A stretch of 63,941 nt of DNA, filler included, from Bonamia ostreae (taxonomy: Eukaryota), in assembly GCA_040357525.1 (NCBI GenBank). It is 6 parts of 6 records of this genome, joined end to end, with 100 filler letters (N's around TTAATTAATTAA, not from the genome) between each part and the next. Parts side by side here need not be neighbours in the genome. Positions count along the whole stretch, not along the records: positions 1 to 11,477 come from JBDODL010000023.1; 5 more parts are not named here. The stretch is one strand, 5' to 3'. The notes under the pieces are model-generated. The model had not been told where the DNA came from and did not search any database. It saw nothing but the letters and a program-made list of their open reading frames with translations. The position numbers and the translations under genes are program-made. Positions 1-63,941 of this stretch are shown in pieces (positions within the stretch are counted from its first letter, which is position 1; each line of letters opens with the position of its first letter).

Positions 1-308
1 CTTTAAACCATTTTATAAAATCTAAATTTTTAATTTCAGAAGAAGGACAATTGCTTCAATGGGGACAATTTTTAGTCTGGCCAACAAAATCAGACTACGG
101 CCTTCCCCCTCTAAAAGACGTCGCCCTCGGCGCAAAACATTATTTGGCACTCGCAAAAGACGGGCGACTGTTTTGCTGGGGCTCAAAAGGCAAAATCACG
201 CCAAAAGAAAACAGAAACGGCCCCGCAGAACTCGAAGAATTTAAAGGAAAAAGAGTGCTCAAAATTTTTTCTGGAGAAGATCGTGTCGCAGTTTTGGCCG
301 AAAATTAA
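1..308 (+). CDS. RCC1-repeat protein, C-terminal part (5' truncated)
   Basis: VALGAKHYLALAKDGRLFCWG and IFSGEDRVAVLAE match RCC1 repeat consensus. Confidence 0.75.
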   Translation, partial: LNHFIKSKFLISEEGQLLQWGQFLVWPTKSDYGLPPLKDVALGAKHYLALAKDGRLFCWGSKGKITPKENRNGPAELEEFKGKRVLKIFSGEDRVAVLAEN

Positions 309-337
309 AATTTTGAAAGAGTCTTATCTATTTAACC

Positions 338-1845
338 TTAAAATTTGGTGAAGGCGTTGGACAGTGGAGCGACTGTTTCTGAAATCGAGGAACGCAGTTT
401 ACGCAAATTTGCTTCGATGTCCATCAAACTTTGCTCTTCCGATGATTCCTCGCCGACGGGGAATATCAAAAATCGATCTATTGGGTCTATCCGAGCTTTC
501 AAATAGCCGTTCTTTATTCCTTTTATTGCCATTATTTCTACGTCGTTGTCATTCATAATCTACGCCATTTTTAAAATTTTTGAAATCAAAATGCAAAATT
601 TTGTCTTTTGTAATTGTCGTTTTAAGTTTTGGAGAATTTTAAAAACCAAAAATTCCTTTTTGACGCTGTCGAAACTTACTCTTCCAGATTCATCGGCGCG
701 TTTGGACATATCGCCGAGTGACATCAATCTAAACTTTTTGAGGCATCCATCTCCATTCGCTTTACAAAAAAGATTGTTTTAAGTTGAACCGTTCAAATCG
801 GTGAAAAAAGTTTTGTTTTCCATTTTGAACGAGAAAAGCGCATTGTAGTCGCCACTTGAAATTATCGACAGGAAATCGGACATTTTTGCTAATTTTTCTT
901 TTACGGGTAAAGATGTCATGTTTTCAGCCGCCGTCTCGACCAATTTGAACAAAGTCAGGTCAGCGCTTTTTCCGCAACGAATCCAATCGCTTACGGCTTA
1001 CAATAACTTTTTAAAACCATTTTTCGCTACGACATATAAATTCGAGTAAAACACGTTAGCCATATTTCCGGTCATTTCGCTTTCGTCATTTTTAAAATAA
1101 TCGCTGGCCAGTTTTAGGTATTTTTTGTGAAATTTGTCTTGATAGTGGTCGAATTGGTTTTTTCGGGTCATCTGATGACTGATGCAGGAAGCGTAATAAA
1201 GAGCGGATTGTGCTTCAAAAAACTGATTTGTGTCAAAATCTGTGTTTAGCAAATCAGATAAAGACTGTTTGACCAAATCTCCTCTTTTCGTTTCACAGCA
1301 AATTCGCAATGGGAAATATATTATTTTTATCTGAGTTTCTTTGTCGTTTTTATTAAGACATAGTACTTTTCCAAAGCTTTGGATTATAAATTAAATATAG
1401 AAAGTTGTGATAGTTTTTGATTTTTAACGAAGACCAAGATATTTTAATGAATGGTTCTATAAAGACATTAACGATTTATTAAGTGGTAATATGTAGTAAT
1501 GGTGGAAACAAAATTAAACTTTAAGACTTTGTTTTCGACATTTGAGTTTGATAGATAAACAACTCTTAAGACTTGCAACAACAGGTTTGATCGCTCATCG
1601 TAACTGTCAATATCTTCGACCAACAAGAGAAGCATATCGATCAAATCGTCCGAATCTAAAAAGTCGCTCGGCAGCAGAGCAATCTTTTCGGCCAAAAACT
1701 TTAGCAACAAGTCCAATTTTTCGTAAATAGTGTTTTTTGATTCAAGTTTCAAATCGTTCGGCACCGCAGCAGACAACTTGTTCAAGACGTAAGTCAAAAC
1801 GTCTTTATGTGTTGTTTTAGGAGCTTTAAGATAAATCAGCGACAT
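338..1845 (-). CDS. PCI-domain protein, eIF3 subunit M-like (multi-exon)
   Basis: Spliced across GT-AG introns gives ...CLKKFRLMSLGDMSKRADESGRVSFDSVKKEFL-IMNDNDVEIMAIKGIKNGYLKARIDP, a PCI winged-helix signature; size and C-terminus fit eIF3m. Confidence 0.6.
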
Positions 1846-1956
1846 TTTAAATTTTAGGAATTCAAAATTATTATATGGAGATTGACTAGAAAAATTTTGT
1901 TGATTATTAGTCGAAAGATTTAACCCTTTCAGATTTTGATTTTTGTTGACGAGGCG

Positions 1957-2019
1957 AACATAGCAACACAGCAAAAACAATTTAATAACATAGCAACACA
2001 GCAAAAACAATTTAATAAC
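1957..2019. repeat. Perfect 30-nt tandem duplication
   Basis: aacatagcaacacagcaaaaacaatttaat x2, overlapping the PNO1 stop codon. Confidence 0.9.
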
Positions 2020-2697
2020 GACACTTGTTTCTGGCCGCCACCATTTGCATCTGCGAATAAACTTTTCCCGGTTGAGAGCCCACAATAAGGCGCACAATAG
2101 TCGCTTTCGCAACTCGGATATTCTTGAAGGAACCAAGAAGATGTATGTGTTGATCAGCTACCACAATCCTCGTTTGTGTAGCATTTTCTCTGATTTATAA
2201 CAAAACCGAAACATTGTAAATTTTGTTTTGCCCTTTTTCCCGACGATTCGTCCAATGGCTCTGGAAAGATGTCCTCGCGGCAGTTTTCGCACTATAATAA
2301 AATGTTTTTAAACCGTCTGTTACCATAAAACTGTCGATAAAAATGTCGTCTACTCTTAGAATTGCAAGTGCGTCTTTTACCTCAAATCCAGATAAAAACG
2401 CTTTCAAGAATTCGTACGCTTTTTGTAAGGCCGTCTCGATTTCTGTGTCCGGCGATTTCTTTTGTTTTAAGTTTTCTATAAAACTCTGATTTCTATTTGT
2501 CCTTTGGCTAAGTTCATCCTTATTTGTAATTTCAGCTGGTTAATTATTGGGTCACATATGTCTTTCCAGTTTTTTTTAAGAATGCTTTTTCTGTTTGACG
2601 GCACTCTAACAAATCGAAAGTCCGATTTTGTGTCATCAGACTTTCTCTTCTTAATCGGTTTAATTTTTGGCCTCTGTTCTTCGAGTTCAACTGACAT
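2012..2697 (-). CDS. PNO1: Pre-rRNA processing KH-domain protein PNO1/Dim2
   Basis: After removing 26, 22 and 23-nt GT-AG introns: AFLSGFEVKDALAILRVDD...HLSRAIGRIVGKKGKTKFTIENATQTRIVVADQHIHLLGSF...PGKVYSQM. Confidence 0.95.
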
Positions 2698-2779
2698 TAA
2701 TAGCAGAAACTACTATATCCGATTTGTCGTAAATTGAAAACACATCAAGCTTAATTTTTTAGATAAAATAACAATTTTG

Positions 2780-3041
2780 ATGGCTGAAAAAACCCCGTTT
2801 ATAACTACATTGTTTTTTCGAATAAAAAATAGTCCCGAAGAAGAGTTGGTAAAAATTATAACAAAAAAATCATTTGACCATTGCATCAAGCATTATAGAT
2901 ACAGTGGACTAACTGAGAAGGTAATTTCAATCAATTCAAAAGGAGAAGTTGTGCGTAGAAAATTTTGCTAACAAAAGCTTAAACTCGTTTAAAAGAATAA
3001 ACGATCGCATCGTTGAACAAGAAAAAATAACGAACAATTAA
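2780..3041 (+). CDS. Small Tim (Tim9/Tim10 family) intermembrane-space chaperone with incomplete twin CX3C
   Basis: Removing the 22-nt intron 2921-2942 gives KKSFDHCIKHYRYSGLTEKEKLCVENFANKSLNSFKRINDRIVEQ, aligning to the Tim9 pattern CFxDC-x-F....LxxxExxCxxxCxxKF....RV..RF.EQ. Confidence 0.7.
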
Positions 3042-3381
3042 ATTAATTTTGAAATCTTATCTTTGATAAATTTTCGAAAATCTTATAATTAATAAGAGAA
3101 TCATATCCTTCAGTTTTACATTAATTATGCTGTGTCAAATTACTTTTCTTGGTAAATGTTGCTAACTCAATTTCGCGACGCGAGGTCTTGTAAATGAAAA
3201 GAATTTATAACTGTTGTGCATACTCAGCCATTCACGCCAAGACAGATGATGTTCTCTTTCCCAAAAATGTTGCAAAAAAGAGGATGGATTCTCAAGAACT
3301 CAATAATAAAAAATTCGTCCAATAGTTTCATCTCTGACAATTTTTAATATATATAATAATAAAAAATTTGCATTCTACATA

Positions 3382-3454
3382 TCCGATGTAGTGTAGTGGT
3401 TTATCACTCTCGTCTGTCACGCGGGGAACCCGGGTTCGATTCCCGGCATTGGAG
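3382..3454 (+). tRNA. tRNA-Asp(GTC)
   Basis: Acceptor stem tccgatg/cattgga, anticodon loop ctGTCac, T-arm ggttcgattcc, followed by a T-run Pol III terminator. Confidence 0.95.
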
Positions 3455-3527
3455 TTTTTATTTTATTCGAGAAAACTAAAACTCCATTTTTAAAATTATA
3501 TTAAAAAAAACTAATACGTAAAGCCAA

Positions 3528-4739
3528 ATGACCAAAAAAGATGTACATGAATTATTACAACAAATTCCACATTTGAATACTGACATTAAAATTTATTTTA
3601 GTTCGTTTTATCAAGCTTGTGATTCTCTCGTTAAGTTCTTAAGACAACTTTTCCCTTCCATCGAAGACAGTTATCTACCATCAAAAAAAATTAGCTCTCT
3701 GATTAAACCTCTTTTCATATTGGTACCAACCAAGTCTCCTTTTTTTAAGGGGATCAACGATAAAACTTTCAATTGTTTTTACGGGGCTGGCATCTATGGC
3801 TTCAACTGCAAAGACCCCAGAGGTGTAATCAAAGCGTTGACGTTTTTTGCGAACGGCGAAGACACTGTTACGCCTTTCATTCACGTCGTCAAAGTTAAAA
3901 ACGCTGAAGCCGTTTTCAGAAATTGGAAAAAACAAGAAAAAGATGAGTTTGTAGAAGCGTCAAAGCCTGTTTATACCAGCGATTTCGGAGTGGCCGGCAA
4001 AGAACGCGTCTTCAGTTTCGACAGAGAACTAACTTTGCTACACCCCACTATTCCCGAGACAGCCGCTTTGCTCGCAAACATCAAGTCTTGCACCCAAAAA
4101 CTGCCTTTAGATTTGCGAAACCACTCCGATCTTCTCTCCAAACACGAAAAAATAGAAAAAACTATCAACGAAATGGCGACTGCTGAAGCAGAGATGAGTA
4201 ATTTGGAGAACGGCGTCAAAGTCATGTTTGGAAACATCAGCGAAAAACTTTTTTTCGACCCAGAGATGACAGACCAAGACATCCTGGATATCTGTGATAT
4301 CGCTATTGACATGATCGGGTCTCAATGGCGCAAGTTTGGCAAAACGTTAAAATTGGCAAAAGAGGATTTGGAAGAATACGTTAAAAAAAGAGCGTCAAGA
4401 AATGCGAAAAGAACCGAATTGACGCGAATTATTGAACAGATAAAAATAATCTTGCGGAATAAAATCGGTGATGCTTTTGAACGAATGTATGAACACGGGG
4501 CAATAGATGAAAACGTTCAAAGTTATCTGGAAATTCTGGACAAATTGGATCTGTCTAATCGGTTTGGCATTCAAAACAAGACAAAAGTTGAAGCGAAATG
4601 CGAAGTTGTAGCTACTTTTGAGTTTTTGCCTTGTCACGAAGCAAGTCATCATGTATACAGTCGATATGTGGGAGTACATAAAGAGCTATCAGAAGATCTG
4701 AAGCTCGGAAACGAGGAGGAAATTGATTCTGATGATTAA
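3528..4739 (+). CDS. Intronless 403-aa hypothetical protein with a death-domain-like segment
   Basis: Long uninterrupted ORF; ICDIAIDMIGSQWRKFGKTLKLAKEDLEEY resembles death-domain helices 1-3. Confidence 0.6.
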   Translation: MTKKDVHELLQQIPHLNTDIKIYFSSFYQACDSLVKFLRQLFPSIEDSYLPSKKISSLIKPLFILVPTKSPFFKGINDKTFNCFYGAGIYGFNCKDPRGVIKALTFFANGEDTVTPFIHVVKVKNAEAVFRNWKKQEKDEFVEASKPVYTSDFGVAGKERVFSFDRELTLLHPTIPETAALLANIKSCTQKLPLDLRNHSDLLSKHEKIEKTINEMATAEAEMSNLENGVKVMFGNISEKLFFDPEMTDQDILDICDIAIDMIGSQWRKFGKTLKLAKEDLEEYVKKRASRNAKRTELTRIIEQIKIILRNKIGDAFERMYEHGAIDENVQSYLEILDKLDLSNRFGIQNKTKVEAKCEVVATFEFLPCHEASHHVYSRYVGVHKELSEDLKLGNEEEIDSDD

Positions 4740-4854
4740 ATATTTTATCATAAAAGTTGAAGAGATAGCAACTACTTCGTTATAAATGAAAACTTTATTA
4801 AAACGCTTTAAAAATAAAACAGTCGCATTAAAATTGCACGGAAAAAGTTTAAGC

Positions 4855-6501
4855 ATGGCAAGCAAATGTCTCGTCCTCTTTTCGATATTTTCCACCATTT
4901 TAATAACTTTAATTTTGATCCCTTCTTCAGCAATTTCTAGCGCAAGTTATTCTGAAGCCGAAAAGGAAAATTGTATTGGTAACGGCGAAGACTATTTTGG
5001 AGAAATAAAAATAACGGAAACGGGCAAATATTGTAAAACTTGGCCGCGATTTTGGTCAACTGTTTATCCGTTGGCTGATCTGAAAAATGACTTTTGTAGA
5101 AACCCGAATAAAGATTTGACTGGACCATGGTGCTTCACTGAATTGAATGAAGAGGGTAAAGAATACTGTGAAATAAATTGTGAAGATGGATTTGTTAAAA
5201 TCAAAGACGGAACAAGGTGCAAAGATAGAGATGAAGTACCTCTTCAGACAAATGGATCGGTTTCGGATTGTCAAGAACTTTGTTGGAAAATGGATGATTG
5301 CGATGTGTTTGAATATCATTCGGACACTGAGGATTGCTCGAGATGCCTAACTTCGTCTGATTTGGGTGTTTTTGGGAATGGTTGGAAATTGATGAAGAGA
5401 TATATGAAACCAAGTTTATATATTTTATTCTTATCTTAAAAAATAATTTACTAACTTTTGTTCTCCTAACAGGTAATAAAAATAATAATTTTAAAGGAAA
5501 GTGTGCTTTAACTTCAGACGATTTAAATAACGAAGAAATAAACATAAAAAACTGCAACACAACAGTAAACTGGCTATTCGAATCAGAATGTCTTCTTGAA
5601 TGTAACGAAGGATATATCGGAAATGTCAACGTCAAGTGTGGAGTCGAATCACAATATTTTAGTCTTAGCGTAAATTGTAACAGTTTGAAATTTCTTGTTT
5701 CAACATTTCTGTATTGTTACAAAATTGCCTTATAACTTTTCGTTTAAATACAAAGAACTTTGTTACATTAACACGGAATTAGCAGAGCAAAGATACATAG
5801 ATGTTTCTGATTGTAAAGCAACAAAAGAAAACATGAAAACAGAATGTCTTATACAATGTTTACCAAATACCTACGGAACGGTTACCACCGAATGCATGGA
5901 AGCAAACACACAGTTTGAAATTAAAGGTACATGTATAGAACATAAATGCAATTTAGACATTGGTGATCTTACTAATAGATCTATTGATTATACCGATTGT
6001 CCAGCTACAACAAATAACTTGTTATATAGAAGTGATTGCAACTTGAAATGCATACAAAACTATTTTGGCGATTTAAAAGTCGACTGTTATGGTGAAAATT
6101 TTGAAATCACAGGAAATTGTTCACAAAAAAGATGCTATTTGAAAACATATGCTGTTTCCGAAGACTATGTAGATATCAGAAACTGCCCCTTTAATAGTTT
6201 ATTGTTACAAGATGAATGTTTATTGAAATGTACACAGTATTCAAGCGGAGAGATATCGGTTGAATGCTTGTCAAACGGTGATAACTTTGAAATAAAAAAC
6301 ATGTGCATTCCATTTAGATGCAATTTGACCGATGAAATAGCACAAAATTTAAAAATTAACAATTTTTTGTGTAAAACATTAAAATTTGTTGAAGAATGTG
6401 ATTTGAAATGTCTAGATGGATATTCTGGGCAAGTTTTTCCTAAAATTTGTCCCGAAGATGGAGGGGTGTTTGATATTATAGGGAGCTGTTACATTAATTA
6501 A
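4855..6501 (+). CDS. Secreted kringle + PAN/apple-like + Cys-rich (sushi-like) repeat protein
   Basis: Signal peptide MASKCLVLFSIFSTILITLIL; kringle CIGNGEDYFG..TETGKYCKTW..NDFCRNPNKDLTGPWCF; DCQELCWKMDDCDVFEY; about five ~60-aa repeats ECxLxC..GYxG.V...C....FEI.G.C; two introns. Confidence 0.85.
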
Positions 6502-6613
6502 ATTTTCGGTTATTTTTCCAATTCGTAACAATTTTTATTAATTTTTGGTAACGGTTTTAAAAAAATTATATCTTTCGATTAATTTACGGCTAGTAATAAT
6601 TAAACCGTTCGGA

Positions 6614-7603
6614 ATGAAGGCAATTTTTTTGATTTTAAATATTTTTGTCGCAAATTCAGCTCCACCAAAATATTATAAAATTTATTCTGACATAAATGAT
6701 ACCATATTTGCTCGGAGCAACAAAGGTATTACCAGATTTTTTTCTAGGGGAGATGTTTCTTTGTCTGCTGGAAAAAGATATGCAGGTTATATTTTTTTGC
6801 GTTTAGCTAAATAATATAAGCAAACATAAATAGTGTTCAATAAAATTTCTGTAATTTTAGACTAAAATATCTAAGGATTTGAAGCATTCGCTTATTACAT
6901 TGGTATATCAGGACATGAAAATGAACCAGAAAGTGTAAATATAAATTTGGTTACATCTTATCCAAATATATCGTTTTTCAGATACGATATTAATAAACTG
7001 GAAAAAAGGGTAAATTTAGAAAATTCTAATCGACTTAAAATTAACAAAATTTTTTATGGGCATTTTCTTTTTTATCCAAGTCACAAGGTTATGGGATATT
7101 ATAAATACAAGCAAATTAAGAGCGATTTATTGAATAAAAAAGGAATTGAAGTTTCAATTAAAACAAATTAACATTTCCTTTTTAATTATTATTAAAAAAA
7201 GGAATATTTTTTAATTATTATTAAAAAAAGGAATATTTAATTAATATTTCCTGTCATTTACAAAAAAAAGGAATATTGGCCAAATGAAAATGTCGGTGAT
7301 AACTATTCTGGAATTTTCATTGGTGACAACATAGATGGGGACACAGTAACAGGAATAAAACTGTTGATGGACGGATTAGTCGATTTTGTATTCATTCACG
7401 CTGTTGTTGTTGATCAACCACTTAATTTTCCTCATCCACAAATCTTTTATTTTAGAGATTATAAAGAAGCAGCTGATCTTGCTTTTGATCACAATTTGAT
7501 AAATTTGAACACCCATTCAAAAATTTATGAGGAGTATGACAAGGAATATGCAGATTACAACAATATCGAGAAGATTATTAATATGGATGAATCTGAATAT
7601 TAA
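6614..7603 (+). CDS. Secreted hypothetical protein (multi-exon)
   Basis: Signal-like MKAIFLILNIFVANS; consecutive ORF segments separated by GT-AG introns. Confidence 0.5.
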
Positions 7604-8037
7604 ATGAGTTGATAAATTTTTCTAGCATTTTGTATTTTTTGGATAATGCAATACTGTTTTGGTTCAAATCATATCAATCTTACAAGTGTAATATTACAAA
7701 TGTCTTGGATCAGGTGACATATTGGTAGAGTTTCCAGACGTCGATGCTGCCAAAAAAGTATAGGAAGTAATCTAAAAATTTCGACGAGCAACTCCTTTGG
7801 AAAAATGTAGAGGCCTTATGAACGATTTAAAAAAAGAATTGACGAGAAACTACGAAAATCAAATCGAAACTTTCAACTTTGTAAACGAAGAATCCCCAAG
7901 GACAGTCGTTTTTATTGAAGCTCTTAAGTACAGAAGACAAATTCAGGTCCTTTTTGTTTAAAATTGAAAATTTTTTCATATTTAAAATTTTTTGCCATAA
8001 AAGTCAAAAACATCAAATTATTTATTTTTCGCTCTAT

Positions 8038-8985
8038 TTAATAGTTCAATTCTTTTCGACTATTTTCTTCTGCTGTTCTTCTTTTTCTATCAATATTAAG
8101 AATATATCTTGTAAAAATTTGGCCCAATACTTTACCAGACGTTTGATATTCTGATTTAATATTTTTAAGTCTTTCTCCCAATCCGTCTCTATGCTCCTCT
8201 TTAACATTTAAATTTTCAATTATCTTTTCTAATTTCTTGGTTTTCATAAATAAAAAATAAGCCCTTTTCACCTCTTTTTAAAGATAATAAAGTTATATTT
8301 CAGGTCATTTAGAGATACAATATTTGAAATAAAAAGATTAAACGAATGTTGGTACAATTTTGATACAATATTTTATGCAATGTTCGAAAAGATAGAATAT
8401 TTGATACAATTTTGTATGAATTTAAAATGTTAAATTTAATTTTTTTGAATAAAAAGATTATTAAAAACTATCATTTATCTCATCTAATCCAACTAAATTT
8501 ATTCAATTTTAAATAAATAATTTAAGCAAATATTATTTAAATTTGTATTTAAGATAATTAGAAACCTGTGATTTCTTTATCTAATGTAAATAAAAATATT
8601 ATATTTCAAAATATTGTTTTAATAAAAAATAGATTATTTGAAACCGTGTGTTGTTTTATCATGTAAGACTTTAATATTTATGTTTTAATTTCATTTAGAT
8701 TATTTTACTCAAAATAAAATTTGTATTAAGAAACCATTCTTTAGTTGATCGTTCAAAAATTCTTAAAACATTTAGATTTGTTTTCGTTGAATTGCATTTT
8801 TTAAATAAAAATATTTTAAATAATATGGATAACATAATATTAAAAAATAATTATAGCCAAACAGAACCTTTATCCATTGTTAGACAACTTTTACTTCTGT
8901 ATAATTTTATACAAAATAGGACGATGGTGTAAATATAAGTTATAACATATACTGTAATCGTTATTTCTAGTGTTGAAGTCTCCAT
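8038..8985 (-). CDS. Micro-exon gene A (~147 aa, N-terminal hydrophobic segment)
   Basis: Exons 8985-8868, 8761-8735 (27 nt), 8668-8645 (24), 8580-8566 (15), 8492-8469 (24), 8273-8038; all phase-1 GT-AG introns; open frame METSTLEITITVYVITYIYTIVLFCIKLYRSKSCLTMDK-EFLNDQLKN-VLHDKTTH-DKEIT-VGLDEIND-KVKRAYFLFMKTKKLE...ELNY*. Confidence 0.8.
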
Positions 8986-9339
8986 TTTATATTTTATTTA
9001 ACCTTTTAAAATAAAAGCAATACACATCGTTTGATTTTAGTTATTTATTTCAAACTTTAATGAAAACATACAATTTTTATTCACAACATTTTAATTTTTA
9101 AAGGATCTTCTGCAAAGAATTCTTCTCGAATCATCGAAGATAAAGCGGAGAATTTTGATTAAATTTAATATTAATTAAAATATTTGGAATTATATTTTTT
9201 AACTAAAATAATGCCCATGAATTGTCTATAAAAAAACATATGGACACCGAGGTTTTCAGTGTTAATTTAATTTTTTTACACCATTCTTCCCTTGGGCTCT
9301 TATGACGCATTCTTCCCTTCACATCTTTTTATTGTGATT

Positions 9340-9745
9340 TCATGAAATAGAGCGCAGATTCGTTTCAAAATTTGTAGAATTATGTTAATTCTATCCAATT
9401 CGTCTATGGAAGCTGTTTTAAAGTATCTTGTTCAGGATTTTTTTTGTGTCTTTTGCATTCAAAAATGCAGTGTTCTGCGTTACCCTTTGTATTAGATACA
9501 GGGCATAGGAAAGATTTTAGTTTTTTGTGACGATATTTGGTATTGTCAGATGGAAGAGTATCCAAAATGAAATTAGAGATCTTCATTTCGGTTGAGCTAT
9601 TCCATCCAATTTGATACTTAGCAGTTCGACAGAGTAGATATTGAATAAAAGATGCGAGAGCGGCTTCCTTGAGGTATTCCGTTTGTAATAGAAAAGTTTT
9701 GACTCAGTTTTCCGTTGAAATTTATTTTCGCAGTTCTATAAAATC
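9340..9745 (-). mobile_element. Degenerate non-LTR retrotransposon (LINE-like) remnant
   Basis: RT motif AKINFNGKLSQNFSITNGIPQGS-(frameshift)-LSHLLFNIY, followed after an internal deletion by a C-terminal zinc-finger relic CPVS..GNAEHCIFEC. Confidence 0.8.
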
Positions 9746-10165
9746 GTAAAGATTTCTCAAAGATTTCATTTAATAAAACGATTTCAAAAATTTTGTTTTA
9801 TTGTTTAATAATTTTTCAAAGATTTTCCAATTATTTTATAATCAAAATAGGTTTGAATAAAGCGCAAAATTGTTCTTCCTGTAAAAACAGGAAATATTGA
9901 TTGATTTTTCATAAATAGAGTTTCTTCAATGATATTGATTGATTTTTTTTAGGAACGTCCACAATTGCGAAATAATAAAAATCGAACCCGTTCGTGCATA
10001 GGTCCAATCTTGGTGCTGCCTTTTCCAACCTGATGTCAAGACTAGAGAAGTATGTTTATCCTAACTCCAAATCTACGGAACTTAATGTCTGCGTTAAATG
10101 ATGGATTGTCAAGTCGAGGTTGTGAGCTCTTAAATTGCAGATATAAATTAAAAAATAAGGTCAAT

Positions 10166-11185
10166 TTAATAGAGTAATCCTTTTATCAATTCTCTACTTC
10201 TATTTTTGACAATAATATATCTTGTTAATTTTTTAACAAAATTAACACAGCTACTTGTATATTTTGGTAGTTTTTCAGTAATTTTTTTTTCATATTTATC
10301 AAAGGTATATGCTTTGTTATTTTTTATTTGAAATATTTTTTATTGCTATTGTATGCAAAATTTATATTAAATAGTTTTTCTAAGATTTATTTAAATTTAA
10401 ATGAAATAGTTACCATTACTTTGCTTCACATGTTCTTCTAAATTTTTTACTTCCAAAAATAAATGGAAAGCTTTGTGCATTGCTTTTTAATATCAAAAAG
10501 TTACATTTTAAGTCATTTTGTGTAAAATATTTATATTTGTATATCATCTTAAATTAAAAAATATAATTTTATTAAAAAAGATTATTAAAAACCATGTCTT
10601 ATTTCATATTCTGTAACTTGAAAAATTTAAGTTTATATTTCAAATTAAATTGCATTTTTTAATAAGAAAATATTTCAATGTGATTTTATAAAAAAAAAAG
10701 TTAATAGAAACCCTCTCTTCTTTCAAATTTTGAAACTTTAAATAATTAACCTTGTAATTCATTTTCAATTGATTTTTAATAATAATAAAAATTATTTTTT
10801 TAATTTAAATATCAAAAAATGTATTATTAGAAACTGCATTCTTTTCTAAGGATCTTATCTAAAACATTTATGTTTGTTTTTCATTTTAAATTGAATATTT
10901 ACTCAAAATGGATTTAATTTTTCAATTTCACATAAAAAATATATTTTAATAAACCATTTTGTATTAGATTTATCAGAAATTCTTAAATATTTAAATTTAC
11001 ATTTTATAGAATTGTAAATATTTATTAATAAATAGTAAATTATGAAACTTTCTCCAAAAGAATTTACTAATAAAAAATCTATATTTTAATATTTAAAAAC
11101 TTTGTCTGTGAGATATCATGTATAAAATGAGGAAACAACAAATAACGAACAAAACACTTAGCAAAATGAATATAAGATGGTCCAT
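10166..11185 (-). CDS. Micro-exon gene B (~142 aa), paralog of gene A
   Basis: Exons 11185-11101, 11078-11049 (30 nt), 10981-10955 (27), 10858-10835 (24), 10735-10712 (24), 10616-10593 (24), 10482-10414 (69), 10311-10166; all phase-1; MDHLIFILLSVLFVICCFLILYMISHRQ-NFLLVNSFGE-KFLINLIQN-DKILRKEC-ISKFERRE-VTEYEIRH-AMHKAFHLFLEVKNLEEHVKQSN-AYTF...LTRYIIVKNRSRELIKGLLY*. Confidence 0.75.
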
Positions 11186-11477
11186 TTCAATTTTTAATTT
11201 AATAGTTCCAAACATAAATAATACAAACCAGTTTTTCTGGTTAAATCGTATAAGAGAGTTGCCAAGCCCTGTTTTAATTTATTATAAACAAATTTTGAAT
11301 AACAAGTTTCGATAAGTTTTTACGTTGGTTGGTGCTAAATTTAATCTAGCTTGGTGATATAGTCTTTGTTGTGATCTTCGTAGCTTTGTATTTCATTGAG
11401 TATTACGAAAAGCATGCTGAATGGATAAAATATTTCCGTTTTTGATTAAATATAACGGAAACTCAGTGATTGAGAAA

Positions 11478-11577
11478 NNNNNNNNNNNNNNNNNNNNNNN
11501 NNNNNNNNNNNNNNNNNNNNNTTAATTAATTAANNNNNNNNNNNNNNNNNNNNNNNNNNNNNNNNNNNNNNNNNNNN
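11478..11577. other. Artificial contig linker (N-TTAATTAATTAA-N); also at ~22690-22789, 33774-33873, 44778-44877, 55467-55566
   Basis: Identical 100-nt spacers with a six-frame stop core. Confidence 0.98.
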
Positions 11578-14500
11578 TATTCGTCATTTTATAAAGTTTT
11601 GCAAACAATTGTTGTTCGCCATTTAAATAATAGAACTTGTTGTTACAGAACATAATCATTAAACCTGTCCAACTTCAGCGCAATCATCAGCGCACTTGTC
11701 TTCTCCGGCATTTTCTCTTTCAGATCGCCTTCTATTTACCGATAAAGTTCGCACAATCTCTTCCTCGTTCAAACCGACCGGCACCGTCAATTCTTCTTCG
11801 CCGCGAAGGTACATCTCTGCGGCACTGAAACCAGCGCTGAAACTGGAGTCGTCGTGAGATGATACAATTTCTTCTTCGAGACTTTCTTCCGAATCGCTGC
11901 GATTTTTTCTTTCCGCTGCAAAACTTGGCCTAGTCCGCTTCAACAAAGCGTCGCCCATTTTCTCCAACTCGCGCCATCCTCGATCCAACAACCATGTCAC
12001 CGCGTGCTGCATGTCGTCGTTTTCTTTTTCCAGCGCCATTTCGCAGAGTTCGATCGGAAAATGGCCCATTATTTCGACGAGACTTTCCGCCATTTCTCTG
12101 CGCTTTTGTTCTGCGGCCGATCTTCCTTTCTTCTTCGATCGCAAAGTTTGCTTCAAAAAAATTAGTAATGTTTTTGTTTTTTTGAAAATGAGAAAATATT
12201 TGTTTTTACGAAATTAGAAATATTTTTGTTTTTGCGAAAATGTGAAAATATTTTTGTTATACAAGACAAACCAGATATTCAGGACTTAAAGTGCTTTCGA
12301 AATCGAAAGCAAATTTTTCGTGTCCAAAATTGACTTCGATATGAGTGTTGCTGCTTTCTATCCAAAGAAAAGGATAATAACGAGAATTTGCTCCTTCGAA
12401 CGTCCGATTTAATTTTTCGCCGTTTTTTGTAAAATAAATTGATTTTTTTATAATGTCGTAGCCACAGCCGATAATGTCTTTCGCTCTTAAATCTTCAATT
12501 GTCAAATTTTTCGAAAATTTACCGTTATCGCCGACGTGAATTGATTTGTTGTCATGGACGATTTGGTTTGTTGAAGCACAATAAGAATACGAAAATTCGT
12601 TTCCGGGTTTCCCCTTTAATTCGGCCCCTTCGACATAGAGACCGATCGCAACTCCAAAATCGCGATTTTCGCTGATTTGGATTATTTTGGCTTCAAAATA
12701 AAAATGTTTCAGGGATTTGGGGATTAGTTGGTTTGCCCTGCAATAGCAAATGGCGTTTTCGGACGTTTTTTGGGACGCGGATAGTCGGCGCAATTTTGAG
12801 AATTTTTCAAAATTGCATTTTTTCGAATATTCAGCGTCGATGTGGGTTGGCAATTTTGCCTTGTTTTTGGAGTTTTCAAATTTGTAATAAAATCGTTTTA
12901 AATTGAGAATTTAATTAATTTTTTATTAAAATGGCAATTTTTTTTCTAAAACGACAATTTTATAATTTTTAATTAAACGACAATTTATAATTTTCAAACT
13001 TGCAAATTCTTAAACGGAGAAAATGGAATCAAATCGTCAATTTTTTCAACTTTGCCAAAACTATTCTCATTTTCAAAGATCAACTCCAAAATTCGCGTTT
13101 GAATCGCTTCCAAATATTCAAGCGAAATGTATTCGTTCAACTTTGTCGAATGCATCGCCGTTTTTACAAAAACGGGGAGAAAACCTTTCGAAGCGTCTAA
13201 AAACGCTTCCGTTCCCATTTTCGAGAGCAATTTACAAATGGATTTGATTGCACTACTGCGCAAGCGACAGAACAAAAATCGATTTTCCGAAATTTGCGAT
13301 TTTGCTAAATTGCTAAAAATTGATAAAAACAATTTTCGTCAACTACATCGCCATTTTTATTTTTGTCTTCAAAATCGGCCATCTTGGGACGCATCGAACT
13401 ACACATTGAACACATTTCAGAATGTTTTTCGTTGATGAAAGTGCAAGTCGCGCAAGACCATTTTTGAATTTTTCTTTTTTGGGATTTTCCGCGCGTGATC
13501 GAAATTTTCATTTGCTCCAAATCTTCGCCTGAATCGAGAAGGTTTTTTAAAATGGCCAAAATCGTTTTTAAAAATTTTTCGTTTTCGCTAAAATTTAAAT
13601 CGATTTCGGAAAATGGGCGTAATTTTTTGATTTCAAAATTTTCGATTATTCTGTTTCTGTTCGAGTCGAATATTATTTTGCAACTAAATTATTTAGTCAA
13701 AATTTAGTCGGTAAAATTTTGTTAAAATGGCAATTTATTTATAAAATTTTGTTAAAATGGTAATTTATTAGTAAAATTTTGTTAAAATGGCAATTTAAAA
13801 AATTTAGACGTTCCTGCCAATCTGTTGATTTCCAAAAGAGTTCCTTTTTCGTTGTTGCTTTTGCTGTTGATATTTTCAACTCTGCAGCCAATTCTAAAAA
13901 CATTGGTGTGGCCACCCAGAATGGCCAATGACGCCATTGCCATTCTAAATTTAGTCAAATCGACTTTTTCTTTTAATTCTTTTCTTGTTTTTTTATAAAT
14001 TGGTTTTTAAATTAAAAAAAATGATCAAAAAGTTAATTTTTGTTAAATAAAATTTGCAACTTTTGGTAATCGACCAATTTTGGGATTTGTTCAAGTTTTG
14101 TTACCAAAAAGTTTATGATAACAGATTTCCATTTGTTGTTACAGATCATCGATCTTACAAAGACAATATATTCAAATATCAGTTTTTGGGCGACTGCTCC
14201 CGATTTGATATGAAATTGATGATTTTCATCAGCTAAAAAATTGAATTTTTGTAAAATATCGATTTTAGAAAATTTTGTGTTTTGAAAACTTTTGTTTTTT
14301 TCGATTGACAGATTGCCAATTTTTTCCATGAAATGTTCTAAAATGAATTCGATTTTTTCTTTTAGGTTTTTTAAGTTGTTTTTTTGGTTATCTGATTTAA
14401 TACAGTTTAAAATCGAGTCGATATTTTTTGTGTCACGAACCGATTTTCGCAATATTGCCATTGATAAGTTCTTGTTCGTTATTTAAATTTTATCAATTGA

Positions 14501-17500
14501 AAATTATAAAAAACATTAGAATTTTTTAAAATTATTTATAATAAACGTCAAAATTTGTTTAAAATTAATTTAAAACGTCAAAGTTTGTTAAAAATTAATT
14601 TAAAAAATCAAATTTAGTCAGTTAAAATTTAATTAATTAAAAACCTGTAAACGAGGCGTAAACTCTTCATCAACCGTAAAAATTTTCTGTGGAAGAACGT
14701 GTTTGTACAGATTAAAATCGCTTGTCGTAAAACTAACAATGCCCAACAACTCGTACAACTTCTGCTCCACAACAAAAAAATCTAGATTAAATTTCTTTTT
14801 CTCTTCAATATTAATTTTGTCAAATTCTGTAAAATTTGCGCTTTTGTTTTTAATTTTTTGGCTAAATTTTAATATCTTTTCAAAATCCAAAAATTCGATG
14901 CATTCAGCGTTTTCGTTATCAATCATTTCCGAGTTAGATTGTGCCAAATTTTGCATTGCCAATTCGAATGCAATTTTAAGTTGTTTTGAATATTTTAAAA
15001 TTTTTTGGCTAATATTTTTGGCTAAATGTTTTTGTGTTTCGAGAAAATTTTTTGAAAGTTGTTTTGGTTTTTTCTGTTCAAAAATTTTATAATTTGAAAA
15101 TTTTTGTTTTTGGTAAAAATTCTAAAAATTAGTCAAAACCTCAAAATTGATCTGAGAAACTAATTTGAGCGAAGAACATTTGACGCAAAAATGATAAAAA
15201 GCGTTTTTTGACAATTCGGAAAAATTTCCAAAATTAGTCTTTGACCATTTCAAATCGTTCAAAATGGAAAATAATTTGGAATTTTTAAAATCGTTAAAAT
15301 TTAGTTCCATTGATAGAACTGACAATGCTGTTATTCCTATTGCGCTCGGATTTTTGCTATTTTTCTATTTTTTCAATTTTACAGTTTTTTTTTTAAATCA
15401 GAAAATTTTTGAAAATCTTTGTTTTGTCAATTTAGCAAAATTTCGAAGATTTTTATTTTGTTTTTAATAATTTAAAAATTACAAATCGCTAAAAATAAGC
15501 AAATCTTTAAATTACCTCTAAAATTTTCAAAATAAGCTCAAATAAAGCCGAAAAAGCTTTTTTAGCTTTCTCCAAATGTTCGGTTCCAGCTGCTTCGGCG
15601 TCTTTGTTCAGACGAGACAAGCATTTCCCATCAATAAATTTGGAAATGACCGTAACAGCGACTTCTTGGCGATTCGGGCAAAATGCAGATAATTCCAAAA
15701 CTTCTTTCAAAACGGTGAAAACAGCGCACCGCTTTTCAGCTCTTTTTTTGGCCGTTTTTATAAAATTGTTCAAATCTGTCACCGAGACCGCGCTTTTATA
15801 GAAACTGTCCATAATTTCAAGTTTTGTTTCTTTTCCGAAACATTGTGGAATGTTATTTGAATTTAAGACAAATGAACATTTTTTTATTATTGGATTGCAA
15901 AGTTTATTGACAATCTTTTTATTTATTGTTAATAATTTATTGTTTAAGTTTTGAACAGTTTTGATTTTTAATTTATTGTTTTAGAAGTTTTGATTTGTTT
16001 TTTAATAATTATTTATTGATAAATTTGATTTTTGTAGAGCAATTTTTGATATATTATAATAAAATTTTGTAGCGCAATTTTTTTGTTATTGATAAATTTA
16101 TTACTAAAATTTGACATTTGTAGAACAATTTTTTTATTGTTTTTATAATCAAATATTTTTAAAGAATTACCGAATCTTTGTCGATCGAGCTTATTTCGTT
16201 TTCATCAGATTCCTCTTTTAGAATGCGATGCTTTTCGTTTAAAAGAAAATTTTTCATGTCCTTCGACATATTCCAAATTTTTAACAATATTTTCGGAATT
16301 TCTTTGCTCTTTTTCTTTACAATTTAAATTTTAGTCTTATAAAAGTTAGTTTTGTGTTAAATTACTCTTTTTCTTAATTTTTCTGATTAAAATTGTTTTT
16401 TAAGTAAAATTTGCATTTTCGTTATTTTGATTTTAAAACTTTGGAAATATTTTCAGCGCAATTTATTAAATCCAAATGTTTTAAAGCCGCTGCGATATAA
16501 AAACGAACAGTTTCGTCAATTTTGCAATCTTGTACATTGTCAATAATCGAAGTTTTTGACTATATTTTAAATTATAAACATTTCTTATCATAAATTTGTG
16601 AAAATTTAAAGCTTCGGACGTTTCGTTTTTTATCAAGTTTTCGATAAATCGGCCGTTTTCAAACGAATTTTTATTGTTTATTTCAGAAAACAGTCCAAAC
16701 AACATTCTTTATATCAAAATTAAAAAAAAACTTTTTAAAGATTTTTTCATTTCCAGTTACATTGTTGCTATCCATCATGACACTACAGATTCTTCCCAGA
16801 GTAGCTGCAGCTTGTTGTCTCAGATCCCAAAGCCATGTTTTACGATATTTTGAAAGTTTGTCCATTTTAACGGCGGTAACAAAAATTTCAAAACCGGTCG
16901 AAATGTTTTCGCTGTTTTCTAGCGAATTTTTTGAGCGGATATATTTTAGCTTTATCCAATCTGATTTGAGCAAAATGGTATCTCTTGACCAAATAACGTC
17001 ATTTTCTTTCAATTCGAACAATATTTTTCCCTTTTTGTTTTCTATTTGCAACGAGTCCTTGCTTTGAAAGTTTTTTTATTTGTAAAAGACAAAAATTATA
17101 AAAAGGACAAAACGTTAAAAAAATTAAAAGAAAAATTTAAAATAAAAGAAAAAATTATAAAAAAGGACAAAATTAGAGAAAAATAAAAATTATAAAAAGA
17201 AATAATTTTAAAATGACAAAAGATTATAAAAATTTTTATTTAAAAAACGTTTCAAAATAATCAAATTGTTCCTTAAACGATAAAAGAAGATGAGATGCTC
17301 CAGAAAACTCAACAACAGTTTCATATTTTATCTCATTGTTTCTAAAGAAAGAAGGTATTTCAATGATTTTGCGCCCTCCAATTTCGCTTTTTTCTTCTAA
17401 TTTATTCGTTTTTCGTTCATTTTCAACAATTTTTGTTAATAAAAACAAAATTCTTTTCATGTCAGAGACCAATTCTTCTGTTTTTTAATATTTTGTTGTC

Positions 17501-19266
17501 AGAAAATTTTTTTAAAGATTTTATTAAACCCGCCATTTCATAGAACAATTTGGATTTCAAAGACACAAAAATAGCCAAAAGCAACAACGGCAAAATCATT
17601 TTTACGATCGATTTGTCCAAAATCGTTTGGAGTGGTCTTCGCTTATAACTTCTCAGACGTTTTTGGGATTGATGACGTTGAAAATAAAGAACTTCGGTGT
17701 CTAAAACTTTTGTAGACATATTTAGAATTGTTTTGCAGTAAATGGGAAAATATTTTATGAGAATGTTTTTATCGGAATCGGTTGCCGAAGAGATTTTTCT
17801 AAGAAAGTCTTTTTGGAGATATCGAAGAAGTTTTGTGGCTGGTTTTGTTTCTTTAAAATTTTCGAATTTAAAACAATTTACAAAATTTTCGGATTTAAAA
17901 ACAATTTGCAAAATTTTCGAGTTAAAAACAATTTTATAAAATTTTAGAGTTAAAAAACAATTTACAAAATTTTTGAATATAAAAACAATTTATAAAATTA
18001 AAAAAAAACTTCCAATAGTTTCAAAACGAGCGATATTCTTTAAGATTTCGTCGTTATCCTTTTCAACCTGTTTCAAGGTCATTTTCAACATTTCTAAACA
18101 TTCGAATCGAACGTCCTTTTCGAAAAAATTGGAGTTTGTTCTAATTTGAATCGGAATGTCGTTGCGAAAAAACCGGACCAGTTCGTTATCGTTTAGTCTC
18201 ACTAATCGGCTCATTCTCGATATCATCGCTTCAATGGAATTTCTGTGCAAAGTTGTTCCTTCGTTGTTGCTGTTATTTGCAGCATTTGCACTCGTATCGT
18301 TGTTGATGTTATTTCTTTGATGTTGTACTGCGCGTTGTAGAGCCAAAAATTGTTGCGTGAGGGAAGTGTTTTGCGTGTTGGTTCTTTCAAGTTCTTCTAC
18401 AAGTCGACGCGTTTGGGGTCTGTTTAAGCTTAAACCTGTTCTTAATGAATCTTGAAGATTTTGTTCGTTCTTTTGTTTAAGTAAAAATTTGTTATAAAAA
18501 TTCTGCTTTTTTTGTGGTTTCGAACAAAAATTTGATATAAAAATGACAAAAAAATTCCAAACCAAATCTTCTTCAGACTTTTTTGGAGCAATTAATCCGA
18601 TTTTCCCGTTAATTTCGGGCAAATCGGAAGCCATTTTTATCACCGATCGGTAAAATTTCTTGTCAAAATCCTCGCTTTTCACATCAAAAATTTGGTCGAC
18701 AAAATCTGTTTTCTCTTTCAAAATTTCTTTTTCGCTCTTTTCTTTCTTGAACTTTTTTCGAGCGACAAAATAAGCCAGAACGGACCGCTCCAAAATTTGC
18801 AATTTGCTGTTCAACCAAAAATTGTACGGATCTATTGATTTTGCGTTGGCAGAAAGTTGCTTCCGCGTTTGCCAAATGTACTTTCGAGAAAACTCGTCCA
18901 ATGTCTCGTTTGAACAAAATTCGACTTTTTCCGAATCGATTTTTCCGTTGAAAGAACTGTTCGAGTTTTTAATGTGGAAAGAGGAGAAGACGAGAAGGAT
19001 TGATTTTATTTTGTTTGAGATCGAAATGTTTTTTTCGTACGTTTTTCTATTTTAAATTTTTTTGGGTAAAATAAAAATTTTAGCAATTTTAACATTGTTT
19101 TTGAGGTGTTAATGACTCCTTCGTTGTAAAACTTCTCTAGTAATGTTGGTAAATTTTCAAAATCTTCGAAAAGCTCGTTTTCGGAAATCGAAAGAGCTTT
19201 ATAAAGGTCGTTTTGTGTGTAGTGGTAATTGATTGTGTTTTCAATTACAGAAGAATGATTTCCCAT
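11578..19266 (-). CDS. Giant multi-exon HERC/HECTD4-like protein with RanBP2 zinc finger, SPRY and UBA-like domains (3' truncated at contig end)
   Basis: N-terminal MGNHSS; WSCATCTFIN...CSMC; SPRY FYFEAKI..VAIGL..DIIGCGYD..IYFTKNG; UBA-like LVEIMGHFPIELCEMALEKENDDMQHAVTWLL; no HECT domain visible before the contig break. Confidence 0.7.
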
Positions 19267-20155
19267 TTCAATTTTATAAATGCTAAATTTCGATATTTAG
19301 AAAATTTATTTTTGGTGGTTTGAGCTTTTAATGGCAAAATTTAGTTGGTAGACGGTATCATTATATTTCGATCATTGCAAAATTTAGTTTTTTGTCTTCT
19401 CAATGAGACACGGCAAATTATAATAAGAACATTTTGATGGCATTTGATAGAGCAATGTCAAATGTTCTAAACCGATATTTTTATAAATGTCGTTTTAACG
19501 TCAATTTGATGTTAATTATTAAATTTTTATCGATTTTTTAAAGTAAAAAATTTGTCTTTGATTTTAGTACCAGAGGCTATCCAAAAATCGCTGTCAATTT
19601 ATTTGGCAAAAATAATTGTGGTTAATTGTTGATTTAGTTTTCATGGCAATTCTCAAATTCTTCAACGCAAATTCGTTTAAATTTTTGATAACATTAAATA
19701 ACTACTTTTTGGCTTTTTATGTCAATATTTTTAAAATGTTCTAAATCTAAAAAGTGCAACCGTGCACTATTTTAGAACAAACTTAGAGCATCTATCTTTA
19801 GTATTGTAACAATGCATATTGAAAAAATGTTTGCGCCAAATTTATAATATTTGATGTCAAATATAAATTCTCGTAATATTGGAATGACTTAGTGCTCTAA
19901 TCAGACTTAATATGAGCATTTTTTACTTTATATTTTGGAAGTCAAAATAATTTCTGAAGTTTTTGTGGCAGCAAATGTTCAAAATATTTTGAAGTTTTGC
20001 AAAAATATGCATATTTGCTTTTTAATGAATGTCAAAATATTCAAAATTTAAAAGCGATGTTTTGACTGAACATTCTTTAATAAAATTTTATATAAAACTA
20101 CATTTTTAGATTCCATAATTATTTTTATAAAATATTTAATTAATCGATTAGCCAC

Positions 20156-20857
20156 ATGGACGAAGTAGTGATATTTGATAAATCGCACGGAAAAAATACA
20201 ATTCCGAGAGGATCAGAAGTAATCAAACTACAAAAATTAAAAAATCGAAATAAATCGTTTGAAATTATTAGTCGAGACAATTTGTCAGATAATAAATCTT
20301 TAAAAACGATTTTGTCGAATAAAAAAAAGTTTGTTGATCTTTTAAAAATTATGTTGTAAATTTAAAAACAAAGAGTACACATTTTCAAAGAAAAATTAGC
20401 AGAAAATGTTGCGGACAAAAATAAAGGGCCTAAAAACAAAATGAATTTTAAAATCATTGGCAAAAAAATTAAAAAACTTGGAACAAAATCAGAAATGTTT
20501 CAGAAAAAAAACAAATACCACATTACGGAAGTTTCTCTTTACAACAATAAATCCGTTCCACTAGCAAAAAAAGATCTTGGGAGAAAATTAGATAATGAGA
20601 TTTTGATAGAGAAAGATTGGGCTGATTTGGAAAATGAAATTCGTTTTTTAGATAACGCGCTAAATAAGAGAAACAGAATTGTTTTTTATTGAATAAATTC
20701 GTCTGTCAAAAAATTAAAGATAAAATCTGGATGCATCGGCAACAACAAATGTGAGCTTTGCAAGTGTAAAACGAATAATTTTTATAGAATTCCTTTGATT
20801 GAAAATGTTTTTAATGTTTGCGAGCACTGCAAAGATGATTATCTGTTGGCGTTGTGA
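20156..20857 (+). CDS. Hypothetical protein with C-terminal CxxC...CxxC zinc ribbon
   Basis: Three exons; last exon CELCKCKTNNFYRIPLIENVFNVCEHCKDDY. Confidence 0.6.
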
Positions 20858-20975
20858 TAAATACTTTGCTTTTGAATAAACAATTTTCAAAGAAGATGAT
20901 ATAAAATATCTTCACGAATCGATAAAATTAGATAAAGCGATATAAACGCAAATCGATAAAATTGGATATTGAAAT

Positions 20976-21900
20976 TCAAAAAAAAGACGATGATATTTTA
21001 ATAATACAAAATGAAATAATTTCTTTTTTGTAAATATCGGTTTGCAAAACCTTTAAAATTATGAAATCAAAAAATTTTTGTATTTTTTTTGCCAAGAGCC
21101 AATAGACATTGATCAACTGAACAAAGTAGCTCGCTTCTAAATTGAGATACTTCGTTGTCTTTCGCATTCGAAACTTTCGAGTCTGTTCAAATGATTTTTT
21201 ATTTGTAAAAATAAAAACTCCAAAACTTCATTTTTCCTAATGGAATTTCACCCCTAAAATGCCATTTAGCATTTAAATAATTGTAAAAACATTTTTTCAG
21301 CATTTTGAGATTGGGAAATGTAACAAGAACTTCTGGAATGAACGTTGGTTCTCTTTGATTCACTGATTTTATCGCCAGATCAATGTAATATCCCTCGACA
21401 CTCTCAACTTTCATTACTGACAATAAAAATTCGGGCGTTCGTCCAATTAACTGGGTCATCACATAAAAAAATTTCCTCATTTTGCAAGTGCAATCTAAAA
21501 AAACTTTAGTTTAAACTGATCGTTGTCAATCATAGCACCTAATACTTTAGTTTTAACGTTTAAAACGGTTATCATAAAATTCTTGGAATAAAATATTGTA
21601 TTCATCTTTTTCTAGGGCGAAGGTTCTAATACTTCGAATTGTTCTGATATACTTTGCCTCTATTTTTGCTAGAAAAGATTTTGTTTTCTTGAAGTTCCGT
21701 TAAAGATCCTCCAAGACTTAAATAATTAAACAAATAACGCAATATTTCATCTTGAGTTTGTTTTTCATCAATCGAATCAACTTTTTTCTATTTTTAAAAC
21801 TTATTTCTAGGTGCACTATTTTGTAATTAAACAAAAAACATGCATCAGCTTCTTGAAAAATTGTTCTGTGGAATTTGCCCTTATTTGTTTAAAATTATTA
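20976..21900 (-). CDS. Hypothetical multi-exon protein (boundaries approximate)
   Basis: Successive minus-strand ORF segments bounded by GTTT...AG introns. Confidence 0.4.
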
Positions 21901-22199
21901 TTTATTTTGTGTTATTAAAGTAACTACATTATTACGTTGTGATATGTTTCTGATTTGTTTTGTACACGGAAGAAACTAAAATATTTTTCAATTAATAAAA
22001 GATGTATTTTTGGTGATTTTTACTTTAACTACAATTAAAAAATTTAAACGCGAAACGAGAAATGTAGTCGTATTTATGAAACGAGTAAAATGGTCGGGCA
22101 CTGTAAAGAAAATTTAACGCTGAGATTAGTTTTCGTCTTTTAATTTATTGGACAAAAAATTGTTTTCAGCTTTCCGACTTTTTTTGAAAACCCAATTTG

Positions 22200-22613
22200 A
22201 TGAGTTCTCCGAAAAGGGACAAACCGAGAATAGAAAATTTTATAAATTTGGATAGAGACAGAATGATAGAAGAAGAGTTTGAGAAAAGGTTTGTTCTCGA
22301 CCCATTTATAACGGAAGTGAAGAGAGAACCTCGAAATTTGGCCGAAGTAATGGACGAATGTGAAACGACTGAGGATAATCGCAACAAAGTCGATGACACC
22401 ATTTCGCCAATGGAAAAAATGGTTTTAAACTTAAAATCGTTTTAAAAGGAATTCTTAGAAACAACTCATTACAGCATGTGCGACTTCTGTGGAAAATTGA
22501 ACACCCGATTTTTGGTTTTTAGTTCGGATTTTGAAGATTTAAAAGCTTGCGAAGACTGCAAAGACGAAGTATATTTTAACAAAAAGGAAAGAAAAAATAT
22601 TTTTGGCCATTAA
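22200..22613 (+). CDS. Hypothetical protein with C-terminal CxxC...CxxC zinc ribbon
   Basis: 27-nt intron then CDFCGKLNTRFLVFSSDFEDLKACEDCKDEVY. Confidence 0.6.
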
Positions 22614-22969
22614 ATGAAATCAATTTTACAAAAATAATTATTGCAGCGGCTCTTAAATTCGGTAGATTAAAATGAACATTTGTCGAATCNNNNNNNNNNN
22701 NNNNNNNNNNNNNNNNNNNNNNNNNNNNNNNNNTTAATTAATTAANNNNNNNNNNNNNNNNNNNNNNNNNNNNNNNNNNNNNNNNNNNNTCACCGATTGT
22801 TTGACCCTAAACTATTTTTTGTTTAAAATGGAAATATTTCTCTTTTTGTAAAAAGAAAGAAACAATTGATCCTCATTTTTTACTTGTTATGGATGAAAAT
22901 ATTTGATTTTTATCATTTTTTGGTTTTTAATCATTAAATGTTTTTTTTAAATAAACATTTCAAAATAAA

Positions 22970-23908
22970 TCATTTAATCTCGCTTTTATCCAAAAATCTA
23001 ACTTTCCGAAATTTTTGATTAAAAGAATCGCTTTTGCTCTCTGCGCCATCTATCTTCCGAAACGCAAAAACTGCATAAAATCCCGCTATCTCCCAATCTT
23101 CGCTGGGAAACATCTTCGTCTTATCAATTTTCTTCGTGTTCTCAATTACTTTGTTCAAAAACAATTCCCGTGCCCAATCATTCTCTTCAAATTGCATTGT
23201 AACCGTTTCCTCGTAAAAATCGTGAAAGTTTTGGAACAGATCACATTTCAGTCCAAAACTGTCGCACAATCTCATCAATGTTTCCGGGTGCACCAGAAAC
23301 TCGTCACATTTATCAACAGAGTTTTTTAGGTGAAATTTGTATCTCAGCCCAAATTTCTTGTTCGGCGGAAATGCTAATTTTATTTTCCCGCCATTTTTGC
23401 TGTCGTTTTCGTTGTCAGAACTGTCACCGTTATCGATTTCAATTTTAAAATTCTTGTTGCCAATGCCGACTTTTCCGTTTTTCAAATTGCCTTTTGTTCT
23501 CAACGTTTTTCTATTGTCTCTTGTAAAAACATGATGACGTTGGCGTCTGGGACTGTCCCAATGAAATATCCCCCTTTTCTTAAACAGTCTGAAACGTTTT
23601 TTATTGTCTTGTGAGCCGTCTCTTCGTCCTTTTTAAAGTGTTTGGACAAGCAAATTTTTGCAAATTGGTTGAAAAAAAACTTCAAAACAATAATGTAAAG
23701 CGAACTGGCAGCTGACCAAGTCTAAAGGAATTCTGTTGTGCAGGACTTGTTTTAATGGCTTGTTAAAGCAATCCGCCACAAATAGTTCGACGAAGGGCAT
23801 GTTGATCTTCCGACCGGTCATTTCGTTCAGTAAAAAGTTGTGTCTTTTCAACGCTTCTTCAATTTCGTTTCTTGAGATGTCTTTCCGACGATTTTAAAAA
23901 GTTTAGAA
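22970..23908 (-). CDS. RNMT: mRNA cap guanine-N7 methyltransferase (5' end lost in N gap)
   Basis: VSCQFALHYCFE, LRKGGYFIGTVPDA, FGLRYKFHL..VDKCDEFLV, YAVFAFRK. Confidence 0.93.
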
Positions 23909-24008
23909 NNNNNNNNNNNNNNNNNNNNNNNNNNNNNNNNNNNNNNNNNNNNNNNNNNNNNNNNNNNNNNNNNNNNNNNNNNNNNNNNNNNNNNNNNNNN
24001 NNNNNNNN

Positions 24009-25053
24009 CATTTCCAACGTAATTTTTTGTCCGTTTCGACAAATTTTTAGCAAATTTTATTTGCTAAAAATTTTTATTTTCTGTAATATAAAACATATCA
24101 AGGAATAGAAGAACAAGTTTTTTCGACCGCTTCGGGTCTCCTTGCTTGCGGCGTCGACCCAGAGAAATCTATTTTGTTCAGACAATCCGATGTTTGGCTA
24201 TAAATTGTAAAAAGGTGACCGGCCATAACTACCTCGCAACGCTGTTCTCAAAATTCGCCAGCAAATCGAAACTCAAATCGATGACTCAATACAAAACGCA
24301 GTTAAAACAAGAAGCTAATTTTGGGCTCTTGTGCTATCCTTTATTGCAAGCAGCAGACATTCTGGCTTATAATCCGACGCATGTGCCGGTCGGACCAGAC
24401 CAAAAACAACACGTCGAATTGACTCGCTCAATCGCCAGAAACGCCAACTCCGTTTTGACAAATCGCAATCTGAAACCATTTTTTAATGTGCCCGAAGCTA
24501 TAATTAGCAAAGTCCGGATCATGTCGCTAACTAATGGCGTGAAGAAAATGTCGAAATCTGATGAGAACACTAACTCGAGAATAAATCTGGACGATTCTGA
24601 AACTGATATTTGCAGCAAAATTGAGAATTCTCTAAATCTGGCTAGAGAAAACAATAACTTTAAACAGGTCTTCCAAAACTTGTTTCAAATCGTTGAGTTT
24701 TTTGAAACACTAGTTTTTGTATACAGCGCAAAAACGAATTTAAGTAAATTTTGTAACACATTAAATCGGCCATTTTAATATTATTAAATCGGTTTAATAT
24801 TATGTAAAGAGGTCTGATTGAAGACGAAGACACAAAAGAAAGAACTCTGAGACGCATTCGAACAAGCGAAAATTTTGCAACCGACTTTTCCGCTGTCATT
24901 GCCAGGAAATTGAAGCCACTCAGAGAAAAATGCAGATTTTATTCAAGGAATAGACAAGCGGTGGAGAAAGCGCTTAAAAGCGGAGCCGAAGAAGCGTCAA
25001 AGATTTGCCGCGAAAATTTGAGCGATTTTGAAAAAATAAATTTTCATTTATAA
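24009..25053 (+). CDS. WARS2: Mitochondrial/bacterial-type tryptophanyl-tRNA synthetase (5' end lost in N gap)
   Basis: YPLLQAADIL, VPVGPDQKQHVELTRSIA, RIMSL...KMSKS. Confidence 0.92.
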
Positions 25054-25660
25054 AAGAATAAAGAAGAAAATCAGAACAGCTAAAAGACTGAAAGCTTGAG
25101 AAACATAATCTTTGAACCTTCTTTCTCTGTTGGGTGCATTACTGTTCGAACTAAACGAAGTAAAGCTCTTAAATTGAAGCTGATAAAACGAAGGGGAAAA
25201 CTCCGAACGAAAAGGAGACGCCGTTTGTTTGGACGTTTTGTAATCCGAACGGGTTGAACGGGTTGTTGGTGCCTCTTTGTTGGGGCGGCTCTATTCGTTT
25301 TGGTTTTGGTCTTTTCGGAGTGGCTTCTGTTTTACTTTATTTTGAAGCGTTTTAGTACTAAAACTCTGAAGCGCGTCCTCTGTCGTAAAGCGGAATGATG
25401 TTTTCCTCTGTCACACTAGCTTTGCAGACCGGGCAGGTATTTTTGTTGGCAATCCAAGTATGAATGCAGCTCCAACTGCAAATTGAAAATGAAAACCAGA
25501 ACAGATGGCCGCAAAGAGTAGTGACTGGTTCTGCAGCTTCTTCGAAACAAATGAAACAGTCGAAAAGACTCTTTTTCTGTTTTCTCTCGTTCTCTTTCGT
25601 TTTTTCAACGCTTGTATCTGAAATGGATTTTTCATCATTGTTTTTGATTTCGGAATCCAT
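25048..25660 (-). CDS. RING-HC E3 ligase, RNF5/RNF185-like, with C-terminal TM helix
   Basis: FDCFICFEEAAEPVTTLCGHLF..W.CIHTW..CPVCKA..IIPLYDRG; C-terminal AFSLLAVLIFFFILL*. Confidence 0.85.
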
Positions 25661-26076
25661 TAGAGCTTTTAGAAATATATGAAAGTAACTAATACAGGTT
25701 TATAGGATTTGCCATATATTTATCTAATGTAAGTTTTGGCTCAAAATATTTGGAATTGCGCATTAAAAATTGGAATTTATAAAAATTTGGAATTGTATAT
25801 AATCAGTTTCGTTTTGAAATTGTTTTTATTAACTTGAAAAATTTCGCGATAAAGCAATTTCGACAATGCTAAAATCTTTTGAGAATAAGTGGAGAATAGC
25901 ATCTCCACCTCCTTCAAATTGATCCTTCTGGTTCAATCCATTGATCACCATTTTTCATTTAGCATTCAAATTCACCAAACATACAAAAAATTAAGAGGTT
26001 GAATAAGCGGTTAAGATTAAAGATTGGATTGCGAAGAATAATTGGATTAAATAATCGGTGTTAATTACTAAAAGAT

Positions 26077-26603
26077 TTAAATAGCACTCCTTTTTTCCTT
26101 TGTGAACTAAAATTTGGCTAACAAAACCACGCCGAAAGAATTCTTTTTAACAGGATAATCTAGATTTCTCGCTTCTTTTTTCTTCTTGTAAACATTTCTA
26201 ATACAAATTACCTTCAACATTGTCATAAATCAACGATTACTGATGCAAAACAAGATACAAAAGCGAAACAGATGACTAAAATTAAAATCATCGCAATCGT
26301 GTCGGTTCTGTCTTTCGATCTACAACTGAAGTTGCTAAAATACACAAATTCCTCGTTCAGAAACTCAAATCGACCATTTTTGCACAAAAAATAAAAGTTT
26401 TTTACGTTGGTTTCTTTTTCACTCAAATAAAGCTGTTTGTCTTCAGGGCAGTTCAAGTTCGCCAAAATCTCTGTTCTACCTTTGGGATCACTATAATTTT
26501 TCTTAATTTTTATTTCCATTTGGTTGATTTTTGGCACTTTACAATTGTCTGATATTGCCATATTTTTGGTTACTAACAGAACAAGAAGTAAGTTAATGGT
26601 CAT
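26077..26603 (-). CDS. Type I membrane protein with a 4-Cys (sushi-like) ectodomain
   Basis: Signal MTINLLLVLLV, four spaced Cys, TM IAMILILVICFAFVSCFAS, short basic tail after introns. Confidence 0.6.
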
Positions 26604-26830
26604 TTCTATTAATTAGAAAAATTATTGACTTCGTTTTCACATTTTACAAATAGAGTGTTTTAGAAAAAACAATTTAAGCGTTTTGTATTTGAAATAATAA
26701 ATGACTTAATGTTATATAAACACAAAAAATAATATTTATAGCTGAATTTAAAATGAATTTTCATGAATACATTTCTTTTGACTTTAATGATTCAAAATTG
26801 ATTATTTTTGTCATCAAAATAATTAGAATA

Positions 26831-27097
26831 ATGAATTTAATTATGGTTTCAATAAGTCTGCTCTCAACACTTTTACTCGGGATTAGTTTGTACTTAAAAT
26901 ACAAGAAAACAAGTTAAATTTTAATCTTATAGGAATCTTGTACGAAACCAAGAGTGGTATTATTTCAAGGATAAGAAATCAACTAACTCTGGCAGCAAAA
27001 GAAAATATGAGTACATATCCTCCTCCAAGATCCTCAAATACAATTTGTTTGGACGAAATAAACACTCTAAATCGAAAAAATACAGATGAGAATTAAA
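26831..27097 (+). CDS. Small single-pass membrane protein
   Basis: MNLIMVSISLLSTLLLGISLYLKYKKT + 20-nt intron + ILYETKSG...YPPPRSS...DEN*. Confidence 0.45.
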
Positions 27098-27289
27098 AGA
27101 TGAAACTTGATAATGATAAATATCTTATCCAATTGTTATAGAATTCTTTTTTATTATTTAATAAAATTTTTTGCTAGAAACTAAATAATGAATTTTAATA
27201 ATTTAAAATTTTTATATTATAGTTTATATTGTCTAACAGAAACAGTTAAATAATTTTTTTTATATAAAAACAAAAAAAATAATATAAAA

Positions 27290-29471
27290 ATGGACAAAAT
27301 CGCAGACCATTTTAACTTTGAGTTGTCTGAAAACAATTACAGATTTTCTTGTGTGGTTTTGTCTGGAATCGCGTCTATATTTATCATTTTGAACTTTTTT
27401 TAAAGACTCGCTATGTTTTATTTTTAATATTCCAAGATAAATAAATTACGTTTTAAAAATACCCAAAATAAACACATTAATATAATGCAAATTTAATTTA
27501 ACACATTAATGGATTCACTTAACTCGACAGATTAATATAAATTATAAATCCATTAAGAATTAGTCAAATTATAAATTAGCCAAATTTAGCCAAATCTTAA
27601 TAAATTAGAAAGATATTTATCTTTGAACACAACATCAGAACCAGAGAATGATAATAAAGTTGAAGCAAAAAATAATACATATTATGATGAAACAGATGCT
27701 TCGGAAAGAAAAAATTTTGTTACTGATGAGAACGTGCTTAAAAATTTAAATGTTCCGAATGACTTTGATGCCGAAGAACAATTTACTGGCGTTGATGATG
27801 ATTCAATTGATATTAATGCCTCCGACAAAAGATTCACTAAAAAGGATACTGACAATTCTGCGATTGACCAACATGAAACAATACCAAGAGCAAACGATGG
27901 CAAATGGACAGATGACATTCTATTACAACAAAGAGTAAACACAATCGCAAAAGAAAAAATTGATGAAACTACAAAAGAATGTTTAACTACTTTCAAAGAA
28001 GAAGTTGCATCTACTTATCAACAGAGAGAATTTTCGGAAACAGAGAATTCGAAAGATTTTGTTCAAATTTTCGAAGAGCAAACAAATTTTCCTCAAAATA
28101 ACAACAGTCATTTATCAAGTGTTCAGAATAACTGTAATGAAGAAAATTTTGAAAACGTTGAAAATATCGAAAAAAGAAAACATCCTTCAATCCCACTGGC
28201 ACCCCCGCCGCCACCGATGCTAAAAAAAACAGATCGACACATCAAAATAATCAGGAAAAATTCTTCAACGAATAAAATACCTTCTGAAAAAAGTAATGCA
28301 GAAGATGAGTTGTTAAAAGAAATAAGAATGAGACAAAAGAAAATGGGGATTTTCGTAGAAAGTACTGAACAGACACAATTGGATAAAGATCAAACTGAAG
28401 AGATTAACACTATTTCAGAGAGCAAAATATCGAGTGTGAGTTTAGAAAATAGTGTCGTCCCAACAATTCCGCCTCCGCCGCCTCCGCCACCACAATTACC
28501 TGCGCCACAGAACAAACTTAAAATACCTTTATCGAAGCCAAGTAAAGTAAGCAATCAAAAATATTCAAATGAACCGAACATAGAATCTGTACTTGAAGAA
28601 TTGAAAAAGAAACAACTTCTTTTAAAGAGAAAGTCTTCTGTTAAAGAAATCGATTCTGATAATAATCTGATTGAGGAGAAAAATGATCAAATAGAAACTG
28701 ATCCAAAAAGTAATGGAATGAGCATTGATGAAAGAATTAATTTGGGTAAAGAAGCGAGAAAAAGTCTCAACTTTTAATAAAAATTGCAATTTTTAATTTA
28801 AACTTTACAAAATTATATGAAGAACAATTTGAAACAACATTTAACTTCAGGGAAAAATTGAGAAAATCAAAAAATTTAAATTCGCCAAAAACGCAAAACA
28901 AGGGGAAAAGTAGCCAAAATTTCGAAATTGTTAATGAAACAATTTCAAAAAAAGATTCGCAAATAGATATTGTCAACAACACTCTTCCAGACCGCGAATC
29001 TGAAGATTTAAATAAAATTGACCAAAAAGTCAAAGAAAAAAACTTAAATGAGAGAATAGATTCAGAAATAATATCCATCGAACACCATTTTAACGATAAA
29101 TAACGACACAGCCGAATATTTTTACAGCGACAATGATGAAACTTCAATAAAAGGTTTTTATTATAATTAAACAGAAAGAATTATCAAAAAGGAGACAATC
29201 TGCTCAACAGAAGGTCAAACCGATTGGGAAACGAGTCATGATTTACGTTTTAACAATAACGAGTTTAGGCGGTGCGAATTGTAGTGGATTCGAAAGGTCA
29301 AACTTGAAATATTTTTCAAATAGCCTTGCAAAAAAGCTGAAGAAGCCATCTGACAGAGTTGAAGAAAAAATTGCTGAACCGAGAAAAATAAACTTCGAAA
29401 CTGATAAATTTGAGTCTGGGAGCAAATTATATGAAAAGAAAGCTTTAGAAACGGATAATGCTAAATATTGA
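27290..29471 (+). CDS. Acidic disordered protein with polyproline tracts and WH2-like helices; possible N-terminal TM exon
   Basis: PPPPP...EDELLKEIRMRQKKM and PPPPPPPP...ESVLEELKKKQLLLKRKS in ORF 27623-28777; junction to the upstream hydrophobic exon is unresolved. Confidence 0.55.
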
Positions 29472-29782
29472 TCTTACCATTTTTTATTATTTTTTGGTTA
29501 CTCAAATTTCTAAACAGATAATTTGAAATATTTATGTGATCGAATTTTAAACAATGGCGATTTCAAACAAATTTTTCAAAATATCGTAAATCGTTTTTTC
29601 TTCACATTAGTTGCTTTGAAAAAAATCAAAAATGGACGTTTAATAATTTCAGAGTTCAAAATAATATTAAAAAATCAACGATTATACAAATTTGAGACGG
29701 GTGTATATAAAAAACTTCAAAAATGGATAATGGAATATTGATTTTTGGAACATTTATTTTTTGAGAGATTGAAAAGTTTGAT

Positions 29783-31036
29783 TTAATTTTGCCAAAATCT
29801 CAATTCGCCTTGGTAAAAAGTACTAGAAACAACGTCATTAACCAAATTTGACAAATAAAGCCAATCCGACGCATAACAAAGAACATCTTTTCCCGCCTTG
29901 GAAATATCTGAATCGCCGTGTTGGCGATAAGACATTATTTTTGCCGTCTCCAAATCTGAAGGGCTTTCAATAACGTGACATCCGCTTCTCATCCCACTTA
30001 CCAATAACAACCCAGGCAAATGTTTGTGCCATTTCAAACGCCAAACCTTTAATTAACACATACATTAAGAGCTTTAATTTCAAAACTCCGCCGCCGATGT
30101 TAAACGAGTTAACAGGGCTGTAAATGTTGCGCTTATCGAAAATGCGAACATGCTGGTCATAACTTTGTTTTAACGAAAAAGTTTTGAAGGAAACCCGCCG
30201 ACGGCGATTAAATCGCCGTGATGAGGATCTGGTGCTATCGAACAAACCCCATATTCAAAATTCTTGCTACTAGTTTCCGATTTTGATCTCATGTCCCATA
30301 TCTTCATACTCGCATCGTCTGAACCTTTAATGGGCCAGTCCGAAAATCGATATACATATTAAATAAAGACAGTGCACATCAATAAAATTACTTTATAAAT
30401 ATAAAACTCACCCGAATAAACTACAAACGGATTCTCACTGTCAAAAACAACATTCCAAACCTCCGCGTTATGGGCCCTAAATTTGTCCTAACGGGAATCG
30501 ATAAAAAACGATAGAATGATTTTCAAGGTCGATGAGACCAATGTGACCATCGGAAAGACTAGCGACAATCGCTTTGTTATCAAAACTAACAAAGTTTTAA
30601 AAGCAAACGGACTCCAGTCTAAAGAGAGGGCCAATGAACTATTGCTTAAATCGAAGTTTAGCAAAAGTTCCAAACCGAACGAATTTGATGGCTCTGCTCT
30701 GAAAATTTTAACGGAGCCGTCGGAGTTAGCGGATGATATAAAATCTGAGAATGGTTGCCTATTGACAAGTAGAACGTTTTAGAGTGTTTTTGGGTGTTTA
30801 ATTTATAACCATTTGAGATCGGTAACAGCAAAATCAAATTTTGCGAAAGAAATTTGGACAGGAGAAGATTGTCCAAAGTTGTACATGGCAATGGCCCCTG
30901 AACGAATTTTGGTTTTCTCGTTTAACGAATAACTTCCACAAGCAAAAACCGAGTTTGCTCGCGGGAAATCGCAATTGTTGAAAGTTTCAATCGCGTCAAA
31001 ATTATATTTAGTATTGAGTTTCGCCAAATCCTTCAT
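29783..31036 (-). CDS. DPH7: Diphthine methylesterase DPH7/WDR85
   Basis: ACGSYSL, LALSLDW, SYDQHVRIFDKR, GGGV-WRLKWH, CYASDW, SSTFY. Confidence 0.9.
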
Positions 31037-31166
31037 TGGCTTTGATGTTAGGCTATTTTAATAAATTTATATTTCCAAATTAACAATTTTCGTTATACCG
31101 CCATTGCTATAACTAAATATCCTAAATTCGTCAAATAATGGAATATTATGGAGGTAATTAAATACA

Positions 31167-32727
31167 ATGATAAATTTAGAGGAAATTGGGACGATCGTTG
31201 TAGACGTCGGGAGAACGCATTTTAAAGCCGGTTTCGCCGGCGATAGTTCGCCTAGCTCATTTAACGTTTCCGCCGCTGGGATCAGTAACATCAAATCTGA
31301 AAAGTTTGCAGGGAAAAATTTGGATTACGTCCTTTCCGAAAAGGAAATCGATAAACTTCAAATTGTCAAACCATTTTATGACCTTAAAAGTACATTTTCC
31401 TTAATTCCAAATTTTATAACCAAATCTCCCCATTTTCGTTTCATTCTTTTTTGGTATATCGACGCTTCGTTTTCGAAGATATGTCGATAAAGAATTTTAG
31501 ACCATTCTAAATAAGATTTATAAAATTCAATTTTTGCAATTTTTGCAATTTTTGCAAATTTGCTTCAATAAATCAATTCTGACGAAAAAGATGCCAATTT
31601 TGACGCAATCGAAGCAATTTTCAATGAAGCGTTATTAGAAGATCTACAAATCAAACCAAAAGAACATCCCATTCTCGTTTCAGAACGAACGGACACCCCC
31701 AAAATTTACAGGGAAAAACTGGCTCAACTTTTATTCGAAAAAATGGGGTTTGAATGCTTGTTCTTCGCGAAGCAACCCGTTTTGAGTTGTTTCGCGTCCG
31801 GCAGATATACTGGAATGGTACTTGATGTTTCTGGCGCGGATACCAAATGTGTGCCTGTTTCAGACGGTTACAGTTTGCCCGCAGAAACAAAAACGAGTGA
31901 AATCGGAGGCGATTGGATTGACACATTTCTGAAAACGAGATTGCTCGCGCGCGGAATTAATTTGATCGAAGACAAAATTTTGCTTTCCGCGGATAAAAGT
32001 GTGGTCGATTATGTCGAATCTGTTTATTTTTTTACTCGAACAAATAATCAAAGAGAACATTGAGAGACATAAAAGAAAATTTTTGTTTCGTGAAAAGTGA
32101 AGAAAACGGACCAGTTCGATCGGATTCCAAAGATTACAAATTGCCAGACGGCAGATTGGTCGAAATAAAAGGCGAAGATCGCTACATTCCGACCGAAGTC
32201 TTTTTCCAGCCGCAATCCGATCTCTTCGAAGTTAAATTTTCTGAAATTTAATTTGAAAAAATTTTTTATCAAATTAGAAGAGATTGAATAATGTCAAAAG
32301 CGCCCCGAAATTATTAGTGGAAACACTTTTGGAATGCGACGCGGATTTGAGAAAAAATCTCGTCGGAAATATTATTGTCTCAGGAAAAGGATTGCTTTTC
32401 AAAGGGTTCTACAAAAGACTCTTTTCTTCTGTCAATCAAATGCTCCCGCCTGTTTTTCCAAGCTTAAATTTTTTCTTTTTAATTGTTTTTCGCGCCTGTT
32501 TTAAATTTCTTTTTCAATCAAATCTTTTGTAAAATTACATTTTACAATTTAAGGCTTTGAACAAGTTGAAAATAATAATGCCGAGCGATAACATCCGCCG
32601 CAACTTCGAAGTGGCATGGATCGGAGGATCCATCTTGGGATCGATCGCCGCGTTCAAACAGTTAATTGTGACGAAATCCGAATTTGAGGAGTCTGGAACC
32701 TCCATCATTCATGAAAAATGTCCTTGA
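31167..32727 (+). CDS. Nuclear actin-related protein ARP4/ACTL6-like
   Basis: [55 protein letters not shown], terminal EKCP*. Confidence 0.85.
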
Positions 32728-32932
32728 TTCTTTTTTACTCTTCATTTCATCAAATTGTATATAAGACATTTACTCTCTTCAATACTCAAAATAAAATAAT
32801 ATGTCATTGAGCCCAAGTTTATCGTAATAAAATAAATTCAGTGAAAACGAATGCAGAAAATTTTAGAATTTTTATTTATTGAAAAAAAATTATTAAAATC
32901 GCAAGTTTTTAAAATAATTGAGACAAAAATTT

Positions 32933-33236
32933 TTATTTATTTTCGCTTGGCAAATAATTAAGAACAGGTTTTCCAGTAGCTCTTCTCATTCTGTTAGACG
33001 GATTTATCTAATTTTTTGAGCCATTAGTTAACAAAATTTTGCCAAATTTAAAAGCGGAATTTAGAACAAACGGCTGCAGCTTTGCATATCCAATAGAGAT
33101 GTCTTGTTTGAACACATTGGTCTTTTTCGATCAACTGCAAACAAGTGACAACGTCTTTATGTTTTTCATAACATTTCGTTGTTTTTATACAACGCACCAA
33201 ATCTTTCATCGCGTCAAAACAAACTTGATTCGGCAT
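32933..33236 (-). CDS. Cytochrome c oxidase assembly factor COA5/Pet191-like
   Basis: Small protein with six Cys in CX9C arrangement, followed after an intron by INPSNRMR. Confidence 0.7.
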
Positions 33237-33359
33237 TTTTACGTTTTCGATATTATTCGATATATTTTATCAATATTTAGCCAAATGAGCTTTATTATTT
33301 GATATACTTTTTCGATGTAACGATATTTAGCTTTTAAATTGAAAAATGTTAAATTCCGT

Positions 33360-33773
33360 TTAAATGACTCGCTGTCTTTTGAGCGCCTCATAAGTTTTTT
33401 TCCCGTAGACATTTCCTTCTTGGTCTTCAAATTCTTCTTCTAAATCCGGATTGAACATTTCGACCAATTTCTTTTCTTTCAATTTCTGATATACTTCAAA
33501 AATTTTTGTTAAAAATTGAAAAATTTAATTTTTCCGAATTTGAAAAATTTTTGGTTAAAAACATGTTTCCGCTTCTTTGATTTTAGTGATGTTGTGAAAA
33601 TGCTTCGTGTTCGGGATTCCAAGCGCTTTCATTCCATTCGCCTAAATTTTAGCATTGGCAATTTGTGGTTAAATCTGGCAAAATAAAATGGCAATTTGTG
33701 GTTAAATGCTCTAAAAACATGTTTCCATTCTTTGAAGTGTTGTTGAAACGCTCTCGCTTTTTTAATGTCGGTT
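33360..33773 (-). CDS. SF3A3: Splicing factor 3A subunit 3 (Prp9), C-terminal part
   Basis: AFQQHFKEWKH, MKALGIPNTKHFHNITKI, EEEFED..GNVYGKKTYEALKRQ. Confidence 0.92.
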
Positions 33774-34055
33774 NNNNNNNNNNNNNNNNNNNNNNNNNNN
33801 NNNNNNNNNNNNNNNNNTTAATTAATTAANNNNNNNNNNNNNNNNNNNNNNNNNNNNNNNNNNNNNNNNNNNNTTTTCTTCTTCTTTTTCTCGTTATTAT
33901 TATTTTTTGTTTTTTTCTCGTTTATCTTTTTTACTTTTTCTCGTTATTCTATTCGAACAAATTTTATTACGAGAAACATAGATAATTTGAAACATAGATT
34001 TAATTTTTATTAAAAAATTTAAAATAAACATTCTAAACCTGATATAATCAATAAA

Positions 34056-34569
34056 ATGAACTTTTATACGGAAGACGAAATATCAATCGACAAATTTCCT
34101 GATTTTGATAAATTTCACCCAAAAAGACGTGTTGCCATCGCTGTTGACGGTTCTGAGAGTGCAATCAAATCGTTAAAATACGCAATTGAGAATGTCTTTC
34201 GAAAAGACGATGCCATTTTTGTTTTGAATGCTGTCAAAACGAGCAATTTCGAGGCTTTCAAATCAGAAGAAGAAGCGAAAGGCCTCAAAATTCAAAATAC
34301 GGAAAAAGCTGCTTTTGCAGTTAAAAAATCGCTCGAGTTGTTAAAAGATGTTTTAACTGACGTGACATAAAAAGTTTGACAAGAAACATGGACTTGTTTT
34401 GACCGGAAAAGACGAACGAGAGATCTTGCTAAATGCTTTAGAGACGTTGGAGCCCAACTTCTTCGTTGTGGGATCTAGAGGTTTAGGAGCGGTCAAAAGA
34501 GTTGTTTTGGGAAGTGTCAGTTCTTATTTGGTACATCACACAAAATGCCCGATCATAGTTGTCAAATAA
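34056..34569 (+). CDS. Universal stress protein (USP)
   Basis: RRVAIAVDGSE; after a 25-nt intron VVGSRGLGAVKRVVLGSVSSYLVHHTKCPIIVVK*. Confidence 0.93.
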
Positions 34570-35381
34570 ATTGAAAACAAGATTTTTCTTCATATTCGAT
34601 AATTTACAATTTATCACATTTATTGAACAACAGTAAAATTTCTGTTAACAGTAAAATTTATTGAACAGTGCTTTGGTTTTGCCTCCACTCGATATCTTCT
34701 TTTATGACTTGAGAAACAATGGACATCGCATCTTTCAAATCGACGTCTGTCGGTTCCCTCTGCACACCGAAACTTTAGTTATGTTGGAAAATATACTGTT
34801 CGATTGTCGCGATCGGAAAATGATACATTTCGGCTAATATTTTTATTGGCTTAAAATGTGTAAATATTGCAAAAACAAGCTCGAAATATTAAGAATTATT
34901 AGCTTTAGCATATTTTTCGTTTTTGCAGGAAATTTAAGTTCTTGCGCATGTAAAATAGCAACTTTTTTTATATCTTAAAGTGCAAATTTACGAATTTTGT
35001 CAATTGTAAACTCAAAATCAGGAAACTAAAATATTTTTTATATCTTGATTCGCAGTACGATTTTAATTACTTTCGCCGAATTGTCGAAGTTGCTTTTGCG
35101 ACGATTTTGAAATTATAACTTTTGAAGCCGTTAGTAATAGCGACTTTATTTTCAGCGAGGAATTTTAAAGTTTAGCAATCTTCTCATGCTTTGTTTAACG
35201 TTGAAGATGTGATTGGCATGAGAAGTGCAAAAATGTTTCTACAAAAGTTTAGAGTCAAAGTTTGAGGTTATAAATGATCGACGAACGTCCTTATTTTTAA
35301 AATGTCTTATCTCATTGAGGTAGATTTATCTCAAATCAATCAAATCTGATTAAAATCTTGAGTCTGAGCAAAAGAACCGAC

Positions 35382-35512
35382 ATTGGCCTTATTAAAAATA
35401 AAAATAACAAAATCTTAATATTAAAATCTTTTTGCTTGAATTGGCCTTATTAAAAATAAAAATAACAAAATCTTAATATTAAAATCTTTTTGCTTGAATT
35501 GGCCTTATTAAA
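35382..35512. repeat. ~58-nt tandem duplication upstream of the Rieske gene
   Basis: ttggccttattaaaaataaaaataacaaaatcttaatattaaaatctttttgcttgaa x2 plus a partial third copy. Confidence 0.85.
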
Positions 35513-35632
35513 ATGGGAGCTTGCAAAAGAGCGTACACACAAGCCACCCAGTTTTACCTAAAGCAACATAAAACAGTTTATCGAATACATTAAAGGCACT
35601 CTTTAATAACACATTTAGAAAAGCTAAAATTA

Positions 35633-36322
35633 ATGCTGCTAAAATTGGCGAAGAGCTCAAAACGGATTAGATCTGCACAGATCAAAACCACCGCTAGACT
35701 TTTGCACAACATGACAACTGCGCAGGAAATCGATCCATTAAATTCCTACGCCGTCCCGAACCCCAAATACCAGAAACTCCGCGGCACAGGAAATCCAGAG
35801 GTCGTGCAGGAACGAGACATTTTGCTGAAGGCAATCCCAAGGTAAACACTCCACTAATTCAGAGGATTAGGACTTTTGTTATACCAACAAGCTTTAGGAA
35901 AAGCCATTCACGCAGTGGATCTAGACGAGAACGCACTGGGCTTCGCGAGTATAGAAGTGGACATATCGTCGATCCCGGTTGGAGAGATAATGTCGGTGAT
36001 GGTTTCGGGCCAACCGATATTCATTTTCCACCGCTCCCCGGCCGACATCCAAATGGCCGAGGAAGATGACGGGAAGAGCATGAAAGACCCAGAACCAGAC
36101 GACAAGCGAGTCAAGAAGAAGGACATGTTGATAGTTTTGGGGATCTGCACACATCTCGGCTGCACGCCGATTCCGAGGGCCGGGGACTACAACGGCTTTT
36201 ATTGCCCGTGCCACGGATCCCATTTCGACACCGCGGGGCGGATTCGGGCGGGGCCCGCCGGGACGAATCTTCTGATTCCGAAGTACAAATTTCTGGACGA
36301 GGGCAAAATTGTGATTGGCTAG
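35633..36322 (+). CDS. UQCRFS1: Cytochrome bc1 Rieske iron-sulfur subunit
   Basis: Basic presequence; CTHLGC and CPCHGS motifs; 21-nt intron 35842-35862. Confidence 0.97.
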
Positions 36323-36784
36323 TAAATCCTTTGTTCTTGCAGTAAATTTTTTGTTCGTTGATTGGCAGTTTCTGGCCGTTTTAGTAACAGTCTTCATTAA
36401 TTTTTTTTGTTTTGGTTCTTTAAAATTTTTGTATTTTGATTTGATTCTTTGTCTCCACTTACAATATTTTCAAAAAATTATGCAGAAACATTGAAGAAAA
36501 CAATTATGAGAATTTTGATTTATTTTAATCAAAATCGATGTTGTTGAAGTAAATCTGATTTACTAAAAATCAATGTTATCAAATGTTATTTTCCGAATTT
36601 TAATCAACTTCCAATAAGTCGTGTCTAGAAATGGTTGAAATGCACAAACGACATATCTTCGAAATGGGGTTGCAAAAATATTTTCAAAATGTGTTTTTAA
36701 TAAACTCGTTTACAGTTGCGACTTATTTTTCCAATATCTTTAAATTGCAAATTTATTTGCGAAAAACGTTATAAACGACAATAA

Positions 36785-37910
36785 ATGAAAGTGCTGGCGG
36801 GCGTGGAAACAGGGTTTACCTTAAGTTCAAATTGCTAGCGGAATAACAACGGTAGCCTCAATAGCTGACCCAAGAGCTCCCAAAGAAATAATCAACAAAA
36901 AAATTTTTCCGACCGAGACACCAGACGAAACCGTTTCAAAAGTTTGCTCTTGGCTAAAACAATTTGACATCGCTGCTTTGGGAATTGCCTCGTTTGGACC
37001 CATTGACATCGACCGCAAAAGCAAAACGTTTAATGCTAAGATAGGCAATATATGCAATATGATTATGCACAAACTTACCCATTATAACACGTTTAATTAG
37101 GTACGGATATGTCACATCGACGCCAAAGAAAAAATGGAAAAACTTCAATTTGATCAAAGCTATTCGCACAAACTTGGGAAACGAGGATCTGCCGGTTGGC
37201 TTTCAAACGGATGTCAACACAGCAGCTCTTGCAGAAAACATGACCGATAGGCACTCGTAATTAGATTCAACAGTTAACTCAAAGCGCACTGGACTCGTGT
37301 GTCTACATAACAATCGGAGGCGGGATCGGAGTCGGACTATCTTACAAAAAATCCCCATTTGTCGGACTTTCCCATACCGAAGGCGGGCACTTTAAGTTTG
37401 CAAGCTTTTGGCAATTACTTTCACAGGCCGAGACGATATGTAAACAGAGTTGGCGAAACGGACGACTTTGAGGGCACATGCGATTATCACTCCGATTGCG
37501 TCGAAGGGCTGTCAAACGCGCCGTCTTTAGCGAAAAGACTGGGAATCGAAGTGGACGATTTAGCCACTGTGGAAGACGACCACGAAATCTGGGTTGCTCG
37601 CTTTTTAACACAAGGATCTCTTCGCGCACTACATCGGGGAGCTGTGCGCAACAGTCGTGTACATGATTTGTCCAGAGGTGATTGTGCTCGGAGGAGGCGT
37701 GATGAAGCGCAGAAGCCTCTTCCCGCGGATCAGGGCGAAAGTTCTGGAGTCGCTTTCTGGATATATCCGATTGCCCAGAATAATCGGTTTGGCTTTTAAC
37801 GATTATGCGCAAAAGACGGTATCGACGGTTACATTGTGCCAGCGGTCTATGACGACAACACTACGGGAGTGGTCGGATCTCTGCTGATCGCGGCAGAGCA
37901 GTTGCAGTAA
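36785..37910 (+). CDS. ROK-family fructokinase (bacterial ScrK/YdhR type), multi-exon
   Basis: GVETG, ALGIASFGPID, YGYVTSTPK, TDVNTAALAE, YITIGGGIG, HTEGGH, GTCDYHSDCVEGL, VLGGGVM. Confidence 0.9.
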
Positions 37911-38228
37911 ATGCAAATCCAAGATTTTCTTAAAGATGCCGGTCTAATGGCGTGGTTCGAACTCTAGAGCTGGCATTAAAACAACCGCGAAGCATTAATA
38001 AATTTAGATATAATTGACAAGTCCGAAGCTTACGTTTGAGTGTTAACACGGTCACTCGCAATGTCTTCCTAGAGTTTAAAAGTTTGCATTGCGACGGCTG
38101 CGCATACGCCTTTGACTGTCTAAAGGTACAAACCGAAACGGACGGTCGAGGCGTTGTCAACGCGGCGGAAGGGATCGGACCTCCGTCGATCCTGGCAGAG
38201 CAATTGCAATAAAAGCAAAAACGGATTT

Positions 38229-38757
38229 TTAGAAATCCAACATTTTCTGCACCAACTTTCTGTAGTCGATGTTGCCGAGTCTTTTGCGATGTCATTTCAA
38301 AACTTGTCTTCTTCGGCGAAATTCAAAAACTCGCTCGCTTCCTGTTCGCTGAGCTTGTCGCCTATCGTGGTCAGAAGACGCATCAATTCCACTTTGGAGA
38401 CCTTCCCGTCGTTGTTTCTATCGAAGATCTAACTTTTGAGAAAAAACTCTAAAACAATCCAATATTTCTTCCTTCGTTTGCGGTTTCTTGTTGTAGCGCT
38501 TAATCAAATCGGAGAACAGCTTGAAATCGACTTTCCTTTGAGTTTATTTATTAACCCTTTGTGTTTGCTGTCGATCTCATCTTTAATGTTTCTGACGTCT
38601 GTCTCGGTCAAGCTCTGGCCAATGCTTCGCATAGCGTTGCCCACGTCAGACGAATCTACGAAGCCGTTTCCGTCTGCGTCAAACAGCGAAAACACTTCTC
38701 TCACCTGAGGTTTAATTAAACAACATGGTTTTCTTGTTCATTCGAGCAATCTGTCAT
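38229..38757 (-). CDS. Calmodulin/myosin light chain-like EF-hand protein
   Basis: REVFSLFDADGNG, IFDRNNDGKV..ELMRLLTTIGDKLS, GNIDYRKLVQKML; four small introns. Confidence 0.88.
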
Positions 38758-39113
38758 GTTGTTTTATATCGGATTTGTTAAGCTTAGTTTGCCGAATCTT
38801 GTGAAAATCGCAAAATCTTTGCTGGTTTTATTTGCTGGACTTGAAAATGTTTTCCGTCTATGTTCAAATATTTTTACCGTTTTTGAAATTTGATTAAGCG
38901 GTCCTGTTTTTTATTGAAAAAATGCTTTCCGTCTATGTTCAAATATTTTTACCGTTTTTGAAATTTGACTAATAATCTCTAGATATTTAGAGGGATATTA
39001 AATAGTTTTTAAATATGATCAAATGGTCTAAACTTGAGGGTTCCACTACATCTTTAATCAATAAAGATTTAATCAAATATCTCCATTTACATACAATTTC
39101 ATCCTTTGCGAAT

Positions 39114-42100
39114 ATGACGACGCTTCTTTTCGAAGATACGCCGTCTTAGCATTTTAACGTTTCCGATAAGATTTACCGGAAGTCAAAGCCAAACTGTTTA
39201 TAGCGCGCAACTAATAAGACATCAAATGCGACCGAAGCTCTGCGTGTCTAGATGGCGCAACAGACTGAAATGGCAGCAGGCGGGCGATCTGTCAACGTTG
39301 GCGAAAAAACGATATTGGGAAGACAACAAAGACTTGTGCAAGCTGACACTGTTTCGTTCTAAACCCGCAGACAAAACGAGGAGTACTTTGGCCGAACGAA
39401 CGCACCCAGAAAAGCCAACAGAATCTCCCGCGTCGCCGTCAACACGAGACGCGACCTGCTCAAACTGCGCAGGATCAACGAGAGTCTGGGCGAAGACTCC
39501 ATCGTCCATTTCAACGAGACGAGCCCCGTCAGAGCCAAAGCCCGCGCCAACAACTCACAGTTGGGCGACGACGCCGAGGACGACCCCGAAGACGCGGACG
39601 ACGACGGGAAAGACGACCAGGACGAACCGGCCGCGGGCGAAGCCGCGCTGATCGGAAAAGACTTCTACGCGCGCGTCGAGGAAATGGGCATCAACGCCAA
39701 AACGCACCGCGACCACGAAGCGCGCTACGAGGGGTTTCCGCGATAACGCCAAGGCTCAAGAGAGACTATCTGCGCTACCGGCGCAAGCGCGAGTACCAGC
39801 GACTGCTGGAACTCGGGATCGTCCACCGAAGGCCGCGGCGGGTGACCAGGCGGCAGCACGAGCGCTTCAAAGTTTTTTCCTCATTGCAGGAATTCCTGGC
39901 GACCGGCGAGTACCGCTACGGCAAGGCGCGCGGCCCCAGCTACCTCCCGGGCGAACACGGCGTTCTGGTGAGGAGGGACATCTACGAGCGAAAGGCCGGG
40001 GAGCTGGCGACGCTCCACTCGGCCGACTCTGCGGGCGAGCCGAGGTTGGCCAAGCAGCCCGAGAACTTTCTGAGCGTCGAGGACGCCCGCGCCATCCAGC
40101 GCGCCACGCCCCGCGAACTGGCCGAAGCCGTCCGCCGCAAGCGCTTCGCGACTTGGGAGGAGAAGCTCGAGTGGGCGCGGGGCGCGATGGACAGACTGAG
40201 TCGTTCCATCCAGTTCTACGAGGTTGGCTGAGTCTCGTTGAATTCCTGCATTAAAAATTTCAAGTCCGATTCTGGCATTAAAATTTTACCGGAAGGGGCT
40301 GGTCTCGAACATGGAGATGCAACGAGAGGTCGAGAGCGTTTCCGCGATCAGAGGAAAGCTCTTCGTGGAGCAGAAGAAGCTGCGGGAGTCGCCCTTGTTC
40401 AGGAGAGTGTTCGCGGGGCTCCGGGGGAGAGACGAGTGGAGGAGCAGACTTTCCGAGTCGGTTGTGGCCAGAGCGCGCGAGGGGATCGCGAAGCTGAGGG
40501 AAAAGCAGATTCTGTTAAAAAGGGAAGTGGAAGGAGACGACTTCGCGCACAGCGACCCCTTTATCGGCGCTCTCGCGACAAAGATGGCGCTAGATCGAGA
40601 GCGCGACATGAGCGACGAGACTGTGTTGGAGGAGAACCCCTTCCGCGGCCGGCTGGTTTTGAGGGCCAATGATCTGCAGCGCAACCAGATCCACCTGGCG
40701 AACCCGGATTTATTCGTTCGCTTCAAACCTCAAAACTGGCGCAAATTGGAAACGGATTATCTCGTTTTTATAACATTTTATCGGAAAATGCCATTTTTAA
40801 TAATATTTAAGTTTTCGATTTTTTAACAATTTTTTCGATTATTTTTAATAAAATTTTATTTTGACTATTTTCACAATAAATTGTTCTGATCATTTCAATT
40901 TGCGATTTTTTATTTCAATTTAACAACGTTTTTCACAATAAATTGTTCTGATCATTTCAATTTGACGATTTTTTATTTTAATGTAACAACATTTTTCACA
41001 ATAAATTGTTCTGATTGATTATTTAATTTGACGGTATTTTGTTTCTATTTTAAATAACAAAAAGTGGATAATCTTAATTAAAAAAGAAATTAGAGGAAAC
41101 AAGAGATCGCGCCGAAAGCGCCTCGTTTGTCGCCGGGGACGAAGGAGTGGGCGCCCACAAACAGCACTGGCACAACGACGCCAGACACGAGCCCGAAAAG
41201 TTCACCCTCCGTGAGCTGCAGCCCTGGGCCACTGCTATCCTCAACGGCCTGCAGCCCCAAAAGCGCCCGCCTTCCGCCAACGTCTACGTGCAAGCGATGC
41301 GCGAGCTGATGGCCGAGCAGCTGGGCGACTCCACCGCCGCGGTCCTCCTCGCCGAGCGCTTCCCCCACGGCCGCGTCGACATCGAGCCCACCGAGATGGA
41401 AACGCGCTATCTCTGGGACGAGCAGAACACCGACGTCAACTTCGGGCGGCTCGCGGTGAAGTGGTTCCTGGCCCAAAACCTGGGCCCCGCAGGTTCTATC
41501 GCGCAACTCCAGTCGGCCACGCGTACAACCCTTTCCGGCGCTTCATGGGCCCCGTCGACTTCGGCGACAGCTTCACCTGGGAAGAGCTGCTGGAGAAGAC
41601 AGAAGGAGCCGGCGAAAACTCTCTCAAGACCATCATCCTGCACAGACACCGCGTCTCGCACCGCAAGAAAGAAGGCGAGATCGACTCGGCCAAGAAGCTG
41701 TTCCTCACGGGGAACGCGAAGGGCGCGGTCGGCTTCTACTACGGCAAGGACGGCTCGGAGATGGGGGGCGAGCGGATGGACAGGCTCGCGCGGTTCAGCG
41801 TCGAGGGGGTGCCGCTCTACCGGCTCGGCTGCATCCACCACAACGTGAGCGCCAAGTTCCAGGGAACGGAGGTGCGCATCATCGCCACCCCGCCCGGGTA
41901 CGGGCTGGTCGCGTCGCCGTTCATCAGGACGATCCTGCACTTCGCGGGGGTGCGCAACGCCACGGCGATGGTTTTAACGCGAACTTTAGCGCATCGGCAA
42001 CAAGAACAGGGCGAGCACTTTCAAGGCGTGTGTCCTCGCGCTGAAAAAGGTTTCCTACTCAACTTGCAGCTGAGCAGCTTGGACGAAGTCGCCTCCACGC

Positions 42101-42330
42101 GCGGCAAGAAGGTGTACGAGGTGGTGGGCGAATACGACGGAAACAGCTACAAGCTCCCGGAAGGGTTCGAGGAGGCGACCCGCAGCTCGGTTAGAGAAAC
42201 GCTGTACGACTTCGCGAAGGCGTTCCACGATTCCGAATTCCAGGCGCTGACGATGTTGCAGATTGAGAAGGACAGAGGGCTGCGCAGTAGACAAAAATTG
42301 TTGCAAGCGGGATTACCTGATTTGGAATAA
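39114..42330 (+). CDS. MRPS5: Mitochondrial ribosomal protein uS5m with a long N-terminal extension (start uncertain)
   Basis: Spliced C-terminus TGNAKGAVGFYYGK, PPGYGLVAS..ILHFAGVRNATAM-RIGNKNRASTFKACVLALKK-LSSLDEVASTRGKKV; upstream GC-rich ORFs join in frame through GT-AG introns. Confidence 0.8.
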
Positions 42331-42680
42331 ACGTATTACTAAATTTTTTCTCTTATGTCGTTTCTGTGGTAATGAAGACGTTGATGTTATTAAACATCAA
42401 CGTTATTCAGTGCTTAGACATATTAATTGAAAATGACACAGGATAGTTGCAAAAATACTTTCTTTGTTTTGAAACAGGATAAGTTGCAAAAAAATTAATT
42501 ATTTTCTTTCTAATTGGAAACGGTTAGAATAGTAAAAATAGAGAAATTAAATACGAAACGAACTTGAAAAATCACATTAATATTGTAAACTTTGAAATAT
42601 TTATTTATATTTTATCATATTGAATATCATGTTTATCGATATATTCTAAATAAAAATTGTGTGAACAACCAATTCTAATA

Positions 42681-43660
42681 ATGACTTCTATTGGGATCCA
42701 TATTCGACTGGCAATAATGGCTTTGCTTTCGATCGTTGTCAGTCAGTTAATATGTTTTTAAATAATTAAAGATGAGCCTTGCGACGAGTGGTGCTATGAT
42801 CAGAATTTCAGCGACGATCCGAAAGACAAGATAAAAAGCTGTGACCAATGCCAGCACGTCAACACTGTTTGCACCGAATTTCCGGGAACAATAAATCCTA
42901 TCCACAAAGCAGATGGATGTTGGCAAGGAACCAGACTTTGTCCTCCCTGTGAAATAGGTTCCAGTTTGTCAAATTAAGCTTACTATGAGCGACTTGGTTT
43001 TAAAACTCAAAATGTGGAAAAAATTTACTCTGGTTTCGAAAACGGCTTTCAGTTTGCAGTTATTGATGTCGATATCGCATTATTGGCGGAGGAACAGAAA
43101 GTTAGCCCAAACAACTTTATCATGTTCTCGTCAAACTTTTCTAAATTAAGTGAATCGGACAGTCTGGTCGTGTTTTGAATTTATTTTTAGTACTTGCGCA
43201 GAGTTGACACAGAGCATGCCGGCGAAAAGATTTTTTGGTGGAGTTAACATAAACATTTCCGCAGACTGGTTCTTTCCCTTCATTAAAGCGATGTTGATTC
43301 GTTAAAGGTGTGTGTGGAAACCATTAGAGAATTGATTTCTGGTAGACGATTTATTTCGATCACTATCGATGGAAAGGATTTTGACGAAACCAAGTAAACA
43401 TTAATATATGTACATTAAGATTTGAAGCATTTGACATGTATGTAGATTTCATTATCTACCAGACAGAACCGGAAAATATTGCAGAATTTACTGAAAGTGT
43501 AAAAATTTACAAAGGAAAATCGCAACTAGTTGCAGAATTGTCATATTCTCCGAACATAGTTGGAAGTTTGATGATGTTGTTGTCAAACTCAAAGTATGGA
43601 GGAATTGTTGCTTCTTCTCTAGATGGAGAAAATATAAAACTCGTATCAATGTTTGGATAA
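42681..43660 (+). CDS. Secreted Cys-rich hypothetical protein (multi-exon)
   Basis: Signal-like IRLAIMALLSIVV; exon PCDEWCY...CDQCQH..C...GCWQGTRLCPPCE. Confidence 0.55.
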
Positions 43661-44055
43661 AATTACATGTTATGGCTTATCTGCAATTTTTAGTGTATAA
43701 TATTTGTTCATTATAAGCCCCTGTGAATATATATATATATATATTTATCGGTTCATTATCCGCACTAGATTATTTGCTCTTNNNNNNNNNNTTTTTTAGT
43801 TTATCGACGTTCTGGTTAAAGGTAGTGTTAGAGAAGGAACGCTCATATATGCTTTTACAGGGGCTGGCCCAGCGTATGTCATATAGCATGATAAAAGTGT
43901 AAATAAAATTGGAATGAGCTGTGCTGAATACAAGGCGCAAATAATACATACGTTTTGATTCTTTGTCTTGATATTAGACTTTTAAACAGCTTTGTGCATA
44001 CTGACTATGTAGATTAATTGACTCTATGAACAAAAATATTTGGAAAAAACAACTT

Positions 44056-44777
44056 TTACTTTTCAAAAATAGATACAAAACAATCTTCAAAAACGGGCCA
44101 CAAAAGAAAAACCGGCATCCAAATTTTGTGTGTTCTAATAGACCAGTGGGCCACACTTTTTCTATTTAACGTTTTCACTGAAACCGATTGCTTGGTGCAA
44201 CATGTAAGGCATTGTGGATAAAACATCTGCCCACTATTTTTTCTGCATCTCAAAAACAATTTCGTGAAAAAACTGGTTTTCTGTGCAACCAGTTTGTTCG
44301 GCGGAATGTGATCCGCAACATAAGCCGGTCTCCTTCTTAAAAACCTAGGTAAAAATGGTTTCCTCCCACAATGATGGCATCCATATTTTTCACCGAAAGT
44401 TTGAATTCGCTCTCTCAAAGCAGAGTCTGCAAATTTATTAAACGTTGCTTTCTCAAAATTTGACGCAAAAGGCCCTTTACTCCACAAATCAGACGGCGTT
44501 AATTTCCAAAATTTACCTCTTTGCAACATAAAGCATAACATTGAAGCAATTAAGAAAAAAACAGAATGTGCCATTATCGGAACACTTACATCCTCGTTAA
44601 AATTTTTAGGGATGTCGGTATTTTTTGGAAAATGTTTAAAATATTCATGAAAAGTCTTTTTATCGGCGTACATAAGAACAGACAAAAAATTAAGACTAGC
44701 GGCTGTTGAGCATATACCAAACATGACTGTACCAAGAAAAGAAAAATGATTCGAAAGTTTAAAAAAATTAAGAATGT
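44056..44777 (-). CDS. Membrane protein with HNH/toxin-like Zn-binding domain (5' possibly truncated)
   Basis: GCHHCG...ADHIPP...FYPQCLTCCTKQ with flanking hydrophobic helices. Confidence 0.65.
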
Positions 44778-44877
44778 NNNNNNNNNNNNNNNNNNNNNNN
44801 NNNNNNNNNNNNNNNNNNNNNTTAATTAATTAANNNNNNNNNNNNNNNNNNNNNNNNNNNNNNNNNNNNNNNNNNNN

Positions 44878-47058
44878 TAAAAACAAAAACTTGAATATGC
44901 CTTGTCTGTGTGTTTCCTCGCAACGCAGAATAAAAAGCACAAGAAAAATTTGTCTTAGGAATAAAAATGCCTCAAAGAGCAAAATAACAAACCAAATTGC
45001 AGTCTAAATCAAGTCATTTAATATCACAGAATAAAACTCCAAACGAGGCAGAACGCCATCAAACAAAAAGTCATCGTGATGGAATTCTTTTTCCTTAAAT
45101 TTATCATAATAAAACATCCTCGACAATCCGTACTTCGGCTTGCCCAGATCCAATCGATATTCCTGGACAAACTCCGGAAGTGCTCCGTGCACTGCAAACG
45201 GGGCGCTCCGATGAAAATCCGCTTTCTCGTTGCCCAAGTAGAACTGGGGGTTGTGGATCGGCTCGTTGCGCCGGTTGACGCGGAAATCGGGCATAACTTC
45301 TGCTTCGCGCTTCTCGGACATTTTCCAATCGTTATATTGATTTCCAAAGCTTTTGTTTTGCAAATGCGCGTCAACAGGGTGATCGTTTAGTTCGCCAGCA
45401 AATCTTTCGCGTTGCGTCTGCTCGCCCGTGAAAGGGTAAATCTGCTCTTGAAACTTGTAGATCTCGCCCAGTTCGTCCGTCGGCGGCGCCAGTTGCTCCG
45501 TTTGCACTTCCATTTCTGTCCCGATCATCTTTTTTTCAGCCACAGCATTTCTGTCTATTTCTTCGAACTTATCAAGCAGTTTGTCCAGGCTTACGACATT
45601 TCTCGGTTGGAGCTCCTTTTCGTCTTCGACTGGTTTCGGTGGCGCTTCGATGACTTCCGGAGGCTGCGCTTCACGTTTTGCAAAGTCTGCCAAATCTTCG
45701 ATTTGCGGCAAATCGTTGATCGCCAAAGGAGCGTCATTTTGATTGCCGTCTTCGTCCGAAGGCGCGATTTCCGGTTTCTCGAAACTGTCTAAGACGTCCT
45801 CCGCGTTCAGTTTCGGCTCGGACGAGATCGCATCCGGGTTCTTCTTGAACACGTGGCGAGCTTCTTTGGACGGGTCTTTCTTAAGCTGAACTCTGATCGA
45901 CACCAAACCGTTCTCGTCGGCGTTCAAATCGTGTTTGAGTTTGAGCAAAGTCTGTTTGTCGTCGTTCTCACGTGAAACGAACTTTTTTATATATAGGGAA
46001 ACCTCGAAGTCCGACGGAGGGTCGAATGTGAAGTCGTAGTCCTTGACGTTGTCTCCTGCGACCAAAAAGCTGTTGTCGCTTAGCATTGTCAGAGCAGGCA
46101 TTTTCGGGGTTGCACCAATATTCGGAGGCGCTGCTTTTGCGTCGACCAGTTCGTTCTGGTCAGACGCGAAGTGCAAGTTCAATGTGTATCGGTCTTCCGG
46201 GCCATTTTCCGGACTCGATGTAACAGTGAAACTCCGGATTTTGCTCTTGTCCGCGGAAAGCTGTTTTAGTTCGAATTGGCCGTTGAAGACCTGCGGGGTT
46301 TCCTTCCACGCGACGCCGCCGTGGCCGTCGCTGTCTTTGAACTCGACTTCGCAGCCCTTCCCGGCTTCCGACCGCAGCGAGATGAAGTTGGCCGCGGCGT
46401 CGTCTTCAGAAAGGCGCACGTCGTAGACTTTCCGCTCGGCCGAGAACTCTCGGATCAGCGAGTCCGGCCGCAGAGGGTCGAGTCTGTTTTTGTAGAGGTA
46501 CAACTCGAGCGACTGTATCGCCGGCTTTTTGGCGCCTAGCAAAAAGGCCTCGTCGGGAGGTCGGCCATTTTCTTCCAAGCTCGCCGCGAGGCCGTTTTCT
46601 TCTCCGGCGTTTTCGTCTGCTTCGTTTTGGGCGCTGTGTTCCAGTTTGACGGAGAGCGTGTGCCCGTTCTCCGTCTGCGCGCTGAAGTGCAGCGGCAATT
46701 CAAAGGGCGCTTGGCAGAAGCTGTAAGGCTCTGCATCCCACGAGATGACTTCGCTCTCAGAACCGTTGTTGACGGAATGGCTGACCGGAACCGGCTCGGA
46801 GAGCTTGGAAACGAACGTGACGAATTTCGCTTCTGAGGGCACTTCTGCCAGCTCTATTTCATACGAGGTATTGGAAGGTTCGAAATCGAGCGCGACGGGA
46901 AAATCGAGCGGGGTCTGTCTATCTGCTTCGAACAGAGTGACCGTGATGTCTTCGAAGGGCGATCTCTGCTCGTTTGGGCGTTTCAGTTCGTCCGGCAGCG
47001 AACCGAGTTTTTTTGGAGAGTGTTCAGCGATGTTTTCGCTTTCGGATAAAATTGTCAT
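44878..47058 (-). CDS. Large acidic protein with two cadherin-like beta-sandwich repeats and a hydrophobic C-terminal exon (3' truncated)
   Basis: FEPSNTSYEIEL and FSAERKVYDVRL...FTVTS..NGPEDRYTLNL resemble cadherin-like beta-sandwich consensus. Confidence 0.55.
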
Positions 47059-47245
47059 TTTCTTTTGTTTTTATTATTTATTAGTAATATCTCTCAAACC
47101 AGTTTTTTTAGATTTCAAATATAGTTGCGAATCTCCAATACTAATAAGCTCAAATGTATTGACTATATCAGAATGCGCAAGGAAATTATATTTAGAAAAC
47201 TAAATATTTAATTTAGTCAAATTATCCTTCGTTTCAGACTTTTTA

Positions 47246-48532
47246 ATGTCTTTTAAACGTAAAACCTTCAATTTGATAAGTGCACCTTTCTACAGTTCAA
47301 AACCGACCGCAATCCAATCTTCTGTGCCGAAACTGATTAGAGAAAGCGGAGCCATAAAATCTGTCGTAAAAGTTTACTTCTCCCATTTTGTTGACGATTT
47401 GCGGAAATGCTTTTAAAATAGCAATAACCGCATTTTGAAGCTTGGTTACTTACATTAAAAAATCGCATTCTAACTGACATTTAAAACAAGAACGGCTTCA
47501 AAGTAAGACATATTGAAGAAATACTTATGGACTGGTCGTCCGAAAACTCGTTCGATAACCACAAAGTTCTTTCGGACAGAATTCAGTCGGTCGTTTCCGC
47601 AGACTCCTTTACACTGATTTTGGGCGGAGACGAAAATGTTTCGCTTGGAACTATTCCGGGCATTCTCCGAAAAAAGGCAAATTCCAGTGTTATAAAGATC
47701 GTTTCTTTTCGAACAAATTTTTTGCAATTATTTTGTTTTCGAACAAATTTTGCATTTTTATGACCAAATTTATATATTTTGCTTTTCGAACAAATTTTTT
47801 TTTGACCAAATCGAAAAATTGACCAAAATTAATATTTTGTTCGAAAAATTGTTTAGTCAATAAAAATTGATCTCTTAAAACTATTTACAATTCATGTTTT
47901 GCGGGGAGGCGACGGTTCGTTTCGAAGACTTGCCGTTTTGGATTTTATCCAATAGAAGCTAAAATTTACGTCTTCTTTAAAGACAACGAAAATTAATACT
48001 CCAAAATTAGTGTCCCGAATCCTTTTTGGGGAAAACAGATAAGTTTGAAAACTCGATACTTCCGCTCCTGAAAAAGAAGGTGCCTCTAACGAACCAGCCA
48101 GAGCAACTAAACTGGCTGGCCAAAGTCCCCCCGCTAAAATATTGCGCCTACATCGGACTTTCAGAAACCAGTGATAAAGAAAAAAAGCTTTTAAAAAAGG
48201 CCCAAATCTCTTACTTCCATTGCCCGAACGAGTACGCGATCCACGCGTCAGTAATAAAGCTCTTCGAGTTTCTGAGAAGCAGCGAGAACTGGCACCTCTC
48301 GCTTGATTTCAACGTGCTCAAGGCAGATCTGGCCGTCGTCCGCAATCCGCAAAAAAGCGGACTTTCCTTATTAGGCGTTCAGTTTTTATGCAAAGTGCTG
48401 TACATGAGCGGGAACCTGACCTCGATGGAAATGCTCAACGTCGACTTGGGCCACGAGCCCGACGACGCGAGAAAGAGAGCGCTCAGGTTCGCGGGCGCGC
48501 TCGTCGACGCCGCCACCGGAGGACCCGTTTAA
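47246..48532 (+). CDS. Arginase/ureohydrolase-fold protein with degenerate metal ligands
   Basis: LISAPF, LILGGDENVSLGTIPG, INTP, YIGL, HLSLDFN, SGLS, SMEM; canonical GGDH, DAHAD and DxD motifs are altered. Confidence 0.75.
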
Positions 48533-48613
48533 ATAATTTTGCCGAAACTTTTTGATCTCGGTTGACCAAAATACAATTTTGAAAGTTTTTAAGCCCGTTT
48601 AATGTGCCGCAAT

Positions 48614-49343
48614 TTAGTCTTTCCGCAACTCGAACTCCACACGCTCCAACCCGTCGGCCGTCAGCACGCAGATCTCGCCCTTGTCGCCGGTGAAGATGTC
48701 TCTCTCGCTGAGCGCCAAAAACGTCTTCTTGACGAGCTCGATGCTCTCGGAGAGCGTCAGCTCCTTCTTGTTGGCCGGGTGCGTTTTGAACCCGACTTGG
48801 TTGTCGAGGAAGGAGTGCGCCATTATCCCGCCCGAGCCGCTCGTGGAATATTCCACTTTCTCCGCGCAGCCGACCGCGTCGTAGCCGTACAACGCGCCGT
48901 TCCCGTCTTCGTTCAGCGTGGCCGCCATGCTGAAGACGTAGTAGGGGAAGAACCGCCGGCTGTAGAGTTCGGTGGACAGCATCGAGGCCACGGCGGCTCC
49001 GCTGATCGGCTTGAAGTTCTCGAACTCGTACTGCTTGGCCTGCGTCCTGAGGACCTTCAGCAGCAGCGTCCTGTCGGAGTGCATTCCGCCGCCCCCGACC
49101 AAACAGCGGGCGTTTCTGGAGTGGCGAAAAAAACATTTTTTCGATTTTGGAGACGTTCCTCGAGAGAATGTTGTATCCGGAGCTTAGGCGCTTGTCCGCG
49201 GCCAAGACGCAGAACCCTTTTCCGGCCAAGCCGCAAAGCGTCCCGCCGTTGTCTTGATAAGGGGACCACTCTTGTTTGTGCACTAGACCTCCCGAGAATT
49301 CGTTCTCGCTGAAGTGCTTTTCTGCATGGCTATTTTTCAGCAT
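48614..49343 (-). CDS. PSMB1: Proteasome subunit beta type-1 (beta6/Pre7)
   Basis: WSPYQDNGGT, LYSRRFFPYY, YDAVG, LDNQVG, ERDIFTGD, ELRKD*; 19-nt intron 49116-49134. Confidence 0.97.
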
Positions 49344-50245
49344 TTTAGGTTTGTCTAAGTTTTCCAACTTTAAGATGGTTCGTCTGTTTATTTGCACATA
49401 TTAAAGATGGTTCGTCTGTTTATTTGGTTATTTCAAAAGATAGACTTGTCTTATTAAGTCATTTATTTTATTTAATTAGCGTTAAGATGGCCTATAGCTT
49501 TTTTATGTACGAACTAATTAGTTTTTGAGAAGCATTTTTAATACCGCCTTGAGATTTACTTTAAATGAACATGTTGGTCTTTATTGGGCCATTTTTCGCA
49601 TGCTGGTATTCTTAAAAACCAGTTTCTGTTGCATTCTTCTTTCCACTGCCAAAATCAAATTTCTAATTTTGTTGCTTTTCTATTCTTTTTGAACTTTTTA
49701 CATGTTGCTTATTCGGTAGAGCGGGGTTGTTGCGGGCATTGGCACACTCCTTTTTTATTTACAATGTTATGTTTTTGTATCGGTTATCCTTTCTTTGGGA
49801 TTTTGATTACAGTTCGTACATTTGAAGTTATTTTTTCAATGTGATCTTTTATAACAAAATCTGCATTTTAATTTTATAAAATTACTATTTTATAACGTGA
49901 TGATTTGGCTGCTTTGGTTAAACAACACGTGAGTACCGAGCAATAAAACAACTCTGAAATCATACCTGATAAAAATCTTGTGTTATATTCAAAACAAAGA
50001 GAATAAAGATATGTTACATAGACAGATATAATTTAAGCGAGAAAATGTTTCCAAAATATGATTTTATATCATAAGTACATAATTCTACAATGATATTTTA
50101 AAATAACAAATTCACCCTCCTTTTGAAGCAATTTTTATACTCATTTATATCAAAATCCAATTTCAACAAGTCGGGACAGGAAGGGAGTGCTTCGATTTAT
50201 TCCATAAAATTGGCCAAATGAACCAATGTTTGATTTAGTTTGGCC

Positions 50246-51843
50246 CTATTTTCGCAAATTTGCTGCAAAAGATGGACTTCTAAAAATTTCTTTTAGTTTA
50301 TCTATTTTTAAGATCAAACTTCTAAAAATTTCACTGTTTTACAGTCTCAAAGTTTTAAGAAAATTTTACAATATTTATATCAACAATAGTGGTACAATGC
50401 CCAGCAAACGCCAACAATGACCAAAGAGGCTGCTGCCAATGAACTTCCCAGGATAACTTTGGATTTCCTTTTGTTTCTGACAGCTTTGACGGTCTTTATA
50501 CATACGCCATTAGTCTCACTCAAAGTTGAATCCACAACTGGACACATCTCTTTCAATGATTCGTACCCAAATGACAAAAGAGCATCTGAGACGCCCACTG
50601 AAGGCTTCATTATCTCCCAAGAGTAATCGTGATGCTTCGAACCAAAATTATGTCCCAGCTTATGTGTACAAAAAAACTTCGTGCATTAAAGTGATATCGA
50701 ACAAATCGGAATCCTTGACGATAGAAACACTGTTTTTCTTGCAAAGAGATCCGATGATCGCAGTTCCAAGGACCTGGCCGAAATTACATCTTGTTATAAT
50801 GATGGTGCTCGTTATTTGTTCATTATCGTATATGCCAGGATACATTTCAGAAATATACTTGGCCATGTAATGATAATTACAACCTCTTTGCACACAGATT
50901 CCTCTTTGATATGTTTAAAAATAACGTGTTGATGATCGGAAAATCCTTTTATTAGAAATTATAAGCCAAAAAACAACAAAAAGCGTTAAAATAATTTGTA
51001 AACATTTTTCTGCAGAAATTGAAGAGTGTACGTAAAATGAATCTTCATTTGGTTTCGATAGATGTGGTTTGTCAATTCCATCGCGTTTTTGATCTTGACT
51101 TTAAGCACTTCTAAGTTTCTTTGGTAGCTTAACTGTGTGCAGAAATCGATCAGAATTTTTAGATAACCTTCGAGCTCATAAACAGTGTCGTTCCGAAAAC
51201 AATAATCGAGTTTCTTCAATTTTTGACCTTTATAATTGTTTATATTAAGTTCTCTTCCACTTTTCTTTGGTTCGAAAGAAAGTATCAACATATCTTCCGG
51301 ACTGTATTTTAATTTTTCGCATTTAGATTTACAGGAAAGGTACTTGTTCCTTCCAAAACGATATTTTTTCGAATTTTCGACGAAGAAACCACTCAGAAAA
51401 CTTAAATTTGATGTGTCGCCTTTAAATTGTTATCACGCAAATAAAAATTGTTTTAATTAATCAAATAAAAATTTGATACATTTATTCAAGTTACTTAGAA
51501 TTGTTACAAAACATTTATAAAGAAAGGACATTAATTTTTCTAGAATTACTACAAATAAAATATTAAAACATGTCAAAAACAAATAAAAGTTGGATTTAAA
51601 TTCAAACGATTTTATTGTTGAATTTGCAGAAGAAAATGTGGGCTTGAGTGAAGCAGAATAGTGTTTATTATTCGCGTAAAAGGAAATCCTAGTGGGAATT
51701 TTCAAACCGTTTTCTTCTCGGTGGTCCAGTCGAAAATGCTCCATTTTTATATACCGAGGATTGTAGCCCTTCGAAATTGAAAGAGAGTGCAATCTGTTTA
51801 AATAAACGACAACACAGAACAACTTAAAAGCGACATTTGCCAT
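50246..51843 (-). CDS. Membrane-anchored M12B (reprolysin/ADAM-like) zinc metalloprotease
   Basis: Signal peptide, prodomain-like region, GTAIIGSLC, HE|LGHNFGSKHHD (19-nt intron 50659-50677), Met-turn EIM, C-terminal TM. Confidence 0.85.
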
Positions 51844-51897
51844 TTTTGGTTATGTAATTACTCTTTTTCGACTTAACAACAAGTAATTATAGTAATT

Positions 51898-52248
51898 TTA
51901 TTTATTCGTCTGATTTGGGTTAAAGTTTGGCATCGTCGGAGGCATCATCCCGGGAGCGAAGTTTGGCACCATTCCTGGTTGCATTGGAAACGGCGGAGGC
52001 GGCCCTCCGGGGAACGAAAGAGGCAGGCCCTGTGCCCCGAGTACGCCGACGGGCGGCATCCCAGCGTTGGGTCCGGGGCCCATCATGAAAGGAGACACGA
52101 TATTGGGGAAGGACGTCTGCGGCAAATAACGCGAGTAGTACTGGCGCACGTTGTCGTAGTGCTTTCGGCCGTGCATGTGCTGTTTGCGCCCTCCTGTCGA
52201 ATCGTGGGTGAGGAAAATATCGCAATATTCACAATAGAATCGGCCCAT
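51898..52248 (-). CDS. SNRPC: U1 snRNP protein C
   Basis: MGRFYCEYCDIFLTHDS..GRKQHMHGRKH plus Pro/Met-rich tail. Confidence 0.97.
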   Translation of the reverse strand: MGRFYCEYCDIFLTHDSTGGRKQHMHGRKHYDNVRQYYSRYLPQTSFPNIVSPFMMGPGPNAGMPPVGVLGAQGLPLSFPGGPPPPFPMQPGMVPNFAPGMMPPTMPNFNPNQTNK

Positions 52249-53352
52249 TGTTTAAGCTTTCTGTATAAAATATTTTATATGAATAACATTTAGATTTTTG
52301 ATTATTTTTTATTTTTTTTTATTGTTAAGGAATGAATTGTTTACAACTATTTCGATGCCAAATATTGTTTTTAGCATATTGAAACTTTTAAAAATTGTGA
52401 TCGGCGAAGCCGATGGAATTAAAAATAGACGATGAAAAAAATCAGTCGGCGCTGATGACTAATTGTTTGGGGCTGACCGCGGACGACAATAATTTATTTT
52501 TAAGTGACATTTGCTTTTAGAAACGTGAGTTTGACGGCGCAGATTAAAAATAATTAGTGCGCCTATAAAAAGATCCAATATAAAGATTAGGTTGGTTTCT
52601 AAGAAAGGATACAAATTAATAAACAAATATAAACAAACTGGTTCCAAAAATCATTTTGACGGATCAAATAAAAATCCATTTCCACCTGGAGCATCAAATA
52701 AAAAGAAAGAATAGAAATATTGTTGACGAATCTTTTGATTTTGCTATTTTTTGGATTCGGGATTTTCATTTAATGTTAATTTTGATTGTCTGTTCATTTT
52801 GTATCTGTTATTTTTAATGAGTACAGTGAAATTTTTTTGGTTTCTTTGATTATTTTCAGCTTCCAGGATCTTTGGTTTCCTGTTCCAGATTTATTGGTGA
52901 TTAAAATATTTAAAAATTTTTCTTAACGATTTTGGAAAAAATTGTAATTAGAAATGATATCGACAAATAAAATTGTAATTGACAAAGAACGGAAATCCAA
53001 TAAGATCTGAACAGCGATATTGTGTTGCTATACTAAATAATCAGTCGAAAATTATCTATTTTCACAATATTTACCAAATGTGCAAAGTTTTAATTCTTGA
53101 GATGATAAAAAGGTATTCTAAAAGTCTAATTTTATAGATAACAGCGGCTGTCATGATGTAAATACGTATATTTTTTCATCGATCCTGATACACATCATAG
53201 ATATGATTAAATAAATTTAAGTAACAAGATATAACGGTAATATTATTGCGTTTAATTGCAAAAGAAAACTCAAAACTCATATTTTGCTCGTTTTGAAGTT
53301 AGGAAAAAGCAAAAAACTTTTTTGGGGAAAGCTGGAACTAAATATTCACCGA

Positions 53353-54488
53353 ATGGGGAATTGTCAAAACAAAAAACTTATAGAGACAAAAGTGCCAAAC
53401 TCAAAAATGATTTCAAGAAAGAAAACAGTATTGTTACCAGTGCCGAAGCACAGAAAACAAAATCTGAACGAAAGTAATGTTCAAACAGAAAAACAAAATC
53501 TGAAAACGAAAAAATCTAAAAAACATTCAAACGTAAATGGTTACATTGAGAAGCCCAACATAAAAAATAGACAAATGAACGATATTTTAAAATTCCAGAT
53601 AAACCAGCAATCTTTACTCCTCAGAAAAAAAGAGGATCTTGAAAAGTTTTCAAAGGGGATCTACGCACAAAAAGAAACACTCGAGAAGCAAGTTGCTCTT
53701 CTCGAGAAACAATTCTCAGACCTCCGAACAGCGCGATAGACGTCCGAGGCCAAATTAGAAGAAACAGTCGAGAAAAAAGTTAAAGCTGAACTCGAACTTG
53801 TCGAGGCATCAGCCAGGCTTTCAATGAAGGGCGAGCAGAACAAATCTCTCGTCAAAGAAAACAGATATCTGTTAAAAGAGCTCGACATTTTCAAACAGAA
53901 TTGTTTCTCGCTCCAAAATGAAATCGAAAATATTCGAAAAGCGCTGGACAAAGCAACGAACAAGGCTGAAGCCGACAAGATCGAAGTCGAGAATATGCGA
54001 AAAAGAGAGAAATATCTTAAAAAAGACATTTTGAATCTAGAAAGCATGAAAAATGAGAACAAACAGGACATTACTGCAGAAAAACAATCCCTCGACAACT
54101 CAGAATTTGTAAAATCGATCGTCAGTCATTGGGGGAACAGTTATTTAGTTTTTATAAAAATCGATTGTCGAATAAATATTCAAATATTAAAAAATTTGGT
54201 TGTGGTAATTAAACAAAAAAGATTTATTATCCCGAAGATTGGAACTCGTTTTTGGATGAAAATGTTTTGAAAAGCGCTCGGAATGAAGGAGCACTTTGGC
54301 TGGAAATGGCAAATTTGTCGCCGGCCAAAGTTGTTTTTAAGAAAGAAGATAAAATCATGCTCGAAATTCAGCTGAATCCGGATTGGAGTCTTCTGAAAGA
54401 TAAAAATTGCGATATTGTCGAAAATTTTGTGGAGGCTAATGTAGACATAACAAAGCTTGGAAAGGCGTTTTTGATAAATATTAAATAG
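53353..54488 (+). CDS. Coiled-coil protein with N-terminal MGNC acylation motif
   Basis: MGNCQNK start; heptad-rich ORFs 53353-53739 and 53740-54120; last exon to 54488. Confidence 0.55.
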
Positions 54489-54492
54489 ATTT

Positions 54493-54920
54493 TTATTTAA
54501 CCACAACAATTGTGCAATTTGAATTGTGCACAAGGAAATCACAGACACTGACCAGAAAAAGACGTCTGATTTTGCTTCTTCATCTGGATCGACAATTGCT
54601 GGGTTTCAATTTTCAAATGACATCAACAGGTTGTTTTTTATCGTTTCCGAAACGACAATTCCATGTGTTGTGTTGGCCTTAAATGAGAGAAATGGAGATT
54701 TTACTGCGAAAGTGAACTTTTTTCATTATTTTATCGTTTTTATTTCATTTGCATCTTCGTCCACGAAACTATCGAAATTTGTTTTTGTGGCGGTGACAAC
54801 GAAAACAGCGTCTCTCTCAGCATCGATTAATTTGTCAAAGGCAAACTGGCTGGCGTTTCCAGATCCTTTAGAATCGTCGATTGCGATCAACAAAAGCCTT
54901 TTTCCGAAAAATTTGTCCAT
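54493..54920 (-). pseudogene. Degenerate USP paralog
   Basis: LLIAIDDS...DAVFVVTATKTNF aligns with the USP at 34056; in-frame TAA TGA, a further TGA and a frameshift precede SVCDFLVHNSNCTIVVVK*. Confidence 0.7.
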
Positions 54921-55676
54921 TTTAGGCAAATAGTTTATTGTAATGTGTTTGAACATTTTTAAGTAACAAACCAAAAGAATAATTTTGTTAATTTACTGTG
55001 ATCTTTAGTGAACGGTAAATTTTTATATAAATTCAATTCCCATTATTTTGGGATTCAATTCCATTATTAATCGTTTGGGATTCACAACTGGACCGACATA
55101 TTTCCCATTATTATAAAATCTTTTTTTTCTGTTAAAGCAAGCCTTTGCCAAAGTTCATTAGGAAATCTAACGAGTTAGTAACAAGATATAAAATCAATTT
55201 TGCAATCAAATAATTTTAGTGTTTAATATTTTCAAAAATTAGTTCTTTCTGATTTTTTTTTCAAAAATTTAATAATTTCAGAGTTCTTTTAATCCCAAAT
55301 TGTATCACCGTAAAATCAAAACGTTCAAAGAGTTAAAATTTACATGAAAATAAAAATATGTCGAAAGTTACCAAACTTAAATTTGCATGATAAATGATTC
55401 AATAAAATACAATTTACAGTTTTTGAGTGACCGCGTCGAGAATGGAAACCGCCGACTCGCAAGTGTNNNNNNNNNNNNNNNNNNNNNNNNNNNNNNNNNN
55501 NNNNNNNNNNTTAATTAATTAANNNNNNNNNNNNNNNNNNNNNNNNNNNNNNNNNNNNNNNNNNNNATTCATTAATTAACTATTCCCAATACACGCAAAC
55601 TGTCTAAAGTTGTAAAAGCTTAAAACAAAGCTTAAACATTATACAGATTCAATATAAAATAATTATAGTTTAGACA

Positions 55677-58600
55677 ATGACTCTTTTGTCAAAACAACTC
55701 GCACATCTGTCCACGGATTATAAAAACAGCATATCCGATAAAAACACAAAAAGAAAGCCCATTCGGACTTTGACAGCTTCATTTTTGTTCGAACCAAAAG
55801 TCGCCCGCGAAATCGACAATACGACGATTTACAAAATGGGCCTGGAAGGTCTCCACGAACTCTCAGACGACTTTCCCGCTTTCCTTTCGTTCGAAAAATC
55901 CATTTTCCTCCCGCAAAGGTTCGCCATTATCCGAATGCTAAATTTTAGATATTTGAATGTTTCCGTAAATCGCAGCGCGAAAACAAAATCAGAACTGGAA
56001 CAACTCGACAAAACGATCCGAAAATTCCTCAAACTTTTGTCCCCTTTTTTCCTCAAAACGTCTTCGCACAAATGCGTCGAATTCCTTATACGATTTTTCG
56101 ACGCGAACGAGCACTTCCCCGAGTCTTTGCTGCTCTGCGCGCTTCCCTTCCACACGTCATCCTATTTCCTGAGACTTGTCCAAATACTAAAATTCGGCCA
56201 TTCTCGCTGGGATTTCTTGTATGGAAAGTCCGCGTCGTCGCAGGAAAAACAAGAAATGGCTCCTCTGAAAACCGATTTTCTCCTTAGAAAAGCGACGAGT
56301 GATATTTTTATTCTAAAACTTATTTGTTCCGACGCTGTGAAAACAGCGAATCTGTTGGGGAAAACCGATAAAGTCGACTGCTCAAAATTCGACTTTTTTG
56401 AAAAAATGGCCTTTTCCGTTTTCAGCGGAAATTCGAGTTCCGCAAAAAGCAGCAAAATTCGGGTCTTTCTGCCGATCTTGATTTCCGGCGTCGATTCTTG
56501 TCACCCAAAATTCAGAAGTTCTTGTTTTTCTGTTCTGTTGCGCATCTCCGATTCGCTGTCGCTTCGCGGAGATCTGCAAAACGACCTGTTGTCGCCTTGT
56601 TTCAAAGTTTTAAAAATTGCAAATTTTTTTAGCGAATCGATGAAGACGACGAAACTTTGTTCTTCGTCTGCGCGTTCTTTCAGAAACAGAAAGAATCCAT
56701 TAAAATTAAACAAAAAGAGCTTAAAAAGCTTTTAGGAAAAATCCCAAAAATCTTGAAAAAGTTAAAGCTTAAAAAAGAATCGTCAAATTTCGTTTTGTCG
56801 ATTTTGAGTTCTTTGGTAAACCACGCAGACAACGGCTCGGAAAACGAGCATTCCGAGATTTTAGCGCAATCGCTGAAAGCGATTGATTTTGAAAATGTCG
56901 TGACGACCCAAATCGCGGTCAAATTGATAACAGAAAAATTATTTGGCAAATCGAACCCGTTTTCAAAAGTTCTCCAATTGATCTTCCATTCGAAAAATTT
57001 TGTCTTCGACGATTTTTTCGATAACGAAATTTTTCTTCAAAGTCCGAAAAAATATATCGACAAGCTTAAAAAAGATGTAAAAAGGAGTTTAATGTTTGGC
57101 GAAACAGATTTTTTCGAGAAATGGGTTTTGAGACTAAAAACTGATTTTGGAGCCGATATGAAAGTCGATGGAGGTTTGCTAAATTTTAATTGTCGAATTT
57201 AGGATTCTTGCAGTTATCGAGTCAGAATTTTAATAAAATTGAAAAACATCTCGAATCGGGAAAACAACCATCGATACGCGAAAAAGCAAAAATATCAAAT
57301 TTTGTGGCCAATTTTTGTAAAGTACTTTGCGGTTTTTACAATGGTCACAACAGCGATTTACAAAAAATCGGAAAACGGCGCGTTTGGGACAAAATAATAA
57401 CCGCTTTCCAAATCGCCATTTTCCTGAAAAAACAAAACTTTGTTGTACGAAACAACAAAATCAACAAAAATTTGACCACTTTTTTCGACAAAAATGTCTT
57501 CGATTTTATTGTTACCAGTTTTTTCGAGCGCTTCATGGACGAAAGTGCCAAACCCGAAATTTTGTTAAAATTGGTTCTGAACTTTTTCGGTGAATTCCGT
57601 TATTTTGTCGATAACTCCCAAATTTGGATTGAAGGAGTACTTGTCGCTTGTTGCAACAACAAAAGGATGTTAAAGATTTTGATCGAATATATTGAAAAAG
57701 AGCAAAGTACTTTTAGTTTGACGACAATGCCATTAATAAAAAACTTTGCGAGCGAAAGTTTGGACGGAAAAACGGGTGAAAAAGGGTTTTTTGGACTGGA
57801 AAGAATATCGGGCAAAAACAGAAAAGTCGATAAAGGTGTTGTAACAATGATAAAAGCATTGTTGCCAACATTCAAAAAAACCGATCTCCCAAAAATTTTG
57901 GAAATTCTGCTAAAAATTTTTTCGAATTTCCGTTTTTCAGGCGATTCAGAGATCGAAGAAATGTCGAATTTGCTGAAAAATGTTTTTATCGCAGCTTCAA
58001 AAACGGGAAACCAAATTTTGATAACAGTTTTAAATTGTAACAGTGATTAGAGAGTTGTAACAATCGCAATTTTGCGCTTTTCTGTCAAAGCGATCAAAAT
58101 CCAAAATTTGGTTGTAAATTGCTTTGATCACCAAAATTTAATCAGTTTATGCGCGAAAATCCTTTTGACAAAATTTTTAAATTTGCAACAACCGCTTTTC
58201 AATCCGTCAAAAAATTTTGCTAAAAATGACTTTGAAATTAGCAATTTTTGCAAAAATTTTGAATCTGTCAAAGCCAAAAATTTGTTGCAAATTTCTAAAA
58301 CGGCCGAAAATTTATTGCAAATTATTTTAGAGCTTAAAAAAAGCGAAAGCTTTAATTTTGAGTTATTGAAAATCGCTTTGATTATTATAAAAAACGGCGC
58401 AAACGAGAATGGAGACAATGTGGAAGTTGCGATAAAATCGATTTCCGAGACGATTTCGATAACTGATTTTTCGACAGAATCTATTTTAGCAAAATTGCCA
58501 AAATTAAAAAATGGAATCGACGAATTGGTCATTTCAATACAAATTTTAAATTTTTTAATGTCAAATTTTAACAAAAATGGCGGACTTGATCAATCTGAAA

Positions 58601-61600
58601 CAGCGTCAAAATTATTAAATTTTGCGGTTAAAATTATGGAACAAATTTCAAAAAAAGGGAAAATTGCTCAAATTGTCAAAAATCTGTTTTTTGCAATTTT
58701 TTCGAATTTTTGAACCAATTTTTGAACTTCAATTTAAATTCAAGATTTGATTACGAAACAACGATGTCCTTAATATCCGATGAAAAACATCAAGTTTTGG
58801 AGAAAGTGATTTGTTTCTACTTTAGAGATTATTATTTTGGTGGTTCCGAAGATAAAAACATTTTGTTCTTCGAAAAAACTTTTTACAAATTAAACAAACA
58901 AAGCGTTTAAATATTTTGAAAATTGCAAAATTTACTTTTTTATAATTAAACTTTCTTAGTTGAAAATTTTGATATAATTTTAGCTGAAAATTAGTCAAAA
59001 AATAAATTGAATAAAATGCATTTAAGACAATATAAAAATAAAGAAAGAAAAAATATTGAAATCATTAACAAAAAACGTCAATTTTGCCAAAATTTTCGAA
59101 TCGATTAAAATAAGACAAATCGTAAATATCAATTTTTTGCTAAAAATAGCGAGAAATTCAACAAAACTTTTAGAGATTAAAAATATTTCGAAAATTAAAC
59201 AACATCAAAAATCGACTTTAAATTCCGAAAAAACAGCTTTCAAAATATTGGAATTGACAGAGAAATCAATTAAAAATATTTGCGCTTTTACAGCAAAATT
59301 TAGCCCAAAAGAAATAGCTCATTTCTTCAAATTAATGACTCAATTAATTCAAAAAATTGCTTTGAAAAAACAAAATAGACTTTTGCCGATTTTGTTGAAA
59401 ACGGTTCGCCGTTTTATCAAATATTCCTCGGAAACTCAAAAAATCAACGTTTTTAAATAACGTTGCAAAAGATAGAAAACTTTGATATCGAAGCAGTTTC
59501 TAAAGCTTTGAACGGTAACATCGAAAATGAAAGAGAATTTGTTAAAATTCTGACAGTCCTTTGCAAAACGTCAAATTTGGATTTGAGTCAAAAACGAAAA
59601 GAAGACATTCTCAGAAACACAAATTATTTTTTGTTGACGAAAGGTCTAACAAAATTTTATTTTAGTCTGAAATTTTAAAATTTAGACGATACAAATTTAA
59701 GCAAAAATAATTTTTTTAAAAAATTTAGAGAAAAGTTTGAACAAAAACATGTCAAATTGCATTAAAAAACTAATTCCGTTCGGATTAAATTTCATTTACT
59801 CCGAAAACCTTAAAATCGAAACAAAAATCGTTAAATCGCTCGCGAAATCGTTTTTAGATTTCGGGGACAAAAATTCAATTTTTTCAAAATTGGTTCAAAA
59901 TTTCCAGTTAAAAGAGCTCAGCTCTTTTTTCGTCGAATTTGAATTTCTGGAATTCAAAAATATAGAAAATTTTGGGAATAAAAATTTAACATTATCGTCT
60001 GCAAAAATGCTAAATTTATTTAAAATTTTGCCCATTCAGAAGCTTCTTTTAGTTTCTGCGTCGATTCTCGAAAATTCGAAAATTTTCTCAAAATGCGGCG
60101 ATTTTGGTTTCGAAACCGAAAAACTGCTGATCGCCGTTTGCGAATTGATTAAGATAAAAAATTGGGACAGCGACAACAAAGAATTAGAAAAAAAGGATAA
60201 AATTGGAGCGATGAGCGCATTGCTTAAAGGGCTTTCAAATTTCTCGAACATTTTTTCTCAGCGACTATTCTCCAAAATATTTGAGAATTGTGAAAGCAAT
60301 AAGACGGAAATGGCTGTTTTGGAAATTGAAAAAATAAAAAATGTCCTTTTGTCGGAAAAAGAGTTCTCTGAAATTATGAACTTCTTTCCAATCGACAAAA
60401 ATAGCGAAAAAAGTAGAAAAAACGTGCACTTTTTGCGAATATATCGCAGATTGATAGACTGCAAATGCGTTATTTTCGATCATTTTGATTTGGAAACATT
60501 TTTGAAAGTGCTCTTGAAACTCGCTGATAACAATGAAGACGAAACATCGTCTCAAATTTTGCAGAAAAATTTGGTGCAAAACATTGTTACCAGAGAAATC
60601 CAAACTTCACTTTCAGAGAATGATGGCGAATCTTCGGAAAAAGAAAGCCAATTCGATAAAATAAAAAATGTTTTTTCGTCGGCGATAAAAATAATTTATA
60701 AAAATTTGAATGTCCATCAACGAACAAAAATCAAAATTTTGACGTTTGTTCTGGAAAATTTCGATTACGGAAATGGTCCAAGTTCTATGTTGAATAACAG
60801 ATTCCAGACTATTATAGACGTTTTTTAAAGTACTTTTATCGGTAACAAATATTTATTTTCGGTGACAAAGAAAAGTGTTTTTTTCTGCAACAATTAGAAA
60901 ATTTATTAATAAAAAAGCTGTTAGAAACATCTAAAACGGTGGAAACGAACAACAGATTTGACATTCTGAAACTTGTGACGATTTGTCTAAAATATTTCAA
61001 AACCGATTTATCCGAAATTTTGAAAATTTATCAAAACAATTTTTTAAAAACGGAAAATTTTTTAAAAGCGAAAAATTTTTCAGTTAAAAAAAGGAACAGT
61101 GAAAATATTAAAACTGAACTAAACTTTATTCATGTTGCGATTTTAGAAGGAGACGTTTTAAATGAGAAAAAAATTTCTGAAACCGCAAAATTTTTTAAAC
61201 AAATTTTGCTCTTTTTGTTTTCAGTTTCAAATTTGGAAATCGATCAAATCATTACAATTCAAAATGATTTATTGACCTCTTTTTTAAATCTAAAAATTGA
61301 CCAAATTTTGACGTTCTTATTTTTAAATGACGATCAATTTTAGCCAAATTTGTAAATTTATTTTGAAATTTTAAAAGATGCGTTCTGGAAAAAACAAATT
61401 TAAAATTTGTGTTGAAAACGGCAAAAGAAATATTTGACGAAACAATCGCTGAAAAGCAACTCGAAACAAATTTACTAAAACTCTTTTCGTTTGTGGATAT
61501 GGCGGTCTCTTCCAAATCTCTAAATTTGGAATGCGCCAAAATAATTTCGGATTTGCTTTTCGACGCAATGGACGTCCACATTGATCGAAACTCATCGAAC

Positions 61601-62826
61601 GAATTCACTAAACAGGTTCATTCTTTATGCACAAAAATGCAGTTGTCGCATTGTTTTACGACGTTTTGTCTGCGATTGACAGAAAAGCAAATGATTTCTC
61701 AATACGAAAAATTGAAGAATTGGGTTGAAGACGTAAAAACGGTCGAAATGGGCCAAATTTCTTTGCCGATTAAAAACAGAAAAAACGAAAATTCTTTTGA
61801 AGTTAAACGAAGAAAGTTTGAGTTCTTTTTAAGCGTTAGCAAAAATCTCATCGAAAGTATTGATGTTTTTAATTTAAAAACTTGCAATTTTTTTAATTTT
61901 AAAATGTTCGATTTTGGATATCAAAAACATCAATTTTAATATGAAAACAAATTTTAAATATTAAAAAAATTTTAATGGCGTGAATTTTAAGATTTTGGCA
62001 AAATGGCTTAAAATATATTTTGTCGATTTAAGACAATAATTAAAAAATCGATAATTAAGTTTCTTTCTGAGACAACTAAAATATCTTATCAATTTAAAAA
62101 GTCGTTGTTTTTGCCTCTTTTGAGATATTCAATGTCGACGTGCGGTCTTTGTCTCAAATTCGTTACATCCGAAAATCCCCCAAAAAACAAAAATTTTGTT
62201 GAAGAAAGTAAAGCGGCCATCAAAAAAATAAAAGTCGCGAACCAAAAAATGGCGATGGCCAAACCAACAAATTCTTATTTTTTGGTAGAAAACCTCTTAA
62301 AGTTGTTGCAGTTGTCGGTTGATCAAGTTCGAAAGAGCAGATCGATTGCCGAGTTCAGTGAAACCGAATTTGAGCACATAGAAACCGACATCTGCAAATT
62401 AATGGAAACCGAATATAAAAACTCCAAATTCGGTTTCCCGCAATTTTCTCGCGAATTCGCTAATTTTGTAAAAAAATTGAGCGTTGTGGTTCCGGGAGAT
62501 GAAAAGAAAAGTTTGTTGGTGCGGTCTCTTTTGTTCTACACACACAATCGTTTTGCGAAAGTTCGAATGTGTGCTGTTTTGGCGCTTAAAAATCTGATTA
62601 TTGCTCTAAAGGGGGCTTTGCCCAATATATCTGTTGTTATCTCGGCGGTAAGCGAGGTTATTTTAATTGTAAATGTTGTATTCAAAATCTCGAGTTTTAT
62701 TTGGGCAATTTTAATGGTTAAAAGCGTTTGGAAGATGATAATGAAATGGTAGAAAATGCAGCAAGAGATTTGATCAGATGTGTGGAAGAGCAAACTGGAG
62801 AAAAATTGAACGAATTTTTACAGTGA
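55677..62826 (+). CDS. UTP10: U3 snoRNP HEAT-repeat protein UTP10/HEATR1
   Basis: MTLLSKQLA..ASFLFEPKVA, LSPFFL..HKCVEFLIRFF, LLLCALPFH; C-terminal BP28CT-like region; ends VEEQTGEKLNEFLQ*. Confidence 0.9.
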
Positions 62827-63107
62827 AAAACATAAATTGCTAAATTCATTTTTCTGTTCACAATAATCTTCAAAAAATATTTTTCTGGCTCAAAAATGCT
62901 TTTTCTTTGCTTTTTATTTCGAGACTATTTTAGATATTTTGTAGAATAAAATAAAAAATGGCGATGTCTTTTCAGTAATTTTTAAAATTTATAAAAAAAA
63001 ATGCAATTTTTTGCGATTATAATTAATAATTGTGCATTGCACAATTATTATTATTGATATATTCGTGCAATGCAAACTGATATTTAAACATTCTATTATC
63101 AAAATAC

Positions 63108-63941
63108 ATGGAAAGGGAGGATTTTTATCTTAATTACGGGATCACTTTTCTTGCAACAATGTTTTATCAATCACATTCTTCATGTGATTTTAAAGGGTGT
63201 TAGTTCTACTGTTCACTGGGATTTTCGTATTCATTAAAAGGAGAAAATTTTGCAAAAACAAGAAAATCATATCGAGTGAAGAGAGTGACTCAGATGATCC
63301 AAAAAACCTATCTTCTACATTGCAAAATTATCAATATCAGTCGTCTGATCACAATACAGACCAATTAAAATCTACGAGTGCGACTTACGTCAATACTTCT
63401 CCCAAAAGTGTAGTCACTTATGACATCCCCCGAAAAACCAATTCCTATGCAAGTATGGGAATAGGGAAAAACGAAGAAAATGAAAGTGCAAGGAAGGAAA
63501 GTGGAAATCAAAGTGACATTAGAGATGCAACGTATGAAACTATGTTAAACGCTAGTAGCAACCAAAGTACTAATACAGAAAATGAAAAAAGCGAAAGTGG
63601 CATCGGAAGTACAAGAAGTGAAAAAAAGAGCAGAGTTTCTATATCTGTAGAAATGGCAAATGGGTCATATGAAAATGTGAGTAACAGTGACTCTGAAAGA
63701 AACAACATGGAGACAAATGAATCGAGATCTACAACAAAACTCGATGGCGAAACTTCAGAATACAAATTACAATCTACTGGAAGCGAAAGCAGGGCATCTT
63801 TGGAGAGCACCGATAAAAGTTTATATCAAACCTAAAAAGCGTCTCCAACTGTACAAGAAAGCGTACATGAGACCACAACAGAAACTTTACTGGATACTAA
63901 GATGGGATCTTTAAGTTCTGAAAGCAGTTTTATATCGAGAG
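63108..63941 (+). CDS. Single-pass type III membrane protein with Tyr-motif-rich disordered tail (continues past window)
   Basis: 35-nt intron 63161-63195 gives MEREDFYLNYGITFLATMVLVLLFTGIFVFIKRRKFCK; 21-nt intron 63819-63839 keeps the frame open to the window end. Confidence 0.75.

What the first reader, a model, noticed from the sequence alone, without database searches (positions are those of the whole stretch)
8038..11185. Hidden family of micro-exon genes (MEG-like) built from symmetric phase-1 exons
Seen: this ORF-poor AT-rich stretch splices on the minus strand into two complete genes. Gene A has internal exons of 27/24/15/24 nt and gene B of 30/27/24/24/24/69 nt. Every internal exon is a multiple of 3 and every intron is phase 1 GT-AG. 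The genes are paralogous exon by exon (EFLNDQLKN vs KFLINLIQN; VGLDEIND vs VTEYEIRH; AYFLFMKTKKLE vs AFHLFLEVKNLE; TRYI; terminal LxY*), and both start with a hydrophobic signal/anchor. Most flanking introns are 64-195 nt, inverting the local pattern of ~20-nt introns. Known: schistosome micro-exon genes use this design to diversify secreted proteins by exon skipping. Inference: a convergent splice-based diversification system for secreted/surface proteins in a protist; I know of no description of one. Caveat: three acceptors in gene B were chosen over upstream AGs to keep the frame.
Basis: partly seen in the sequence, partly recalled or inferred. Interest (0 to 1): 0.93.

Follow-up and report, generated by a model that had tools for sequence, protein, structure and literature searches.

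The report
Two micro-exon genes in Bonamia ostreae
Two neighbouring small genes of the oyster parasite Bonamia ostreae really are built from strings of tiny in-frame exons, much like the micro-exon genes of blood flukes, but nothing yet shows that the parasite shuffles these exons to vary its proteins.

Summary
On the minus strand of 8038-11215 lie two tandem genes. Gene A has internal exons of 27/24/15/24 nt. Gene B has 30/27/24/24/24/69 nt. All 12 introns are GT-AG and phase 1. Spliced contigs of one public run bridge 5 of 5 introns of A and 5 of 7 of B, and one carries a poly(A) tail. My spliced translations equal two GenBank proteins letter for letter: MHBO_000184 and MHBO_005285, both "hypothetical protein [Bonamia ostreae]". 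The texts I searched do not mention their micro-exon design. The proteins are orphans: an N-terminal 19-21-residue hydrophobic segment, a low-confidence linker encoded by the micro-exons, and a helical hairpin. The C-terminal domains and one micro-exon pair are significantly alike, and the exon-plus-flank units look tandemly duplicated. Not supported: secretion, since the segment looks more like a membrane anchor, and diversification by exon skipping, since 0 of 8 joints skip an exon. Micro-exons make up only 20-28% of the coding sequence. Verdict: a real, partial, convergent analogue of fluke micro-exon genes, of moderate interest.

The parts
8868..8985 (-). Gene A (MHBO_000184) exon 1, 118 nt. 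ATG at 8985. Encodes a short acidic N-terminus, a 19-residue hydrophobic core and a basic flank.
   Evidence: model equals P0107. (contig record 2 covers 8868-8984 and joins to the next exon). (hydropathy).
8735..8761 (-). Gene A micro-exon 2, 27 nt, phase 1-1.
   Evidence: joints 8761>8868 and 8668>8735.. Homologous to B exon 3: 19/27 identical, z 5.2.
8645..8668 (-). Gene A micro-exon 3, 24 nt, phase 1-1.
   Evidence: joints..
8566..8580 (-). Gene A micro-exon 4, 15 nt, phase 1-1.
   Evidence: table 5c: 13 letters between the joint 8494>8645 match this exon..
8469..8492 (-). Gene A micro-exon 5, 24 nt, phase 1-1.
   Evidence: joint 8273>8469..
8038..8273 (-). Gene A last exon, 236 nt including the stop at 8038-8040. 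Encodes the helical C-terminal domain.
   Evidence: contig covers 8063-8273. (P0107 ends at the same residue)..
11101..11215 (-). Gene B (MHBO_005285) exon 1. Encodes a 21-residue hydrophobic core.
   Evidence: model equals P0111. Its junction to exon 2 was not among the contig pieces shown.
11049..11078 (-). Gene B micro-exon 2, 30 nt, phase 1-1, preceded by a 22-nt intron.
   Evidence: needed to reproduce P0111. No contig piece for it was shown.
10955..10981 (-). Gene B micro-exon 3, 27 nt, phase 1-1.
   Evidence: the loose end of 13 letters behind 10859 matches the 3' end of this exon..
10835..10858 (-). Gene B micro-exon 4, 24 nt, phase 1-1.
   Evidence: joint 10735>10835..
10712..10735 (-). 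Gene B micro-exon 5, 24 nt, phase 1-1.
   Evidence: joints 10616>10712 and 10735>10835. Similar to exon 6 (z 6.0).
10593..10616 (-). Gene B micro-exon 6, 24 nt, phase 1-1.
   Evidence: joints 10482>10593 and 10616>10712..
10414..10482 (-). Gene B exon 7, 69 nt, phase 1-1. It is the first part of the C-terminal domain and corresponds to the start of A's last exon.
   Evidence: record 6..
10151..10311 (-). Gene B last exon. Stop at 10166-10168, poly(A) addition near 10151.
   Evidence: the loose end of 11 letters before 10414 matches the exon start at 10311, and a T13 loose end lies at 10151..
9583..9797 (-). Decayed, frameshifted fragment between the two genes that resembles a reverse-transcriptase box. 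It is not part of either gene.
   Evidence: translations in two frames. The resemblance is my recollection of the motif only: Pfam found nothing.

Best explanation
The locus holds two tandem, same-strand paralogous protein-coding genes of the haplosporidian oyster parasite Bonamia ostreae.

Shown:
- Each gene is transcribed, polyadenylated and spliced through canonical GT-AG, mostly GTTT-starting, introns into one observed mRNA form.
- That form strings 4 (A) or 5 (B) phase-1 micro-exons of 15-30 nt between a first exon and a C-terminal coding part.
- The products (147 and 152 residues) have no detectable relatives.
- The micro-exon units share exon and flank similarity within and between the genes.

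Inferred:
- The first exon gives an uncleaved N-terminal membrane anchor.
- The micro-exons encode a flexible juxtamembrane linker.
- The last exon(s) give a basic helical hairpin.
- The micro-exon array arose by tandem duplication of exon-plus-intron units. Because every unit is phase 1-1 and a multiple of 3, units can be gained, lost or diverge without breaking the frame.
- The design therefore acts mainly as an evolutionary length-and-sequence module for the linker, spliced constitutively, and not as a demonstrated isoform generator.
- The introns around micro-exons are several-fold longer than the genome's usual tiny introns and carry an extended conserved donor (consensus close to GTTTCTAATAAT). 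This probably gives the spliceosome room and signal to define such short exons.
For: Splicing. One search lists 8 joints with GT..AG ends on the minus strand. One 418-nt contig runs through all six exons of A. One 166-nt contig runs from exon 3 to exon 8 of B. A poly(A) loose end lies at 10151.

Coding. In one search, 0 of 20,000 shuffles keep the frame open. In one search the models are identical to P0107 and P0111.

Identity. Searches give the NCBI names MHBO_000184 and MHBO_005285 [Bonamia ostreae] on a contig of 11,477 nt. That is the length of the window's first scaffold.

Orphan status.
- phmmer of 1.84 billion representatives gave 4 hits at E<=0.001. One is the protein itself and 3 are 1436-1620-residue proteins matched in 4-9 stretches.
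- the profile search returned only the two genes, out of 224 candidates.
- no Pfam, PDB, Foldseek or Atlas match of weight.

Architecture. One search gives hydrophobic cores with Kyte-Doolittle 19-residue means of 2.21 and 3.18. (AlphaFold2) gives a helix at 2-35, pLDDT 39-44 over residues 31-70 (the micro-exon part), and helices 76-102 and 105-140 at pLDDT 66-76.

Duplication. C-terminal z 4.96. A2/B3 19/27 identical., over 36 unit pairs: exon similarity B5/B6 z 6.0, A2/B3 5.1, A3/B6 4.2; acceptor flanks B4/B6 5.8, A2/B4 5.1; donor flanks A5/B6 4.2; donor consensus.

Rarity of the design. PMC11069148 Table 1 (passage seen) gives a mean of 2 introns per mRNA for B. ostreae, against 5 and 7 here.
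Against: - The topology and the 'uncleaved anchor' reading rest on hydropathy and charge counts only. B is charge-neutral across its core, so a type II or cleaved form is not excluded.
- The AlphaFold model is weak overall (mean pLDDT 57.1, alignment of 2 sequences).
- Constitutive splicing is inferred from contigs, which drop rare variants.
- Both high-depth B contigs end inside exons 3 and 8, not at exon borders. Variants (alleles, near-identical paralogs or other forms) therefore exist that I could not resolve.
- The z-scores for short units come from 36 pairwise tests on AT-rich sequence.
- The extended donor similarity could reflect a shared splicing signal rather than common descent.
- Run X1 may be the same data that guided the GenBank annotation, so the two supports may not be independent.
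Confidence: 0.6

Rival explanations
1. One reading: a true micro-exon-gene system. The parasite skips symmetric exons in different combinations, or draws on many near-identical paralogs, to vary an abundant secreted or surface protein at the host interface.
For: - All internal exons are phase 1-1 and multiples of 3, so any skip stays in frame.
- There is an N-terminal hydrophobic segment.
- The micro-exon-encoded part is predicted with low confidence, as flexible regions are.
- Contig word depths are 5,964 and 11,739 against 2-175 for the other contigs laid on the stretch. This is a hint only, because the tool warns that depth cannot rank genes.
- The B contigs break inside exons 3 and 8, and the last exon of B is cut into pieces of unequal depth, so unresolved variants exist.
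- The assembly is very fragmented (N50 1,417 bp; PMC11069148 Table 1, passage seen), so further copies could be missing.
Against: - 0 of 8 reported joints skip an exon, and one contig runs through all exons of A.
- Each protein is a one-member cluster, and no other relative was found.
- Micro-exons make up only 20-28% of the coding sequence.
- The hydrophobic cores are long for a cleaved signal peptide (inference).
Confidence: 0.17
2. The two proteins are fast-evolved copies of an ordinary small housekeeping membrane protein, for example an organelle-membrane subunit with an N-terminal anchor and a cytosolic helical domain. Their homology is erased by the long branch of this parasite, and the micro-exons are an incidental by-product of local exon duplication.
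For: - In A the charges favour an N-out/C-in anchor with a cytosolic C-terminal domain (plus inference).
- The C-terminal part holds 1-2 cysteines and at most one N-x-S/T site.
- A conserved proteasome subunit of the same assembly is at most 55% identical to anything else in the database, which shows how divergent this genome is.
Against: - No family is detected by Pfam, by a PDB profile, by Foldseek or by the Atlas.
- Tandem duplication and strong divergence between the two copies (26% identity) is unusual for a housekeeping subunit.
Confidence: 0.18
3. The transcripts are non-coding, for example host genes for intronic small RNAs, and the open frames are fortuitous.
For: The locus has many short exons with poorly conserved sequence and introns of 64-195 nt, a layout also seen in snoRNA host genes. 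This comparison is recalled, not tested.
Against: - 0 of 20,000 shuffles keep either spliced frame open, and the other frames carry 15-18 stops.
- The C-terminal domains are similar at protein level.
- No Rfam match at E<=1 lies in 7900-11300 on either strand.
Confidence: 0.02

Closest known systems
Schistosome micro-exon genes (MEGs), as described in PMC10526429 (passages read)
   Same: Small orphan proteins of a parasite. Internal exons are very short and multiples of three. An N-terminal hydrophobic segment is encoded by a longer first exon. The introns around the micro-exons are long relative to the exons. The copies lie in tandem and the exon units look duplicated. The micro-exon-encoded region has low predicted order. 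A possible retroelement remnant lies beside the genes (recalled motif only).
   Different: No sequence homology. There are 4-5 micro-exons rather than 10-20. They make up 20-28% of the coding sequence rather than most of it. Introns are 22-195 nt, not 100-5000 nt. The N-terminal segment looks like an anchor rather than a cleaved signal peptide. No alternative isoform was seen. The host is a rhizarian protist, not a flatworm, so any likeness is convergent.
Isolated micro-exons in ordinary genes of animals, plants and fungi (for example PMC12230235, passages read: about 9% of Coprinopsis gene models hold an internal exon of 15 nt or less)
   Same: Exons of 15-30 nt that must be included to keep the frame. 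They need correct annotation to avoid broken models.
   Different: Those are usually single micro-exons inside large conserved genes and of any phase. Here they form an array of same-phase units in two tiny lineage-specific genes.
Tandem exon duplication giving repeat-encoding exon arrays
   Same: Units of exon plus flanking intron resemble one another within and between the two genes, as expected from unequal crossing-over of exon-intron cassettes.
   Different: The units here have diverged so far that the peptides they encode are no longer significantly alike.

Membership tests
Schistosome MEG proteins (homology) | Detectable sequence relationship to a MEG family | tested here: not met
   phmmer of the last exon of A against 1.84 billion representatives found only the protein itself plus 3 long repetitive proteins. 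The profile of A+B found only the two genes. No Pfam family reached its cut-off.
MEG-type gene architecture | Internal exons very short and multiples of three (symmetric) | tested here: met
   Exons of 27/24/15/24 nt and 30/27/24/24/24(/69) nt, all phase 1-1. Confirmed by contigs and by identity to P0107 and P0111.
MEG-type gene architecture | 10-20 short exons that make up most of the coding sequence (PMC10526429 passage for the number; 'most of the coding sequence' is recalled) | tested here: not met
   There are 4 and 5 exons of 36 nt or less. They make up 90 of 444 nt (20%) and 129 of 459 nt (28%) of the coding sequence.
MEG-type gene architecture | Long introns between the micro-exons (100 to about 5000 bp in S. 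mansoni, PMC10526429 passage) | tested here: inconclusive
   Introns are 64-195 nt (one of 22 nt). That is several-fold longer than the 18-56-nt junction candidates of neighbouring genes, but short in absolute terms.
MEG-type gene architecture | N-terminal cleaved signal peptide, secreted product | tested here: inconclusive
   Hydrophobic cores of 19 and 21 residues, with positive charges C-terminal of the core in A. This reads as an anchor. No signal-peptide or topology predictor was available.
MEG-type gene architecture | Protein variation through alternative splicing of the symmetric exons | tested here: inconclusive
   0 of 8 joints skip an exon, and single contigs span the arrays. Both proteins are one-member clusters. 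Contigs drop rare variants and raw reads were not available.
MEG-type gene architecture | Multi-copy family, often in clusters | tested here: inconclusive
   A tandem pair exists. No third member was found in the window or in the protein collections. The assembly is highly fragmented (PMC11069148 Table 1), and the whole genome was not available.

The most novel reading that the evidence does not exclude
Bonamia ostreae has independently evolved a cassette system in which phase-1 micro-exons of a strongly transcribed, membrane-anchored or secreted protein are combined in different ways. The mechanism would be exon skipping, or recombination among near-identical paralogs that the fragmented assembly collapses. 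The result would be varied molecules at the interface with the oyster haemocyte. This would be the first splice-cassette variation system of the fluke type in a protist. The unexplained breaks of the high-depth contigs inside exons 3 and 8 of gene B, and the unequal depths of the pieces of its last exon, would be traces of that variation.
Probability: 0.12. Interest if true: 0.8.

Novelty: new variant of a known kind. Interest (0 to 1): 0.45.

Why it matters
Bonamia ostreae is a regulated pathogen that helped collapse European flat-oyster stocks, and almost nothing is known of its surface or host-interaction proteins. These two lineage-specific genes have unusually deep transcript contigs, an N-terminal membrane or secretory segment and a design otherwise known from blood-fluke host-interface genes. 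That makes them concrete candidates for markers, antibodies and localisation studies.

For genome biology the locus is a clean case. In a genome that normally uses introns of about 20-30 nt and about two introns per gene, a gene can still hold an array of 15-30-nt exons. The introns around such exons are then several-fold longer and carry an extended donor signal. This bears on how very short exons are recognised when introns are minimal.

It also warns annotators of fragmented protist assemblies that ORF-poor AT-rich stretches can hide complete genes.

Tried and rejected
- Whole genome: none is held.
- RNA runs: no RNA holder is listed. The one holder, X1, is marked 'RNA?' as a guess. I used only what its contigs bridge.
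- Parts without cover: exons 1 and 2 of gene B had no high-depth piece among those shown (18 records were not shown). The last 25 nt of A's coding sequence and the intergenic stretch were also uncovered. No conclusion is drawn from any of these.
- Metazoan origin. I first suspected a dicyemid or myxozoan because of the ultra-short introns, the kringle and PAN domains and papers PMC13644364 and PMC6543705 (passages read). I rejected this once named the organism. Those animals' donor signal is also described as 'GTa', not GTTT.
- Sequence-only detection: counts of AG-(3n)-GTTT units and clusters of the extended donor motif do not single out the locus. The six other donor-motif clusters on the minus strand did not look like micro-exon arrays in the three that I read.
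- An ORF-joining heuristic for local introns was too noisy. It was replaced by the per-junction listing.
- Function by likeness gave nothing of weight. The best Pfam E-value was 0.017, below cut-offs. The best PDB profile E-value was 0.27. Foldseek gave 0 matches at E<=0.001, only generic helical hairpins. The Atlas feature scores were 0.85 or lower, within the range of shuffled proteins, and its structure rows were generic helices.
- Small RNAs in the introns: no Rfam match at E<=1.
- Reverse-transcriptase fragment between the genes: Pfam found nothing in 6 ORF pieces. The reading stays a recollection.
- Upstream and downstream flanks of A and B are not alike (z -0.5 and 1.5).
- Literature. 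Search listings combined micro-exon terms with dicyemid/myxozoan/orthonectid terms (15 of 292 listed) and with protist/Rhizaria terms (12 of 4,853 listed). They showed no paper holding both kinds of term among those listed. This is not an exhaustive search.
Full report
**What the window is**

The 63,941-nt window is not one molecule. Five spacers of the form N44-TTAATTAATTAA-N44 cut it into six pieces. Their lengths are 11,477, 11,112, 10,984, 10,904 and 10,589 nt, followed by 8,375 nt cut off by the window's end. These are scaffolds of one assembly in descending order of length. The finding lies wholly in the first scaffold (1-11477).

The protein collection names the two proteins of the locus as NCBI "hypothetical protein MHBO_000184, partial [Bonamia ostreae]" and "hypothetical protein MHBO_005285 [Bonamia ostreae]". 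Both sit on a contig of 11,477 nt. The host is therefore the haplosporidian (Rhizaria, Ascetosporea) parasite of flat-oyster haemocytes.

The genome paper PMC11069148 (passages and Table 1 read) describes this assembly:
- 12.24 Mb in 9,705 scaffolds
- N50 of 1,417 bp
- 33.3% G+C
- 5,253 gene models
- a mean of 2 introns per mRNA

**Checking the observation**

Reading the minus strand and rebuilding the exons by coordinate gives these models.

| Gene | Exons (window coordinates, minus strand) |
|---|---|
| A | 8985-8868, 8761-8735, 8668-8645, 8580-8566, 8492-8469, 8273-8038 |
| B | 11215(or 11185)-11101, 11078-11049, 10981-10955, 10858-10835, 10735-10712, 10616-10593, 10482-10414, 10311-10151 |

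- All 12 introns are GT-AG and phase 1, and 10 of 12 donors start GTTT.
- Intron lengths are 106/66/64/73/195 nt in A and 22/67/96/99/95/110/102 nt in B.
- Two large neighbouring genes offer junction candidates mostly of 18-56 nt with GTTT donors (heuristic).

The pattern alone is not beyond chance. Open phase-1 AG-(3n)-GTTT units occur about 3 per kb on either strand of the whole window (187 on +, 202 on -). The locus has 13 in 3.6 kb.

**What makes the genes real**

One public run (X1, kept as assembled contigs, marked "RNA?" as a guess) holds 23% of the sampled words of the stretch. Laid on 7800-11400, its contigs skip exactly the predicted introns.
- Eight joints are reported, and seven have CT..AC ends on the + strand. 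The eighth, around the 15-nt exon, is reported as AA..AC because the aligner could not place that exon. Its 13 middle letters appear as "letters between".
- One of the eight (7948>8011) lies just downstream of gene A, not within either gene.
- A single 418-nt contig runs from 8984 through all four micro-exons of A to 8063.
- A 166-nt contig carries the last 13-14 nt of B exon 3, then exons 4, 5, 6 and 7, then the first 11 nt of exon 8.
- A T13 loose end at 10151 is a poly(A) tail on the minus strand.

So 5 of 5 introns of A and 5 of 7 of B are bridged. The two first introns of B were not among the pieces shown (18 records were not shown).

Two further results agree.
- The spliced frames are open for 147 and 152 codons. 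None of 20,000 shuffles of either mRNA stays open, and the other two frames carry 15-18 stops.
- My spliced translations equal P0107 (after its first four residues, which are translated 5' leader) and P0111, letter for letter.

X1 may be the same data that guided the annotation, so these supports may not be independent.

**The proteins**

Both begin with a hydrophobic core of 19 residues (A) or 21 residues (B). The Kyte-Doolittle 19-residue means are 2.21 and 3.18.
- In A the core follows an acidic 7-residue N-terminus and is followed by a cluster of Lys/Arg. By the positive-inside rule (established knowledge, applied by me) this puts the N-terminus outside and the rest in the cytosol.
- B is charge-neutral across the core.
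- The cores are long for a cleaved signal peptide, so I read them as anchors. No predictor was available.

AlphaFold2 on the two-sequence alignment is weak overall, with mean pLDDT 57.1.
- It gives a helix over residues 2-35.
- It gives very low confidence (block means 39-44) over residues 31-70, which is the micro-exon-encoded part.
- It gives an antiparallel helical hairpin (76-102 and 105-140) at pLDDT 66-76.

The part after the core is basic (27 K+R against 20 D+E in A, 24 against 14 in B). It has 1-2 cysteines.

**Relatives**

An exhaustive phmmer search with A's last exon against 1.84 billion representatives gave 4 hits at E<=0.001. One was the protein itself. Three were very long proteins matched in 4-9 stretches, which I take as coiled-coil composition. 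A search with B's last exon found only B. A profile of A+B found only A and B among 224 candidates. None of the following gave a match of weight:
- Pfam
- the PDB by profile
- Foldseek against the PDB
- the ESM Atlas
- Rfam for the DNA

No third copy lies in the other five scaffolds of the window.

**Paralogy and origin**

A and B align at 26% identity overall.
- The C-terminal domains are significantly alike: z 4.96, with 0 of 2000 shuffles reaching the score. A's last exon corresponds to B's exons 7 and 8, so one intron differs.
- The micro-exon peptides and the first exons are not significantly alike.

At DNA level:
- A2 and B3 are 19/27 identical (z 5.2, 0 of 500 shuffles), while A5/B6 is not significant.
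- Among 36 unit pairs, exon similarity is highest for B5/B6 (z 6.0), A2/B3 (5.1) and A3/B6 (4.2). Acceptor-side flanks peak at B4/B6 (5.8) and A2/B4 (5.1), and donor-side flanks at A5/B6 (4.2).
- The nine micro-exon donors share a 12-nt consensus close to GTTTCTAATAAT.

I read this as tandem duplication of exon-plus-intron cassettes, followed by gene duplication and strong divergence. A shared splicing signal could explain part of the flank likeness.

**How it most likely works**

*Shown.* Two transcribed, polyadenylated, canonically spliced genes, each with one observed mRNA form, encode orphan proteins with a hydrophobic N-terminus.

*Inferred.* These are small membrane-anchored proteins. 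Their flexible juxtamembrane linker is encoded by phase-1 cassettes. The cassette design lets the linker grow, shrink and diverge over evolutionary time without frame damage. The longer introns and extended donors help the spliceosome define 15-30-nt exons in a genome tuned to tiny introns.

*Not shown.* Secretion, surface location, or any alternative isoform.
- None of the 8 joints skips an exon, and the A contig is unbranched through all junctions. Contigs drop rare variants, so this is only absence of evidence.
- The high-depth B contigs end inside exons 3 and 8 rather than at exon borders, and B's last exon is cut into pieces of unequal depth. Some sequence variants therefore exist that I cannot assign to alleles, hidden paralogs or other forms.
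- Word depths of 5,964 (A) and 11,739 (B), against 2-175 for the other contigs on the stretch, hint at strong expression. The tool warns that contig depth cannot rank genes.

**Comparison with the known**

Schistosome micro-exon genes (PMC10526429, passages read) have these features:
- 10-20 exons of 6-81 bp, mostly multiples of three
- introns of 100-5000 bp
- an N-terminal signal peptide
- alternative splicing
- retrotransposon sequences at their borders

The Bonamia pair shares the symmetric micro-exons, the hydrophobic first exon, the relatively long introns, the tandem arrangement and orphan status. It does not share sequence homology, exon number, the share of coding sequence made of micro-exons (20% and 28%), a clear signal peptide, or demonstrated isoforms. 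It works like a reduced MEG in gene design. It is not a member of that family, and any likeness is convergent. Single micro-exons as such are common in eukaryotes (PMC12230235, passages read).

**Novelty**

The gene models are public, so the genes are not hidden.
- The main text of the genome paper holds 0 occurrences of "micro-exon".
- The transcriptome paper PMC9329632 holds 0 occurrences of "intron" or "exon".
- Supplements of both were not visible and could list these genes.
- My two combined literature searches showed no paper joining micro-exon genes with protists among those listed (partial listings).

I rate it a new variant of a known kind. Interest is moderate: it is real and neat, sits in an important but poorly known pathogen, and consists of two genes with no evidence yet for the diversification role that would make it striking.

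Noticed in passing
window 11478-11577, 22690-22789, 33774-33873, 44778-44877, 55467-55566: The window is a concatenation of separate scaffolds in descending length, joined by N44-TTAATTAATTAA-N44 spacers (a six-frame stop linker). Features must not be read across these points. Ordinary gaps of 100 N (23909-24008) and 10 N (43782-43791) also occur.
   Followed up: yes
window 36000-42000 and 45000-50000: G+C-rich islands (43-55%) lie inside otherwise 25-35% G+C scaffolds. They carry eukaryotic housekeeping genes: Rieske protein, mitochondrial ribosomal protein S5-like, proteasome beta subunit and a 688-residue orphan ORF. Such strong compositional heterogeneity within single scaffolds is unexplained.
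   Followed up: partly
window 9583-9797 (-): Between the two genes lie two overlapping frames that together read like a frameshifted reverse-transcriptase box (NGIPQGS in one frame, PLSHLLFNIY in the next). Pfam finds nothing. A contig of depth 3.8 covers 9552-9793. This may be a decayed retroelement remnant at the border of the duplicated genes.
   Followed up: partly
window 7949-8011 (-): A low-depth contig (7.5) joins 8011/8012 to 7948/7949 across a 62-nt GT-AG intron with a GTTTTT donor. The intron begins about 27 nt after gene A's stop codon. Two further loose ends lie at 7867 and 7870. This is either a rare 3'-UTR intron of gene A or the start of a downstream minus-strand transcript.
   Followed up: no
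window 10955-11215 (-): The high-depth contig of gene B stops 13-14 nt into exon 3. Another stops 11 nt into exon 8. The pieces of the last exon have word depths of 2,051, 4,680 and about 11,700. The only contig shown on exon 1 has depth 174.5 and runs on upstream past 11400. Variants or hidden paralogs may exist. The tool warns that contig depth cannot rank parts of a gene.
   Followed up: no
window 4786-6501 (+): Just upstream of the locus on the other strand lies a protein with a hydrophobic N-terminus, a Kringle domain (E 2.2e-13) and a PAN domain (E 2.2e-4). It is followed by a cysteine-rich repeat ORF with no Pfam match. These are possible adhesin-like surface proteins of the parasite.
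   Followed up: partly
window 13305-13330, 15122-15139, 16707-16731, 57174-57202, 59449-59471: Candidate introns of neighbouring genes are 18-29 nt, start GTTT and end in TTTAG or AAAG, often with a CTAAT/TTAAT-like element in the middle. The donors of the micro-exon introns look like the 5' half of such a tiny intron.
   Followed up: partly
window 3382-3454 (+): A tRNA-Asp (GTC) gene is the only Rfam or ARAGORN hit in the window.
   Followed up: yes
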